Positions 1 to 64,000 of a DNA stretch of 64,000 nt are shown here, in pieces. A program made the position numbers and the translations under genes. The DNA comes from Gammaproteobacteria bacterium. GTDB lineage: Bacteria; Pseudomonadota; Gammaproteobacteria; UBA4575. Below the pieces are notes generated by a model. That model did not search any database. It saw nothing but the letters and a program-made list of their open reading frames with translations, and was not told the origin of the DNA. Each line of letters starts with the position of its first letter. Position 1 is the stretch's first letter. The DNA is taken from the NCBI GenBank assembly GCA_965222615.1, contig CBDCUI010000009.1, forward strand, positions 640,001 through 704,000. The letters run 5' to 3'.

Positions 1-655
1 GACTAAGGTTTTTGATTGATGTGTTGTCTATACGCAAAGCATCAATGGACACAAAATTATTGCGCCAAAGAATGTTACCCACCCAGCGATGATTATCATA
101 TATGATTTCTTGGCGTCCTAGTTTGAATGAGGTGTTACCACTACAAGGGTCTGGCGAATTTGGACAACCTCCTGTATGGCTGCGCCAGCCAAGGTAGAAT
201 TCGTTTATTTCTTCATATTCATTGTCAGGAATAATGGAATGGCCTGCTGCTATACGAGATCCGACTGGACCTGGTGGAATCCTGAAATCGTCATCGAGAT
301 TGAGAGCATTGTCATCACCTAAAGGTCTACCTGCTTCAAACTCACCACGAAGATAAAAGCCGTGGTAACGGGCCGTAGTCCACCCCCCCACAACACGAGC
401 AGTTAACTGTTCCGCTGTATCCGCACTGGCAATGGGTGATCCTGCCGATATGTCATCATCCACCTCTTCGTGTCGAAGCCTTAACCTCATATGCGGTTCG
501 CCATGAACGAGTGCCCTACCTAAAGAATCAGCGGCCGGTAAAAATTTTCCTCGATGTGTATTAGGAATATCAGTCAGGCCCACTGCTGAAACTCCCTGAG
601 CGATTAAAAAGATGGTGGTTGCCACCAGATAAGAAAGGGGTGTAAATTTGGCCAT
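1..655 (-). CDS. Alginate-export (AlgE-like) outer-membrane beta-barrel porin, 5' part (runs off the window)
   Basis: Absent from the ORF track. Manual translation from ATG 655 (RBS GGAGGAG at ~664-670) gives MAKFTPLSYLVATTIFLIAQGVSA (signal peptide)...LRLRHEEVDD...EINEFYLGW...FKLGRQEIIYDNHRWVGNILWRNNFVSIDALRI, open to the window edge. The GRQ..YDN.R.VG...WR motif is typical of the alginate-export family. Confidence 0.75.
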   Translation of the reverse strand, partial: MAKFTPLSYLVATTIFLIAQGVSAVGLTDIPNTHRGKFLPAADSLGRALVHGEPHMRLRLRHEEVDDDISAGSPIASADTAEQLTARVVGGWTTARYHGFYLRGEFEAGRPLGDDNALNLDDDFRIPPGPVGSRIAAGHSIIPDNEYEEINEFYLGWRSHTGGCPNSPDPCSGNTSFKLGRQEIIYDNHRWVGNILWRNNFVSIDALRIDNTSIKNLS

Positions 656-816
656 GAATGCTTCTCCTCCCTTGAAGATTTAAGCCGGATCTTTCACGTA
701 TTTACCCGGCCACGTACAGTCGATTGAATCTGATTTTTTTATATTTTTTATATACTGACTTTATGGGTCATAACATTTACTTAATGATCAATATAAAAGA
801 ATAGCGCGTTATTCGT

Positions 817-858
817 CCAAGACTTTGTTGTTATTGAACCCATAGGAGTTGACTATAG
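817..858 (-). promoter_or_regulatory. Putative CynR-like LysR operator/promoter element upstream of the porin
   Basis: Minus strand reads ATAG-TCAACTC-CTAT-GGGTTCAATAACA-ACAAAGTCTTGG, the same layout as three other sites. Confidence 0.75.
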
Positions 859-1055
859 TTCTAAGGAATGCACTGCAGATTTGATGACGGCAGCCAGGAT
901 TTAAATGTAATTACAGCTTTTTCATCATTAGGGCATCATACTCATAATTTATGTGCCTAAATATAAAATTTACAATCAAATGAAGTCGATACTTCTGAAT
1001 CAATAACTCAATTTTGCAACTAACTTAAAAATTTAATCTACGGAAACACGCCAAT

Positions 1056-1940
1056 ATGACGCACCGTTTTTATATAGTTGATGTGTTTACTGAACAACCT
1101 TACACCGGAAACCCGCTTGCGGTTGTTGTTATGGCAAAATCACTATCAGACGAAACCATGCAAAAAATTGCAGCGGAGATGAATTTTTCTGAAACCACTT
1201 TCGTGGCAACAACACCAGAAGATAATGGTGGATATCGTGTGCGAATATTTACACCTGCACGAGAAATTGATTTTGCTGGACACCCAATTCTCGGTACAGC
1301 ACAAGTCATTCGCCAATATCTTACTAATGAATCAAGTTCACAAATATTATTAAATCTCTCTAAGAGTCTGATACCAGTTAACTTTGAACATTTCAGCAAT
1401 GAGAGTGAAGTTGCCTGGTTTCTTGCACCACCAATGAAACTTGGCAAGGAATCTGCTCGCGAGCCTGTCGCAACTGCACTTGATTTAGCACCTGATGACA
1501 TTGATATCAGAACACCAATACAAGTAGTTTCTGCAGGTACTTCGGCGATGATTGTTCCACTAAATACTATGCAAGCACTACAGCATAGCCAACTAAATTT
1601 AGAAAAATTTGCCGTTTTAGCTGCTGAAGGTTTTCCACCTTTAATATATCTTTTTTGCCAACAAACACATCACCCCGAGAATGATTTATGTGCAAGATTT
1701 TTCTTTGAGGCGCATGGAGTACGTGAAGATCCAGCAACCGGAAATGGCGCAGCCTTTCTTGGAGCATATCTGTTGAAACATCGTTATTTCTCTAAATCCG
1801 ATTTATCACTACGAATTGAACAAGGTTATGAAATTCACCGGCCATCGTTGGTGAGGTTACGTGCACGAATACAAAATGGAAGTAGTGATATACAGGTTGG
1901 CGGTCATGTCATTCCAACAGTGCAAGGTCAACTTCTTTAA
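1056..1940 (+). CDS. PhzF-family (DAP-epimerase-like) isomerase
   Basis: VDVFT...GNPLAVV, MNFSETTF, RIFTP..EIDFAGHP and EDPATG motifs. Confidence 0.9.
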   Translation: MTHRFYIVDVFTEQPYTGNPLAVVVMAKSLSDETMQKIAAEMNFSETTFVATTPEDNGGYRVRIFTPAREIDFAGHPILGTAQVIRQYLTNESSSQILLNLSKSLIPVNFEHFSNESEVAWFLAPPMKLGKESAREPVATALDLAPDDIDIRTPIQVVSAGTSAMIVPLNTMQALQHSQLNLEKFAVLAAEGFPPLIYLFCQQTHHPENDLCARFFFEAHGVREDPATGNGAAFLGAYLLKHRYFSKSDLSLRIEQGYEIHRPSLVRLRARIQNGSSDIQVGGHVIPTVQGQLL

Positions 1941-2247
1941 CACCGTTTTGAATACCAAGCAATGTCAAACACGATAAGAACCTATAGTACTTATACACAA
2001 CTTTACCTTATGCTAAATTTCATATTAATTGGAGTTTTACATACGCTAATTAAAATATATTTATTAAAGAATAAGTGCATGTATGACTCTTGACTGGTAA
2101 AATTTAACCTAGTTCAGATAGCAATTAGTAACTTAGAGTACAACCTATTTTTTTAGGTACTTTGATAAAATCAAGAGTAACGAGCAAGATAATATCTTGT
2201 AATAACTTGTGCTCATTTTAGGTTGGGAGATGATAGGAGGTGTAAGA

Positions 2248-3225
2248 ATGTTTAAAAATAAAACGAACGGGTCCACCTTTTTTCTTGCATTAGGATTAAT
2301 TTTTCTTGTCCTCCCTTCAACTGGGCAAACTGGAGATAAGAATTTTGCGCCAACTATCGCATACCAAATGGTCGAGTTAGTACACGATGAAATTGAGCTA
2401 ATACGAAAACACAAACAAACGCCTGTTGATACACGTGCTAGTTTTCCTGTAGAACATGTTTTCCCCAGAGAAGTGTATTTCCAAGCCCTTACCTTACGAC
2501 AAAAGGCAGGGCGCCTTTGTCATGAAACCACTCAATTTTTATTAGCGCCTCCCGCTGCTGTACAGTTTTCGATTCCAAAAACAATCACTCCTGAAGACGT
2601 ATACGATATTGTCAATGACGCGTGGAGCCAAATTCGTTGTGCTAAGGCTGGCCTAAACATAAGTGAAGAAATCCAGCAATCGGCAAAACAAGGCACGGCT
2701 AAGACACTCACAGATGTGTTTAAGTCAATTGTTCAAGCGAATCGGCAGTTAAATTTAATATTAGAACAACCTATTGAACCAGGAGATGTATATGCCGTCG
2801 TTCAACATGCGAATGCGTATATAGTTGATATACTTGACAAATTAGCACCGGTGTGGAGTTTAACCGCACCCACACTTCCAGAGTATCAAGCAGGTAAAAG
2901 GCCCATCGATATCTACAAACAAATGCTAAAGAACTTCAGGATTATCGAACAAATATCAAAGGATTCTGGAATCGATATGCTGAGTTTAGGACCAGAAATA
3001 CAAACACCGATTACAACTACAGATGTTTTTGATTTGAGTTCTCTTATCCTTTCTGAACTAAGTTATTTTGCAACACAACTTGGCATAAATCGGATTTACA
3101 GATTGGAATCTCATCCTGACAAAGTTCCTTCTGATGTGTATCAGCAAGCACAAATTGTAGAGGCTCATCTAGAAATATTGGAGGGTTTTACCAAGAAGTA
3201 TCCGACTTGGACTAAATTAGAGTAA
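2248..3225 (+). CDS. Exported hypothetical protein with repeated P-x-D-V-(Y/F) helical motifs
   Basis: ATG 2248 with AGGAGG RBS, hydrophobic N-terminus, long ORF, no recognised family. Confidence 0.7.
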   Translation: MFKNKTNGSTFFLALGLIFLVLPSTGQTGDKNFAPTIAYQMVELVHDEIELIRKHKQTPVDTRASFPVEHVFPREVYFQALTLRQKAGRLCHETTQFLLAPPAAVQFSIPKTITPEDVYDIVNDAWSQIRCAKAGLNISEEIQQSAKQGTAKTLTDVFKSIVQANRQLNLILEQPIEPGDVYAVVQHANAYIVDILDKLAPVWSLTAPTLPEYQAGKRPIDIYKQMLKNFRIIEQISKDSGIDMLSLGPEIQTPITTTDVFDLSSLILSELSYFATQLGINRIYRLESHPDKVPSDVYQQAQIVEAHLEILEGFTKKYPTWTKLE

Positions 3226-3358
3226 TATAACTTTTAGTTAAACAACAATTTAATTTTACTTTTGTATAAGAAAGCTTAATGCCATAAATCTAATTAGCTG
3301 ATAGTAAGCATGCGTGACTGAATATCTATCCATAGGGATCTAAACTAAAATCAGGTAT

Positions 3359-3739
3359 ATGGACAGCTATACCGTCTTAAAAAATATTCATATCGCGACT
3401 GTATTGATTTCAATTGCAGGATTTTTTTTACGCGGAATTTGGATGATGCAATCTTCTTCCAAACTACTACATCGTTGGACAAAAATTGCACCACATATTA
3501 ACGATACAATTTTACTATTATCTGCAATTGCCTTAGTTTTTATTACAGCTCAATATCCAGGGCCAACAACGTGGCTAAATACAAAAATTATAGCTTTAGT
3601 AGTCTATATAATATTAGGAACAATTGCTCTTAAGCGCGGCAAGACGATGAGAACACGTGTTATTGCATGGTGTCTAGCATTGATGACGTTTATATATATT
3701 ATTATGGTAGCAATCAACAAAAACTCTTTGCCAATTTAA
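3359..3739 (+). CDS. SirB2/YchQ-family membrane protein
   Basis: LKNIH...SIAGFFLRG, KIAPHINDTILLLSA and WLNTKIIALVVYIILG match the SirB2 pattern. Confidence 0.85.
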   Translation: MDSYTVLKNIHIATVLISIAGFFLRGIWMMQSSSKLLHRWTKIAPHINDTILLLSAIALVFITAQYPGPTTWLNTKIIALVVYIILGTIALKRGKTMRTRVIAWCLALMTFIYIIMVAINKNSLPI

Positions 3740-3870
3740 ACGTCGACAAAAACAGCGTATAACAAACTCGATAGATAGCTTGTACTAAACCTCCAGAAAA
3801 GTTTTTCGTAAAACTTGCTCTTATTACAACCTTTACAGCATCCCGTTAAGAAACTGTAACTATAAAAGCT

Positions 3871-4053
3871 TTAGTGACAAGGAAAACCTTGCGAATGGCG
3901 AATATCATGTGCCGCATTATGCATAGCTGCTGTGTTTACAAAACCCGCACCATACAAAATGACACAGCCAAGTAAAAACGCACATGCAATCTGCAACGGT
4001 TTCGAAATCGACCTTGTATGCAAAATAGTTTCAGTTGTAGTCTGATTCTGCAT
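3871..4053 (-). CDS. cbtB: Cobalt transporter subunit CbtB (copy 1, last gene of the scn operon)
   Basis: One TM helix followed by the signature HNAAHDIRHSQGFPCH. Confidence 0.9.
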   Translation of the reverse strand: MQNQTTTETILHTRSISKPLQIACAFLLGCVILYGAGFVNTAAMHNAAHDIRHSQGFPCH

Positions 4054-4103
4054 ATTTACTCCTTACTTAAAAAAATTAAAAAATTCGATACACTTGTTGG
4101 ACA

Positions 4104-4946
4104 TCACGTATGGTGCCAACTAAAACGTTTAATGAGCATTGAACACGAACTATCTAAAATGTAACCCATTATTCCAATGGTTAGCACCATTGCGGTGAGG
4201 TGGTCATAGGATAAAGTTTCACGCGCATCTGCGATAGAGTAGCCTAGGCCTGAAGTCACACCCAAAAATTCTGCTGGGACAAGTACAATCCAAGCAACAC
4301 CAAGCGCAAGACGTACACCTGTCAGAATATCGAACATAATTGCAGGCAAAATAATTTGCGTGACCATATGCCAAGGCTTAGCCCCTAAATTACGCGCAAC
4401 TTTGAACCACGCAGGATCTACCTTGGCGAGCCCTGCAGCAGTTGCAAACACGATTGGCCATACTGCTGCAATTGCAATAAGAAATACGATTGCGCCATTC
4501 CAGGTAGTAAACACAATTACCGCAATCGGCTCCCAGGAAAGCGGGCTGATCATACGAATCAATTGAAATGGGGAGTTGCTTAGTTCTCGGAATATTTTGC
4601 TACGCCCTAGGAGAATACCGATCGGTACTCCAACGATGATAGCAATAAGTAATCCAATACCTAGTCGATAACCACTAGTTTTAACTGCTGCTTGGATCTT
4701 ACCTTCTGCCAATAATTCCGGAAATGCTTGGAACGTTGGAATAGGCCCGAAATCTTTAAAGTTTGTAGTATTGGGATTTATCTCAATTAAATAACCACCA
4801 ATCCACCAAAGCACAAATAAAATCGCAAGGCCCGCAGCCCAATTAAACAAGCTCCTACCCATCGACTTGGCAATAGCCGAGCTTTGAACAGCATTTATAG
4901 ATTCAATAGCACCTATTTCAGCTGTTTTATCAGTTCCATTACTCAA
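4104..4946 (-). CDS. NitT/TauT-type ABC transporter permease
   Basis: Multiple TM segments; ARNLGA (EAA-like loop) and LGVAWIVLVPAEFLGVTSGLGY motifs. Confidence 0.9.
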   Translation of the reverse strand: MSNGTDKTAEIGAIESINAVQSSAIAKSMGRSLFNWAAGLAILFVLWWIGGYLIEINPNTTNFKDFGPIPTFQAFPELLAEGKIQAAVKTSGYRLGIGLLIAIIVGVPIGILLGRSKIFRELSNSPFQLIRMISPLSWEPIAVIVFTTWNGAIVFLIAIAAVWPIVFATAAGLAKVDPAWFKVARNLGAKPWHMVTQIILPAIMFDILTGVRLALGVAWIVLVPAEFLGVTSGLGYSIADARETLSYDHLTAMVLTIGIMGYILDSSCSMLIKRFSWHHT

Positions 4947-6238
4947 AGCTCAAATACCTCGGTACGAATGTATGGATCACCTTCTTTGGGTACGCTAGCG
5001 TCGTTTCTCCATTTTGGATTCGCTTCAAGAGCGGTCTTGATAAAATCATAATTAACCAAGTCATCCGAAACATGTTCTGGAGTAAGCGTATCAAGAAACT
5101 TAGCGTCACCTGTAACCACAGTCTCTTTTAAGTCACTAACCACTAACTCGGTAGCAGATCTATATGGCCATGCTTGAAAATCGATGCGGTTTTGATCCCA
5201 TTCAGGATGTTTAATCGCAAGAGGATTTTGATAGTAAGCAGGATCGTAAAACATCATAGCCCTTTTCACTACTTCTTTCGGAACTGGCAAATACCCTTTA
5301 CCATCTTTAGAAAGTCGTTCAGCCATTGCCTCTCTATTTTCAGCAAGATGAATCTGAGCTTTTACTACAGCATTATGCACACCTTGTGCCCATGCAGCAC
5401 GATCAGGATCCATTGCATCTTCCTCATGCATAACAACGACACAACATGGATGTCCTTTCCATGCATCACCAGTGAAACGTAAAACTTTACCACCGGCTTT
5501 AAGCTCACCTAAAGCATTGAATGGTTCTGCCACGCAATAACCATCAATGGTTCCTGCTGCAAGCGCGGGTGGCATAGACGGTGGCGCCAATACTAAGAAA
5601 TTACACTCGTCGGGTTCGAGCTTGGCACTTTGCGGTTTAATCACCGGTTTAATCCCAGCCGCTTTCATAATTCTTTGGGATACGATGTTATGAATCGAAT
5701 ACCAATACGGTACTGCAAACTGTTTACCACCAAAATCTTTTGGCTCATTAATGCCGCTATTCTTACCGACAAGGACCGCAGAACCATTAGTATGATCCCA
5801 CGCCGTAATCTTAATTGGATATTTGTTGTTATAACGCATCCAAACTGGAATAGGGATTAACATGTGCGTAAGGTTGAAACGATGCGCGGCAAAGGCCTCT
5901 ACCAAAGGTGACCAACCACGAATAAGTGTAGGCTTAACCGACTCAAGACCTTCATCTTTAAAATAACCTTGGTCATGCGCGATCAACAAAGCTGCCGCAT
6001 CGGTAATGGGTATGTAACCGATTTTAATCACCGGATCCCATTTTTTCTTTGCTGCAAAAATAGGCATAGGCAATGAGCTCGCACCTCCCGCCAGTGCCGC
6101 GAGACCTCCTACTTGTAACAGTTCACGCCGGTTAATACCGGTACCTAAAACACCTTTAAAAAGTGGATCAAATTCTATAGCAAGTTTAGGATCATCATTT
6201 TGGATCCCATCACCATGTTTCTGGTAAATTTTCTTCAT
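4943..6238 (-). CDS. NrtA/CmpA/CynA-like ABC substrate-binding protein (Tat signal)
   Basis: NRRELL twin-arginine motif; KIGYIPITDAAALLIA, GYCVAEPFN and GHPCCV motifs. Confidence 0.88.
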   Translation of the reverse strand: MKKIYQKHGDGIQNDDPKLAIEFDPLFKGVLGTGINRRELLQVGGLAALAGGASSLPMPIFAAKKKWDPVIKIGYIPITDAAALLIAHDQGYFKDEGLESVKPTLIRGWSPLVEAFAAHRFNLTHMLIPIPVWMRYNNKYPIKITAWDHTNGSAVLVGKNSGINEPKDFGGKQFAVPYWYSIHNIVSQRIMKAAGIKPVIKPQSAKLEPDECNFLVLAPPSMPPALAAGTIDGYCVAEPFNALGELKAGGKVLRFTGDAWKGHPCCVVVMHEEDAMDPDRAAWAQGVHNAVVKAQIHLAENREAMAERLSKDGKGYLPVPKEVVKRAMMFYDPAYYQNPLAIKHPEWDQNRIDFQAWPYRSATELVVSDLKETVVTGDAKFLDTLTPEHVSDDLVNYDFIKTALEANPKWRNDASVPKEGDPYIRTEVFEL

Positions 6239-6338
6239 AGCGGAATTCCTCTCATCGTTACTCTAAATAGTAGTTTCTCTTATCTAGTTTCTATCAACGT
6301 TAAAAAATCAAATGTACACTTAACTATCATTTTTTTAA

Positions 6339-7169
6339 TCAATTGCCAGCAAACTCGGCATTTGATGCAGAAGTATCCCCATTATCCATCTGGGCATTTT
6401 CTTTTGGCGCCCCCGCTGCATCGTGAAAAATTTGCATAAGGTGAGTACGCATTTTCTGAACTGCAGGATCTTGTCGATCACGTGGATCTGGAAGATCCAC
6501 TCTGAGATCATGAACCATCTTGCCGGGCGAACCGGCCATCACTAGCGCACGATCTGCCATGATTACTGCTTCGTCTATATCATGTGTCACCATGACTAAG
6601 TTAAAACCTAGCTGTTTAGAAATTGCGCGAACATCTTTTTGCAAAGATGCACGAGTAAACGCATCTAATGCAGAAAACGGTTCATCCAAAAGAAGCATTT
6701 CAGGCTCCATTACTAAAGAACGTGCTAAAGCTACTCGTTGTTGTTGCCCACCTGAGAGATCTTGAGTATTTTTTTTCGTATACTCTTCCATGTTAACCAA
6801 ACTAATTGCTTCGTTAACACGATCACGAATTTTATTTTTTGACCAACCAGCAAAACGTAATCCGGTACCGACATTTTGTTCAACCGTCATCCAGGGAAAT
6901 AGATGTGGAGCCTGAAACATCATCACCCATTTTGATGAAGGGTCTTTAACATCTTTATTATTTAACTGCACGGTACCACTGTAATTTCCCAACAAACCAG
7001 CGACGATGTGAAGTAAAGTGGACTTACCGCACCCGGAGCGACCGATAATGACAAGTGACTCACCGGGTTGTGCCTCCATATCCACTTTGTCAAAAGTAAG
7101 TGGACACTTTGAGTTATATCGGTGGGTAAGATCCTTTACATTAATATGTACACCATTGCGTTCTGCCAT
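6339..7169 (-). CDS. ABC transporter ATP-binding subunit (NitT/TauT type)
   Basis: Walker A GRSGCGKS, LSGGQQQR and LLLDEPFSALD. Likely start is ATG 7169 (MAERNG). Confidence 0.92.
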   Translation of the reverse strand: MAERNGVHINVKDLTHRYNSKCPLTFDKVDMEAQPGESLVIIGRSGCGKSTLLHIVAGLLGNYSGTVQLNNKDVKDPSSKWVMMFQAPHLFPWMTVEQNVGTGLRFAGWSKNKIRDRVNEAISLVNMEEYTKKNTQDLSGGQQQRVALARSLVMEPEMLLLDEPFSALDAFTRASLQKDVRAISKQLGFNLVMVTHDIDEAVIMADRALVMAGSPGKMVHDLRVDLPDPRDRQDPAVQKMRTHLMQIFHDAAGAPKENAQMDNGDTSASNAEFAGN

Positions 7170-7334
7170 GTGTAATCCCTTCTGTAATATCGTAGTTTCG
7201 GACTGCCAACTACCTGGTTCAACGCTTAACCGGGAATTGAGCGCTCCCTTCAAACTGTGTTGATACATCAAGTAAGCTGCTCCATTCGACCTGTGTGGAT
7301 ATACTTGTTAATAAGACCGCTCTTTTTCATGAAA

Positions 7335-7697
7335 TTATTCAGCAATAATCTTGTCAGACCATTCAACGTCTTCAACAAAAGTATCAGGATTACCTGGTTG
7401 TGCACCTGCTTTTGCCATATCATCTTCTGTAACACCTCGTGCTCTTGAACATGCACCGCAACATTCAATTCGTACACCATTCTCAATAGCTTCATTCCAC
7501 TGCTCAGCCACCGAGGGCCACCCAAGTGGAACCATATTCTCACGAACCACTGGCCGTGCAAGACATACTGCTTCGCCTAGCAGAAATATTCGAATCTCAT
7601 GGCCCTTACCAGCCAATGCGTTAGCATGTCCAAACACCATCGCTGCTCGTGTTGGATCATCACTCCCCCATGATGACTTCATAAAAATCTTTGCCAT
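7335..7697 (-). CDS. DsrE/DsrF-like sulfur relay family protein
   Basis: 120 aa; IFLLGEAV and CCGACSRARG motifs typical of the DsrE family. Confidence 0.8.
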   Translation of the reverse strand: MAKIFMKSSWGSDDPTRAAMVFGHANALAGKGHEIRIFLLGEAVCLARPVVRENMVPLGWPSVAEQWNEAIENGVRIECCGACSRARGVTEDDMAKAGAQPGNPDTFVEDVEWSDKIIAE

Positions 7698-7791
7698 GAC
7701 TCCTTCCTAATTTTCACTACTTAGTTATTATTTTTTTATTAACCAAAACTTTTTTCTGGTCTGTCGATACAAATTCGAAGCAGGTTTTGTA

Positions 7792-8193
7792 TCACACCAT
7801 ATTGAGACGTTTATCAACCTCCTTTATACGACGCTTGAGTTCATCTTCATCAATAAGGCCTCTACGAATCATGGAATGGACCAGTGCTAATAGTTGCCGT
7901 TCTGGAAATGGGACATCTGCATAGTGATCTTCAGATAATTCATCTTCTTCCCAACGACGTTCTAGTGCCGGTAATGCACAAGCAACTTCAGATAAAACAT
8001 CACAGGTCGCTTCTAGCGTAATCTTCCAAGGTGGGTCAGGATTATCCACGCCATATTGTTCACATAAATCGCCCCAGACTCTTCCTTCCTTTTTAATTTC
8101 TTCAAGTAACGAAATTGGAGATTTATCCAAATTCCGATTTGTCATTTCTTCATCTAGTTTGATTTTCTCAGGATTGATTTCGACCATCATCAT
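7792..8193 (-). CDS. Thiocyanate hydrolase activator/accessory protein (P15K-like, nitrile-hydratase accessory type)
   Basis: ~15 kDa protein immediately downstream of scnC with NHase-beta-N-like features (PPW...LEA, ERR..EDEL, FPERQLLAL..SMIRRGLIDEDEL). Confidence 0.72.
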   Translation of the reverse strand: MMMVEINPEKIKLDEEMTNRNLDKSPISLLEEIKKEGRVWGDLCEQYGVDNPDPPWKITLEATCDVLSEVACALPALERRWEEDELSEDHYADVPFPERQLLALVHSMIRRGLIDEDELKRRIKEVDKRLNMV

Positions 8194-8195
8194 TC

Positions 8196-8891
8196 CTAGT
8201 GTTTGTAAGGCTTAATGGCTTTTCGAATCGGTCGTGGGTCGTTTGTAGTCTTACCTGGTTTCGGTAACGCTACGCCAATTAAACAATCCCGTGTAACAAT
8301 TTCGGTTAATTGATCTTCAGTCCAACCCTCTGTTCCCTCAGGACGTACTGGCATCACAATAAACCGAGACTTCTGATTCGAGTCTTCAACTCTCACTTCA
8401 ACGTCTGCTGGAAGCTGCAAACCAAACTCTGCAAGTACTTGGCGCGGCCAGCGTACTAAGCGTCGTCGATAGTTCGGTGTTCGATACCACTCTGGAGATT
8501 GACCAAGAATCGGTCGTGGGTAACAGGAACACAGTGTACACACCACCACGTGATGTAGCTTCGGTGTATCCTCAAGAACACGTAAATTGCAATAATCACT
8601 AGGTGTACCAAACTTAGTAGGCATTTGATTAACCCAGTCGATACCTACTTCCAGACTGGCTTTAACACCGTCTTCCACAGCCAACTTTTTGAATTCAGGA
8701 TCCAACCATGCTTTGGCAACTAGACGCGCAGCAGGTGTTGGCCCCAGTGTGTGCATATATTCTGTCCACGCCTGATGATCTTCCGCAGTGAACAGACCTT
8801 TCTCAATAGCAAGTTCGCGAACCGCAATTTCAAGTATCTCAAACTCACTGACTTCATCCACCATTGGTGCGGGTTTATGCTTCTCTGCCAT
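8196..8891 (-). CDS. scnC: Thiocyanate hydrolase gamma subunit (Co-binding)
   Basis: Cobalt-type metal motif VVVCTLCSCYP. KPAPMV..V..FEILE.AVRELAIEKGLF and TPSDYCNLRVL closely resemble Thiobacillus thioparus ScnC as I recall it. Confidence 0.93.
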   Translation of the reverse strand: MAEKHKPAPMVDEVSEFEILEIAVRELAIEKGLFTAEDHQAWTEYMHTLGPTPAARLVAKAWLDPEFKKLAVEDGVKASLEVGIDWVNQMPTKFGTPSDYCNLRVLEDTPKLHHVVVCTLCSCYPRPILGQSPEWYRTPNYRRRLVRWPRQVLAEFGLQLPADVEVRVEDSNQKSRFIVMPVRPEGTEGWTEDQLTEIVTRDCLIGVALPKPGKTTNDPRPIRKAIKPYKH

Positions 8892-8949
8892 TTGTTCTTC
8901 CTCTTCTAATAATTAAGTTCTGATTGTTCTGCTGTATCGCTGTTGTTTT

Positions 8950-9318
8950 TTAAAGAGGCTCTAGCCATCGCTCGGGTAACTCAGTCTCTAAAGTATCGTT
9001 TGCAAATGTATCTGGATAATCCGGCCAAAGATCCTTTTGCTTGAATACCAAACTATAAAACCATTCAGGATTTTCCGTGTTATCCCAAGCCTCATCTTCT
9101 GCAGGAGGGCTTTCATAGACCAATGCAACAACAACTGCAGGAGCGCCACGTGTATAAGCTTGAGTGCGGGTATAAAAAATATCTGGCAGATCTCTGATAC
9201 GTACTTTATCGCCTACTTTAAATTTAGGTTTGCTAGCTTCACCTTTAAAGCATTGTGGATCACCTATTCCAGTAGCTTTTTTGACATGATGCTCTCTATC
9301 GTAATGTGGCTTACTCAT
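8950..9318 (-). CDS. scnA: Thiocyanate hydrolase alpha subunit
   Basis: ATGIGDPQCFKG, DLPDIFYTRT and TFANDTLETE match ScnA. Start ATG 9318 overlaps the scnB stop (ATGAGTAA). Confidence 0.92.
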   Translation of the reverse strand: MSKPHYDREHHVKKATGIGDPQCFKGEASKPKFKVGDKVRIRDLPDIFYTRTQAYTRGAPAVVVALVYESPPAEDEAWDNTENPEWFYSLVFKQKDLWPDYPDTFANDTLETELPERWLEPL

Positions 9319-9742
9319 AACGTTTTTTAACCTCGTCAATCTTGTCCTGAAGTTCAGTAAGTGTGACGTATTGCTTATCAACTAATATCAATGCAGCGGT
9401 AAGCAACCACCGACCATAATAAGGAAGACCCAAATATTGCGTCTGACCTACATCTACGTTTTGGCGACGCCGTCTTTCCTCTGCATTCCAAACACCGCGC
9501 CAAGCTAAAACTTCACAAGTTACAAAGGTATTGTGTTCCCACACTTCCTCTTCCTTTTCTTCCCAAGGAATGGGCACATCTCGTTCACCGCCTACGTCAT
9601 GTGCTGCTCGTGTATAGGCACGATATTGTTCGTTAGTAACCTCATCGGGAGATGGGGCATGTGTTTCTTGATGCAACGCTGGCTGTAACAGACCGACAAG
9701 ATTAAGATGGCTTAGAACTCGATCTCTAGTAGAAGATGACAT
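9311..9742 (-). CDS. scnB: Thiocyanate hydrolase beta subunit
   Basis: MSSS..., QPALHQETHAP, HDVGGE, LAWRGVW.AEERRR.QN.DVGQT.YLG.PYYGRWLL match ScnB. Confidence 0.93.
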   Translation of the reverse strand: MSSSTRDRVLSHLNLVGLLQPALHQETHAPSPDEVTNEQYRAYTRAAHDVGGERDVPIPWEEKEEEVWEHNTFVTCEVLAWRGVWNAEERRRRQNVDVGQTQYLGLPYYGRWLLTAALILVDKQYVTLTELQDKIDEVKKRYE

Positions 9743-9901
9743 GGCCTTGTACTCCTTCTTCCGATTATTTTTTTAAATAATTTTTGGCAAGTTGTCTTGC
9801 AGCTCAAGCGATACGCACTGTTTTAGAATTTGGTTATATACTTATTTTATAAGGTATTCACTTGACCTGATGACAAGTCTAATGGAGATGTGTTATTAAT
9901 C

Positions 9902-9941
9902 CCAAGACTTTGTATTTATAAATCCTATAGGAGTTACCTAT
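9902..9941 (-). promoter_or_regulatory. Putative CynR operator for the scn operon, overlapping the cynR RBS and start codon
   Basis: Minus strand reads ATAG-GTAACTC-CTAT-AGGATTTATAAAT-ACAAAGTCTTGG, followed by a TAGACT -10-like hexamer at ~9876-9881. Confidence 0.8.
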
Positions 9942-10980
9942 GGATAGACGACATATCTTCCCGCGATCTCTTCAATATTTGATCGCAATTGCTGAACATG
10001 GCAGCTATACCCGTGCCGCCGAGGTATTACACGTCTCTCAGCCAACTTTATCGCAACAAATTAAGCAATTAGAAGGATCATTGGGATCGCCGCTATTAGA
10101 CCGTTCCGGTAGAACAGTACGCTTAACTGATGCCGGAAAAATTTATCTACATCATGTGCGTCGTGCTTGGGGCGAACTCGATGCAGGAACTCGCGCAATT
10201 AACGATGTGCAAGATTTAACCCGTGGCTTTTTGCGTTTGGGATGGACTCCAATCACCGACTACATGACTTGTTCCTTATTGGAAAACTTTAACAGTCGCT
10301 ATCCCGGCATCACATTAAGCACTTTGGAAATGCCTCAAGATGATATTGAAGTGGCCGTATCTGAAGCCCATATCGATGTCGGTATTGTTTTCAGTAAACC
10401 ATTTTCGCCTGAAGCAAGACCAACCGAAATTGTTACTGACATGTTGTTTAAAGAACCACTATGCGTTGCCGTAGGTAATGCACATCCTCTTGCTGGAAAG
10501 CAGGAAACCATGAGTGTAGAAGAACTTGGCGAAGAATCTTTGGTTTTACTCAATACTCACTTCGCGATGCGGCGCCACCTTGATCTGTATTGCCGCAATC
10601 AAGACATTTCACCGCGCATTGCAATCGAAACAAATTCTCTTAGCGTAATTATAGAACTGATTCAGCTCGGTGCACTTGCGACTATACTACCTATCAGTAT
10701 CATTCATTCACAGTATGGTCTTTATGCAATTAATGTTTCACCCGAAATACCACCTAAAGCAATCACCTTAATTTACCGTAAAGGTGCTTACAGAAGTCCA
10801 GCCTGTCTAGCTTTTTCAGAATTGGCTGCAGATTGGTCTGCGCGCAGACTTCAGGAAATTCCGATTCGAAGACGACTACCTTATCCACTACCTGAAAAAT
10901 ATTATCAAAACAAAAATCAACAAAATCCTAAAGAAGAGCCGTTGGCAAAGAAGGTGCAAAACATTATGAAAATAGATTGA
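9940..10980 (+). CDS. cynR: LysR-family regulator, CynR-like
   Basis: HTH sequence AEHGSYTRAAEVLHVSQPTLSQQIKQLE..LG.PLLDRSGRTVRLTDAG closely resembles CynR. Divergent from scnB and close to cynS. Confidence 0.85.
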   Translation: MDRRHIFPRSLQYLIAIAEHGSYTRAAEVLHVSQPTLSQQIKQLEGSLGSPLLDRSGRTVRLTDAGKIYLHHVRRAWGELDAGTRAINDVQDLTRGFLRLGWTPITDYMTCSLLENFNSRYPGITLSTLEMPQDDIEVAVSEAHIDVGIVFSKPFSPEARPTEIVTDMLFKEPLCVAVGNAHPLAGKQETMSVEELGEESLVLLNTHFAMRRHLDLYCRNQDISPRIAIETNSLSVIIELIQLGALATILPISIIHSQYGLYAINVSPEIPPKAITLIYRKGAYRSPACLAFSELAADWSARRLQEIPIRRRLPYPLPEKYYQNKNQQNPKEEPLAKKVQNIMKID

Positions 10981-11014
10981 GATAATTGTTAGATACGCTA
11001 AACATTACACATGA

Positions 11015-12328
11015 TTATTTATTTGTAACCGCTACGTGAACTTCACCCTCTAAGACAGGCGGTAATGGCCCGCCCGTTGCCCAATCTAATAATTCAACAG
11101 TATGCACCACCGGTATTTTCGTAGCAGAGCCAATCTGTAACATACACCCTATATTACCTGCAGCAATGACATGTGGCGCACCAAGCTGCAGTGACTCAAC
11201 TTTACGCGCTCTTAACTGCTTTGAAATTTCGGGCTGCAAAAGGTTATAGGTACCAGCAGAACCACAACATGTGTGTGGATCTTTTGGTTCGAGTACAGTA
11301 AAACCCGCTGCTTTTAATAGCTTTTTTGGTGTAAACCTAATTCGCTGCCCAAATTGTAGTGAGCATGTGGCATGATAAGCCACGCGTAAATTGGGCATTG
11401 CCTTATAGTCCAAGTCGATTTTCGACAAAACTTCGGTAATGTCTTGAGCTAACGCAGAAATCGTCGCAGCATCTTGTGATAAATCACTATTTCGAAATAT
11501 CTCGACATAGTTTTTCACCATGACTCCACAGCCGCTAGCGTTGATCACCACTGCATCCAATCCTGCATCATTTACTTCTTTCATCCAGGCGCGAATGTTT
11601 TTCGCCGCCATCGCAAGACTTGGTTGAGACTTGCCCATATGGTAAGTCAACGCACCACAACAACTAGCGCCATCAGCAACGACCACTTCGCATCCATGAC
11701 GACGTAAAATGCGAATGGTTGCATTATTGATATTCGTATTCAGTGCCTTTTGCGCACAACCAGTCATCAAGACTACGCGACGCTTACATTCACCTTTTGC
11801 TGGAACAACTTGTGGTTCATCATTTGGGTTTGATGGCGATAACGTATTGGGCACCAACTCCAGCATTGCGCGCATTCTCTTGGGCAACGGACTGCTCGGC
11901 AATGACTTAGCTAATTGCCCCAAACGCATCATTATTCGCAAGCGTTTCGAGTAGGGCAAAATTTGTGCCAGGACCCAACGTTGGATGCGGTCAAATAGTG
12001 GGCGGTCATAGTTGTCCTCGATATATTCTCGGGCATGATCCACTAAATGCATATAGTTCACACTCGACGGACAGGTAGACATACACACTAAACAAGACAA
12101 GCAACGATCAATATGGTTGACGGTCTTTTTACTTGGCTCACCCCCATTCTCTAACATTTCCTTAATAAGATAAATGCGCCCACGTGGGCTATCAAATTCG
12201 TCTCCCAATAACTGATAAGTCGGACAGTTATTAATACAGTAACCACATTGCAAGCAGGCACTTAGCTCCACGTTAGACTGGGCCATAATAGGATTAGCCA
12301 GTTGTTCGGAAGTAAAATTGGTTTGCAT
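11015..12328 (-). CDS. glcF: Glycolate oxidase iron-sulfur subunit-like protein
   Basis: Two CxxCxxCxxxCP 4Fe-4S motifs, DSPRGRIYL, and two CCG domains (CCGA, CCGSAGTYN). Confidence 0.85.
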   Translation of the reverse strand: MQTNFTSEQLANPIMAQSNVELSACLQCGYCINNCPTYQLLGDEFDSPRGRIYLIKEMLENGGEPSKKTVNHIDRCLSCLVCMSTCPSSVNYMHLVDHAREYIEDNYDRPLFDRIQRWVLAQILPYSKRLRIMMRLGQLAKSLPSSPLPKRMRAMLELVPNTLSPSNPNDEPQVVPAKGECKRRVVLMTGCAQKALNTNINNATIRILRRHGCEVVVADGASCCGALTYHMGKSQPSLAMAAKNIRAWMKEVNDAGLDAVVINASGCGVMVKNYVEIFRNSDLSQDAATISALAQDITEVLSKIDLDYKAMPNLRVAYHATCSLQFGQRIRFTPKKLLKAAGFTVLEPKDPHTCCGSAGTYNLLQPEISKQLRARKVESLQLGAPHVIAAGNIGCMLQIGSATKIPVVHTVELLDWATGGPLPPVLEGEVHVAVTNK

Positions 12329-12526
12329 TGACCTATTCCATTTACTTATCAGAAAAACTTAACTTAACTATGAATTGTATTTTATAGCGCCACTTTAAAA
12401 AACTCATTTGACAAAATTTACAATCTATTTTTTCAACATTATTTAAAACTTTAAGAACAGATTCAAACCTATTAGCTATCGCTTAGGAAATAGAAACATT
12501 GGAGGAAACAACTAACTTTACACCCT

Positions 12527-12566
12527 ATTGTTAATCTCTATAGAGCTAATAAGAACAAAGTCTTTG
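12527..12566 (+). promoter_or_regulatory. Putative CynR operator upstream of cynS
   Basis: ATTG-TTAATCT-CTAT-AGAGCTAATAAGA-ACAAAGTCTTTG. Confidence 0.75.
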
Positions 12567-12712
12567 ATTTATACAGCCGTATCCCTAAAACTAGAATTAC
12601 CTGGCAAATTAGATTACTCAAATTTATTTAAATTTCCTCAAAAATAAATATTGGGATTGAGTTGCTATGTGATACCTGGCTATTGAAGATTACTTTTCAG
12701 CGAGGAGTCGAT

Positions 12713-13153
12713 ATGAATAAAGAAGAAATGACCGACTGCATTATTGCAGCAAAAAAAGCTAAAGGTCTCACCTGGGAAACCATTGCTCACAAAGTTGGTA
12801 AAGGCACAACCTGGGTAACCTCTGCTTGTTTAGGAATGAACAGCACCACTGAGGAAGTCGCAAAAAGCTTATGCGAAATTCTTGGGCTCGATGAAGATGT
12901 TTGTACAACATTACAAGAATATCCACACAAGGCATGGGACAAAACGATACCGCAAGATCCAGTAGTCTATCGATTTTATGAAATCGTTGGTGTCTATGGC
13001 GATACTATTAAAGAAATTATAGCTGAGAAGTTTGGGGATGGAATTATGAGTGCTATCGATTTTTCTATGGATATTGACAAAGAAGAAAACCCTAAAGGCG
13101 ATCGAGTGGTAATCACCATGAATGGTAAATTCTTAAAATATACTTCGTGGTAA
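12713..13153 (+). CDS. cynS: Cyanase (cyanate hydratase)
   Basis: PQDPVVYRFYEIVGVYG, EKFGDGIMSAIDF and GKFL motifs. ATG 12713 has a GAGGAG RBS. Confidence 0.95.
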   Translation: MNKEEMTDCIIAAKKAKGLTWETIAHKVGKGTTWVTSACLGMNSTTEEVAKSLCEILGLDEDVCTTLQEYPHKAWDKTIPQDPVVYRFYEIVGVYGDTIKEIIAEKFGDGIMSAIDFSMDIDKEENPKGDRVVITMNGKFLKYTSW

Positions 13154-13467
13154 TTGAACAAACGCTGATTTCTTTTTTTGAGCAAGTAGCTCAAAAAGAT
13201 ACAAGTCAATTAAACAAATTAAAACAAAATAAGTATTTCAGTGTAGAAAAGGAGCGCTGGTGTTTTACTTTGCCTGATTTATATGCCTTTCTGCGATTAC
13301 AAAATGATGACTTAAACGACATTGATTACCAACAATTTCGAAAATTAATTTTTAACAGTCCTATTAATCAAACCATTAAATCATATGGAGCTGAAATTAC
13401 GATTACAGACAATCAAACCAATGTCGATAAATCAAGCTATGCACTAGTCTGGAAAAGTATGAAATAA
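13147..13467 (+). CDS. Hypothetical protein overlapping the cynS stop
   Basis: 106-aa ORF whose GTG start overlaps the cynS 3' end. Confidence 0.6.
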   Translation: MVIEQTLISFFEQVAQKDTSQLNKLKQNKYFSVEKERWCFTLPDLYAFLRLQNDDLNDIDYQQFRKLIFNSPINQTIKSYGAEITITDNQTNVDKSSYALVWKSMK

Positions 13468-13538
13468 GTTTTTATTTAATCTTAAGAATAAGTGAATTAA
13501 GCTCAAATTAATATTTTTCTCAGAACAGTTGACTATCA

Positions 13539-13808
13539 TTAATCCTCAGTACGACGTCGTTTGCTAGCATCTGCAAGATGCACAATTCCGTAAGAAATAC
13601 CAAAACCAATAAACAAAGATATTATAATCAAGACAATATTTGCTAAATTGATATCCCCGCCAAGTTTCGTATTCACATCAAAAATATTGGCTAAAATATT
13701 CATAGTCAGCAAAGCAATAAAAATACCTCCAAAAAAGAAAATGCGGAACGGCCTAGTGCCTGTTGTTATCACATCGACGACTATATCCCGCATTTTTCGT
13801 TTCATCAC
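13539..13808 (-). CDS. Small two-TM hypothetical membrane protein
   Basis: Two hydrophobic segments and a basic C-terminus. Confidence 0.55.
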   Translation of the reverse strand: MMKRKMRDIVVDVITTGTRPFRIFFFGGIFIALLTMNILANIFDVNTKLGGDINLANIVLIIISLFIGFGISYGIVHLADASKRRRTED

Positions 13809-13923
13809 GTGTTTCGCTTTAACTCAAAAAACGTCTCCCGAAATATTATATTTATATTTACATGGTACAGTAATCGCTTATAAACCACATTTAGTAATCT
13901 AACAAGCGGCACTATTTTTACAT

Positions 13924-14706
13924 ATGTCCAACAAATTACAGAATACTAAAACTGATGTTCTACAGTTTGTTCATATCACAGATACTCATCTGCTGAATCA
14001 AGCAAATGAAACTTTTCATGGTTTAAATACAAAAAAAAATTTAGAGGCGGTTTTAAACCATTGTCAAATACGCTATCCAAACATAGATTTTTTGCTGTTT
14101 ACGGGTGATATTTCTCAAACAGGCGATGAGGCAAGTTATACAATCTTCAACTCAATAATACGCCAATATAAAATCCCCATTTACTGTATTCCAGGCAATC
14201 ACGACATCCCAAAATTTTTACAGCATATTATTCCAAGTTGTCCAAAGGAGACAATTAGAACGATTCAATTCGGTAAGTTTTCACTAATTTTATTAAACAG
14301 CTGGGTAGAAAACCAACACCACGGAATGATCTCTCAACATTGTCTGTTGGAATTAAAAAGTTTCCTGCAAAAAAATAGTGGACAATTTAATATTATAGCG
14401 ATTCATCACCCGCCCATAATAATTAACAGTAAGTGGCTTGATGAAATTGGCTTACAGAATAAAGCGGATTTTTTACAAGTCATTCATAAATATGCGCCAA
14501 ATTCATTACTGATATTTGGACATATTCATCAAGAAATCGACCAGCAGCAAGACTCACTGCGTTTCCTTTCTACACCATCTACCTGTCATCAATACAAAGC
14601 GAATTCTGAGTGCATGCAGTGTATTTTCACACCACCGCCTACATATCGATTTATAAAGCTAAACCCAACACATCATATTGAAACAAATCTTCATTATATT
14701 GAATAA
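13924..14706 (+). CDS. cpdA: CpdA/Icc-like metallophosphoesterase
   Basis: ITDTHL, TGDISQ, PGNHD, HHPP, GHIHQ and TPSTC motifs. Confidence 0.8.
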   Translation: MSNKLQNTKTDVLQFVHITDTHLLNQANETFHGLNTKKNLEAVLNHCQIRYPNIDFLLFTGDISQTGDEASYTIFNSIIRQYKIPIYCIPGNHDIPKFLQHIIPSCPKETIRTIQFGKFSLILLNSWVENQHHGMISQHCLLELKSFLQKNSGQFNIIAIHHPPIIINSKWLDEIGLQNKADFLQVIHKYAPNSLLIFGHIHQEIDQQQDSLRFLSTPSTCHQYKANSECMQCIFTPPPTYRFIKLNPTHHIETNLHYIE

Positions 14707-14836
14707 GATAACCGCATGATTTAAACCAGAATCCTAACCCGTCTTCTACTGCCCACCATTAAAAACTTCTTGTCATAGCAGTCATTGACAAGACCTAGCA
14801 TATTTATGATCACAAGTAATAACGTAATTTCGATCT

Positions 14837-14902
14837 ATAGCCAATACCTATAGGTTTAATAAATACAAAGTATTCGGATTAATAAAACTTCTCCTTTAGA
14901 CT
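14837..14902 (+). promoter_or_regulatory. Putative CynR operator/promoter upstream of cbtBA
   Basis: ATAG-CCAATAC-CTAT-AGGTTTAATAAAT-ACAAAGTATTCG-GATTAATAAAACTTCTCCTT-TAGACT, strongly similar to the scnB promoter. Confidence 0.78.
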
Positions 14903-15064
14903 TAACCATTAGCTCAATTGAACAATCGATTAAATAAGTATATAAGCGAATTCTTAAATTTAACAGACAGCTCTTGATCTCAAAAAGTAAACAGATCTGC
15001 ATTTAGATTCGCGCCAAGATTTGTTTTAGATAATTTTAAGAATCAGAAGGAAGGAGAATTAGCG

Positions 15065-15262
15065 ATGAGTACAGTCAAAGAGGCAACCAGCTTGCTAACT
15101 CAAATCCAAACTGGTGAGATACCTTGGTCAACTATATATGCCGTTAGTGCAGCCATTCTCACTGGTGTATTCATTATTGCAGCCGTAGGTTTTGCTGGAC
15201 CAGAAGTTTTGCATAATGCTGCTCATGACATTCGTCATGGATTAGCTTTTCCTTGTCACTAA
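15065..15262 (+). CDS. cbtB: Cobalt transporter subunit CbtB (copy 2)
   Basis: TM helix plus LHNAAHDIRHGLAFPCH. Confidence 0.9.
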   Translation: MSTVKEATSLLTQIQTGEIPWSTIYAVSAAILTGVFIIAAVGFAGPEVLHNAAHDIRHGLAFPCH

Positions 15263-15283
15263 ACTTTTACAACCTCAATAACA

Positions 15284-15991
15284 ATGAAAACCTTTAATAG
15301 GATTTTTTTGTCGGCGCTATTTTCTGGTGTACTAGCCGGTCTAGTACTCGCAGGAATCCAACACTTTACCGTCATCCCAATGATTCTAGAAGCCGAAACC
15401 TATGAGACAACCGATACAAATGAAAATACAACTGCAATGAATCAAGAGGAAGAAGCCTGGGCACCTGAAGATGGTGCTGAAAGAACTTTTTATACGGCTA
15501 CGAATAGTATGATTGTTGGTATCGGGTTTGGTCTACTATTAGCAGCATGCTATGCATTTCGAGGCAGTGTTACTTGGGGCAAGGGCCTGTTATGGGGGCT
15601 TGCTGGTTTTGCCACATTTCACCTCGCGCCTTCTTTTGGTTTACCTCCAGAACTTCCTGGAGATGCTGCCGCTGGTTTGGAACAAAGACAAATTTGGTGG
15701 TTATTAACCGTAATTGTTACAGCAATGGGGCTTTGGATCATTGCTTTTCAACCAAAACATTATCTTAAATTATTCGGTGTAGCATTAATCATATTGCCGC
15801 ATATATTTGGTGCACCACAACCTGAAGTGCATGGAGGCTTAGCTCCGGAAGAGCTTAGAAATACTTTTATGTATACCTCTCTTGCTACAAACGCAATTTT
15901 CTGGATTGTGTTAGGAATGCTTAGCGCCTATTTTTACAATAGATTTGATAAACCTATAGAAAATACAGCAGTGAACGCTGCATTGAGTTAA
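15284..15991 (+). CDS. cbtA: Cobalt transporter subunit CbtA
   Basis: PMILEAETYE, WAPEDGAER, GLPPELPG, RQIWW and LPHIFGAP motifs; follows cbtB. Confidence 0.9.
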   Translation: MKTFNRIFLSALFSGVLAGLVLAGIQHFTVIPMILEAETYETTDTNENTTAMNQEEEAWAPEDGAERTFYTATNSMIVGIGFGLLLAACYAFRGSVTWGKGLLWGLAGFATFHLAPSFGLPPELPGDAAAGLEQRQIWWLLTVIVTAMGLWIIAFQPKHYLKLFGVALIILPHIFGAPQPEVHGGLAPEELRNTFMYTSLATNAIFWIVLGMLSAYFYNRFDKPIENTAVNAALS

Positions 15992-16213
15992 CTGAAAAAG
16001 AGTAATAAGAACAGATTTGAGTAGCTAGGTCTTTTATCTATTCAAGAATAAGAATATTCATTAGAGAACTAAATCTAGCTTTTTAAAATATTTGAAGAAA
16101 AATTATTTTCCCAATACTCAGAGCGTACTTGGTCTAAGTACGCATACGCACGCTAATTAAACAAAGGAGTTTAGTGTGGTAACAACTAGACTTCTTCATT
16201 AGCGAGAATAACT

Positions 16214-16228
16214 ATAGATAATAACTAT
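16214..16228. promoter_or_regulatory. ATAG-N7-CTAT LysR-type box upstream of the TonB receptor
   Basis: ATAG-ATAATAA-CTAT. The downstream ACAAAGT element seen at the other sites is missing. Confidence 0.4.
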
Positions 16229-16337
16229 GGGAACATATTGAATAATAGGTAAAAACTAATAAAAAATACGCGCAAAAACTTAACAAATGTTTCTGCGGTG
16301 AGTATCACGACCACTTAAATGGTATGAGGAACTATAC

Positions 16338-18671
16338 ATGCCTTTGGAAAATAACAATAAATTAAAATTTAATTTTTTAAAATTCGTCATCGCTATATTT
16401 TTTAAACGAAAAAAAATATTAGTAGTTCATAATACTTACATTAAAAACGTATCTTTTTTTTCTGTAGTCATAATTTTTTCATTTGTAAGTTTAAGCACAG
16501 TCGCAATTGCAGAAGAAAGTGTCCAACTAGAAGATATGATAGTTGAAGACACTAAAATCCTAGAGTTCGACCAGCCAGGTGAGTTGCATCTTGTAACTCC
16601 AAGTGAAACAGGGACAAGGTTAGGCTTAACTCCATTAGAAACACCAGCTTCTGTTGAAATAATTGATCAAACAAACATAGAACGAATAGGTGCGCAGAGT
16701 ATCGGGGATGCATTAATTACGCTTCCAGGAGTGACGGTGGGTGAATCTCCCGCAGCACCTTCAAGCTTTTCTATGCGTGGATTTACTAGAAGCCAAATTA
16801 CTTTATTACGAGATGGAATATGGTTAGGGCCCGCAAATATGGTAAGTAGGCCACAGAACGCATGTAATTTGGATCGTCTTGAATTAATCCGAGGTCCAGC
16901 ATCTGGTTTACACGGACAAGGATCAGTTGCAGGTGCTATAAATTCGGTAACGAAAAAGGCACGTGAAACAGATAATTATAATCATGGTGCGCAATTGTTC
17001 TATGGTCGGTGGGACACTTACCAAGTGTGTGGTGGTAGTGCAGGACCAGTTGCGGATTCTCTTTGGTATCAATTTGATATTAGTCAAAATGGGGCTGATG
17101 GCTTTGTTGATGATATGGATCCTGAATCGACAAATATTAATGGCAGTTTATTGTGGAAACCTAAAAATAATCTTTCTGTCAGATTTAGTGCGGACTACTT
17201 AGATGATGAATTAGCAAACTACTGGGGTACACCTCTAGTGCCTGCAAGTGTCGGCACAGATCGAATAAGTGGTGTCATCGAAACGGCTGCGGGTGAAGTA
17301 TTAGATGAGCGCACTCGTGATGAAAATTACAATGTGTCTGATTATGAAGCTGAGTCCGATCAAATATTGATGCGCACAGATTTGGAATGGATGCCACTAA
17401 GCAATGTTCGTGTAAGAAACACGCTGTACTACTTTGATGCGGATCGCGATTGGTTTAACGCAGAAGGATTTATTTATAATGATTTGACTGACTTGATTGA
17501 CCGAACGAATGGATTTTTCTTTGTTCAACATGAACAAGAAATGTGGGGTGGCAAGCTAGATATCACCACTGATCACCAATTATTTGGCAAAGATAATCAA
17601 TTTGTATTTGGTGTTGATTATCAGGATCTTGATTTTGAACGCACACGTGGGTTTCGTTTCTCTGCAGTACCAGGTGACTCTGTCGATCTATTTGATCCGG
17701 TTCAAGGTGTCTATGGACCGGTGGAACCAAGAGGGGTTAGTCCTACAGATATAAATACCTGGGGAGTGTTTTTTGAAGATGCATTGCAAGTAACTGATAG
17801 ATTCAGTTTAGTCACCGGGCTACGTTATGAGCAACTACATTTACGACGGCAAAATTTTGATTTACGCCCGGGGAATGTCGGAAATGATGAGGGAAGTGGA
17901 TTTACACGCAACTTTGATTCTGTGGGTTGGCGTGTTGGTGGTGTGTTTTCTTTAACACCTAATATAAATGTTTATGCACAATACAGTAATGCACAAGACC
18001 CAGTGAATTCTAATATTTTTCTTGTGAATGATGGTGAAGATTTTGATCTCACTGATGCTGAGCAGTGGGAAGTCGGATTAAAAGCGAGGAATATTGATAA
18101 TTCATTAAATTTTACAATCGCATACTTTGACATTGAGCGAGATGATGTCTCTGAACTCATTGGTGTTGATAGTGCAGTGAATGTGGGTGGCAGAAAATCC
18201 AAAGGATTTGAAGCAGCAATTAATTATGCACCAACTTCCTATCTAGATGTGGCTGCGAATATCGCCTATGTTGATGCGGAATTCGAAGACTCTGTGAACT
18301 TTGTAACATTTGCTGGTAATACACCACCCAACGTACCGGATTGGACAGCAAATGCCTGGGTCAATGTCCGGCCCTTTCAAACGTTTCCAATAGAATTTGG
18401 TGCATGGTATCGCTATGTGGATGATCGCTATGGTACAAATGATAATACTGCAATTTTGAAAGATTATTCATTACTAGATCTGTCTGCAACCTACAGGTTT
18501 CGAGATAATTTAGATATCACAGCTCGTGTGCGAAATGCCATGGATGAAGATTATGTTGCTTGGGCTGATGTATTTTATTTTCAACAGACTGATCCTGGTT
18601 TTCCATTTGCCAATCAAGTCTTGTTGGGCGAACCAAGAAGTTATGAGTTAAATCTTGTGTTACGGTATTAG
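16338..18671 (+). CDS. TonB-dependent receptor (metal/metallophore type)
   Basis: Plug region ETPASVEII...LPGV, ELIRGPAS..HGQG.VAGAIN, and C-terminal GEPRSYELNLVLRY. Confidence 0.9.
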   Translation: MPLENNNKLKFNFLKFVIAIFFKRKKILVVHNTYIKNVSFFSVVIIFSFVSLSTVAIAEESVQLEDMIVEDTKILEFDQPGELHLVTPSETGTRLGLTPLETPASVEIIDQTNIERIGAQSIGDALITLPGVTVGESPAAPSSFSMRGFTRSQITLLRDGIWLGPANMVSRPQNACNLDRLELIRGPASGLHGQGSVAGAINSVTKKARETDNYNHGAQLFYGRWDTYQVCGGSAGPVADSLWYQFDISQNGADGFVDDMDPESTNINGSLLWKPKNNLSVRFSADYLDDELANYWGTPLVPASVGTDRISGVIETAAGEVLDERTRDENYNVSDYEAESDQILMRTDLEWMPLSNVRVRNTLYYFDADRDWFNAEGFIYNDLTDLIDRTNGFFFVQHEQEMWGGKLDITTDHQLFGKDNQFVFGVDYQDLDFERTRGFRFSAVPGDSVDLFDPVQGVYGPVEPRGVSPTDINTWGVFFEDALQVTDRFSLVTGLRYEQLHLRRQNFDLRPGNVGNDEGSGFTRNFDSVGWRVGGVFSLTPNINVYAQYSNAQDPVNSNIFLVNDGEDFDLTDAEQWEVGLKARNIDNSLNFTIAYFDIERDDVSELIGVDSAVNVGGRKSKGFEAAINYAPTSYLDVAANIAYVDAEFEDSVNFVTFAGNTPPNVPDWTANAWVNVRPFQTFPIEFGAWYRYVDDRYGTNDNTAILKDYSLLDLSATYRFRDNLDITARVRNAMDEDYVAWADVFYFQQTDPGFPFANQVLLGEPRSYELNLVLRY

Positions 18672-18679
18672 TATGCAAA

Positions 18680-20119
18680 ATGCAGTATTTTATACTCATT
18701 CATCGCTGGATCGGGGTAGGATTATGTTTATTTTTTTCTGCTTGGTTTTTGAGTGGTATGGTTATGATATTTCAACCATACCCCTCGCTAAGTGAAGCCG
18801 AAAGACTTAAACGCAGTGAAGTAACCCAGTATTCGAAAGACTTATTATCGATATCTGAACTAAAGTCTTTTCAACAAGAAAGCCCATCTAAGGTTACGCT
18901 GATCAGTAAGCTCGATGAGCCTTATTTTTGGTGGAAAAGCGAAGCAAATTCGCGAATTACTGTGGTTAATGCGATCACAGGTGATACGCCCAATTTTAAA
19001 CCAGATCAAATACATAAGATAGCAAATAACTTTTATCCAGACAAAACCGTTGAAACAATTAATGTTGGAATTGAATATGATCAATGGATTGTTAGCAACC
19101 GTTTTGATCCTTACCGGCCTTTTTATCGAGTTGAGTTTGATGATGTAGCGCGTACAAACATTTATATCTCAAGCCGCAATGGTCAAATTTTGCAAGAAAC
19201 TAATCGATCGCAGCGCATATGGAATTATTTTGGAGCCGTTGTTCATTGGATTTATCCTACTGTCATACGTAAAAACTGGATCCTGTGGGATCAACTTGTA
19301 TGGTGGTTAGCTTTAGCAGGTATTGTCAGTGCAATTACAGGGTTAACGTTGGGATTGATTAAATCTATTCGTGCACAAAGTGGATGGTCAGATTATAGCG
19401 GTTGGCTATATTGGCACCATTTAGGCGGGCTTATTGTTGGATTGTTAGTTTTAAGCTGGATATTTAGTGGTTGGTTATCCATGGATCATGGACGCATATT
19501 TTCAAAACCGAATCCAACAACTGAACAAATACAGGCATTCCACGGTGTACCGCTGAGTGGAGTGGTAAATAGTTTGCCGGAATTTGAACCAGCTTATTCT
19601 TCCAATATTAATGAAATTGAATTGCGAGTCATTGCAGGAGAACCTTATTTATTGAGCAAGTCTTACACTGAAGGTAACCAAACCTGGTTGTTAAATTCAG
19701 AAGGTCATTGGCAGCAGCAAGACCAAGGATTGCCATATCAATTATTACGCAAAGCTGTTATGTCTACATGGCCTGATTTAGAAATAGCTGGATTCTTTAA
19801 AATCGAAAATGATGATGTCTATGCTCATCTACGCGAAAGTCAAATGTCATCAAATGTTCTACGAGTCGTATTAAGTGATCCTGAAAAAACCTGGGTCCAT
19901 GTTGACAGTATTTCGGGCGAAATAATCTCAATAATGGATTCTGGACGTAGAACTTATAGATGGTTATTCAATGGACTGCACAGTCTTGATTTCCCTAGTT
20001 TAATTTCGCGGCCTGCGTTGTGGTACTGCGTAATATTGAGTTTACTCGGGCTGGGCACATTATTCAGTTTTACTGGTGCAATAGTTGGTATCCGCCGCCT
20101 ATTAAAAGGCAGATTCTAG
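18680..20119 (+). CDS. PepSY-associated TM-helix domain protein
   Basis: HRWIG, HWIY, WHHLGG and RWLFNGLHSLD His motifs. Directly follows the receptor, and its stop lies inside the IS30 left end. Confidence 0.85.
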   Translation: MQYFILIHRWIGVGLCLFFSAWFLSGMVMIFQPYPSLSEAERLKRSEVTQYSKDLLSISELKSFQQESPSKVTLISKLDEPYFWWKSEANSRITVVNAITGDTPNFKPDQIHKIANNFYPDKTVETINVGIEYDQWIVSNRFDPYRPFYRVEFDDVARTNIYISSRNGQILQETNRSQRIWNYFGAVVHWIYPTVIRKNWILWDQLVWWLALAGIVSAITGLTLGLIKSIRAQSGWSDYSGWLYWHHLGGLIVGLLVLSWIFSGWLSMDHGRIFSKPNPTTEQIQAFHGVPLSGVVNSLPEFEPAYSSNINEIELRVIAGEPYLLSKSYTEGNQTWLLNSEGHWQQQDQGLPYQLLRKAVMSTWPDLEIAGFFKIENDDVYAHLRESQMSSNVLRVVLSDPEKTWVHVDSISGEIISIMDSGRRTYRWLFNGLHSLDFPSLISRPALWYCVILSLLGLGTLFSFTGAIVGIRRLLKGRF

Positions 20120-21211
20120 ATCCAAGTGCACCACTAACTTAAGTGGCAGGACATGAATTCTTATCCAAGTAAAATGAGGTTTTCGAGATCTTATTTTAGC
20201 AGGAGGGATTCATGTCCTACGTACATGTTAGCGCAAAAGAACGTCATACATTAATGTATTTGTTGCATCTTCGTTTCAGTTATCGAGAGATTGGACGTCG
20301 ATTAGGCCGTCATCACAGCACCATCTCAAGAGAAGTCAAACGTAATGGTCGCAGGTCTGGTTGGAGTTATTGGGATGAATACGCGCAGTGCCAAGCGCAA
20401 CAGCGTAAACGTCAGCCTCGTCATCGGAGAAGACGAGATCATCAAACACTCTATAACAAGGTCATCGCGTACTTACGCCAAGGCTGGTCCCCGGATGCCA
20501 TCAGTGGCTGGTTGCGCAGACATTACAAGAAGCGTTCTCGCGTACAGGTCTGCACAGAAACGATTTATCAGTGGATCTATTGTGATGCCCAAACAGGCGG
20601 CACGTTATATCACTATTTAGCCTCGCAGCATAAGAAGCGCAAACGACAGCCTTTGAATAGGCTCAAAACGATCGGCATTTCACATCGAGTAGGGATTGAA
20701 CATCGTCCTGATCATATTGAAAAAAGACAACGACTAGGCCATTGGGAAGGCGATACGGTGGAAGGGGCCAAAGGCTGTGGCGGTGTGGTGACCTTAGTCG
20801 AACGTAAAAGCCGGTTTCTTCTTGCAGGTTTGCTTAAAGACAAACAAGCCCTCACCTTTAGTCAAGTTTCACAACAAGCACTTAAAAACATTCCAAGTAC
20901 ACTATGCAAAACATTGACCTTGGACAATGGGAAAGAAAATGTCCTGCATCAACAAATCAGCCAATCAAAAAAGATGAAGATCTATTTCACCGATCCGTAT
21001 TCACCTTGGCAACGCGGTACCAATGAACAAACCAATGGTTTATTGAGAAGAACCTTTCCTAAAGGAACTGATTTTCGTAAAGTATCTAAACAACAACTTA
21101 AAAAAGCCGTTAAACGCATTAATCAACGACCTCGTAAAATACTCAACTACTTAACACCTGAGGAAGTTTTTATGAATGCCGTGAATGGTGCACTTTGAAT
21201 TGGAACTCGCC
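20108..21211 (+). mobile_element. IS30-family insertion sequence (1104 bp)
   Basis: 26-bp imperfect IRs GGCAGATTCTAGATCCAAGTGCACCA (20108-20133) and TGGTGCACTTTGAATTGGAACTCGCC (21186-21211), 19/26 match, flanked by an AA/AAA duplication. Confidence 0.9.
20212..21198 (+). CDS. IS30-family DDE transposase
   Basis: GRHHSTISREVKRN HTH, GHWEGDTV, TLDNGKE and PYSPWQRGTNEQTNGLLR motifs. Confidence 0.95.
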   Translation: MSYVHVSAKERHTLMYLLHLRFSYREIGRRLGRHHSTISREVKRNGRRSGWSYWDEYAQCQAQQRKRQPRHRRRRDHQTLYNKVIAYLRQGWSPDAISGWLRRHYKKRSRVQVCTETIYQWIYCDAQTGGTLYHYLASQHKKRKRQPLNRLKTIGISHRVGIEHRPDHIEKRQRLGHWEGDTVEGAKGCGGVVTLVERKSRFLLAGLLKDKQALTFSQVSQQALKNIPSTLCKTLTLDNGKENVLHQQISQSKKMKIYFTDPYSPWQRGTNEQTNGLLRRTFPKGTDFRKVSKQQLKKAVKRINQRPRKILNYLTPEEVFMNAVNGAL

Positions 21212-21284
21212 AAATAACTATTTGACTAGATAGCAAAATAAAACTTAACAATGAGAAAAAGAACCGTATGAAAAGATCAGTAAA

Positions 21285-21728
21285 TTATATAAATGTCTGC
21301 AAACACTTAGCTACCCCCTTGAATTTGCCATTTTCAAACTGATGCCACTTACAACGAATATGATTATATTTCCAGCGCGATACATACTTTATATCATCAC
21401 CCCAACCAGGTTCTTTCCAATATTTCCCATCTATAAAACCAAATTTATTATCACCCGTTCCATCAATATATTGGCATTCCCAGTTTTTTTTGTTGAGTAT
21501 TGTACAATCCTCATACTCATCTACCAAACTAGCTACTTCACTGATAACTTTGTTCTTACCTACTCTGAAAGTTACTCGCATCACTGGACGCCATTCGCTT
21601 ACATCGTTTTGTTCAGGCACAGGTTTTACAACAACATATGCATATATAATCTGGCCATCATCACAGCTAGTAATACCAGCAAATGTTAATAAGGTTATTA
21701 AAAAGATGCGTATGTTCATTTCTACCAA
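21285..21728 (-). CDS. Hypothetical lipoprotein
   Basis: Hydrophobic N-terminus ending in AGITSC (lipobox-like). Confidence 0.55.
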   Translation of the reverse strand: MVEMNIRIFLITLLTFAGITSCDDGQIIYAYVVVKPVPEQNDVSEWRPVMRVTFRVGKNKVISEVASLVDEYEDCTILNKKNWECQYIDGTGDNKFGFIDGKYWKEPGWGDDIKYVSRWKYNHIRCKWHQFENGKFKGVAKCLQTFI

Positions 21729-21785
21729 CTATTAGTAAATATGTAGTTTTTTATTTTATCACTAAATCATTAGCTCGCAGGATGG

Positions 21786-22199
21786 TTGAAAATGTCTTCA
21801 AATAACAACTCTGATTTTATTCTTTTATCCACGCTAATTAATAAACTAAAAGATAATAACTATTATCGTACATTTGCTAAATCATTACTACGAGCAAACA
21901 TCGAAGAACATAATTTACCATCTGATAATGAGCTTGTCGCAGAGATGTTTCGTTATTTTATCAAGGAAAATGAGCTATATATGTTTCACAATAGTTCAAA
22001 AGTATCTGCAGATTATATTGAGTCCGAAGCAAACCGAAGAATTTTAGAGAAAACTAAAGAAAAAAAAGATATAGAACTTATGAAGGAATTAGAACAAAAA
22101 TTAATTTGGGAGAAAGAAATTTACATAAACATAAAAGATTTAAAGAAATTATATGCGAATAAATGTATCGTGTTTCCGAAGTCATTGTTAAATGGCTAA
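21786..22199 (+). CDS. Hypothetical protein (very AT-rich)
   Basis: 137-aa ORF with no recognised motif. Confidence 0.5.
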   Translation: MKMSSNNNSDFILLSTLINKLKDNNYYRTFAKSLLRANIEEHNLPSDNELVAEMFRYFIKENELYMFHNSSKVSADYIESEANRRILEKTKEKKDIELMKELEQKLIWEKEIYINIKDLKKLYANKCIVFPKSLLNG

Positions 22200-22588
22200 C
22201 CTTTAGCTTCAAAATCATCTTCTCTAAGTTTTGCTGTCCCATCTTCTTGCAATATCCAGAGCTCTTTATAAATAACACCACTGGCCTTATTCATTTTCCA
22301 ATTTGAAGTTAATATCGCACTTTTGTCATCAACTACTTCAATTTTTGGACCCACATATTCAACATCTGAAAATCCCTGGTCTATGAGATTTTGCCAAAAT
22401 CCTTGAATCTCCACTGTTCCTGTAAACGTACCAAATGGCCTAGCGTTCATTACTGCATCTTCTTCATATTGGGATACACAACCCACCGCATCACCTGAAT
22501 TAAAGGACTTTTTCCATAATTCGCTTGCTGTGTTAATTGCATTCAAAACCATAGCTTTTTGCTCATCAGTAACCATATGCTTTCTCAC
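22196..22588 (-). CDS. NTF2/SnoaL-like (DUF4440-type) protein
   Basis: W...FNSGDA..C...YEEDAVM.ARPFG.F.G...I..FW pattern. The true start may be MVTDEQ. Confidence 0.75.
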   Translation of the reverse strand: MRKHMVTDEQKAMVLNAINTASELWKKSFNSGDAVGCVSQYEEDAVMNARPFGTFTGTVEIQGFWQNLIDQGFSDVEYVGPKIEVVDDKSAILTSNWKMNKASGVIYKELWILQEDGTAKLREDDFEAKG

Positions 22589-22637
22589 TTCATAAGTTAA
22601 ATTGCCCGCAAATTAATTACCGCGAAGCGATTCCTTA

Positions 22638-22667
22638 GGGTTCGGCTCCACTTTTCACGTTCAATTA
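22638..22667. repeat. 30-bp direct repeat (second copy at 23690-23719)
   Basis: GGGTTCGGCTCCACTTTTCACGTTCAATTA vs GGGTTCGACTCCACTTTTCACCTTCAATTA, 28/30 identical. Confidence 0.85.
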
Positions 22668-23501
22668 CTCAAATAATTTAAACCGTACCCAAGTTAGATC
22701 AACTTTATCAAAATCTAAGTTAGGAACTACACTCAAATTTAAATCAGTAAATAATTCATGTTTTGTTATTTTATTAATGCTTTGGTCAAATGATAACAAC
22801 TTGTTAATCGAAACTGCTAATTGTGTGTGGTGTGCTACTAAAGCAACCATATTACGCGTCAAAACAGGTTGATTATCTATATCTATTCTTAAAGTTCCAC
22901 CTTTATGTTTAATTAGCCGCAGATGCAATAGTTGATGAAATTCTTGACAGTTATCAGATATATTTTTAACAATATTTTTCCACTCATTACTACTTAAATA
23001 TGGATCTTCAAACTTCTCAAAATTAACTTTTGCAGTAATAAAAAAATTTTCTATTTCATCAACTAATTTTTTAGAAATATCATATGACCCATTTTTTGAA
23101 TCTGGAAAAAGTTTAGAATGAAGTTCACGTACATTATCAAAATGCAAATGACTATTTTCAATATTTATCATAGAACTAACATAGTCTTCAAATTCTTCAA
23201 CATGCCTATAATAATTAGAAAATATATTTTGACTTTTTGATTCATGAATCTGTGCTTTTGTTTGCTCTGACCGATGATTTGATGCTAGTAGTGCAATTGT
23301 TGGAATTAATAATGCTAAAATACCAAGAGGTAATTTGTAATATGAAAATAGATTATTGAAACATTCAACTTCGGGACAAAATCTAAATTCATTCAAAAGT
23401 AATATTGCAATCGCAGATATCAGTGCAAATAATAGTATTATCCATACAACATATTTGAAAACTGCAAGTTCAAATAAACTTTTATTCGGATCGAACATCA
23501 T
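22665..23501 (-). CDS. Low-GC hypothetical membrane protein (two N-terminal TMs)
   Basis: 278-aa ORF with TM-TM followed by HRSEQTKAQI...N.FSNYY.H. Confidence 0.7.
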   Translation of the reverse strand: MMFDPNKSLFELAVFKYVVWIILLFALISAIAILLLNEFRFCPEVECFNNLFSYYKLPLGILALLIPTIALLASNHRSEQTKAQIHESKSQNIFSNYYRHVEEFEDYVSSMINIENSHLHFDNVRELHSKLFPDSKNGSYDISKKLVDEIENFFITAKVNFEKFEDPYLSSNEWKNIVKNISDNCQEFHQLLHLRLIKHKGGTLRIDIDNQPVLTRNMVALVAHHTQLAVSINKLLSFDQSINKITKHELFTDLNLSVVPNLDFDKVDLTWVRFKLFE

Positions 23502-23579
23502 ATGTTTATTATTATTAAACTTTGCTAGTCATATTAGCCAGATTTTCTGTTCCCCAATAGCAATAGAATCATAGGCCTA

Positions 23580-23928
23580 TGGTGGAAAGAGGGATTACAA
23601 AATACTTCCTTGTATTTTGCCCTTCGGGCCGGTGTCGCTACGCTCCCCCGTTCAAATTTGTTCCAGACAAATTTGTCGACCCTCTCCTCGGGTTCGACTC
23701 CACTTTTCACCTTCAATTATCAAAGACGGGATAAATACCGTCTTTGATAATTGTGGCGGAGAGAGAGGGATTACAAAATACTTCCTGTATTTTGCCCTTC
23801 GGGCCATCGCCTACGGCGATGTTCAAAATCGTTCCTGACGATTTTGTCGAACCTTATTATTTATTCCGAGGGTTCGAACACAATCATCAATAATTATTTG
23901 GGGGAGCGTAGCTCCCCCAAATAATTAT
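23580..23928 (-). repeat. Two ~175-bp tandem repeat units each carrying a tRNA-Ser 3'-end copy
   Basis: TGG(C/T)GGA..GAGGGATT starts at 23580 and 23754, with the true tRNA end at 23929. Both units contain CAAAATAC..GTATTTTG-CCCTTCGGG and GTTCAAA..TTTGTCGA palindromes. Confidence 0.8.
23714..23753. terminator. Perfect 16-bp hairpin
   Basis: CAATTATCAAAGACGG-GATAAATA-CCGTCTTTGATAATTG. Confidence 0.65.
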
Positions 23929-23930
23929 TG
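23888..23930 (-). terminator. Perfect 20-bp hairpin immediately after tRNA-Ser
   Basis: CAATAATTATTTGGGGGAGC-GTA-GCTCCCCCAAATAATTATTG. Confidence 0.75.
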
Positions 23931-24020
23931 GCGGAGAGAGAGGGATTCGAACCCTCGGTGCCCCGTTGAGGACACACTCACTTTCCAGGCGAGCCCGTTC
24001 GACCACTCCGGCATCTCTCC
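23929..24020 (-). tRNA. tRNA-Ser(GGA)
   Basis: GGAGAGATGCCGGAGTGGTCGAACGGGCTCGCCTGGAAAGTGAG...GAGGGTTCGAATCCCTCTCTCTCCGCCA, with a long variable arm, anticodon GGA and encoded CCA. Confidence 0.96.
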
Positions 24021-24100
24021 AAATAAAAACATTTACTACGAGCACTTATAATAGATTAAGTGCTTAAAATTGTAGTACTCAGCACCTTTTAAGTTTACCT

Positions 24101-24155
24101 AACTTTAATCTGTTTGCATCGTCCCTGATGCAACTCTTACTCACACATCCATGTG
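24101..24155 (+). repeat. Small palindromic dispersed repeat (inverted homologue at 35183-35237)
   Basis: AACTTTAATCTGTTTGCATCGTCCCTGATG...CACATCCATGTG aligns with the reverse complement of 35183-35237. Confidence 0.7.
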
Positions 24156-24380
24156 TTCGCTACCGGCATCTCTCCACACTTGTGAGCGGGTATTGCTCGC
24201 AAATTAATTATCGCGTAGCGATTCAATACTCTATCTTATGCAAATTAAGTATATCGCAGCTACTCCACTTTAATAATAGTTATTGGAGGATTGCAAAACA
24301 TTCCCACGAAAATTACTCAACAGTCGTGCACATCATCCATGATGCGATCTTTCTCGTGAATCCATTCACTTGTAATTGAG

Positions 24381-24719
24381 TCAGGAACTTTTGCCTTTGT
24401 CGTTGCTTGGATTATATATAGAAGATGGGAAATGAGCGACATTTTCACCGGCGTCAGATATTTTTGCGACACCTTGCTTGTCGACTTCATCAATTCGAAT
24501 AATGGCATGCATCGGAACAAAAAAACGTTTAACCTGATCAAATTCAGACTTGAGCTTTTCTTCACTAGGATCAACTACAACACTAGTCCGTTCGTCAAAT
24601 GTCAGACCTTCTATGGTAATGAAACCATACAAATCTGATTGATACACTTGCTGTGCGTAAATCTCAAAAACTTTGTTTTGATTATAAAAACTTATTTTAT
24701 AGATCGTCTTTTTTGGCAT
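24381..24719 (-). CDS. DUF1820-family protein
   Basis: YKISFYNQ.KVFEIYA, VVVDPSEEKLKSEF and PMHAIIRIDEV. Confidence 0.8.
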   Translation of the reverse strand: MPKKTIYKISFYNQNKVFEIYAQQVYQSDLYGFITIEGLTFDERTSVVVDPSEEKLKSEFDQVKRFFVPMHAIIRIDEVDKQGVAKISDAGENVAHFPSSIYNPSNDKGKSS

Positions 24720-24755
24720 AAGAAATATTAAGCACTCATTTTTTCTAAAAGACTA

Positions 24756-25487
24756 TTAAACCGCAATTGTCTTCTTAGGATCAAATCTCTTAACTAATTG
24801 ATAGCCTTTATAACCGCGTGGATTACATACTACACGGACCCCATGTTTTGTATAGTCACAGGAGCGGTGTATATGTCCATGCACCCATAAATCTATTTGT
24901 TTATCCTTTAACATTGGTTCTAATTCATTGCAATAAGCATATTTTATATAATCATCTTCTTCTGATTCCCAACTTTTCAATGAAGGGGCATGGTGTGTAA
25001 CGACTACTGTGGATCCTTGATGTGGTTTACTCAGCTCTCTTTCTAACCATTTTTTTGAGCTTTGATTTAATTTCATTAGCTGTTGTGGCGTAACGAGGTC
25101 TTCATCCAAAAAAATATAGCGAAAGTCATTCATTACACTTTGAAGTTCTTCTAACTGTTCTTTATCACCACATTCATTAAAATCTGCCCAAAGTGTACAG
25201 CCAATAAACCTAACACCATCAATTTCCACACTATCTTTTTCTAGATAATGTACATTACTGCCTTTGCTACTATTAATTAGGACATTATTTAAGTCTTTAA
25301 TTTCAAATCCCCAATATTCATGATTTCCCGCCACATAAATAATCGGCACATTCAAGGTTTGCAACCATTCTAAGCCTTCTGTACCGACACCTATGTCACC
25401 TGCTGCAATTACCACATCACACCCATTGATTGGTAATTCAAACTTACCAAATTCCAGATGAACATCAGAAATAACCTGTATTTTCAT
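24756..25487 (-). CDS. Calcineurin-like metallophosphoesterase
   Basis: SDVHLE, AGDI, GNHEY, THHAP, HGHIH and CNPRGY motifs. Confidence 0.9.
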   Translation of the reverse strand: MKIQVISDVHLEFGKFELPINGCDVVIAAGDIGVGTEGLEWLQTLNVPIIYVAGNHEYWGFEIKDLNNVLINSSKGSNVHYLEKDSVEIDGVRFIGCTLWADFNECGDKEQLEELQSVMNDFRYIFLDEDLVTPQQLMKLNQSSKKWLERELSKPHQGSTVVVTHHAPSLKSWESEEDDYIKYAYCNELEPMLKDKQIDLWVHGHIHRSCDYTKHGVRVVCNPRGYKGYQLVKRFDPKKTIAV

Positions 25488-25658
25488 TAATACTAGTGAT
25501 TTAAGTAGCTATTGTTTGGATAAAACAAATTAGTTGATAATCAATGTCTTATTGATGCCTGAGAGCATATATTAAAACAGATATCGTGGGCTTGAGGAGA
25601 AAAAAAACACTAACTGAGGGATAAGCCAGACTAAGTGCTTAATTATCCTTATCTGCAA

Positions 25659-25694
25659 AGAAAAAACGCCACGCAAAAGCGTGGCGTTTTTTCT
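25659..25694. terminator. Rho-independent terminator (bidirectional shape)
   Basis: AGAAAAAACGCCACGC-AAAA-GCGTGGCGTTTTTTCT. Confidence 0.85.
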
Positions 25695-25714
25695 AGAAAA
25701 TATTTAATAATCGC

Positions 25715-26779
25715 TTAGAACTTCAGACCCAAGGCGTTAATAGTCTCCAAAGTCACAAAGTTAGTGCCATATGCAAGGCCCTTACGTTTAGCAAAACATT
25801 GTGCGCCTCTAAAAGTACATGGTCCCATAATTCCATCGACTTCACACTGGTAACAACCATGTTTCTTCAAAGCTCTTTGTAATTGAGTTACATTTTGGGT
25901 AGTCATGTTAACCTGACACAGTACTGGCGCCCAGGTTAACTGTTCTTGCCGAACCATTTCAGTACGTGTAACGGTTCCATATTCTTCTGGAACTTTAATG
26001 CGCTTTTCTTGTGCAGCTGTAACTAACTCAGTTACCTCTACTGTTTTATATTCCGCAGGTGTAGTTACCTTTTTAGTAGTAGCAGGACTAACCAAAACAG
26101 TCTTTGTAACAGTCTTGTACTCAGCAGGAATTTCAACAAGACACATTAATTCACCGGTATCAGTCACCCTGGTACCGACAACTTTTTGGTTTCCAAATCG
26201 ACTTTGTATCGCAGCAGCACTATCACCACCTGCTGCGCCTACTCCTGCACCTGCAGCATCAATGCCAGCACCTTTCTTCCAGACAGTACGCGCAGGCGAA
26301 ACTTGTACACGTTCAGTTTTGGTTCCATATTTAGCTGGCACCTGTACCAGTTTTGTTGTTTCCGGTTTCACCATAACTCGTTTAGTAACGGTCCTATAGG
26401 TAGCAGGAATAATCTGTATTTTTTCTGATGCTTCTTTTTTAACAACTTTTTCTGTCACAGTACGATGTTCAGCAGGAACTAGCATACGTGCATAACATTC
26501 ACCCGGGCGCGCATTCGGTGGATATAAATCCCCAGATGCAGCAGCAGGTGCAGTTTCTTGTGATCCAGCGCTTTGCTCTGCCATCATTCTTTCTTTTTTT
26601 GCAAGCTCATGCTCTCGCATATTGAGCTCACGTTCACGTTCCATCATTTCAGCTTCAGAAGCTGTCATTTCTGCATCGCCTTCCGCTTCCATTGATTCAG
26701 CTGTTTCAGTGGTAGTCTGACAAGATGCTAGGAACAAAGCAGCTAATAATGCTGCAATTAGCATGCTAATTCGTTTCAT
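25715..26779 (-). CDS. Lipoprotein with (V/I)PA.Y.TV repeats and a C-terminal peptidoglycan-binding domain
   Basis: Lipobox FLASC, PPNARPGECYAR, repeated PAEYKTV, and LQRALK..G....VDGIMGP.T PG-binding motif. Confidence 0.8.
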   Translation of the reverse strand: MKRISMLIAALLAALFLASCQTTTETAESMEAEGDAEMTASEAEMMERERELNMREHELAKKERMMAEQSAGSQETAPAAASGDLYPPNARPGECYARMLVPAEHRTVTEKVVKKEASEKIQIIPATYRTVTKRVMVKPETTKLVQVPAKYGTKTERVQVSPARTVWKKGAGIDAAGAGVGAAGGDSAAAIQSRFGNQKVVGTRVTDTGELMCLVEIPAEYKTVTKTVLVSPATTKKVTTPAEYKTVEVTELVTAAQEKRIKVPEEYGTVTRTEMVRQEQLTWAPVLCQVNMTTQNVTQLQRALKKHGCYQCEVDGIMGPCTFRGAQCFAKRKGLAYGTNFVTLETINALGLKF

Positions 26780-27070
26780 AGTTAGTAGTCTCCCTAGGGA
26801 TTAATTATTGAATTTTCTATTGTTTTAGAAATATATCATTCAAGAAATATTTTTAAGATCCAGCTATTGTAAACTAAAGTTAAAACTTATTTAATAACAA
26901 AATTAATCATTGCCACAAAATTATTTACTGTGAATACATGATGTTAGACAATTTATGCAGAATTAGCAGAAAATAAATATAAGACATAATATCATTCAAA
27001 CGCGTTGCTAGAGTATGAGGTTAGCCGGAAAAGGAAAGTAATTAAACAACCAAACTATTTATGATTATAA

Positions 27071-27418
27071 TCATTTACTGGTCTGCCTGACCAATACCAC
27101 TAGTTTCTGATAGCAGGGACCGATACTTTTAATTATCTCCTGCTGAGTCTTTGTCGACCGTAATATTTCCAGACATAACTCTTCCAAACTTCGCGCAGTA
27201 TTGGATATTTTATCTAAACCATAAGAACCTGCCGAACCGGCTAGTTTATGACTGTGAGTACGTAACAACTCTAAATGAGTCATTTCAAATGATCCATCAA
27301 TAATCTTTTGCCAATTTTCATCTAAAATAGCCAACTTTTTCGGTAACGAAGCAACATATTCTCGCTTGAGCTGGGAAATTTTTTGTTGCGCATCTGGTGA
27401 TAAGTTAGGCATTTTCAA
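27071..27418 (-). CDS. Hpt phosphotransfer domain protein
   Basis: HKLAGSAGSYG motif. Confidence 0.88.
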   Translation of the reverse strand: MKMPNLSPDAQQKISQLKREYVASLPKKLAILDENWQKIIDGSFEMTHLELLRTHSHKLAGSAGSYGLDKISNTARSLEELCLEILRSTKTQQEIIKSIGPCYQKLVVLVRQTSK

Positions 27419-28937
27419 CTAGCAATTTATTGATAGCATTAAACAATGATGTCGCTTGTATAGGTTTTACAATGAAGTCATCACAACCTGCTGCGAGAGC
27501 ATTTACTTTGTCTTCGCCATTGGTTGATGCAGTCATGCCGATTATCGGGATCTTAGTCTCTGACTTACTCAACTGCTTCGCGACATCAATACCATTTAAC
27601 TTTGGCAACTGCAGATCTAATAGCATTAGATTAAAGTTTCCAGTTTTACATTGCTCCAATGCATCATCCCCATCAAAAACTGCAAAACTAGAATACCCAA
27701 ATTCATGCAAATAAATTTTTAACAGCTCAACTAAATCTTCATCGTCTTCAACAACTAAAATTTTAATTTCATTATTTGCTGAAAGCTTACTAACCTGTTC
27801 AGATACTACCGTAGATACTTGTTTAGCCGGTATCGAAATTGTAAAAACCGAACCTACTCCAACCTCAGACTGCAATTCAAGCTCGCCACCTAATTTTTCA
27901 ACCAGTTGTTTACTAATGGAAAGTCCTAATCCTGCCCCCTTTTGTCCACTAGATTGAATTCGACTGAATGCTTCAAATACTGATTGTTTATATTCATCTG
28001 AAATGCCTGGACCGGTGTCTACAATACTTACAATAAGCTTATTATCGACCCAATCGACTTTTACACTGACTGAACCTTCTCTTGTATATTTAATCGCATT
28101 GCTGAAAATATTTATTAATACTTGTTGCAGTCTAATGCGGTCAGATTCTATAACTTTAGGCAATTCGTCAACTACTTCAAAAACAAAATTTAATTCTGCT
28201 TCTTTTGCCTGTGCTGCAAACATCACCTTAAGGTCATCAAGCAATTCCTCTAAATGAAACGGAGCAATATTGAGAACTAAGTTATCTGTTTCCAACTGCG
28301 CATGCTCCAGCACATTATCAATCAAAGATAACAAATATTTTGTATTTCTTTCTATTGCTCTTGCATAGCGATATTCATTATCTTTTTCAGAATATTGTTT
28401 CGCTAATATATTTGAATATCCCAAAATCGATGAAATAGGTGTTCGAAATTCATGTGACATACCTGAAATAAAGCGAGACTTAGCACGGTTTACTAGCTGT
28501 AATTGCTCGTTATAGTTTTTAAGCTCTGACTGCGCTTCTTTCAATTGCTCTGTCAATTGCCTCAACTTCACGTTTAGTAATTTAGTATCGTTAGAGGCTT
28601 GGGTTGTGTCTTGTTGACGATGATGCTCGGATGTTGCATCTAACATGATTACAAACCGACTTTGGTTAATCTTTATAATGTCGATACTAGCTACCATATC
28701 ACTATTTAAACTGACCAGTGGTAAAGTAATATAGGACTCATCTTCTAACCCTACTAAAAAAGGAAGATCGTCAACACAGCTATCGCCAGCAGTAAAATCG
28801 GGAAGTTGATAATTAGTTAGATTGCCGTAATGTGAAACATAGTTGTTATCGTTATCGACAACAACAACAAGTGGCTTCAATCTTTCTGCAGATAATACAT
28901 AAAGATTTTCAGCAATTTTGTTTATATGTTGACTCAT
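27405..28937 (-). CDS. Cytoplasmic hybrid histidine kinase (HisKA-HATPase-REC)
   Basis: SHEFRTP, NIFSNAIKYT, DTGPGI, GAGLGL, and a REC domain (LLDLQLP...KP). Confidence 0.93.
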   Translation of the reverse strand: MSQHINKIAENLYVLSAERLKPLVVVVDNDNNYVSHYGNLTNYQLPDFTAGDSCVDDLPFLVGLEDESYITLPLVSLNSDMVASIDIIKINQSRFVIMLDATSEHHRQQDTTQASNDTKLLNVKLRQLTEQLKEAQSELKNYNEQLQLVNRAKSRFISGMSHEFRTPISSILGYSNILAKQYSEKDNEYRYARAIERNTKYLLSLIDNVLEHAQLETDNLVLNIAPFHLEELLDDLKVMFAAQAKEAELNFVFEVVDELPKVIESDRIRLQQVLINIFSNAIKYTREGSVSVKVDWVDNKLIVSIVDTGPGISDEYKQSVFEAFSRIQSSGQKGAGLGLSISKQLVEKLGGELELQSEVGVGSVFTISIPAKQVSTVVSEQVSKLSANNEIKILVVEDDEDLVELLKIYLHEFGYSSFAVFDGDDALEQCKTGNFNLMLLDLQLPKLNGIDVAKQLSKSETKIPIIGMTASTNGEDKVNALAAGCDDFIVKPIQATSLFNAINKLLVENA

Positions 28938-29437
28938 GAAAGTACTTTTTCAGCGAGTTCCTGAAAAGCTTTTTCTACATTTTCACCTGACTTCGCACTG
29001 GTTTCAAAAAATAACCAACTATGATCTTTAATCTTTTTTACAGCTGATTCCGGACAATCCCACTGCCCTTTTAAGTCATTTTTATTTATTAGCATACAAA
29101 ACGGCACGTCACCGCATTTCTTGCTCATTTGTTCTTGAAGTTTAAATGCAGCCTCTAAAGTGTCTTTACGTGTACCATCTGCTACTAACATATAGCCCGC
29201 TGACCCTTTAATATAGTTTTCGTCTAATGTAGTGAACGTGTCTTTGCCAGCAATATCCCAAATTAAAAACTTCAACAAAGTCTCTTCATTTACTTTGATC
29301 TCCTTGGAATCTACTTTTACACCAACGGTGCTGAGATATTTTTCCGAGAATATGTTATTCACAAAGCGAGAAACAAGACTGGTTTTTCCAACTGAAAAAT
29401 CGCCAATCATACAAATTTTCTTATTGATGACATTCAT
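28934..29437 (-). CDS. Ras/Rab-like small GTPase
   Basis: G1 GDFSVGKT, G2 STVG, G3 WDIAG, G4 NKND, G5 SAK; 167 aa stand-alone. Confidence 0.92.
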   Translation of the reverse strand: MNVINKKICMIGDFSVGKTSLVSRFVNNIFSEKYLSTVGVKVDSKEIKVNEETLLKFLIWDIAGKDTFTTLDENYIKGSAGYMLVADGTRKDTLEAAFKLQEQMSKKCGDVPFCMLINKNDLKGQWDCPESAVKKIKDHSWLFFETSAKSGENVEKAFQELAEKVLS

Positions 29438-29685
29438 CTAAATACAAAATTATTTATTATGGAGTTATCAAAAAGAATGCATATTGCTAGGATTTGAGTA
29501 CATATGACAACAAATAATTTAGGGGATCCCTGATTAACTCAGAGGTTCCAGTAACACAAGGAGGTACCACTAAAATTGATGGCCACAGGCTATTGATTTT
29601 GAATGCAAAGTGAAAATCACATTTTTTACTTTGCGCACACTGGAAATTCATGGATGGATTATTCAGAGTGTCCTTAGAATTTAAC

Positions 29686-30375
29686 TCAGTCAAGAGCTGG
29701 CTCTAAACGGTAGCCGTGTTGATAAACCGATGTGAGTTTCCATCCATTTTCATCAGTAATATTAAGTTTGCGCCTTAACCGACTTATATGGGTATCTACA
29801 GTGCGCGTATTGATATCGGGATTTTTCCCCCAGACCATTTCAAGAATGTAACCTCTTGATAAAACTCTCCCAATATTTCTAAATATAAATAACGTTAGCT
29901 CATATTCTTTTTGCGTCAGCTCAATATTTGTACCATTACAAATAACAGTTCGTTTTTTTAAATCCAATGAGTACGGGGGAAAATCTAAAACCGTTTCATT
30001 ATCATTTTGAGGATAACTTCTTCTAGAAATTGCACCGACACGAGCCAACATTTCAGCCCGTTTGATAGGTTTTGCCATGTAATCATCTGCACCAGCCTCT
30101 AAGGCCATAACCACATCTTGCTCTTGATCACGCTGGGTTATAAACAAAACGGGCGGCTGCCAATCAAGATTCTCCCGCACCCACCTTAATACCTCCAAAC
30201 CGCTCATATCTGGAATTTCCCAATCGAGAATGATCACATCAAAGCTTTCTTTATTTAGTGATTGCACAATATGACCGCCAGACTGAAACACATAGCAATT
30301 GTGCCCAGCATCCGTGAGCCATACTTCCACCAGTTTGGCTTGATCGATATCGTCTTCTAGATAGGCAATTCTCAT
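29686..30375 (-). CDS. OmpR-family response regulator
   Basis: REC domain (EDD, ILDW, GADDYMAKP) plus winged helix (LTQKEYEL, TRTVDTHISRLRRKL). Confidence 0.93.
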   Translation of the reverse strand: MRIAYLEDDIDQAKLVEVWLTDAGHNCYVFQSGGHIVQSLNKESFDVIILDWEIPDMSGLEVLRWVRENLDWQPPVLFITQRDQEQDVVMALEAGADDYMAKPIKRAEMLARVGAISRRSYPQNDNETVLDFPPYSLDLKKRTVICNGTNIELTQKEYELTLFIFRNIGRVLSRGYILEMVWGKNPDINTRTVDTHISRLRRKLNITDENGWKLTSVYQHGYRLEPALD

Positions 30376-30571
30376 CCTAGACCCTTTTTATCGAATTGCT
30401 AAATTAAGACAGCCAATTGAAAACTATAATCTTAACGATTAACAATATTTAAGTATAAAACAATTAGTTACTTGATGTTCTTTAAGAAGTTCTAAGGAAA
30501 ATACTAGAAAAATCAGTATTTAACTATGCATAGTTATGAAATTTTCTAGTATTTAATACAAGACACGATTT

Positions 30572-31915
30572 TTACATGGACATATTTTTAATAATTTCTT
30601 CACCAAAGCCAGAGGTACTGACTAAGGTCGCGCCAGGCATCAATCTCTCTAAATCTTCTTGGACTTCCTTGGATGTCCCCGGTCGTCTACCTTTAGCTTG
30701 AAACCCTGCTCGTGCTCGCGCTAAATCATAAGTTACAGTTCTTGCAGCAATTGCCCCAGAGAGACCTGCAATTACTAGATCAGCGGCTTCAGGCCAGCCC
30801 ATAAACCGTAACATCATTTCAGCAGATAAAATAATTGAACCTGGATTAACCCGATTCTTACCCGCATGTCCTGGAGCTGTACCATGGGTTGCTTCAAAGC
30901 ATGCGACATCATCTGAAATATTTGCACCTGGAGCGATCCCAATGCCTCCCACTTGTGCTGCCAAGGCATCAGAAATGTAATCACCATTTAAATTAAGTGT
31001 TGCAATGACATCATAATCTTCCGGCTTCAATAAAATTTGCTGTAAAAAATTATCTGCAATTACGTCTTTAATGACGATCTCATTTCCATTATTTGGATTG
31101 GTTATTTTGCACCAAGGACCTTCACCAATCACTTCTGCATTAAATTCCTGCATTGCGAGTTCATAACCCCAATTTCGAAACGCACCTTCAGTAAATTTCA
31201 TAATATTCCCTTTGTGTACCAAGGAAACTGAATGACGGTCGTTATCAATAGCGTACTGTATGGCTTTTCGTATTAGACGCACTGAACCTTCTTTTGAAAC
31301 AGGCTTAATTCCTATACCTGAAGTGTCTGGGAATCGTATTTTAGTTACGCCCATCTCTTCTCGTAAAAATTTGATGATCTTTTTCGCCTCTTCACTTTGT
31401 GCTTCCCACTCAATACCTGCATAAATGTCTTCTGTATTTTCACGGAAAATTACCATATCCGTAGTACCTGAGTCTTTAAGTGGTGTGGGTGTGCCCGAGA
31501 AATAACGAATAGGGCGAACGCAAGCAAATAAATCCAACTTTTGACGAATCGCTACATTCAATGAACGCATGCCCTCTCCCACGGGTGTTGCAAGGGGCCC
31601 CTTGATCGACACAATATATTTTTTCATCACTTCAAGAGTTTCATCAGGCAAAAAATCATGCTCACCATATAAACGAGCTGCTTTTTCGCCCGCATAAATT
31701 TCCATCCAACTTATTCGTCGTTTACCACCATAGGCTTTTTTGACTGCAGCCGAGACAATACGGCGCATTACCGGAGTTACATCTATACCGATGCCATCGC
31801 CCTCGATGTAAGGAATGATTGGAACATCCGGAACATCTAGACTTTTATCCGGATTAAGCTTAATTGCCTCACCTTCTGCTGGGACCTGAACGTGTTCGTA
31901 GGGCTTGTGCGCCAT
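30572..31915 (-). CDS. icd: NADP-dependent isocitrate dehydrogenase
   Basis: [43 protein letters not shown] and EATHGTAP. Confidence 0.96.
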
Positions 31916-31995
31916 AAGTTAAACCTCTAATTGAATAAATAATGAGAAATTAAATAAATTATAGTTTAAATACATAAGCTTTTACTTACAAAAAT

Positions 31996-32031
31996 AAAAA
32001 AACCCGACACGTATAATTACATGTCGGGTTT
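31996..32031 (-). terminator. Rho-independent terminator after aceA
   Basis: AAACCCGACA...TGTCGGGTTT stem with a T-run on the minus strand. Confidence 0.75.
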
Positions 32032-32052
32032 ATACAAAATTTAAGCTATATA

Positions 32053-33402
32053 TTAACCAGTAGCAGACTTCTCAAACTGAGCTTCCTCCGTTGAGCCTGT
32101 TAAAGCAGTGACAGAAGATTGACCACCTTGGATAACGGTAGTTACATCATCAAAGTAGCCTGCGCCCACTTCTTGCTGGTGAGATACAAAAGTATATCCA
32201 CGTTCGCGACCTTTAAATTCAGGTTCCTGAACCATTTCTGTGTAGTGCTTCATGCCCTCGCCTTGTGCGTAGTGATATGCGAGGTCGAATGTGCGGTACC
32301 AGTTTAAGTGAATACCCGCTAATGTAATGAACTGGAATTTATAACCCAAATCAGACAACTCTTCCTGGAAGCTTGCAATTTGGGAATCACTCAAGTTCTT
32401 CTTCCAGTTGAAAGAAGGCGAACAGTTGTAAGACATCAACTGACCAGGAACCGCTGCTTGTACAGCTTGTGCAAATTCACGCGCAAAGCCTATATCAGGC
32501 GTACCCGTTTCACACCAAACTAAATCAGCGTAAGGCGCGTAAGCGATACCACGACTAATAGCTTGCTCCAAACCATTCTTCACACGATAGAATCCTTCTT
32601 GGGTACGCTCACCTGTAAGAAATGGTTTATCATTTTCATCAAAATCACTGGTCAACAGGTTCGCAGCTTCAGCATCTGTACGAGCCAAGACAATGGTAGG
32701 TACACCCATAACGTCTGCGGCTAAACGTGCAGCAAGCAATTTTTGAACTGCTTCCTGGGTTGGGACCAATACCTTGCCTCCCATGTGGCCGCATTTTTTT
32801 ACAGCAGCAAGTTGGTCTTCAAAGTGGGCACCTGCAGCTCCATTAGCAATCATATTCTTCATCAGTTCGTATGCATTCAATACACCACCGAAACCGGCTT
32901 CAGCATCTGCAACGATAGGCAAAAAGTAATCAATGGCATCATCTTCGGACATTTTGCCATCCGCGATGTTTTTCCATTGAATTTCATCAGCACGTTTAAA
33001 CGTATTGTTAATACGACGAACCATGGTTGGAACAGAATCGTAAGCATACAGAGATTGATCCGGATACATGGTTTCAGAAGTATTACCGTCAGCAGCAACC
33101 TGCCAACCTGAAAGATAAACAGCTTCTAAACCCGCTTTGGCTTGTTGCATTGCTTGACCAGCAGTAATTGCACCAAAAGCATTCACATAACCTTTTTTAG
33201 CAGCACCGTTAACTTTTTCCCAAAGTTTTTCAGCACCTCTTCGTGCAAGAGTATGCTCAGGCTGTACACTACCGCGTAAACGCACGACATCTTCAGCAGT
33301 ATAGCCACGTCTAACATTTTTCCAACGAGGGTTACTGGCCCATTCCTTTTCTAATTCTTTTATTTGCTCAGCTCGACTCTTGCTCACTATTGCCTCCTTC
33401 AA
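32053..33402 (-). CDS. aceA: Isocitrate lyase
   Basis: KKCGHMGGK active site, [18 protein letters not shown] and YNCSPSFNW. Confidence 0.97.
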
Positions 33403-33712
33403 TTAACCCCAATATAAATATTTAAATTTGTAGTCCTAAAAACGAAGTAATCCCTAAACGGGCCGTGTATATTAACAGATACTAATTTAGCCTGACTAGA
33501 AAAATTGTTAGATTGCTGACGTAAGTCACCAATTAAAGTGAAAAAGATTTATATTTAGTCTCACAACCTACATCTAAACGCTATCTATCATGGGGTATAT
33601 TTTGGTATTAGTCCAAATCTGGGACCCACGATCTCAACTTAATATACACTGGAAAAGTGGTTATATTGAATTGACCATAACAAAATAATCAAAAAAAGGA
33701 GTTTTTAAAACC

Positions 33713-34195
33713 ATGGAATTTAAAACAGCCGACCTCTGTGATGAGCATGAAAATAGCATATCTGTGGCACAACCGTTATTTCGTGATTACGGAGGGGTTA
33801 AAACCTTCTGTGGAAAAATCAGTACGGTTAAATGTTTTGAAGATAACTCTTTAGTTCGAGAAGCCTTGAAAAGCCCTGGAAATGGTCAAGTTCTAGTGGT
33901 GGATGGTGGTGGTTCAACGCGGCGCGCCTTGGTTGGAGATTTACTTGCACAGGCAGGGGCAGATAACAATTGGGCTGGGATTTTAGTCTATGGCTGCATT
34001 CGAGATTCTGAGGTTATTGCCACTATTGATATTGGTTGTAAAGCAATAGGCTCCCTGCCGCTTAAAACAGACAAAAAAGGGATTGGAGAAAAAGATGTCG
34101 CAGTACATTTTGCAGATGTGGATTTTGTTCCAGGTCATTATCTTTATGCGGATGAAGACGGGGTAATCGTAAGCACCCAAGACTTACTGAAATAA
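33713..34195 (+). CDS. rraA: RraA/MenG-family protein
   Basis: TADLCD, KCFEDNS, VVDGGGS, G.IRD and YADEDG. Confidence 0.9.
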   Translation: MEFKTADLCDEHENSISVAQPLFRDYGGVKTFCGKISTVKCFEDNSLVREALKSPGNGQVLVVDGGGSTRRALVGDLLAQAGADNNWAGILVYGCIRDSEVIATIDIGCKAIGSLPLKTDKKGIGEKDVAVHFADVDFVPGHYLYADEDGVIVSTQDLLK

Positions 34196-34221
34196 CGTTT
34201 ACTTGCTTAGAAAAATTTTAA

Positions 34222-35178
34222 ATGACACAACCTATATACTACGATTACGATTTTGCAATTACATGCATTGATACGATGTATGTTCAGGTAGGCCATGCAG
34301 CATGCTATCTAATGGTCCACAATGATCGTGCTGCATTTATAGATACCGGCACAGGTCACAGCGTACCCTATCTATTAAAAATACTAGAAATAAAAAATAT
34401 TCCAATTGAAGCAGTAGACTATGTCATTCCAACCCATGTACACCTTGACCATGCCGGTGGTGCAGGCTTGTTAATGAACAAATTGCCGAATGCAAAACTC
34501 GTGATTCATCCACGTGGCGCCCCACATATGATCAATCCTGAAAAATTAATTGCTGGAGCCACTGCGGTATATGGAGAAGAAAAATTTAAACAAAGTTTCG
34601 GTGAAATACTGGCCATAGATGAAAACCGTGTGATCGTGGCTGAAGATAATGACAACATAGAATTATCTGGTCGCAGACTTACATTTCTAGATACCCCAGG
34701 CCATGCTCGTCATCATTTTTGTGTTTACGACGAATTGAGCGAAAGTTTTTTTACAGGTGACACATTTGGATTGTCTTACCGCGAGCTTAAGAAGGATAAC
34801 AAGGACTTTATCTTACCCACTACTACTCCAGTTCAATTTGAACCGGACCCTTGGCATAACTCATTGGATAAAATGCTTGCTCTCCAACCTAAAAACATTT
34901 TCTTAACACATTTTGGTCAAGTTACCGAAGTAGAAAAACTCGCACAAGAACTAAGACAAGATATCGAAAAATACGCAGAAATCACAAAACAGTATCTTCA
35001 TACAGAAGGCTCTAAAAACAAAATACGTAGTGACCTAGAAACTTATTTACAAGAAAGACTCAAAGCAAACTATTCCAGTGAAGAAGTAGATGAATTTACA
35101 AAATTCCTTGAACCCGATCTAAACCTAAACGCGGCCGGCCTTAAAGTTTGGCTCACCCGTCTCGAAAAAGCTGCTTAG
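34222..35178 (+). CDS. Metallo-beta-lactamase-fold hydrolase
   Basis: THVHLDHAGG, TPGHARHH, FTGD and THFG. Confidence 0.9.
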   Translation: MTQPIYYDYDFAITCIDTMYVQVGHAACYLMVHNDRAAFIDTGTGHSVPYLLKILEIKNIPIEAVDYVIPTHVHLDHAGGAGLLMNKLPNAKLVIHPRGAPHMINPEKLIAGATAVYGEEKFKQSFGEILAIDENRVIVAEDNDNIELSGRRLTFLDTPGHARHHFCVYDELSESFFTGDTFGLSYRELKKDNKDFILPTTTPVQFEPDPWHNSLDKMLALQPKNIFLTHFGQVTEVEKLAQELRQDIEKYAEITKQYLHTEGSKNKIRSDLETYLQERLKANYSSEEVDEFTKFLEPDLNLNAAGLKVWLTRLEKAA

Positions 35179-35302
35179 TAAGCACATGGATGTGCGAATA
35201 TGACATCCATCATGGACGATGCAACCGATTAGAGTTAAGTGATTTAAAATGATGAACAGGTTGGGAAATTCAAGTGGAGTCTTTAAAATATCTGCTAACG
35301 AC

Positions 35303-35552
35303 TGTGGTCTCAATAGGTCGATGCAACACTTTGAAATAGAGTGAAAAAAGGCTGCAAAAGCTAAGAGAAATGCAATTACATCAACATCTTAAGAGTAGAT
35401 CAATAAAAGATGGCTCGAAGCAAGTAATAATGCAGTATTTAATGTAACCGGTTCATCCAAAAACAACTCAACACTAAATGGTCATCCGTTTGAGTCAACC
35501 TCTTTATTACTAAAAGTTTAGCAAGGTGTTGCATTGACCGATTGAATCGGCA
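35303..35552. mobile_element. Non-autonomous IS30-like MITE (250 bp)
   Basis: 26-bp IRs TGTGGTCTCAATAGGTCGATGCAACA / TGTTGCATTGACCGATTGAATCGGCA (20/26), with a 2-bp AC duplication on both sides and no transposase. Confidence 0.75.
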
Positions 35553-35695
35553 ACTAAAGCAGATATTAGTAATAAAGAAACGTACACAAGTAGGATAGAA
35601 CCTATTAATTTCAAAGAATTATTAAATTTATTACTCTAAGAAATAGTCTTGCTATAACATCAGTAAATTGAATTCAAATTGACTGGAGAACAGCC

Positions 35696-36391
35696 ATGGC
35701 CTCAAACGTTCCTGAATTACCTGAACAATGGAAGAACCTTGATCTTGTCAAAATTTTAGCTCAACCAGCTGCCTTTATATCGATTAGTCAATGTAACAGC
35801 CTATATAAATCTGAGGGTGTACAAGGTGGCGAAAAGCAATGGGAACGAGGCACACTAGAAAACACGATAAAAGTTGCTAAAGCATGTCGAGAAGCCAATA
35901 TGAAATTCTTTTGGATAGGCTATGATGTATTTCGTGAACACTATCCAATGACAGAATTAGACCAAGCACAATATGGGTATTGGAGTAAATCATTTAACTC
36001 AAGTGCTATGACAGATGAGCAAAAAAAATGGGATGTTGACCTAGTTGATGAACTAAAAGAAATCGCATTACCAGAAGATGAAGAATTTTTTGAATACGCA
36101 CATCAAAGTTCATTTGTTGGTACTCCACTGAAGCTAATGCTTGAAAGAGCAGGAATTAAAACTATTGTACTTTGTGGAATACATCTTGATTGGTGTATCG
36201 AAGGTAATGCACGTGCTGCAAGAGATGAAGGTTATATACCGATTGTCATTGGTGATGCCTGTTCATGTCAGGACCAAAAGAATGATGTCACTACAATGGA
36301 AAGGATAAATAACATCGTGTGCCCAGTTCTATCAGCTGACCAAGCAGTAAGTTACATCTTGCAAGGACAGGCAAAAATTAAAGTCGCCTAA
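35696..36391 (+). CDS. Isochorismatase-like cysteine hydrolase (atypical catalytic residues)
   Basis: SSFVGT.L...L...GIKTIVLCGIHLDWCIEGNARAARDEGY...VIGDAC. Confidence 0.8.
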   Translation: MASNVPELPEQWKNLDLVKILAQPAAFISISQCNSLYKSEGVQGGEKQWERGTLENTIKVAKACREANMKFFWIGYDVFREHYPMTELDQAQYGYWSKSFNSSAMTDEQKKWDVDLVDELKEIALPEDEEFFEYAHQSSFVGTPLKLMLERAGIKTIVLCGIHLDWCIEGNARAARDEGYIPIVIGDACSCQDQKNDVTTMERINNIVCPVLSADQAVSYILQGQAKIKVA

Positions 36392-36410
36392 TCTCTGTTA
36401 ACTTCTCCGA

Positions 36411-36483
36411 TAAAAACAGGGATTTTTTGCTAGAGCGAGGAAGCACCGCGCGCCCATAAAACATTTAATTGAAGGATTCGGGC
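36411..36483 (+). repeat. Degenerate copy of the guaB-upstream MITE
   Basis: TAAAAACAGGGATTTTTTGCTAGAGCGAGGAAGCACCGCGC resembles TAAAAATAGTGGATTTTTTGATGAGAGCAAGAAAGCACCGCGC at 63080-63122. Confidence 0.6.
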
Positions 36484-36510
36484 TTGAGGCTAGTGAACAA
36501 TTAATATTTT

Positions 36511-36638
36511 CTCAAAATAGTAGATAATGCGCTGAATTGAGGCGCAGTTATTTTTGAGGAACGGAGTTTACTTATACAGTAAATGAGTACCGAAGAAATA
36601 ACTGCAACGAAGAGTCAGTGCATTAGATGCATTTTGAG
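36511..36638. repeat. ERIC/MITE-like palindromic element (~128 bp)
   Basis: Nested inverted repeats CTCAAAAT/ATTTTGAG, TAATGCGCTGA/TCAGTGCATTA and GCAGTTATTT/AAATAACTGC. Confidence 0.65.
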
Positions 36639-37442
36639 CTATACGAAGCTGGGTTGACGACGATGGTAGTACTTCACACCATCAAACGAAACGTCTTTGC
36701 CACCACCCAAATACATCTCTGCAACGTCGGTTGATTCAAGCAATTCTTTTGCAGAGCCTTTTTTCACTACGCGTCCGTTTTCAATTACGTAACCAACTTT
36801 GGCATAGCGTAGTGCAACCATCGCATTTTGTTCTGAAACTAAAAAGCTAACACCTTCTTCTTCATTGAGCCGTTTAACAATCTCAAAAATTTGCTCAATA
36901 AATTGTGGTGCTAATCCCATGGAAGGCTCATCCAACAAAATTAAGCTTGGCTTTGCCATTAAGGCACGACCCACAGCTATCATTTGTTGTTCACCACCAG
37001 AACAAAGGCCGCCTGGGTTTTTGCGACGGTCTTTAATACGTGGAAACAATTCATAGACATGATCAAGATTTCTTTTAACCTCAGCTTTGTCCATATTGCG
37101 GATAAACGAACCTGTTAATAAGTTTTCTTCTACACTAAGGTGAGCAAATATATGGCGCCCTTCTAATACTTGCACCACACCCTGCCTCACCATGTCATAA
37201 GCATTGTATGCAGCAATATCTTCTCCATTTAGCTCAATTATCCCCTTGGTAACTTCTCCACGTTCAGCTTCAAGTAAACGTGAACAAGCTTTAAGCGTAG
37301 TAGTTTTACCTGCGCCATTTGCGCCAAGCAAAGAAACAACATCGCCTTTATTTACGCTTAAAGACACCCCACGTAATGCAAGAATTACACCGCCATATAC
37401 AGCCTCAATATTATTGATTGCAAGTAGTGGTGTATCGCTCAT
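36639..37442 (-). CDS. LivF-like ABC ATP-binding protein
   Basis: GANGAGKTT, SGGEQQM and LLDEPSMGLAP. Confidence 0.92.
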   Translation of the reverse strand: MSDTPLLAINNIEAVYGGVILALRGVSLSVNKGDVVSLLGANGAGKTTTLKACSRLLEAERGEVTKGIIELNGEDIAAYNAYDMVRQGVVQVLEGRHIFAHLSVEENLLTGSFIRNMDKAEVKRNLDHVYELFPRIKDRRKNPGGLCSGGEQQMIAVGRALMAKPSLILLDEPSMGLAPQFIEQIFEIVKRLNEEEGVSFLVSEQNAMVALRYAKVGYVIENGRVVKKGSAKELLESTDVAEMYLGGGKDVSFDGVKYYHRRQPSFV

Positions 37443-37534
37443 GACAAATTCCCTTGTAGTACTTCTTCAGCAGCTGAACTATTTAGTGCAATAGCCCAGC
37501 TGCGAAGAAGAAAAGACTTACCTTTTAAAGATCA

Positions 37535-38884
37535 TTAAAGATCAAAATCATCATCATTATTATCGGCGGTGCAAGGACGTGCTTCGATCTTGTTATCGGT
37601 AGCATATTGCTCTGCACCCGCATCAATGATGGCTTGTGACAAGGGGACATCGCCCTCAATCCAATCCGATACGATGTTCCACTGACGTGCGCCGGCATCC
37701 CATTGCTGGAATTTCGCCAAGTGCCCGCCTACATGGTCCAAACAGGTTAGGTTGAGTTCTGGAACTAAGCCTGTGGCCCCCAGCTCTTCGATGCGCTTGG
37801 CATCTAAGCGTAGGTTCTCAAAGCCCCACCGAGCTTCGGCACTGGTCAAGGGTCGATTGCCAAAGCGCGCTTGCGCTATGCGCAACGCTTCGGTATGCAC
37901 CACGCCAGCCAGTACGCCAAGGTTCCAATACACGGAGCCTAAGCGCGACTTGTCTTGTAAGTCGCCATTGCCTGAGCCGTATACCGTCTTGATGATTTCT
38001 TGTACTACGGCGAAGTCGGTGCCCGCGGGATGCGTGGTGATCGCTTGATAGCCATCCGCAGCTTTTCCGGCGGGGATCACGTCTTCATCGGAGTTACTCC
38101 AGATGTTGCCGATCAAGCGGCTTACTGGATAGCCTGTACGTACCGCTGTCTGCATCGCTACGGGATTCATCACCCCCCAGCCTCGAAGCAGTACATAGTC
38201 TGGCTTGAGCTTGCGGATGTTTAACCACTGCGATTGTTGCTCGTTGCCGGGATGCGGCACTTCTAAAGGATGATGGGTACAGCCGTGCTTCTCGCACATG
38301 CTGTCCATGAAGTCGATCGCTTCGCGGCCATACGGTGAGCCGTGATACAGCATGGCGATCTTCTTACCCTTTAAGTTTGCGCGTCCGCCTTCTAACACAT
38401 CGCCTATGAAGTGCACCATGATGGAGTGCTCGTCATAGGTGTTGATGCCTGGCATAAAGTAGTATGGAAAGATGTCGCCGCGTTGGCCGGCCGTCTTGCC
38501 GTGGTTGACTGCAATAATCGGCATTTTGTCTTTGCGGCCCGTCTCGATCAGGGCTGTGGAGATTCCCACGGAGAGCGGATCGAAAAATACCGCGCCGCCT
38601 TCGCGATCTTTCAAGCGCTTGTAGCATTCTACGCCGCGCTCTACCGAATACTCGGTCTCACACTCTGACCAGATCAGCTTGATGCCGTTGACGCCACCAT
38701 CGCGACTGTTGAGTAGATTGTAGTAGTCCAAGATGCCACCAAAATAACCCGTGCCGCCAGCCGCATAGGGCCCTACGCGATAACTCGGAATCGGGACGTA
38801 CATGGTGTCTTCCGCCATCACGCTCGTGCTGGTGCCGAGCATCGCGATCGCGGTCATCAGGACCATCATTAGTTTCTTCTTCAT
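37535..38884 (-). CDS. Liv-type (type 1) periplasmic substrate-binding protein
   Basis: Signal peptide, YRVGPYA, GGVNG..L...ECETEY...GVECY and WGVMN. Confidence 0.88.
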   Translation of the reverse strand: MKKKLMMVLMTAIAMLGTSTSVMAEDTMYVPIPSYRVGPYAAGGTGYFGGILDYYNLLNSRDGGVNGIKLIWSECETEYSVERGVECYKRLKDREGGAVFFDPLSVGISTALIETGRKDKMPIIAVNHGKTAGQRGDIFPYYFMPGINTYDEHSIMVHFIGDVLEGGRANLKGKKIAMLYHGSPYGREAIDFMDSMCEKHGCTHHPLEVPHPGNEQQSQWLNIRKLKPDYVLLRGWGVMNPVAMQTAVRTGYPVSRLIGNIWSNSDEDVIPAGKAADGYQAITTHPAGTDFAVVQEIIKTVYGSGNGDLQDKSRLGSVYWNLGVLAGVVHTEALRIAQARFGNRPLTSAEARWGFENLRLDAKRIEELGATGLVPELNLTCLDHVGGHLAKFQQWDAGARQWNIVSDWIEGDVPLSQAIIDAGAEQYATDNKIEARPCTADNNDDDFDL

Positions 38885-39138
38885 GTGTGCTCCTCCAAAG
38901 AGAGTTTTTATTTTAAAGCTCTGAATAAAGCCGCCTTGGCTTTTTCAGTGGTGAAAAAAGAAAATTGTATTTTCTTTCTCTTAATAAATCATAAACGTAT
39001 TAACAATTATGATTTGGTGTCACCTCCTTATAACACAGATATCCCTTCATAAATTAGAAATATCTTTTAAAATAGCTTGCGTTAGCTACTTATTTTTTTT
39101 TATACCTACAAAACATTAATTAATGAGACGCAAAATTT

Positions 39139-40251
39139 TTATGTCGTAAACGGCCAAATTCGCAATCTATGCTTAATAGAATTCCATAACCCAGCAAATC
39201 CTTGTGGCTGGTATATAAGTAGTAAAACTATAATAGTACCAACAATAATCTTGGAGTTATTTTCAACAAAGGCCGTATCTAGTGTGCCACCACCAAATAC
39301 TGCATCACCAAATCTAGTTATCAAAATAGGCCAACCATATACAAAGATTGCACCTAAGAATGAACCTAATATGGAACCTAAGCCGCCCAAAATAACCATA
39401 AACATGACCAAGAATGATCTACGCAAGTTATAGATCATGAAATCGAGATTACCGATGTAGCAGTATGAATACATCGCGCCAGCAACACCACAATAGAAAC
39501 AGCTTACAAAGAATGCATTTAATTTGGTTTTACCAACTGGTATCCCAATCACATTTGCTGCGATATCCATATCCCGTACAGCCATCCAATTTCTTCCAGT
39601 AGAGCTGCGCACCATATTTTTTGCAGCAACAGCCAACAGTACCGTTACGATTAAGGTAATCAAATAACGCCAAACATAGGCATTGTAGTCTTTTTCAAGC
39701 CCGAAAAAGTCGAATATTTGATCTTGGAAAGGTAAAAAACGATAGTGGAAAGGAGGTAGCGCGACCACGCCTGAACTTGTGTAATTTAAAAACCAGGGAT
39801 AGGCATTAAAAAACCACTCTGCAAAAAATTGTGCGCACAAGGTCGATACCAGTAAATAGAAACCTTTGATACGCAAACTTGGTAAACCAAATATAATTCC
39901 TACTAGTCCAGCCACAATGCCGGCACATATGAAAGCCAGCCAGATATTCATCCATTCAACTCGGAACATCAAATTGAATGCAGTAAATGCGCCAAAGCAC
40001 ATAAAACCAGCCGTACCAAGCGAAAGTTGCCCAGTATAGCCCGTGGCAATATTTAAGCCGAGACTAGCAATGCCCAACACCATCATCGGAATCAAAATTG
40101 CACTAAACCAATAATCACTCGCCCAAAATGGAACTACAAAAAACATAAAGGCCAAGAACGCCCACATAATCCAACGATCTTCGCGCACTGGTACCATGCG
40201 ACGATCTTGTGAATATGACTCTACTGCTTGTCCAGTTTCACGGTAGTACAT
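39139..40251 (-). CDS. LivM-like ABC permease
   Basis: GLNIATGYTGQLSLG, GLPSLRIKGFYL and GRNWMAVRD. Confidence 0.9.
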   Translation of the reverse strand: MYYRETGQAVESYSQDRRMVPVREDRWIMWAFLAFMFFVVPFWASDYWFSAILIPMMVLGIASLGLNIATGYTGQLSLGTAGFMCFGAFTAFNLMFRVEWMNIWLAFICAGIVAGLVGIIFGLPSLRIKGFYLLVSTLCAQFFAEWFFNAYPWFLNYTSSGVVALPPFHYRFLPFQDQIFDFFGLEKDYNAYVWRYLITLIVTVLLAVAAKNMVRSSTGRNWMAVRDMDIAANVIGIPVGKTKLNAFFVSCFYCGVAGAMYSYCYIGNLDFMIYNLRRSFLVMFMVILGGLGSILGSFLGAIFVYGWPILITRFGDAVFGGGTLDTAFVENNSKIIVGTIIVLLLIYQPQGFAGLWNSIKHRLRIWPFTT

Positions 40252-40282
40252 TAGTTATCTTCTCTAATTAATTATTTTTTAA

Positions 40283-41230
40283 TTAAATTCTTTCAATTTC
40301 ACGTTCACCAAAAATTCCCGTGGGACGAATTAATATAAATACTAGTGCCGTTAAGTAAGCCCACCAGTGCTCAATACCTTGACCACCAAATACATCAGCA
40401 AAAAATATTTCACCCAACTTTTCACTCGCACCAATAATTAATCCACCGATAATGCATCCAGGAATTGAGGTCAAACCACCAATCAGTATCACCGGCAAGC
40501 CTTTTAACACTGCCCATGTCAGTGTAAATGACACACTTAGGCGATCCGCCCAAATCAGGCCTACGAGAAAAGTAATTACACCGGTTACCGCCCATACGAT
40601 GGCCCAAATTTTGGATAGTGGAATTCCCACGGCCTGAGATGCCATATGGTCATCCGACACCGCACGTAAAGATAGGCCCGTACGCGTATATTGGAAGAAT
40701 AAATACAGACCAATAACTAAGAACAATGCTACTGCCGCAGCAAACCCGTCAAATTTACTTACTAAGATATCTAACCAAGGAATGTATTCCGCAACTAAAA
40801 TTGGATCAGAAGGAATTCCTAAATCAAGTCCATGCACGGCAGAGTCCCAGGTCCCTTGCGCCAGACCTTCTAAAAAGTAATTCAAACCCACTGTCGCCAT
40901 AAACAACGACAGTAAATCTTGGTTTGCCAATGGCCGCATTACGGTGCGTTCAATAATGATTCCCATAATGATCATAACCACCGTCGTAATTGCAAAAGCC
41001 ACCCAGAAATTCACTTGTCGTTCAGTCATGCTCACAAAAGTTAGCGCAGCAAACAACAACATGGTGCCCTGTGCAAAATTAAATACGCCGGAGGATTTGT
41101 AAATGAGTACAAAACCAATTGCGACAAGAGAATACATCACGCCAGACAACATGCCGCCGATAAGCACTTCTAGCCCAAAGAAAGAGAACATTTCAGTAAA
41201 TGCGTTAGCTAGTTTTGTAAAAAATTCCAC
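40283..41230 (-). CDS. LivH-like ABC permease
   Basis: YSLVAIGFVLIYKSSGVFNFAQG and RPTGIFG. Confidence 0.9.
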   Translation of the reverse strand: MEFFTKLANAFTEMFSFFGLEVLIGGMLSGVMYSLVAIGFVLIYKSSGVFNFAQGTMLLFAALTFVSMTERQVNFWVAFAITTVVMIIMGIIIERTVMRPLANQDLLSLFMATVGLNYFLEGLAQGTWDSAVHGLDLGIPSDPILVAEYIPWLDILVSKFDGFAAAVALFLVIGLYLFFQYTRTGLSLRAVSDDHMASQAVGIPLSKIWAIVWAVTGVITFLVGLIWADRLSVSFTLTWAVLKGLPVILIGGLTSIPGCIIGGLIIGASEKLGEIFFADVFGGQGIEHWWAYLTALVFILIRPTGIFGEREIERI

Positions 41231-41260
41231 TTATAAAGGTCCTCGTCTTAAATGTAATTT

Positions 41261-42049
41261 TTAATGACTGACACCTAAATATGCATCAATCACTTTTTGA
41301 TTATTTTTAACCTCTTCCGGCGAGCCATCACCAATTTTCGCACCATAATCCATTACGACTACATGATCTGAAATATCCATTACTACACCCATATCATGCT
41401 CAATCAAAACAATTGTGGTTCCACGATTGTAGTTGATCTCTTGTATAAAGCATGCCATATCGAGCTTTTCATCCAAATTCATACCCGCAATCGGTTCATC
41501 GAGTAGTAACATTTTTGGGTTCGCAGCTAATGCACGACCAAGTTCTACCCGTTTTTGCATACCATAGGATAAAGCCGATACTGGGGTTTTACGTATTGAT
41601 TGAAGTCCCAGAAATTCAATAATTTCTTCAACAGCCACGCGATGTTCTAATTCTTCTTTTTTACTACGACCAATACCCAATGCATTTTCAATAAAAGTGG
41701 ACTTCATCATCAAATTGCGACCCGTCATGAGATTTTCAACAACGGTCATTCCTGAAAATAATGCAATGTTTTGGAAAGTACGGCCAATTCCCAATACCGC
41801 TGCAGAGTGCGGTTTCATTCTTGTAAACTTCTTCCCTTCAAATGTAATTGAACCTTGTTGAGGAATGTATACACCATTAATTACATTCAACATCGAGCTC
41901 TTACCAGCTCCATTCGGACCAATCACAGCACAAATTTCACCTTTGTAAACTGTAAAACTGATATCGGTAATTGCTTTGGTACCTCCAAATGCTAGATCGA
42001 TATTCTCGATCACCATATGAGGTTCTTTCCCATTTGCTACATCATTCAC
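41261..42049 (-). CDS. LivG-like ABC ATP-binding protein
   Basis: GPNGAGKS, GRTFQN, LSYGMQKRVEL, LLDEP and IEHDM. Confidence 0.92.
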   Translation of the reverse strand: MNDVANGKEPHMVIENIDLAFGGTKAITDISFTVYKGEICAVIGPNGAGKSSMLNVINGVYIPQQGSITFEGKKFTRMKPHSAAVLGIGRTFQNIALFSGMTVVENLMTGRNLMMKSTFIENALGIGRSKKEELEHRVAVEEIIEFLGLQSIRKTPVSALSYGMQKRVELGRALAANPKMLLLDEPIAGMNLDEKLDMACFIQEINYNRGTTIVLIEHDMGVVMDISDHVVVMDYGAKIGDGSPEEVKNNQKVIDAYLGVSH

Positions 42050-42063
42050 TTGCTAGTCACCAA

Positions 42064-43950
42064 CTATGCTGATTGTAATTTTAGTTCGGCTAGTGTTTCA
42101 CCACTAGAAGTATCTTTCACTTCAAAAATTGATTGAGAAGAGTACAAGGCATCTACCATCGCTTTATGGCGACCCATGACAACATCGCGTCTAATTTTAC
42201 GTGAACGTGTCATTTCGCCTGCATCAACGTTAAATTCACGATGCATAATTAAAAAACGCTTAATAGGTGGACTACCTTTACCCTCAATTTGCTCCATATG
42301 TGCATTTACATCGGCTACCGTTTTTTGCACAAGCTCATAAACTTCATCTTTAGTTGCCAAATCTCTATATCCTGTAAAGCGAACTCGATTTGCCTCAGCC
42401 CAACTTCCTACTGTATCACTGTCAATCACTACAAATGCAGCAATCGTATCTTTACCATCCCCCACTGCAACTGCTTCTTGTATATAGGGTGATGATTTTA
42501 AGGCACTCTCTACAAGGTGCGGAGCAAATAAATCCCCGGTACTGAACTTACCAACTGAATCTACACGATCAGTAATCTTGAGTGCGCCTTTTTCATCAAT
42601 TTCACCCATATCTCCGGTTTTAATCCAGCCATCTGCATCTACTACAGCTGCCGTAGCTTCTGGATCTCGGTAATATCCTTTAAACGCATTGATGCCTTTA
42701 AAAGCTATTTGATCATCTGCAAGTTTTTTAATCTCGATTCCGGGCGATGGCTTACCCATACTATATTCGCCCGTCGGGCTATTGAGTTGATCAGGGCCTT
42801 GTACGCAGATAAAACCTGCACTTTCCGTTGTGCCATAGGTCTTTTTGAGATTCAGGCCTATGCCACGAAAAAAGTTAAACACTTCACCACTCATAATATC
42901 GCCACCCGTATAGGCTTTGCGTAAATTAGAAAGGCCATATACATTTTTTAGCGGGCCAAACATCAACATGTTTCCCATTTTATATTTAAAGCTATCACCA
43001 CCCGAGAAAGCACCACCATTAATAAACTTCTCTCGTGCCTGTTTTGCAAAGTTATTCCACTTATCAAATAATTTTGATTTTGAACGTTGCGCCCGTGCAA
43101 TGATCTCTGAATGTAGTCTCTTATAGAAATGCGGTGGAGCATAAAGAATTGAAGGTCCGATCTCACGTAAATCAGTCATGATAGTTTCATTGCTTTCAGG
43201 GCAACAAATTGTGAAACCTTTTATTAACCAAAGCGTGTAGGTAAATAATATATTGGCTGCATAGGACAACGGTAAAAATGCAAGCACTTGTTCATCTTGT
43301 TTAATGTGTTCTTGCTCAGCAAATACCTTACCAGTTTCGATTAGACTTTTATGTGTATGTACCGCACCACGAGATTTTCCAGAGGTTCCAGAGGTGTACA
43401 AGATAAACGCGTCTGAATCTGGAGTAACATTTGCGGTTACGTCTTTATAAAAATTGGGGTGATCAGAAGCGAATTTTTTACCAGCTTCTCTTATCTGTTC
43501 AAAACTATGTAAACGAGAAGAAGTATACTCTTGCATTCCACGGCCATTGCTATAGACCATTTGTTCAAAATTTTCGCACTGTTCTTTTATTTCGTAACAG
43601 GCATCCACTTGTTGCTGATCTTGAACAAGTGCAAATTTTGCTTCGCAATCATTCATGTGCGCGACAAGTTCTTCAGGTTTAGAATCGGGATGAATTGGAA
43701 CCGCTACAGCACCTAAACATTGGATAGCGACCATTCCAAAATAAAGATTTGGGATATTGTTACCGATGATTGCAACTTTTTCATTTGGTTTGACACCCTT
43801 AGCAGCCAAACCACAAGCTGTATCACGAACAATCTCGCCAGCCTCTTCCCAAGTCCAGCTTTGCCATAGTCCATGTCGTTTTTTGCGGATTGCTATATCT
43901 GATTTGCGAGAGTTAGCTTGCTGTGAGAAAAGGCTAGGAAAAGTATCCAT
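42064..43950 (-). CDS. Long-chain acyl-CoA synthetase (AMP-binding)
   Basis: YTSGTSGKSRG, YGTTES, W.KTGD.G and GEMTRSRKIRR. Confidence 0.88.
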   Translation of the reverse strand: MDTFPSLFSQQANSRKSDIAIRKKRHGLWQSWTWEEAGEIVRDTACGLAAKGVKPNEKVAIIGNNIPNLYFGMVAIQCLGAVAVPIHPDSKPEELVAHMNDCEAKFALVQDQQQVDACYEIKEQCENFEQMVYSNGRGMQEYTSSRLHSFEQIREAGKKFASDHPNFYKDVTANVTPDSDAFILYTSGTSGKSRGAVHTHKSLIETGKVFAEQEHIKQDEQVLAFLPLSYAANILFTYTLWLIKGFTICCPESNETIMTDLREIGPSILYAPPHFYKRLHSEIIARAQRSKSKLFDKWNNFAKQAREKFINGGAFSGGDSFKYKMGNMLMFGPLKNVYGLSNLRKAYTGGDIMSGEVFNFFRGIGLNLKKTYGTTESAGFICVQGPDQLNSPTGEYSMGKPSPGIEIKKLADDQIAFKGINAFKGYYRDPEATAAVVDADGWIKTGDMGEIDEKGALKITDRVDSVGKFSTGDLFAPHLVESALKSSPYIQEAVAVGDGKDTIAAFVVIDSDTVGSWAEANRVRFTGYRDLATKDEVYELVQKTVADVNAHMEQIEGKGSPPIKRFLIMHREFNVDAGEMTRSRKIRRDVVMGRHKAMVDALYSSQSIFEVKDTSSGETLAELKLQSA

Positions 43951-44473
43951 GTTAAAACTTCAAACCCCTATTCGCTCCATCTGTTTAACTTACTAAAATA
44001 GTAAGTACGTTAATTATTTTTTTAATGGCCAGCTATTATTATTGTGTCGCTAGTCTCTTCGAGGGCCTTGCACTAGATAATAGACATTTTTACGTGTATT
44101 TACATTATACAAAGTAAGTTTTATGCGTAACTTGTTATATTCTTTATCGCAACATTGCTGAATAGCCAATTACCATCCAGTGACTCCAGGCAAGAAGGCT
44201 AAACTACACCAGCAAACCAATACTTTGCAAGCATTTGTGTATGCGATTTGTTATACATACATAATACCGATTTATATGAAAATTATATGAAAAATTTGGC
44301 TCCTCACTACCAAGATACCAGGATAAATTGCCCTTCGCTTTGATATGACACAGGATAGTGTACTAATTTATCAGGACTGTGCGCTAAGCTTAGTTATTAT
44401 AAGTAAAAACTTTGTTTTTAATGCGCATAATTAAAAGAATTAGAATGAATCTAAACGATCAAAATTTATACAA

Positions 44474-47400
44474 TTACCTCTGTTTTTGCCGGAAATGCGA
44501 TAGGACTTTGATATTGGATCGGTCCGCTAAAATAAATTGTTGTTCAAAATCCACGCTCTTCATTGGCTGGCCTATATAAAAACCTTGAATATAGTCACAG
44601 CCTTCCGCAATCAGTAAATCCTGTTGTTTTTTTGATTCCACACCTTCTGCAAGTACTTTTAAATTTAGGCTTTTTGCCAATGCAATAATGCCTTTTACAA
44701 TTAGCCGGTCTTCTTTATTTTCAGCAATATCGCGTATAAACGCTGCATCAATTTTTAGTAAATCTATCGGAAATTTACGCAAGTAATTTAATGAAGAATA
44801 TCCTGTTCCAAAATCATCAATTGAAAGTTTTACGCCCATTGCCTTCAGTTGATGCAAAATAGAAATCACTTCCTCTGGGCGTTTCATAATGATGCTTTCC
44901 GTTATTTCTAGCTCTAGGCACTCAGGATTGAGCCCAGAATGTGCAAGCACATGGGCAATTTGTGATGCAATGTCACTATTTTCTAGTTGCCTACCAGAAA
45001 GATTTACCGAAACAGGAATTGGCTGATAGCCTTTTTCAATCCATGTTTGCACCTGTACACAAGCACTGATCAAAACCCATAAACCAAGCTCTGAAATAAG
45101 ACCGGTTTCTTCTGCTAGTGGTATAAAATCTGCTGGGCTTATTAAACCTTTTTGAGGGTGATTCCACCGCACCAATGCCTCCATACCGTTTATTTTCATG
45201 GTTTGTAAATCGTATTTTGGTTGGTAATAAACGTCTAATTCATCCCGTTCAATCGAATGACGCAGATCTTGTTCAATTTCTACTTTGTTGGTGACTACAA
45301 CTTCCATCTCTTTCTCATAAAACTGGTAACTGCCACCACGTTCTTTTGCTTTAAACATTGCAGTATCAGCGCGCTTCATTAACACGCCAATATCGTCTCC
45401 ATCCTGTGGATGTAATGAGATCCCAATACTTGCTGTTACATATATATCTTTGCCTGCAAATGAGTAAGGCTCACCTAACTTTTGACATATTTTATCGGCA
45501 ATACTTGCAACAACATTTCGATCCTCAATACCATCTAATACCAAAGTAAATTCATCACCGCCCAAACGCGCAACAGTATCTGCACTACGCACACAACTTA
45601 ATATTCGTTCTGCAACTGATTTTAATAACATATCACCTACATTATGGCCCAATGTATCATTGACATACTTAAACCGATCCAAATCTAGAAACATCACAGC
45701 TAAAATTTCTGAGCTGCGTCGCACTTTCTTCAATAGTTTTTGCATTTGATTGATAAACATTGTGCGATTAGGCAATCCTGTTAACGAATCGTTATAAGCA
45801 AGTTCACGAACGTGAACTTCGGCACGACTAGCTTTCAACAAACGCGAGATGCGTTGACGCATTACGGCAAAGTGAATTGGCTTAGGAATGTAATCTGTAG
45901 CACCTGAATTAAAGGCTTGTTCAATAGATTTTTCATCATCCAATGCAGTAACAATCAGTATTGGCACGTGGCTGCTGCCTCTTAACATGCGAATTTTTTT
46001 ACACGCCTCAAAACCGTTTAGATTTGGCATAAGTGCGTCAAGAATGATGAGGTCAGGCATATTTTTCTCGCAACGCGACACCGCATCTATCCCATCTGAG
46101 ACCGCTTCTATTTCATAGCCATCTTTTACAAGTACGTTTTGCAAAGCTACTCTCATACTTCTGTCATCATCTGCAATTAAAATTCGTTCGGCATCACGAT
46201 GTTGGAGCAAGGTATCGTCTTTAAATAAATTAAGCTCTTTCTTGAGTTCACTATTTACAAGGTCTGCCTCTGTAAATAAGTATTGAACGAGCTCACGCGC
46301 ATTATTATCTATTGAATTATTGCGACCTATATCTTCAAGTTGTTTAGCAATATATGCCAAACGATTTGCACCAAAATTAGAGCTACTACCCTTGATAGTA
46401 TGTGCATAGTGCGTAAGTGTATTTGCATCTTTTTCCATGACGCTCTTTTCAAGTGAACGTAGTAATATAGCCATATCCTCTACATACACTTCCACCATGT
46501 CATTAAATGCATCACCCAAATCTTCTCTCAGCTCAGCAATTACTGCATGATCGATCGCACTGTTATCTTTGTTACCTTCTTCAAGCCTATCTACCAATGT
46601 CTTTTCTATTTCTTCCTCAATGGCTTCATCAGATGGAGCTCCTAACCATCGCTCTAATTTTGCAACCAAGGTTTCCATCTTTAATGGTTTTGAGGCGTAA
46701 TCGCTCATTCCAGCTTGAATACACTTTTCACGCTCTCCCTCTAAGACATTTGCTGTCATTGCAATAATAGGGATTTGTGCAACTTCAGAATCGAACTTGC
46801 GTATTTTTTGCGCGGCTTCATATCCATCCATGCCAGGCATATTGCAGTCCATTAAAACTGCATCATAATGAGTGGTTTCAAGAAGATCCAACGCTTCAAA
46901 TCCATTTGCAGCGATAGAAGATTTACATCCGATACGTTCAAGCATTGCTTGCGCGACTTGCTGATTTGCGCGGTTATCTTCTACTACTAAAATAGTTGCA
47001 TTGAAATTTGGTTTTTTCTTAGCCAGTGTAGCTATACTTGTTCCTTTCCCAACACTTTCAATAACAGGAGAATGAAGCAGTTCTGCAATGCAATCGAATA
47101 CACGTGATTGACGTACTGGCTTTTTAATATATGTGTCAATTTCTCTAAAACGCTCAACAAATGCCTCTGGATTAGTTTGATTAGTCATCAGCACCAGTTT
47201 CATTGGTGCAATGTGTTCGTCTTTAGTGATTTTTCGAATTAATTCGATACCATTTACTTGTGGCATTAATTCATCGATGAATGCCACATCAAATGACTGA
47301 TTAGTCCTCGTGGCTTTGCGTAAAACTTCAACCGTATCAGAAGCGTCAGGTATACAAGTAACAAAAGCGCCCCAATTTTCAAAGGTTTGTTGTAAATTCG

Positions 47401-48991
47401 CTTTAATAATTTCACTATCATCTGCAACAAATATTCGCAAACCTTCCGCAGTAGATTGCTTGGTATCAATTTGACGTACATCGGATAAGCTATCTTTAAA
47501 CGGTATTTCAAACCAGAATATACTGCCCTCACCTAGATGACTTTCTACACCAATTCTACCGTTCATAACTTCAACAAGCTGTCGACAAATCGCAAGACCT
47601 AAGCCAGTTCCACCAAACTTTTTAGTGGTAGAAGCATCGGCTTGTTGAAAAGCTTCAAAAACTTTTGCCTGAGCCTCTTCAGATATGCCTACACCTGTAT
47701 CCGAGACTTCAAACCTCAATCTTAGGATTTTGCCACCATTGGTAACATTTTTTACGCGAAACCCTATCTCGCCTTTATCCGTAAACTTAATGGCATTACC
47801 AGCTAGATTAATAAGTAACTGACGAATTCGACTCGAATCACTATTTACATTTGCAGGCACATCTTTATCTACAACATAGGCAAGATCTAAGTCTTTTGAC
47901 TGTGCTTGACCCGTTAAAATTCCGACAATGTCATCTAAGGTCTCACGAATGTTCAATGGCTCCAGCTCAACATGAGCTTTACCGGAATCGATTTTTGAAA
48001 AATTTAGAATGTCATCAATTAATCTTAATAGTGCATCGCCCGAATCATGTGCCACAGAAACATATTCTTTTTGCTTAGGACTAAGCTCAGTTTCTCTAAG
48101 AATTTCGAGCATTCCTAAGATGCCATTTAACGGTGTACGTAATTCATGACTGACATTTGCCGCAAATTCACCTTTTGCATGCGCATATTCCAAAGCAGCA
48201 CTTCGTGCAGATTCTAATTTATCTTCACGGTCCGCTATGGCGAACATCATAGTGTTAAATGCGCTTTGCATCGCTGTAATATCTTTTGTACCCCAAATTT
48301 TTGAGCGCACATTTAAATCACCTTCTTCTGCAACACGCATTAAGCGCGCAAGATTATTTAAAGGCTTTGTTACTCGATCAGTTATGGCTAATAACAGAAA
48401 TACAAGAATTCCAGACAACAATAGGGATACAAATAAATTAACTTGAAATATGCTTTTCTCAAGCGCATGCAAGGTATCCTTACTGACATGTATTCGTACA
48501 TAACCGAGTAATTCTCTGTCAATAACTTCTTCAATAAATGGTGACTCAGCAATTATGGGATCGTCACCTCTTGCATAGACGGGCGATACAAAATACCAAG
48601 CATTATCTGTTTCTTTTATAAGTTCAGCTTCAAGTGGCCAAACATTTGCATCGTCAGGTATGGTATTCACACCATCTTCTACCAAAGGTTTCTTTTCAAG
48701 ATCATAAACTCCTACGCCATGTACATCAGGGAAATTCTTAATTGCCTGGGCATTTTCTCTAGCACTTTCTTTACTAAGATATAACAAGGCAAGTGTATTC
48801 CGATCTGCAAAATCTCTGGTTATTTGGAATCCTTCTGAAACCAAATTTTGCTCTACTTCCCTTGCTGAAAAAGTTGAGATTAGATATGTAGATATTGCAG
48901 CACTCGCAATAATACCTATCACAAAGGTGGCGATTAGCTGTTCTTTAAAACCACTTGTAAACTTTTTCTTAATGTAATTATAAATTTTCAT
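44474..48991 (-). CDS. Membrane hybrid sensor: HAMP-HisKA-HATPase-REC-REC-Hpt-REC-GGDEF-EAL
   Basis: Two TMs, [17 protein letters not shown], three REC Asp motifs (FIDELMP, LMDCNMP, ILDALMP), [21 protein letters not shown] and DDFGTGYSS. Confidence 0.93.
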
Positions 48992-48997
48992 AACAAC

Positions 48998-49963
48998 TTA
49001 TTCAGATGGAAATACTGCATCAAAACTTCTAAGTTCTGCGTTAGAGATATTTATCCCCAAGTGCTCTGCAGTTCTTCTATTAAATGCAGTTTGCAAATCC
49101 GTAACCGGTAAAATTTCTTTTTCTCTCACAGAATTTCCATTCAATTCTTCAATTGCCGCCCTACCTAAACTTTGTCCTAACTTAATATTGTCTGGATACA
49201 TGGCGAACAAAACACCTTTATTCACATGGGCAAGGCTACTTGAGAAAACTACGATATCCCGTTTCCACGCTTGATCTAGAATCAGAGACAATAGTGCACG
49301 GTTATCTACTGCAGATGGATCGGGTAGCAGCCAAATGGCTGCATTTTTCATATTAGGACGCTTAAATATTTTGCGATAAAGCTTGGCAGACTCTGAAAGG
49401 CTCTTGGTTGGATATGTAGTTAGCTGTATATCATATTTTGTCGCAGCTGATTGTGCTCTTTTAATCAGCCACTCAGTTTTATTTGGATTATATACAGCAA
49501 CTACCTCCTTGGTTTGAGAGCTTAGTTTTTTTAACTTTTCAAATAATTTATCTGGTGACGGCGCTAACGATATTCCCGTGCGCGCACTTGTGTTCGGTTT
49601 CGGAGTAATTACACCACCCAAAACTACAGGTATATTGCCCTCTAAAGTAGATGTAGCATTTTCACTGCGCACACCAAGCGCAATACATACTTTAATATCA
49701 TTCTTGCTTAGCCATTGATTGAGTTCTTTTGATGAATAATCTTTTTTCAAAACGTAACGCATCGTGCGCCCATTCACTTCTTTTTCAACACCATCTGCCA
49801 TATCGGTGAAAATTTTATTAAACGGTGCGCGCAATTCGGGATATATCACTGCAACAGAAATTGTCGAAGCTTGTGCTGCCAATACTGTGACAATAGATAT
49901 AGAGAGAAAGAATGCAATTGCTATGCATTTTTTTTTCGCTATTTGATATATCTTATTCGCCAT
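48998..49963 (-). CDS. Periplasmic substrate-binding-fold protein (ABC_sub_bind-like), no cognate ABC genes
   Basis: Signal peptide; AIWLLPD, VFSS...V.KGVLFA and N...AEHLGI motifs; 6 bp upstream of the sensor gene. Confidence 0.75.
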   Translation of the reverse strand: MANKIYQIAKKKCIAIAFFLSISIVTVLAAQASTISVAVIYPELRAPFNKIFTDMADGVEKEVNGRTMRYVLKKDYSSKELNQWLSKNDIKVCIALGVRSENATSTLEGNIPVVLGGVITPKPNTSARTGISLAPSPDKLFEKLKKLSSQTKEVVAVYNPNKTEWLIKRAQSAATKYDIQLTTYPTKSLSESAKLYRKIFKRPNMKNAAIWLLPDPSAVDNRALLSLILDQAWKRDIVVFSSSLAHVNKGVLFAMYPDNIKLGQSLGRAAIEELNGNSVREKEILPVTDLQTAFNRRTAEHLGINISNAELRSFDAVFPSE

Positions 49964-49990
49964 TATTTATATTAAGTTGCACCTAAATTG

Positions 49991-51007
49991 TTATGGTTTT
50001 TCTCCAGAAACCACTCCCCAATATCCAAATGTTTTAGTGGACTTCACATTTACAAAACCTGCATCTTTGAGAAATTTACTTAGTTCTTTACCGGAATATT
50101 GCTTACCTTCAGTCCAATTAAGCATCGCCACGTTAGCTGCGGCAGCTATGGCAGGACCGCTTTTATCATCATCAAAAAGCATCTCATGTATTAGAACTTT
50201 CCCTTTTACAGGCAAGGATTTAAAACTTTTTTCGGAAAAAAACTGGCATTTGTCTTTGGGCCAGTCATGAAAAATTTGTGAGTAGAAATGAACATCGGCT
50301 TTAGGGAAGTCATCATTCCAAAAATCTCCTTGCACTACTTTTGCACGATCAGATAAATCATATTGATTAAAGTATTCTTGAGAAACTTCGCACACAGGGG
50401 GAATATCAAAATTTATTCCCTTTAGATGAGTCCAACGATTTAATACACCAATAATATGTGCGCCAGAACCTCCTCCAATATCTAGGAATACTTTATGATT
50501 TGAGAAATCAAAAAACTCTGGCCATGCAGAAGCAGGTGCAATACTTGAACTATGCATTGCTTGTGTAAAATTTCTCGCTATATCGAACTGTTTCTCATGA
50601 CTATCAAATATTGCTTCATCCCCATAAACCTTAGGTTCATTGGATAAAACAGATTGTCTGAGACTTTCAAGAGTATTTAAGGCAAAGATGTCTAGTAAGC
50701 CTCCAAAATAAGTTGGACTATCTTTCAACAAGTATTTCTTTGCATGATCCGTCAATGAATACTTTTGATCAGATAAAGAAATAAAATTCATATTTACCAA
50801 CATTAATAACAACGCTTCAGTTGATCTAGAAGCAATATTAAGTTTTTTGGAAATTTCTTCTAACGATTTCGGGCCATCATTTAATGATGAAAACAAATTT
50901 AATTCATTTGCAAGCATTAATGTCTGATACTTAAATAAGCCTGCAAGGACATCGAAAACAGGTTTATCATCTAAATTTTTCTCATCCTCGACTTGCATTG
51001 AATTCAT
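49991..51007 (-). CDS. SAM-dependent O-methyltransferase with dimerisation domain
   Basis: N-terminal wHTH (ELNLFSSL..GPKS.EEI), FLDIGGGSG, GDFW and IFHDWP. Confidence 0.9.
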   Translation of the reverse strand: MNSMQVEDEKNLDDKPVFDVLAGLFKYQTLMLANELNLFSSLNDGPKSLEEISKKLNIASRSTEALLLMLVNMNFISLSDQKYSLTDHAKKYLLKDSPTYFGGLLDIFALNTLESLRQSVLSNEPKVYGDEAIFDSHEKQFDIARNFTQAMHSSSIAPASAWPEFFDFSNHKVFLDIGGGSGAHIIGVLNRWTHLKGINFDIPPVCEVSQEYFNQYDLSDRAKVVQGDFWNDDFPKADVHFYSQIFHDWPKDKCQFFSEKSFKSLPVKGKVLIHEMLFDDDKSGPAIAAAANVAMLNWTEGKQYSGKELSKFLKDAGFVNVKSTKTFGYWGVVSGEKP

Positions 51008-51161
51008 AGTTAACTCCTTATCTTATTTGATTAGTTTTATTTTTATAAATTACTGTTATTACTTATGCAAATATTAAAAAGTCACAAGCGCTAATTGCAC
51101 TTTGAATTTCAGTAAGCTCAGGATGCTTAATCAAGATAGAGGAAGTATTACTACGAGACTC

Positions 51162-53237
51162 TTAGAAATTTACTCGCATTTCTCCAAAATAACTTCGTCT
51201 CGCAAGTGGTAGATCATTTGGTATGAATAACCCTGACGAATTGAACATACTTGGCTCATATGGCCTTGAATTGAATAAATTTCTCACAGAAAACGCAAAT
51301 TCCCATCGGTTCTGAAAAGATTTACTACGTACTGTTAAATCAAAAATATCATAATCATCAAGATCATCGGTTCTTGTATCATTATGAACTCTGTCTCGAT
51401 CCATAACAAAATTCCATTGTGGAGCTAAATACCATCCAGGTATAAACTCCCAATTAGCCTTAACATAGAACTGATTTTGAGGAGCATTTCCAGAGTCCTC
51501 ATTAACATCCTCATCTTCTGATTCTTGATAAGCATAGTTTCCTAGTAAATGAAATTTTCTATTTATTTTCCAATCGAATTCAAACTCTAAACCGTAGCCC
51601 TCTTGTTCTCCCACATTTGCTGCAATCGGTGTAAATTCAATAATGTCATCCCACTTGTACTGAAATAGATTTAAACCAAGCTGAAGATTATCTTTTGGCC
51701 GGTAGTCAAATGCTAGTTCAAGCGTCTTTATTTCCTCTGGATCTAGTTCACTGTTACCAACTGCGACAGGATTATTTTGATTCCTAAATTCGGCAAATGA
51801 TGGTGCACGAAATGCTTCACCGTATAACAGTTTAGCAGTCAAATCATGACGTGCGGCCCAAACTAACGCTAAGCGTGGATTCCATGTGTCACCAAAATCA
51901 TTGTAATCGTCATATCTCAGTCCAGCAGTCAGTTCCCAGTCATTACTGAATTGCCAGATATCTTGAATAAATGCAAAAGTATTATTCCGATGCTTCTCTG
52001 GTAGGAATGCAAAAGGCGTATCTGAGACATCAGTAAATGGGATTGGAGCAAATGCAATAAAGTTTCTATGATCTTCAACCTTATAAATATCACTATTAGT
52101 GTATCCCGCACCCACTCTTATTAGATGATCGCTAAAGCCAGAAAATAAACCAGTTACATTAAATCTCCAATGCCTCTCCCAAACTTCAGGATTACCTATT
52201 ACTCCATTCGGAAACGCTCCAAACCCAAAATTAGTACCTGGTGGGAATAAAATAGTATCGTCATCTACCACTTGACTTGTATTTAGATAACTAATTTGCG
52301 CTTGCACATCCCATGTATCAGTAAATTCAGTATTATGATAAGTCAGATCTGCATTCCACCGATCACTTTCATATGTACCATTAGGGTCTAAAGCATCTGC
52401 AACACCTGCCCCAGTTTCAACGTTACGGCGATGTTGAAGACCAGTTCGGAATTTCCAATTTCCTCGTGAAATATCTGCACGAATATCAAAACGCTCTGAA
52501 CCTGTGTTAACAGAATCCGGTGCGAATGAAGTACCAAGCGGGGTGGCTGCATCTGCACCTATATCTTCATCTTGGCCATCTGTATCACGATATTCAGCCA
52601 TAAATGCAACGTCAAATTCACCCCATTTCCCTCCATAAAGAGACCATGCATCGTAAGTATCAAAACTACCTACACGTGAACCAAATTTAGTCCCATCAAT
52701 TTCATTAGCTTGTTTTGTAACAATATTTATAACTCCTGCAAATGCATCAGCACCATATACCGCGGAACCAGGACCTCGTATAACCTCAATTCGTGAAATT
52801 GATTCTACTGGCATACCTCCCCATACCTGACTTCTATCACCAATAAATAGATTATTTACAGATATACCGTTCACCAAAACAAGAACTTGAGGATTAAAAC
52901 CAGTATGTATCCCACGGAATGTGTAAATAGGATTATAAAGAATGCTTGATCGCGAAACATGTAAACCAGGTACAGTCTCAAGTGCTTCATCCAAATCTGT
53001 AGCACCCATTTCTTTAATGTCTTTTGCAGTAATTACAGTCGCAACTGCTGGTGCACGTGAAATCGGTTGTGCCGTTCCTGTTGCTATACTTATAACTTCC
53101 TCATCGCCATAGAGCTCTATTAGTGCTTCTTCATCATAGTCTGCTTGTGCAAAGGAAATTATAAACAAGTTTATAAAGATACTTGAAATAATATTTTTGA
53201 AATTGTTCACAATAAAGACTTGATTAAACATGTTCAT
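51162..53237 (-). CDS. TonB-dependent receptor
   Basis: ISIATG..QPISRAPAVATVITA.DI, RIEVIRGPGSAVYGADAFAGVINI and C-terminal F. ATG 53237 has a TAAGGAG RBS. Confidence 0.92.
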   Translation of the reverse strand: MNMFNQVFIVNNFKNIISSIFINLFIISFAQADYDEEALIELYGDEEVISIATGTAQPISRAPAVATVITAKDIKEMGATDLDEALETVPGLHVSRSSILYNPIYTFRGIHTGFNPQVLVLVNGISVNNLFIGDRSQVWGGMPVESISRIEVIRGPGSAVYGADAFAGVINIVTKQANEIDGTKFGSRVGSFDTYDAWSLYGGKWGEFDVAFMAEYRDTDGQDEDIGADAATPLGTSFAPDSVNTGSERFDIRADISRGNWKFRTGLQHRRNVETGAGVADALDPNGTYESDRWNADLTYHNTEFTDTWDVQAQISYLNTSQVVDDDTILFPPGTNFGFGAFPNGVIGNPEVWERHWRFNVTGLFSGFSDHLIRVGAGYTNSDIYKVEDHRNFIAFAPIPFTDVSDTPFAFLPEKHRNNTFAFIQDIWQFSNDWELTAGLRYDDYNDFGDTWNPRLALVWAARHDLTAKLLYGEAFRAPSFAEFRNQNNPVAVGNSELDPEEIKTLELAFDYRPKDNLQLGLNLFQYKWDDIIEFTPIAANVGEQEGYGLEFEFDWKINRKFHLLGNYAYQESEDEDVNEDSGNAPQNQFYVKANWEFIPGWYLAPQWNFVMDRDRVHNDTRTDDLDDYDIFDLTVRSKSFQNRWEFAFSVRNLFNSRPYEPSMFNSSGLFIPNDLPLARRSYFGEMRVNF

Positions 53238-53573
53238 GCGACACTCCTTATGTCTTACATGTATATTTCTTTTCACTTGTTATTTGCGTCAGACAAAACT
53301 CATAAAAAAATAGACGAGTATCCGCCTCATATCCCAAGCGAAACAATACGTAATTAATGCACCTTATTTTAAGGAGTTACGTGAGAAACTAGTCGAAAAT
53401 GTATCGGAAGTTTGATACCGCGGATCTTATAGGTTTAAGCACAAATGGTATTAAATATGGGATGAACGGAATTTTTTCTTTAGGATTAAAAAATTCTGAA
53501 TTTTATATTCGACAAACACGGAAACTTAAATAAAAAATAGACAAACCAAATTAAAAACGACTATTAAGATTAT

Positions 53574-54374
53574 TTACCATTTACGAGCTTCTATGCCTTT
53601 ATAGAATATCCTGTCACAACGTAACGGAAATAATGCTCCTTCCGGTTCCATGCTTGAATCGATATAGCAAGGGAAAAACCCTGCAGTAAAACATAAGGTC
53701 ATAAAATGATAAAATTCACGAGCATTAAGTCCTTGATCTGAAGCTAGCGCTGCATCAACTGCTGCAATATTCATTTTAAAACGGTATCTAGACTTTTTTA
53801 AAATCTCTTCAATTTTTAGAAGCAAGCTTAGATGTTTCCCAGAATGGAATCCCAAATCCTTTGCTAGCTCCAATAAAGGATCTACTCTTTCATCTTTATT
53901 AATTATTGGTCGGCCAAATCCAGCAAGCCATCTTTGGTTCTTAAGTTCGCGTTTGATAATTCCTTCTAAATCTTCACCATTATCAACTTTAACTCTACAA
54001 TTTATTAAAAAATCACAAACTTTTGTTAACGGCACTTGACCATAGTTTCTAGCTTCTGAGACTGCAATAGATGCAGCAATTGCTAAGTTTCCTGTAGATC
54101 TAGTTGTTCCTGCAAGGCTTGCTACTCTATTATTCCAAATTCTCGGTTCAGGAAAGCTAGCCGATATTCTCCAGATTCCCTCAAATAGTTTTCCCTGTTT
54201 TCTATTAAACTCTCTGCCAGTAATTGCAAAAAGTAAAAATTGCATCCAAGTAAATGCCTTAAACTCAGAAAATATATCCCTCCCACGTAATACTACTCTT
54301 TCACCTGGAAACCAGGCGCCCATAGCCGTTACCCAGTTTTCCTCATAATTAATTAGTGGAGATTTTTTGCTCAT
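53574..54374 (-). CDS. Citrate-synthase/citryl-CoA-lyase-fold protein B
   Basis: W.T.MG...PGERVVLRGRD, AGFGRP...DERV and MNIAA in place of the CS motifs. Confidence 0.7.
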   Translation of the reverse strand: MSKKSPLINYEENWVTAMGAWFPGERVVLRGRDIFSEFKAFTWMQFLLFAITGREFNRKQGKLFEGIWRISASFPEPRIWNNRVASLAGTTRSTGNLAIAASIAVSEARNYGQVPLTKVCDFLINCRVKVDNGEDLEGIIKRELKNQRWLAGFGRPIINKDERVDPLLELAKDLGFHSGKHLSLLLKIEEILKKSRYRFKMNIAAVDAALASDQGLNAREFYHFMTLCFTAGFFPCYIDSSMEPEGALFPLRCDRIFYKGIEARKW

Positions 54375-54389
54375 TAGAAATATTACTTG

Positions 54390-55202
54390 TTAATTATTTA
54401 TTGGCCCGGGATCATTTTGTAGTTTCAGGGAATCCTCAAAAAAAGGATATTTACGCCAGCCATAATGTTTTTGTTCTAGAGCATGAACGGCTGCACCTGG
54501 CAACCGAAAAAAGAGAAAAAGCATTTCTCCTTGTTCCGTTGTTAATTTCAAATCAACAAATGCAGCAGCAATTACTCCTGTAAATGCTAGAGGCATGTTT
54601 GAATGTTCCTCTAAGGTTTGTCGATTTTTTTTTAGCCAATCAAGATTAGATTTCGGACCTGCTATTTCACATAAAGAAACTAAAATTTGTTGCGTTGGTG
54701 TTGAACAGCTAACCCCATTTGGATCAAATCCCGGAGGATGTTCGATAGGCGTCCATACGTCTATTCGTTCTTCATTTCGGGGATTTTTTATTGCATTTTG
54801 CCAATTCTTTATGTTTTGCCCGCATTCCTCCCAATTCTGCATGGCGAGATATACTTCCCTCGCACCACCATATTGACCTGCACCAACTGCAAGTGCGGCC
54901 ATCAATGCCGATGCTGAGGTAGAACCTCCAACGCCAGCATTCATTGCTGCGCGAACACTGTGGTCTCGTATTCCAGGATTCGCTATTGCAACCGCAATGG
55001 TTTCAAGTAATTTGGCCTGTTCTTTGGTGGGTTTTTCAAGTTTAAATAATAAATATAAGTATTCTACCCAGCTCGCTTTACCTAGAAGATCTCCATACAC
55101 ATCATAACCAGCGCAATAACATTTTTTTGCCGCGAAAGGATTATTCGGCTCTGGTTCTTCGTTCCATATTTTTGTATGGATAACTTCTTTTTTTTTACTC
55201 AC
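54390..55202 (-). CDS. Citrate-synthase/citryl-CoA-lyase-fold protein A
   Basis: GYDVYGDLLG, SVRAA, YGGA, PPGF and F...RLPGAAVHALEQ. Confidence 0.72.
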   Translation of the reverse strand: MSKKKEVIHTKIWNEEPEPNNPFAAKKCYCAGYDVYGDLLGKASWVEYLYLLFKLEKPTKEQAKLLETIAVAIANPGIRDHSVRAAMNAGVGGSTSASALMAALAVGAGQYGGAREVYLAMQNWEECGQNIKNWQNAIKNPRNEERIDVWTPIEHPPGFDPNGVSCSTPTQQILVSLCEIAGPKSNLDWLKKNRQTLEEHSNMPLAFTGVIAAAFVDLKLTTEQGEMLFLFFRLPGAAVHALEQKHYGWRKYPFFEDSLKLQNDPGPINN

Positions 55203-55223
55203 TTGTACGACACAAGCTCAATT

Positions 55224-57143
55224 TTAAAGATGAAGATGTGGAGTTGGATGCAAAACTTGTATTCTTGTTTGCATAGGTGGGATCTCATTTGAATCAACAT
55301 GGACATCAATTAAAGTAGGACCTTTTCGTGAACATATCTCACCAAAATCCAACTTTAATAAGTCCTCTGGGCTTTTAACAACATGTGAAGGTACATTTAA
55401 AGCCTCTGCCATTTTAGCAAAACTCGCAGAAGGAAGCTGATAACTTGTAAGTTCTACTTGTCCTAGAATCTGTCCTGATTTAACCATGCCTAGTTCTGAA
55501 TCATTTAAAATAATGAATATAACTGTCAGTTCTTCATGTACAGCAACAGAAATTTCCTGGGAAGACATTAAATAACTTCCATCTCCTGTTAAACATACAA
55601 CTGGTGCATTTTTTGCCACTAATGCTGTTCCAATTGAAGCACCAATAGCCCAACCCATAGAAGCAAATTCTATACAGGCTCGAAACAACCCACCTTTGAT
55701 ATTACGTCTACCAGTAATTCTTCTATCATAAGGATGAAGATAATGTATTCCCCATGCAAATGAATTGCCTGTATCGGCCAAATAACGTGTGTTAGGAGGA
55801 AATAAATTTGGCAATTCTTTCATCAACCGCTGTGGTTTAATTGGCGTGGCATTTGAATGATATTTATCAGGCTCATCAAGAGTTAACTGAATTTTAGAAG
55901 CCTCAGAGAAAATTTGATTGCCTTTTTTATTGGATGAATGTTCAAATTGCTTTTTATTGCTACTAGTTTTATTCAGATATTCATTTATCTTCAAAAATAT
56001 ATGCTGAATAGAACCCCTGATATGTAAATTAGCCATCGGTGAACGTGTAAGATTAGTCTCCACCTCATCAATATGCACTAAGCGGCTATTAAGCAATGAA
56101 TGATCCCATGCATTGCTTTCCCATTCACTTAAAGACGACCCAATCACAATGATATTGTCTAAGCTTTTATCATTTAAGGCATCATTAGCACTTTCATGTC
56201 CAGCAAAACCAACAACTCCACGGAATAATGGGTGATAAGGACTTACAAGGCCTTTCCCTAGTGGTGTTGTAAGCAAGGTTGCATTTAAAGTACAAGCAAC
56301 TTCAAGAATTGTACCTATTGCTGGTCCAGCCTCCTCTCCAATAATCATTACTGTTCTATCGCTTTTAACTAGATCGCGACAAAGCAAACCAACCGCATCT
56401 TCATCAATCAAACTAGGTCGCCATAACAAATTAGCCAAATCATAATTAGGTTGTTTTGTGGGTGAATTTGAAGCAAAAACATCCATGGGGAGACTTAAAT
56501 GAACTGGACCTGAAGGTGACTGATGTGCAGTCATAATTGCAGAAACTAATTTTCTTTCAAATTGCTCCACGTGAGAAACTAAAGAATTATAACGTGTACA
56601 ATATTGAAACATTCCTAAAGTATTTATTCCTGTACATGAAGATTCCTGAAACGCACCTTTACCAAATGTCGATAAAGCAGTCTGTGCTGTAATCACAAGG
56701 AGTGGAATATTATTTTCAAAAGCAGATGAAACTCCCGTAATTAAATTTGTAGTTCCTGGTCCTGTGGTTGCACAACACACACCAAGATTACCGCTATTAC
56801 GTGCATAACCATCCGCCATAAATGCTGCACCGGTTTCATGTCTTGCAACGATTGGTTTTAATCCACCTCTGCGTTCGCTTCTTGCCAGCGCATTGTAAAG
56901 TGGCTCGATTGCGCCCCCAGGAATTCCAAACACATACTCAACACCGATTTGCTCTAAATATGAAACAAGCAAATCACCTACTTCATATGTTGGTAATGCT
57001 TCAGATAATTCAACTAGTTTTTCTGGTGTATGTTTTTCTGAACGAATACTAACCACATTGTTTGTGGTTGCCCGATTGAATTTATTCGCTATTTCCAACG
57101 AAATATTTTTCGTTGTACGAATCTCGTCACCGCGAGCTGACAT
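55224..57143 (-). CDS. Thiamine-diphosphate-dependent enzyme (acetolactate synthase/carboligase superfamily)
   Basis: VFGIPGG, ARHETGAAFMADGYAR, GPGTTNL and GDGSYLM...ILND ThDP motif. No ilvH nearby. Confidence 0.9.
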   Translation of the reverse strand: MSARGDEIRTTKNISLEIANKFNRATTNNVVSIRSEKHTPEKLVELSEALPTYEVGDLLVSYLEQIGVEYVFGIPGGAIEPLYNALARSERRGGLKPIVARHETGAAFMADGYARNSGNLGVCCATTGPGTTNLITGVSSAFENNIPLLVITAQTALSTFGKGAFQESSCTGINTLGMFQYCTRYNSLVSHVEQFERKLVSAIMTAHQSPSGPVHLSLPMDVFASNSPTKQPNYDLANLLWRPSLIDEDAVGLLCRDLVKSDRTVMIIGEEAGPAIGTILEVACTLNATLLTTPLGKGLVSPYHPLFRGVVGFAGHESANDALNDKSLDNIIVIGSSLSEWESNAWDHSLLNSRLVHIDEVETNLTRSPMANLHIRGSIQHIFLKINEYLNKTSSNKKQFEHSSNKKGNQIFSEASKIQLTLDEPDKYHSNATPIKPQRLMKELPNLFPPNTRYLADTGNSFAWGIHYLHPYDRRITGRRNIKGGLFRACIEFASMGWAIGASIGTALVAKNAPVVCLTGDGSYLMSSQEISVAVHEELTVIFIILNDSELGMVKSGQILGQVELTSYQLPSASFAKMAEALNVPSHVVKSPEDLLKLDFGEICSRKGPTLIDVHVDSNEIPPMQTRIQVLHPTPHLHL

Positions 57144-57920
57144 GGTTTTTTCTCCTGGTTAAATACTAGGCAAGGGAAACACACATTTTTTTAATTGTTA
57201 TACACTTATTATTATTTGTGTTAACAACTGTTTACAACGTTAATATCGATAACTTCTTAAGTGTTATACAGAATTTAACATACTTTAGTGGGGTTAATTA
57301 ACCATATATTGAGGAAGGTAAATAACTTAATGATTTAAAAGGTAGAATTTTTTTAAACCAGTTCTCGAAACAGGTAATTTTATTTTGTTAGCTAAAGAAA
57401 TTCGCTAAAAATATGTGTATCTAGTGAAATTTGAAAAAATCATTTATTTCACTCAAGCCCATTAATCACAAAATATTTATGACGCACTTTTCAAGAACGT
57501 ATCATTTGATACTCTAAATAATTGATCACTAAAAATAACTATCTTAAAAAAATATAATGCACTAGCAATTTAATTAGACTTAAAAAAGAAACACAGACAA
57601 AATTAAGTTTATTAAATTTCTCCACATAAGATTTTTCTAGATTATAAAAATGTTCTAGAAAAGAATCAGTTAAAACTGTTGCTTCAATTTATACACTAAA
57701 AACGCATACTAATTGTATGTGTTTAGAGTGTATTAATTAACAATTTATTAATTGGAATCTTTATCTACAAATATAATAATACAAGTCACATATTTTAATA
57801 ATTTCCTTAGTGCTGCTATTGCAATCACATACTATTTTGTCATAGCAAACTACAATCAATCTAATCTAATTAGTAACCCACATAACTTCTAACTATTTAA
57901 AACTTTAGTTCTAAGCGGTA

Positions 57921-59324
57921 ATGATAAAATCAACGTTACACAAAATTGAAATTTTTGTTCTTGCGTTAGTAGTTATCGCAATTTTTGGAGTGACTTATCA
58001 CTACTACTCTCCTTCGTTGTTACAACAAATCAAAAATAATGACGAATTAGTTGTAATAACTCGCAACAGTCCTAGCACTTATTATGTTGGTAACGGTGGG
58101 CCTACAGGTTTTGAATATGAACTTGCACAGTTGTTTGCAGATTATTTAGATGTAAAGCTTGCCTTAATTGTTCAAAGTGAATTCCATCAAATTCTACCAG
58201 CAATTGTCGATGGCAAAGCCCATATCGGTGCGGCTGGAATCACACATACCAGACAACGTGAAGCCTACGTCGACTTCGGCCCTGATTACCTACAAATAAA
58301 TACTCAAGTGACCTATCAAGGAGGCAAGAAGAAGCCAAGATCTATTGAAGATCTGAATGAAAAGCGTGTAGCGGTTATCAAGGGCAGTACGCATGCACAA
58401 ATATTACAAGATCACAAAGAATTCTTTCCGTATTTGAAATGGGATGAGTACTCAGATTTGGATTCTGAAGAGCTAATGCAATTGGTTTCCGAAGGGCTCA
58501 TCGATTACACGATAGCTGATTCCAATGAATTGGCTCTTAACCGTCGTTATTTTCCTAACTTAAGAGTCGGATTTGATATTGGCCGTGAGCAATCCTTGGC
58601 CTGGGCATTTCTAAAAACAGATGATACTTCATTACAAGATTCTGCAAATAAGTTTTTTGCGCAAATCACTAATGATGGCACTCTCACACAATTAAAAGAA
58701 AAGTATTTTGGTCATATAAATGATATTACTCCTTCGGATAGTCACACCTTTATTAAACATGTAAAAGAACGGCTGCCGAAATATGAAAATATTTTTAAAG
58801 AAGCCGCATTAGAGTATGGCATCGATTGGCGTTTTCTTGCTGCCATTAGTTATCAAGAATCACTATGGAATTCAAAAGCAGTTTCTCCTACTGGTGTTAG
58901 GGGACTGATGATGCTTACCAGAAACACTGCTAAGCAATTACAAATTAAAAACAGAATTGATCCTTCAAAAAGTGTATTCGGCGGTACTGAGTATTACCTG
59001 ACAATACGCGATAAAATCCCAAGTCGCATCGAAGACCCAGATCGTACCTGGCTGGCATTAGCAGCATATAATGTGGGTTTTGGCCACCTTGAGGATGCAC
59101 GTATTCTTACCCAACAAGCTGGAGATGATCCTGATCTTTGGTCTGATGTTAGAAAATACTTACCTTTGTTGAGCAAGAAAAAGTGGTATAAAAAAACCCG
59201 TTATGGCTATGCTCGAGGTAATGAACCCGTTGAGTACGTGCAAAATATTCGTAATTATTTTGACCTATTGGTGTGGTTAGAAAACAAAGGTGAGCTACAC
59301 GAAATGCTCGCACAAAGATCTTAA
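57921..59324 (+). CDS. mltF: Membrane-bound lytic murein transglycosylase F
   Basis: SBP domain plus SLT domain (YQESLWN, SPTGVRGLMMLT, AAYNVGFGH, GYARG.EPV). Confidence 0.95.
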   Translation: MIKSTLHKIEIFVLALVVIAIFGVTYHYYSPSLLQQIKNNDELVVITRNSPSTYYVGNGGPTGFEYELAQLFADYLDVKLALIVQSEFHQILPAIVDGKAHIGAAGITHTRQREAYVDFGPDYLQINTQVTYQGGKKKPRSIEDLNEKRVAVIKGSTHAQILQDHKEFFPYLKWDEYSDLDSEELMQLVSEGLIDYTIADSNELALNRRYFPNLRVGFDIGREQSLAWAFLKTDDTSLQDSANKFFAQITNDGTLTQLKEKYFGHINDITPSDSHTFIKHVKERLPKYENIFKEAALEYGIDWRFLAAISYQESLWNSKAVSPTGVRGLMMLTRNTAKQLQIKNRIDPSKSVFGGTEYYLTIRDKIPSRIEDPDRTWLALAAYNVGFGHLEDARILTQQAGDDPDLWSDVRKYLPLLSKKKWYKKTRYGYARGNEPVEYVQNIRNYFDLLVWLENKGELHEMLAQRS

Positions 59325-59339
59325 CGCAAATCTTTAGCT

Positions 59340-59789
59340 CTATCTGCGTTTACAAAAAAACTGCTGCAGAATCTCTGCACATTCTTCCTGCATTACTCCA
59401 CCGGTAACTTCAACCGTATGGTTGTGTCTAGTATCAGACAATAAATTAAACATTGAACCTGCGGCACCGGTCTTGGGATCAGTCGCGCCAAATACCAATC
59501 TTTTGATTCTGGCATGTAACATAGCCCCTGCACACATTACGCAGGGCTCTAAGGTTACAAACATTGTGGTATCAATTAATCGATAATTATTTAGTGTTTT
59601 AGCTGCATTGCGTAAAGCAACTATTTCAGCATGCGCACTTGGGTCGTTACTACTGATGGGCTGGTTCCAACCCGATCCAATTATTTCATCTCTATAAACG
59701 AGTACTGCACCTACTGGCACTTCCTCTTGAGTTTCTGCCTGTTGTGCCAACTCAAGGGCCTTACACATCCATTGTTCGTCTTTATTCAA
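59340..59789 (-). CDS. tadA: tRNA adenosine(34) deaminase
   Basis: EVPVGAV, HAE and TLEPCVMC. Confidence 0.95.
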   Translation of the reverse strand: MNKDEQWMCKALELAQQAETQEEVPVGAVLVYRDEIIGSGWNQPISSNDPSAHAEIVALRNAAKTLNNYRLIDTTMFVTLEPCVMCAGAMLHARIKRLVFGATDPKTGAAGSMFNLLSDTRHNHTVEVTGGVMQEECAEILQQFFCKRR

Positions 59790-59817
59790 CGTTTAAAAAA
59801 CTGGATATAGAAATGAT

Positions 59818-61392
59818 TTATTCCCATTCAATAGTTGCCGGTGGTTTACCGGAAATATCGTAAGTCACTCTCGAAATACCTTCTACTTCATTGATGATGC
59901 GACGTGACACGTGATCTAAGAACTCATAAGGTAGTTTTGCCCAACGAGCTGTCATGAAGTCAATCGTTTCTACGGCACGCAGTGCAATTACATATTCGTA
60001 CTTTCTACCATCACCCATCACGCCTACTGACTTAACCGGTAAAAATACCGCAAAGGCTTGCGAAATTTGATCATATAAATTGTTATTTTTGAGTTCAGTA
60101 ATAAAAATATCATCCGCCAATCGTAGTAAGTTGGCATACTGTTTATTTACTGTACCCAATATGCGAACGCCCAAGCCTGGCCCCGGAAATGGATGCCGAT
60201 AAATAATGTCTCTAGGCAAACCCAGCTCTAAACCAATCGCACGCACTTCGTCTTTAAATAATTCTCGCAAAGGTTCAATTAATTTTAATTCCATATCTTC
60301 TGGCAAACCGGCCACATTATGATGAGATTTAATTAATTGTGCTTTTCCAGTTGCTGCCCCGGCCGATTCGATCACATCGGGGTAAATGGTGCCTTGTGCT
60401 AACCATTTTACATTACTGAATTGTTTAGCTTCTTCTTCGAATATTTTAATAAACAGATTGCCTATTATTTTACGTTTTTCTTCTGGATCGGATACATCTT
60501 TAAGTGCATTTAAATAGCGTTGTTCAGCATTTACGCGATCTACTTTTACACCCATATGTTTTGCAAAGGTTTGCATCACTTGATCCCCTTCGTGTAGACG
60601 AAGAAGCCCTGTATCTACAAAAATACAAGTAAGTTGATCACCGATTGCTTTGTGTAATAAAGCCGCAACAACGGATGAGTCTACACCCCCAGAAAGTGCA
60701 AGCAAGACTTCGTCTTCGTCTACTTGTTGTCGTATTGCCTCAATCGATTCTTGAATGATGTTTGCTGGCGTCCAATCAGTTTCACAGCCACATATTTTAT
60801 TTACAAACTGTTGTAAAATTTGTTTGCCTTGTTTGGTGTGAGTTACTTCAGGGTGAAATTGCAAACCAAATAGTTTTCGCTCTTCATTTGCAATTGCAGC
60901 AATTGGTGCACTTTCCGTACTGGCAATTGTTTTAAAACCCGCCGGTAATTTCACCACACGATCACCGTGTGACATCCAAACATCTAATATATCTACACCA
61001 TTCTTTTTATCAGAATCCGTTAATCCTGTGAAAAGCGCTGAATGCCCTTCCAAGGTCACTTGTGCGTAACCAAATTCCCGTTTTGCAGAAACCTCTACAT
61101 CTCCACCCATTTGTTTTGCTAACGCTTGCATGCCATAACAAATACCCAGAACTGGAATACCTAAATTCAAAATGGAAGCCGATACCTCAGGAGTATTGCC
61201 TAAAGTAACCGACTCCGGACCACCTGACAGCACAATACCCTTTGCATGGAATGCAGTAATATTCTCTGCAGATGCATCCCAAGGAAAAATTTCACAATAA
61301 GTCCCTATTTCACGAATACGACGTGCAATGAGTTGTGTGTATTGAGATCCATAATCAAGGATCAATACCTTATCTGCGTGAATATCTGTCAT
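59818..61392 (-). CDS. guaA: GMP synthase
   Basis: GICYGMQ, QFHPEV, SGGVDS, IKSHHNV and KPPATIEWE. Confidence 0.97.
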
Positions 61393-61408
61393 GTATACAT
61401 ACTTTATC

Positions 61409-61569
61409 TGGATTGCCGCGTCGCTATTGCTCCTCGCAATGACTTGGGAGAATTAGTCATAATGTAAATATAAAAATAAATTTCATTTTGTTAAAATGAA
61501 TCATTGCGAGTAAAACGAAGCAATCTAGTAAATGATCTGTATCACCACGCCCTTTATTACTGCGATGAC
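61409..61569. repeat. REP-like palindromic repeats between guaB and guaA
   Basis: GGATTGCCGCG...CTCGCAATGAC (61409-61443), an inverted TCATTGCGAG...GAAGCAATCT (61501-61526), and a degenerate third copy. Confidence 0.65.
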
Positions 61570-61610
61570 ATATATAAAGGACACATAACGAAAACTAGCA
61601 ACGATACTTT

Positions 61611-63068
61611 TTATTCAATATGGTAGTTCGGCGCTTCTTTGGTAATTGTCACATCATGCACATGGCTTTCACGCATACCTGCTGAAGAGATTCTCACAAA
61701 TTCCGGTTTTGTGCGCATATCACTAACGTTGGCGCATCCAACATAGCCCATACTGGAGCGCAGTCCACCAAGTAATTGCTGAATAATCGTAACAACTGTG
61801 CCTTTGTAAGGTACACGTCCTTCAATTCCTTCTGGCACATACTTTTCTGTTTCCGATTCATCGTCTTGAAAATAGCGGTCACTAGAGCCCATTTGCATAG
61901 CCGATAATGAACCCATGCCCCGATATGTTTTATACGATCGACCTTGATACAGCTCCACTTCACCTGGAGCTTCTTTGGTACCAGCAAAGAGTCCACCAAT
62001 CATAACGCTATCCGCACCAGCGGCAATTGCCTTCGCCACATCACCAGAATAACGAATTCCCCCATCGGCAATGATAGGAACCGCAGATTTGATCGCTCGA
62101 TGCACATTATCGACTGCACTGATTTGTGGTACCCCTACTCCAGCCACAATCCTTGTAGTACAAATTGAGCCAGGACCAATGCCAACTTTAACTGCATCGG
62201 CACCAGCTTTAATTAAATCTTTGGCCGCATCACCCGTTGCAATATTGCCACCGACTACTTGTACATTAGAAAAGTTTTTCTTAATCCACTTGACCCGATC
62301 CAAGACTGATTGCGAATGTCCGTGCGCAGTATCCACCACAATAACGTCTACTCCCGCTGCCACTAATTCAGGAACACGCTCATCTGTTTCTGGCCCAACG
62401 CCTACTGCCGCACCGACTAACAGGCGGCCTTCTTCGTCTTTACATGCATAGGGGAAATCTTTTGATTTTTGTATATCTTTAACCGTAATAAGTCCGCGCA
62501 ATTCAAAATCATCATTAATAACTAGGACTTTTTCAATACGGTGTTCGTGCAGCAATTGCTTAATTTCTTTTTTACTCGCGCCTTCTTTTACAGTTACCAA
62601 TCTTTCTTGAGGCGTCATGATTTTTGAAACCGGCTCGTCTTTTCTGGTTTCAAAGCGCAAATCGCGGCTGGTCACAATTCCTAATAATGATTCTCCAGAA
62701 ACAACGGGTACTCCAGAAATATCTTTTGCACGAGTGAGCTCTAGAACCTCGCCAATACTGGTTGTGGGCTCTACACAAATAGGATCCTTGATCACACCAC
62801 TTTCAAACTTTTTAACCATACTCACTTCGTTGGCTTGCCTAGCAACGGAAAGATTCTTATGAATCACGCCAAAGCCACCTTCCTGTGCCAGTGAGATGGC
62901 CAGACGACCTTCGGTCACCGTATCCATGGCCGAGGAAAGCAACGGCATGTTTAAGCTAATTTCGCTAGTCAGCTTGGTTTTAAGCTCTACATCGCGCGGT
63001 AAGATACTAGAGTGGGCGGGTACTAGAGAAACATCGTCAAAAGTCAGCGCGTCTTGTTTGATTCGCAT
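61611..63068 (-). CDS. guaB: IMP dehydrogenase
   Basis: LTFDDV, CBS pair, [11 protein letters not shown] and YRGMGS. Confidence 0.97.
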
Positions 63069-63070
63069 AA

Positions 63071-63212
63071 GGGTACTGCTAAAAATAGTGGATTTTTTGA
63101 TGAGAGCAAGAAAGCACCGCGCACAGAGCCGCAGTGTATAAATAAATACATGAGGATTCGAGCATGGTGCTGCCGACGCTATCGCGAAAAAGATGCATTT
63201 TTAGTAGTGCCC
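63071..63212. mobile_element. 142-bp MITE-like element in the guaB leader
   Basis: Terminal IRs GGGTACTGCTAAAAAT / ATTTTTAGTAGTGCCC (14/16) and internal palindromes. Confidence 0.7.
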
Positions 63213-63232
63213 GAAGTTGTCCTTGCCATGGT

Positions 63233-63269
63233 GGCGGCCCATTATAGTCATTGTAAATTTCGCGGTAAA
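63233..63269 (-). promoter_or_regulatory. Sigma70 promoter of guaBA with GC-rich discriminator
   Basis: TTTACC-17bp-TATAAT-GGGCCGCC on the minus strand. Confidence 0.7.
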
Positions 63270-63320
63270 CTGAGTTTACACATTAATATTTTGAGCTAGC
63301 ACAAGATTGAATATTTCATT

Positions 63321-64000
63321 ATGCCGAAGATAGATGCTCCACAATTAGGCCTTGAACTCGAAGAGCGACAGATCTATTCCGTCAGCCAATTAAACTCTCA
63401 AGTTAAACAATTACTACAAAATAACTTCACTTTGATTTGGATTGAAGGAGAAATTTCTAACTTTGCCAAGCCCGCCTCTGGGCATATGTATTTTTCATTA
63501 AAAGATGAACAAGCCCAGGTACGCTGCGCTATGTTTCGTAATGCGAATCGAAAACTTGCTTTCCAGCCTGAAGATGGTGCTCAAGTTTTAATCCGCGCGC
63601 GCGTTGGGCTCTATGAGCCACGCGGAGAATACCAGCTTACCGTAGAGCATATGGAAGAAGCGGGTGTTGGAATTTTGCAGCGTAAATTTGAAGCATTGAA
63701 ACAAAAACTTAGCCAAGAAGGGCTATTTAGCGAAGCACATAAACAAACTTTGCCTCCTTTCCCAAGCAAATTAAGCGTTGTAACTTCAGCATCTGGGGCA
63801 GCAATTCGAGATATTCTCAGCGTGCTGCAACGCCGTTACCCCATTTTAGCCATACAGATTTACGCCGTACCTGTACAGGGCGAAGAATCTGCCAGTGCAA
63901 TTGTGCATGCCATTAAATCCATTAATCAGCACAAAAATAGCGATGTGATTATTTTAGCGCGTGGCGGAGGGTCAATCGAAGACCTTTGGTCTTTTAATGA
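63321..64000 (+). CDS. xseA: Exodeoxyribonuclease VII large subunit (partial, runs off the window)
   Basis: Manual translation: MPKID...SVSQLN...IWIEGEISNF...SGHMYFSLKD..AQVRCAMF...GAAIRDIL...ARGGGSIEDLWSFN. Divergent from guaB, as is usual. Confidence 0.95.
   Translation, partial: MPKIDAPQLGLELEERQIYSVSQLNSQVKQLLQNNFTLIWIEGEISNFAKPASGHMYFSLKDEQAQVRCAMFRNANRKLAFQPEDGAQVLIRARVGLYEPRGEYQLTVEHMEEAGVGILQRKFEALKQKLSQEGLFSEAHKQTLPPFPSKLSVVTSASGAAIRDILSVLQRRYPILAIQIYAVPVQGEESASAIVHAIKSINQHKNSDVIILARGGGSIEDLWSFN

Follow-up and report, generated by a model that had tools for sequence, protein, structure and literature searches.

The window, which is the whole 64,000-nucleotide stretch of DNA that was analysed, comes from the genome of a sulfur-oxidising bacterium and carries a thiocyanate hydrolase gene cluster with four copies of a predicted operator. 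The features that matter here are the following.

1-655, minus strand: 5' part of an outer-membrane barrel gene (528 aa, AlgE-like; the porin gene), which continues left of the window (G000:C9:639072-640655)
817-856, minus strand: predicted operator copy 1, before the porin gene; IR1, IR2 and the start of the -35
3871-4053, minus strand: cbtB copy ending the scn operon (TIGR02459, 68.2 bits, cut-off 64.4)
4104-7271, minus strand: NitT/TauT-type ABC importer (ATPase, binding protein, permease), a candidate thiocyanate importer
7335-7697, minus strand: DsrE/DsrF-like protein (PF02635)
7792-8193, minus strand: 133-aa gene after scnC, no family match; kept in 77 of 80 related loci (the best 80 of 562)
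8196-8891, minus strand: scnC, thiocyanate hydrolase gamma (TIGR03887, 392.7 bits, cut-off 291; PDB 2dd4_C)
8950-9318, minus strand: scnA, thiocyanate hydrolase alpha (PDB 2dd4_A, E 7.8e-60)
9311-9742, minus strand: scnB, thiocyanate hydrolase beta (PDB 2dd4_B, E 2.6e-67)
9902-9941, minus strand: predicted operator copy 2, before scnB; putative -10 at 9876-9881
9940-10980, plus strand: CynR-family LysR regulator, 346 aa (NF008416), of the thiocyanate-hydrolase-linked clade
11015-12328, minus strand: orphan GlcF-type Fe-S/CCG protein; no site in the window points at it
12527-12566, plus strand: predicted operator copy 3, before cynS; the weakest copy, with a poor -10
12716-13153, plus strand: cynS (cyanase), family profile match
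13147-13467, plus strand: 106-aa gene overlapping cynS, no known family
14837-14876, plus strand: predicted operator copy 4, before cbtB; putative -10 at 14897-14902
15065-15991, plus strand: cbtB-cbtA, proposed cobalt transporter (CbtA: TIGR02458, 252 bits, cut-off 182.9)
16338-20119, plus strand: TonB-dependent receptor and PepSY-TM gene, behind a 346-bp gap from the cbt unit and with no site of their own

The enzyme has the features of a cobalt thiocyanate hydrolase, ScnABC: there are three subunits with a split beta chain, ScnA, ScnB and ScnC find their best PDB matches in chains A, B and C of 2dd4, and the gamma subunit, which scores above the TIGR03887 cut-off, carries the cobalt-binding cysteine motif from residue 118 onward. 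The 133-aa gene after scnC is, judging by its position, presumably the P15K activator. Intergenic gaps inside the scn-ABC run span -4 to 168 bp. As for the less familiar members, the porin has no Pfam or NCBIfam match, and the Atlas clusters closest to it (score 0.98) consist of alginate-export (AlgE-like) barrels, while the Atlas neighbours of the 106-aa protein are all unnamed and its gene occurs in 23 of the best 80 of 562 related loci. The CbtB of cbtBA scores 60.7 bits, slightly below the NCBIfam cut-off of 64.4 but above that of Pfam.

Four copies of a predicted operator

An earlier note on this DNA described four 40-bp sites, and their letters, coordinates and strands all read back exactly. 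As it held, their spacing is identical: the copies align without gaps, each pair sharing 28-32 of 40 positions. They also lie at about the distance it gave (150-190 bp), with the 3' end of the site 161 bp from the start codon of the porin gene, 159 bp from scnB, 149 bp from cynS and 188 bp from cbtB. The IR1 dyad (ATAG-N7-CTAT) occupies motif positions 1-15 and IR2 positions 23-37 in all four copies, and the element extends beyond 40 bp, into a poor -35 at 38-43 and a -10 at 61-66, which stands out in scnB and cbt but lies one position off in the porin copy and is weak in cynS. IR3 is poorly preserved in its right half in the four copies, and this half is weak in 189 scn-linked sites, whereas it is conserved in cynT-linked sites. 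In copy 2 the first half-site, within IR1, overlaps the regulator's own ATG at 9940-9942.

The motif is rare. A leave-one-out PWM scan covered the complete 3,097,016-bp genome on both strands. Each copy, when withheld from training, came out immediately below the three copies used to build the matrix; the held-out copies scored 37.3, 37.6, 26.6 and 35.2 bits, and the best other site 19.2, 22.4, 18.6 and 19.6 bits respectively. The whole-genome scan that the earlier note had called for thus returned only four strong sites, and its worry that the motif might be a genome-wide dispersed repeat was not borne out, no further copies being present. With a PWM built from relatives the porin copy reached 54.9 bits and the best other site in the genome 15.4 bits, so that no fifth site emerged, although this rescoring of the window is partly circular because the matrix was seeded with the window's own sites. 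Within the window no site points at phzF or the TonB gene, and in three same-family genomes nothing upstream of the TonB gene region exceeded 6.8 bits. The TonB receptor and PepSY-TM gene could nevertheless be read-through members of the cbt unit, which we regard as possible but uncertain; in Thiobacillus thioparus a homologous pair (30-32% identity) stands behind its own site, far from scn. A generic sigma-70 scan was uninformative (17 matches against 29 expected).

The motif in related loci

The related set consists of 80 thiocyanate hydrolase loci, the best of 562, and includes close kin. These 80 loci hold 136 sites of at least 20 bits, compared with 0, 0, 0, 0 and 2 in five shuffles. In all, 176 sites were found in 74 of the 80 loci, none of them inside a matched gene. 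A site precedes scnB in 73 of 78 loci, the other five having no scorable one, and in 55 of 78 related regulators it overlaps the start codon. Across 40 genomes the exact pattern occurs 100 times, at 1-4 per genome, against 3 times for reversed-pattern controls. Off-cluster pattern matches in three genomes (G410, G407 and G999) scored 13.3, 9.9 and below zero and were treated as chance.

The motif tracks genes through rearrangement and precedes several unrelated types of cobalt transporter (CbtBA, CbiM, HupE/UreJ, NicO). Metal importers behind sites in the 80 loci are CbiM (22), CbtB (6), HupE/UreJ (4), NicO (1) and DUF4198 (1); the porin stands behind its own site in 11 cases, and 19 sites have the GlcF-type gene as their first gene. 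Divergent relatives with other gene orders retain the porin and cbtB sites, and the layout in which a site and cynS lie opposite glcF recurs in three loci (L228, L033 and L040). Cyanase is a loose member of the regulon across relatives: cynS is present in 46 of the 80 loci and, among 42 related loci, has its own site in 4, comes second after a site in 20, follows directly behind the regulator in 8 and lies elsewhere in 10.

The regulator and its likely effector

The regulator scores 356.6 bits against NF008416 (cut-off 277), the next family, at 156.7, being far below its own cut-off, and its best PDB match is E. coli CynR (2hxr/3hfu). It shares 42 of 60 N-terminal residues with that protein, compared with 73 of 199 in the effector domain. 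The CynR-type recognition helix has identical residues in 79 hydrolase-linked and 41 cynT-linked regulators, the former making up one clade. Over 4.5 kb of E. coli sequence the only match is the cynR-cynT site, which scores 28.7 bits, keeps the register as far as the -10 and agrees with the IR1, IR2 and IR3 centres at -66, -44 and -34 in the accessible text of PMC5002191, although just 20 of 41 cynT-linked promoters reach at least 15 bits with the scn-trained matrix. The four copies also share elements of the CynR/OxyR/IlvY promoter group of that paper: a 15-bp T-N11-A IR1, a weaker IR2 22 bp on, a poor -35 and a -10. The group's well-conserved IR3 over the -35 is seen in the right half of cynT-linked sites but is weak there in the window's copies. 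Genome scan, phylogenetic footprinting and the E. coli comparison together uphold two proposals of the earlier note, namely a LysR layout of a dyad plus an activation site at the -35 and, as a prediction, binding by the neighbouring CynR homologue. It is very probable, on comparative grounds, that the four sites bind the adjacent CynR-family LysR protein and that each supplies the upstream part of a sigma-70 promoter that depends on an activator.

By analogy with CynR and other LysR proteins, a regulator tetramer would sit on IR1, where it may repress its own gene, as proposed because its ATG overlaps this dyad. The effector-bound form would then engage IR2 and recruit RNA polymerase, turning on the porin, the scnBAC-activator-dsrE-ABC-cbtB operon, cyanase and cbtBA. 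The four units would presumably be co-induced, with parallel rises in thiocyanate entry, hydrolysis, cobalt loading and cyanate removal.

Given this regulon, the effector is probably thiocyanate, the likeliest candidate in view of the loss of two anion-cleft threonines throughout the hydrolase-linked clade. These clade-wide changes lend indirect support to the suggestion in the earlier note that a CynR homologue was repurposed, possibly to sense thiocyanate. In E. coli CynR numbering, T100 is deleted, F101 is replaced by I or V and T200 by a non-polar residue (L, M, F or V) in all 79 hydrolase-linked regulators, whereas the 41 cynT-linked proteins invariably keep Thr, Phe and Thr; the window's regulator has T100 deleted, Ile105 at F101 and Met210 at T200. 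These positions align with or adjoin T102, Q103 and T202 of CysB, which bind sulfate (accessible part of PMC11329422), an assignment that rests on a 26% alignment to CysB in which T200 is one residue off T202. Since these three cleft residues are changed, we do not claim functional orthology to the cyanate sensor. Whether the clade is a dedicated thiocyanate sensor, one that arose from the cyanate sensor through changes to two cleft loops with the operator retained, seems to us an even call.

A less likely reading keeps the same regulon but leaves cyanate, or both anions, as the effector, with cyanate coming from thiocyanate breakdown or co-occurring with thiocyanate and the cleft changes reflecting clade history. 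The regulator does pass the CynR equivalog cut-off, both groups retain T98, P99, F147 and R201, cynS is frequent in the related loci, and the 79 of 79 count as one event because all clade members share ancestry. The CynR cleft also appears tolerant, because the E. coli protein accepts azide as well (bioRxiv 2020.07.08.193060, accessible part). On the other hand, the changed cleft-lining positions are those that are invariant in cynT-linked proteins, and the constant partner is scnB rather than cynS or cynT. In addition, 18 metagenome loci chosen by regulator similarity included 12 with scn genes and none with cynT.

Origin of the copies and other explanations

The upstream regions of scnB and cbt are 78% identical over 129 bp (E 4e-23), 14830-14958 being an inverted copy of 9821-9948, and those of the porin and scnB are 70% identical over 125 bp. 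The likeness between scnB and cbt means that the copies are not independent origins, and they appear to have arisen partly by promoter duplication; the extra copies may be duplicates of the scnB promoter on whose operator selection then acted. These same identities, together with the poor -10 of the cynS copy, would also suit an improbable reading in which only the scnB site works and the other three are passive leftovers of duplication or are read without regulation. However, between-copy identity peaks inside IR1 (10-13 of 15) and at positions 23-40, across IR2 (14-16 of 18), and drops upstream to near background (3-10 of 20), and neither the retention of porin and cbtB sites in rearranged relatives nor the recurring layout of cynS opposite glcF favours leftovers.

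It is more improbable still that the motif is bound by some other factor, either a regulator responsive to cobalt or nitrogen or any of the three further LysR proteins that the genome encodes. LysR proteins in general use T-N11-A dyads, one genome strand holds 371 instances of the bare IR1 pattern, and 8 of the 80 related loci have no CynR-family regulator in the fetched span; yet those three LysR proteins share only 25-29% identity with the regulator, the motif in full is the same as the operator of E. coli CynR, and the site so often overlaps the regulator's start codon. IS3 and IS30 copies do flank the cluster, but a dispersed repeat, mobile-element end or RNA element is extremely improbable given the confinement to four genome copies, the excess over reversed controls, an Rfam search of 1-25000 that matched nothing but a tRNA, and the position of the motif upstream of the -10, where it would not be transcribed with its gene. 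A composite transposon was considered and rejected: the flanking IS3 and IS30 differ, each has three identical genome copies, and G+C is unremarkable.

Comparison with known systems

With E. coli cynR-cynTSX the system shares the regulator family, recognition helix, operator register, a divergent layout with presumed autoregulation and cyanase among the targets. It differs in having four dispersed sites instead of one, and thiocyanate hydrolase, cobalt import and a porin as targets; the regulator diverges from scnB and not cynTSX, the genome gave no match to a beta-carbonic anhydrase or CynX, with neither cynT nor cynX found by the searches used, the cleft is without T100 and T200, the start codon overlaps IR1, and the right half of IR3 is weak.

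CbtBA is also known under cobalamin riboswitch control. Here the transporter families are the same, but no cobalamin riboswitch reached the gathering score in 1-25000, and expression of the genes would depend on a regulator that serves a non-corrin cobalt enzyme.

In the scnABC clusters of Thiobacillus thioparus DSM 505 and Thioalkalivibrio thiocyanodenitrificans (Berben et al. 2017, PMC5328954), a small gene and a NitT/TauT ABC importer likewise come after scn, and a DsrE-like gene, cyanase and cobalt uptake genes are nearby. The paper points out that species differ in their cobalt uptake systems; its accessible part names no regulator or operator for the scn cluster. T. thioparus has the same regulator clade and three in-cluster sites, but CbiM where the window's genome has CbtBA. 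Thiocyanate dehydrogenase (TcDH) clusters, which adjoin sigma-54 regulators (accessible parts of PMC5328954 and PMC6504805), are alike in that a regulator and metal-supply genes accompany a thiocyanate-degrading metalloenzyme, but the copper enzyme, regulator family and promoter type are unrelated. The gene cluster and the LysR promoter design are already known, while our literature searches turned up no account of regulation in the cobalt thiocyanate hydrolase pathway.

Fate of the hydrolase product

The complete carbonyl-sulfide pathway comprises SCNase and a COS hydrolase. The second part, as a beta-carbonic-anhydrase-type enzyme, was not found in this genome (99.8% complete, 9 contigs) by PF00484, a clade-D query or a six-protein HMM run over six frames (best E 0.016), and searches for alpha-carbonic anhydrase, SoxB and CoxL found none. 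The CsoSCA search was uninformative, being silent in controls too. Across relatives, PF00484 would suggest that most scn-bearing kin are without beta-carbonic anhydrase, a tally that we do not use because the profile missed a clade-D gene present in the genome behind locus L004.

If cyanase is co-induced, and with no recognisable COS hydrolase in the genome, the product may partly leave as cyanate and sulfide, and the regulon would then reveal the pathway used in vivo. We consider it doubtful that the clade senses thiocyanate and, in addition, that a real share of the hydrolase product leaves in this way or is handled by regulon genes of no known role. The orphan GlcF-type protein, the DsrE-like protein and the 106-aa protein are proposed as such alternative handlers.

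Implications

Our analysis puts forward a candidate master regulator, and a candidate operator, for the pathway of cobalt thiocyanate hydrolase, which occurs in thiobacilli of mine-water bioreactors, in clam symbionts and in many uncultured sulfur oxidisers from the sea. With an operator of this specificity, regulon membership can be read from genomes. The operator nominates the porin, the TonB receptor and the GlcF-type protein as parts of the pathway. It also ties CbtBA, stand-alone CbiM, HupE/UreJ and NicO to one cobalt enzyme, which gives independent support for CbtBA supplying cobalt outside B12 synthesis. If our reading is true, a thiocyanate-responsive CynR variant would serve as a simple biosensor and as a clear-cut example of effector switching. 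Finally, an old puzzle, why cyanase accompanies an enzyme said to yield COS and ammonia, now becomes testable.

Four copies of one probable operator in the thiocyanate hydrolase cluster

The cluster runs from a porin gene at its left end to the genes for a TonB receptor and a PepSY protein at its right end, and its 40-bp sites and neighbouring features are placed as follows.

655: start of the porin gene, which extends beyond the window
817-856 (-): site, 161 bp from its end to the porin start codon
1056-1940: PhzF-family gene
9902-9941 (-): site, 159 bp from the scnB start codon
9940-10980 (+): CynR-family LysR regulator gene, divergent from scnB
11015-12328 (-): orphan GlcF-type Fe-S/CCG gene
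12527-12566 (+): site, 149 bp from the cynS start codon
13147-13467 (+): gene for a 106-aa protein, overlapping the cynS stop
13924-14706: CpdA-like metallophosphoesterase gene
14837-14876 (+): site, 188 bp from the cbtB start codon
20212-21198: IS30, directly past pepSY
23932-24020 (-): tRNA gene, about 2.7 kb beyond IS30, on the right

ScnB, ScnA and ScnC each match the enzyme of Thiobacillus thioparus (PDB 2dd4). Behind their genes, also on the minus strand, come a 133-aa gene, a DsrE-like gene, a NitT/TauT ABC importer and cbtB, spaced by -8 to 168 bp. The earlier note took the neighbouring LysR gene for a CynR homologue, which is borne out by 356.6 bits against the CynR model (cut-off 277), with E. 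coli CynR as the best solved relative; the three other LysR genes in the genome (G000) are 25-29% identical to it. IS30, and an IS3 directly past the porin gene (L001:12766-13922, in the fetched locus), each have three identical genomic copies.

All four 40-mers read letter for letter as the earlier note gave them, in register, and its estimate of about 150-190 bp upstream of the genes agrees with the measured 149-188 bp. Pairwise, the copies share 28-32 of 40 bases. With a position weight matrix built on any three of them, a scan of the whole 3.1-Mb genome returned the held-out fourth as the next best site (26.6-37.6 bits), the best other place scoring 18.6-22.4; such a genome-wide scan, a check named beforehand, brought up no further site comparable to the four. 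A strict consensus matches the genome at four places, although a single strand has 371 copies of the bare dyad. The four-site feature is genuine, and a dispersed repeat can be rejected.

Over 129 bp, window positions 9821-9948 and 14830-14958 share 78% identity, and the porin and scnB upstream regions share 70% over 125 bp; the copies therefore derive, at least in part, from promoter duplication. Between copies, identity peaks in the first 15-bp dyad (IR1) and at positions 23-40, counted from the IR1 start, and is about background upstream, as expected under operator selection. The porin, scnB and cbt leaders also share an AT-rich block of 9-10 bp about 100 bp downstream of the site start, which may be an additional promoter or a trace left by the duplication.

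Anatomy of the probable operator

The design of LysR promoters is textbook knowledge, and the window copies can be aligned in the register of the E. coli operator. IR1 then occupies positions 1-15 and IR2 positions 23-37, and a poor -35 follows at 38-43. The -10 at 61-66 reads TAGACT in the scnB and cbt copies and TAGTCT in E. coli; in the porin copy it is displaced by one base and in the cynS copy it is weak. The right half of IR3 is kept in cynT-linked promoters but weak in 189 scn-linked sites. The E. coli cynR-cynT region is described as holding three 15-bp dyads, centred at -66, -44 and -34 (PMC5002191), and across 4.5 kb of it a matrix from 146 sites of relatives finds a single match, at 28.7 bits. 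On the scn-trained matrix, 20 of 41 cynT-linked promoters score at least 15 bits and 12 fall below zero, so the operator is common to much of the CynR family, though not to all of it. The regulator's ATG overlaps IR1 in the window and likewise in 55 of 78 relatives (13 are without a scorable site near the start), which fits a regulator that would repress its own transcript, one with little or no leader.

Conservation among related loci

From 562 scnC relatives the best 80 were taken, a sample that includes many close kin, and the counts over 80 loci below refer to it. The matrix of the four window sites found 136 sites of at least 20 bits in 1.37 Mb; the five local shuffles gave 0, 0, 0, 0 and 2. 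A second-round matrix, partly circular because it was seeded from first-round sites, found 176 sites in 74/80 loci, with zero within matched genes and none on three shuffles. In 78 loci the DNA reaches far enough upstream of scnB, and 73 of these have a site before the gene; 72/80 loci carry the regulator. Over 40 whole genomes, the exact pattern has 100 matches and the reversed control 3.

Table. First gene behind each site in the best 80 of 562 scnC relatives
scnB: 83 (tandem sites and second scnB-like copies counted in)
GlcF-type: 19
porin: 11
cbtB: 6
cynS: 5
phzF: 2
106-aa gene: 1
others: 49 (CbiM 22, with 2 members run against Pfam; HupE/UreJ 4, with 1 member run; NicO 1; DUF4198 1; the remainder singletons, several of them lacking a convincing ORF)

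In 56/80 loci, and in 37 of 47 near-full ones, a cobalt-importer-type gene either sits behind a site of its own or lies downstream of scnC with the same orientation. The placing of unrelated transporters behind one operator is the strongest sign that cobalt supply is under selection as part of the regulon.

Several accessory genes recur in these loci. The orphan GlcF-type gene is found in 34/80 (L005, L065 and others) and perhaps serves sulfur or electron handling. Two widely separated subtypes are both in use, one about 65% identical to the gene of the window and the other about 35%. The 106-aa protein (23/80) has no Pfam family, and its Atlas neighbours are all unnamed clusters. PhzF-family (28/80) and CpdA-like (8/80) genes also recur, both without a site aimed at the window gene. 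In L043, L050, L053, L056, L057 and L076 an additional scnB/scnA-like pair of greater divergence (about 47-60% identity) lies near the main operon, and several of these pairs sit behind their own site. A homologue of SAM-dependent methyltransferases (L015:4790-5656 and others) occurs in 43/80 loci, once directly behind a site, and is absent from the window's cluster; by analogy, it might methylate thiocyanate or thiols.

Genuine sites also occur away from the cluster. T. thioparus DSM 505, whose regulator belongs to the same clade and whose other sites stand ahead of cbiM-cynS, scnB and glcF, has one before a TonB receptor-PepSY pair 30-32% identical to that of the window, and Ca. Thiodiazotropha endolucinida has one before a TonB-BtuC-like uptake run. 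In the latter (L223:1087-2264; G990:C27), two genes without a Pfam family (213 and 176 aa) sit behind a 41-bit site and ahead of the TonB receptor and BtuC-like ABC importer, and the first resembles an ORF behind a site at L015:20208. Three Thiobacillus loci remote from scn (L202, L217, L224) share a conserved 35-38-bit site ahead of a small XRE-like gene, and a fourth genome (G1006) probably has a similar site.

The regulator and its probable ligand cleft

The alignment of CynR-like proteins comprised 146 distinct sequences (79 scn-linked, 41 cynT-linked, 4 cynS/X-linked and 22 other); it excluded duplicate loci, proteins shorter than 270 aa and a gene interrupted by internal stops, and tails were trimmed at 330 aa. 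A branch of SH-aLRT 100 (quick method, midpoint root) separates the 79 scn-linked proteins and L121, which a wider fetch showed to be scn-linked as well, from the rest. Recognition-helix residues are common to scn-linked and cynT-linked regulators, as are T98, P99, F147 and R201. All 79 scn-linked proteins have deleted E. coli T100 and carry Ile or Val for F101, and at T200 they have Leu (75), Met (2), Phe (1) or Val (1); the residues T, F and T are kept in 41/41 cynT-linked regulators. Because of common ancestry, the changes in the scn-linked clade count as one event. A regulator-first search added 18 metagenome loci of at least 57% identity: T100 is deleted in all 18, and they carry scn (12), other cluster genes (4) or nothing (2), and in no case cynT.

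When the protein is aligned with CysB, T100 and F101 fall on T102 and Q103, and T200 falls next to T202, CysB residues described as contacting sulfate in the inter-domain cleft (PMC11329422); azide is reported bound in that cleft of CynR (bioRxiv 2020.10.19.344861). On chemical grounds, a roomier and less polar cleft would suit the sulfur end of thiocyanate, which is larger and softer. One betaproteobacterial family (L149-L165) has many CynR-like paralogues beside neither cynT nor scn, in which T200 varies (Ser, Val, Ala).

Cyanase and the fate of the product

In the window cynS has its own site. Among the 42 loci with a long cynS match in the best 80 of 562, cynS has its own site in 4, is a later gene behind a site in 20, stands right behind the regulator in 8 and lies elsewhere in 10, a scatter which counts against a fixed regulon. 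The hydrolase is described as yielding COS and ammonia, with COS hydrolase acting next, and cyanase is treated as an unreliable marker (PMC5328954, PMC6504805). Searches of G000, which bears RuBisCO and cyanase, found no beta-carbonic anhydrase by Pfam, a clade-D query or a six-protein profile, nor an alpha- or clade-D enzyme; the sole same-genus genome (G401) has a beta-type enzyme, and scnC was not found in it. No operator lies near six clade-D loci of relatives (best 3.7 bits). From this gene content, COS may escape or be hydrolysed in some other way, or else cyanate may be a genuine product or a by-product.

Discussion

The scn gene cluster has already been published (PMC5328954), PMC5458468 attributes a conserved operon to Kantor et al. 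2015, and in Ca. Thiodiazotropha hydrolase and cyanase are both reported as transcribed (PMC11171427). In the open literature, covered mostly at abstract level and with subscription papers, RegPrecise and preprint supplements outside it, we found neither CynR nor a LysR operator tied to thiocyanate hydrolase.

The host genome (99.8% complete) holds RuBisCO large subunit and DsrA, and a search for SoxB gave no match, so it reads as that of a sulfur-oxidising autotroph. Within the family, scnC was found in 10 of 18 genomes. Six relatives of 1.7-2.0 Mb keep hydrolase, regulator and 1-4 sites (20 kb fetched).

Taken at the level of sequence, these loci very probably share a genuine, conserved CynR-type regulon of thiocyanate use, and, given such a regulon, the balance tilts towards thiocyanate itself as the effector.
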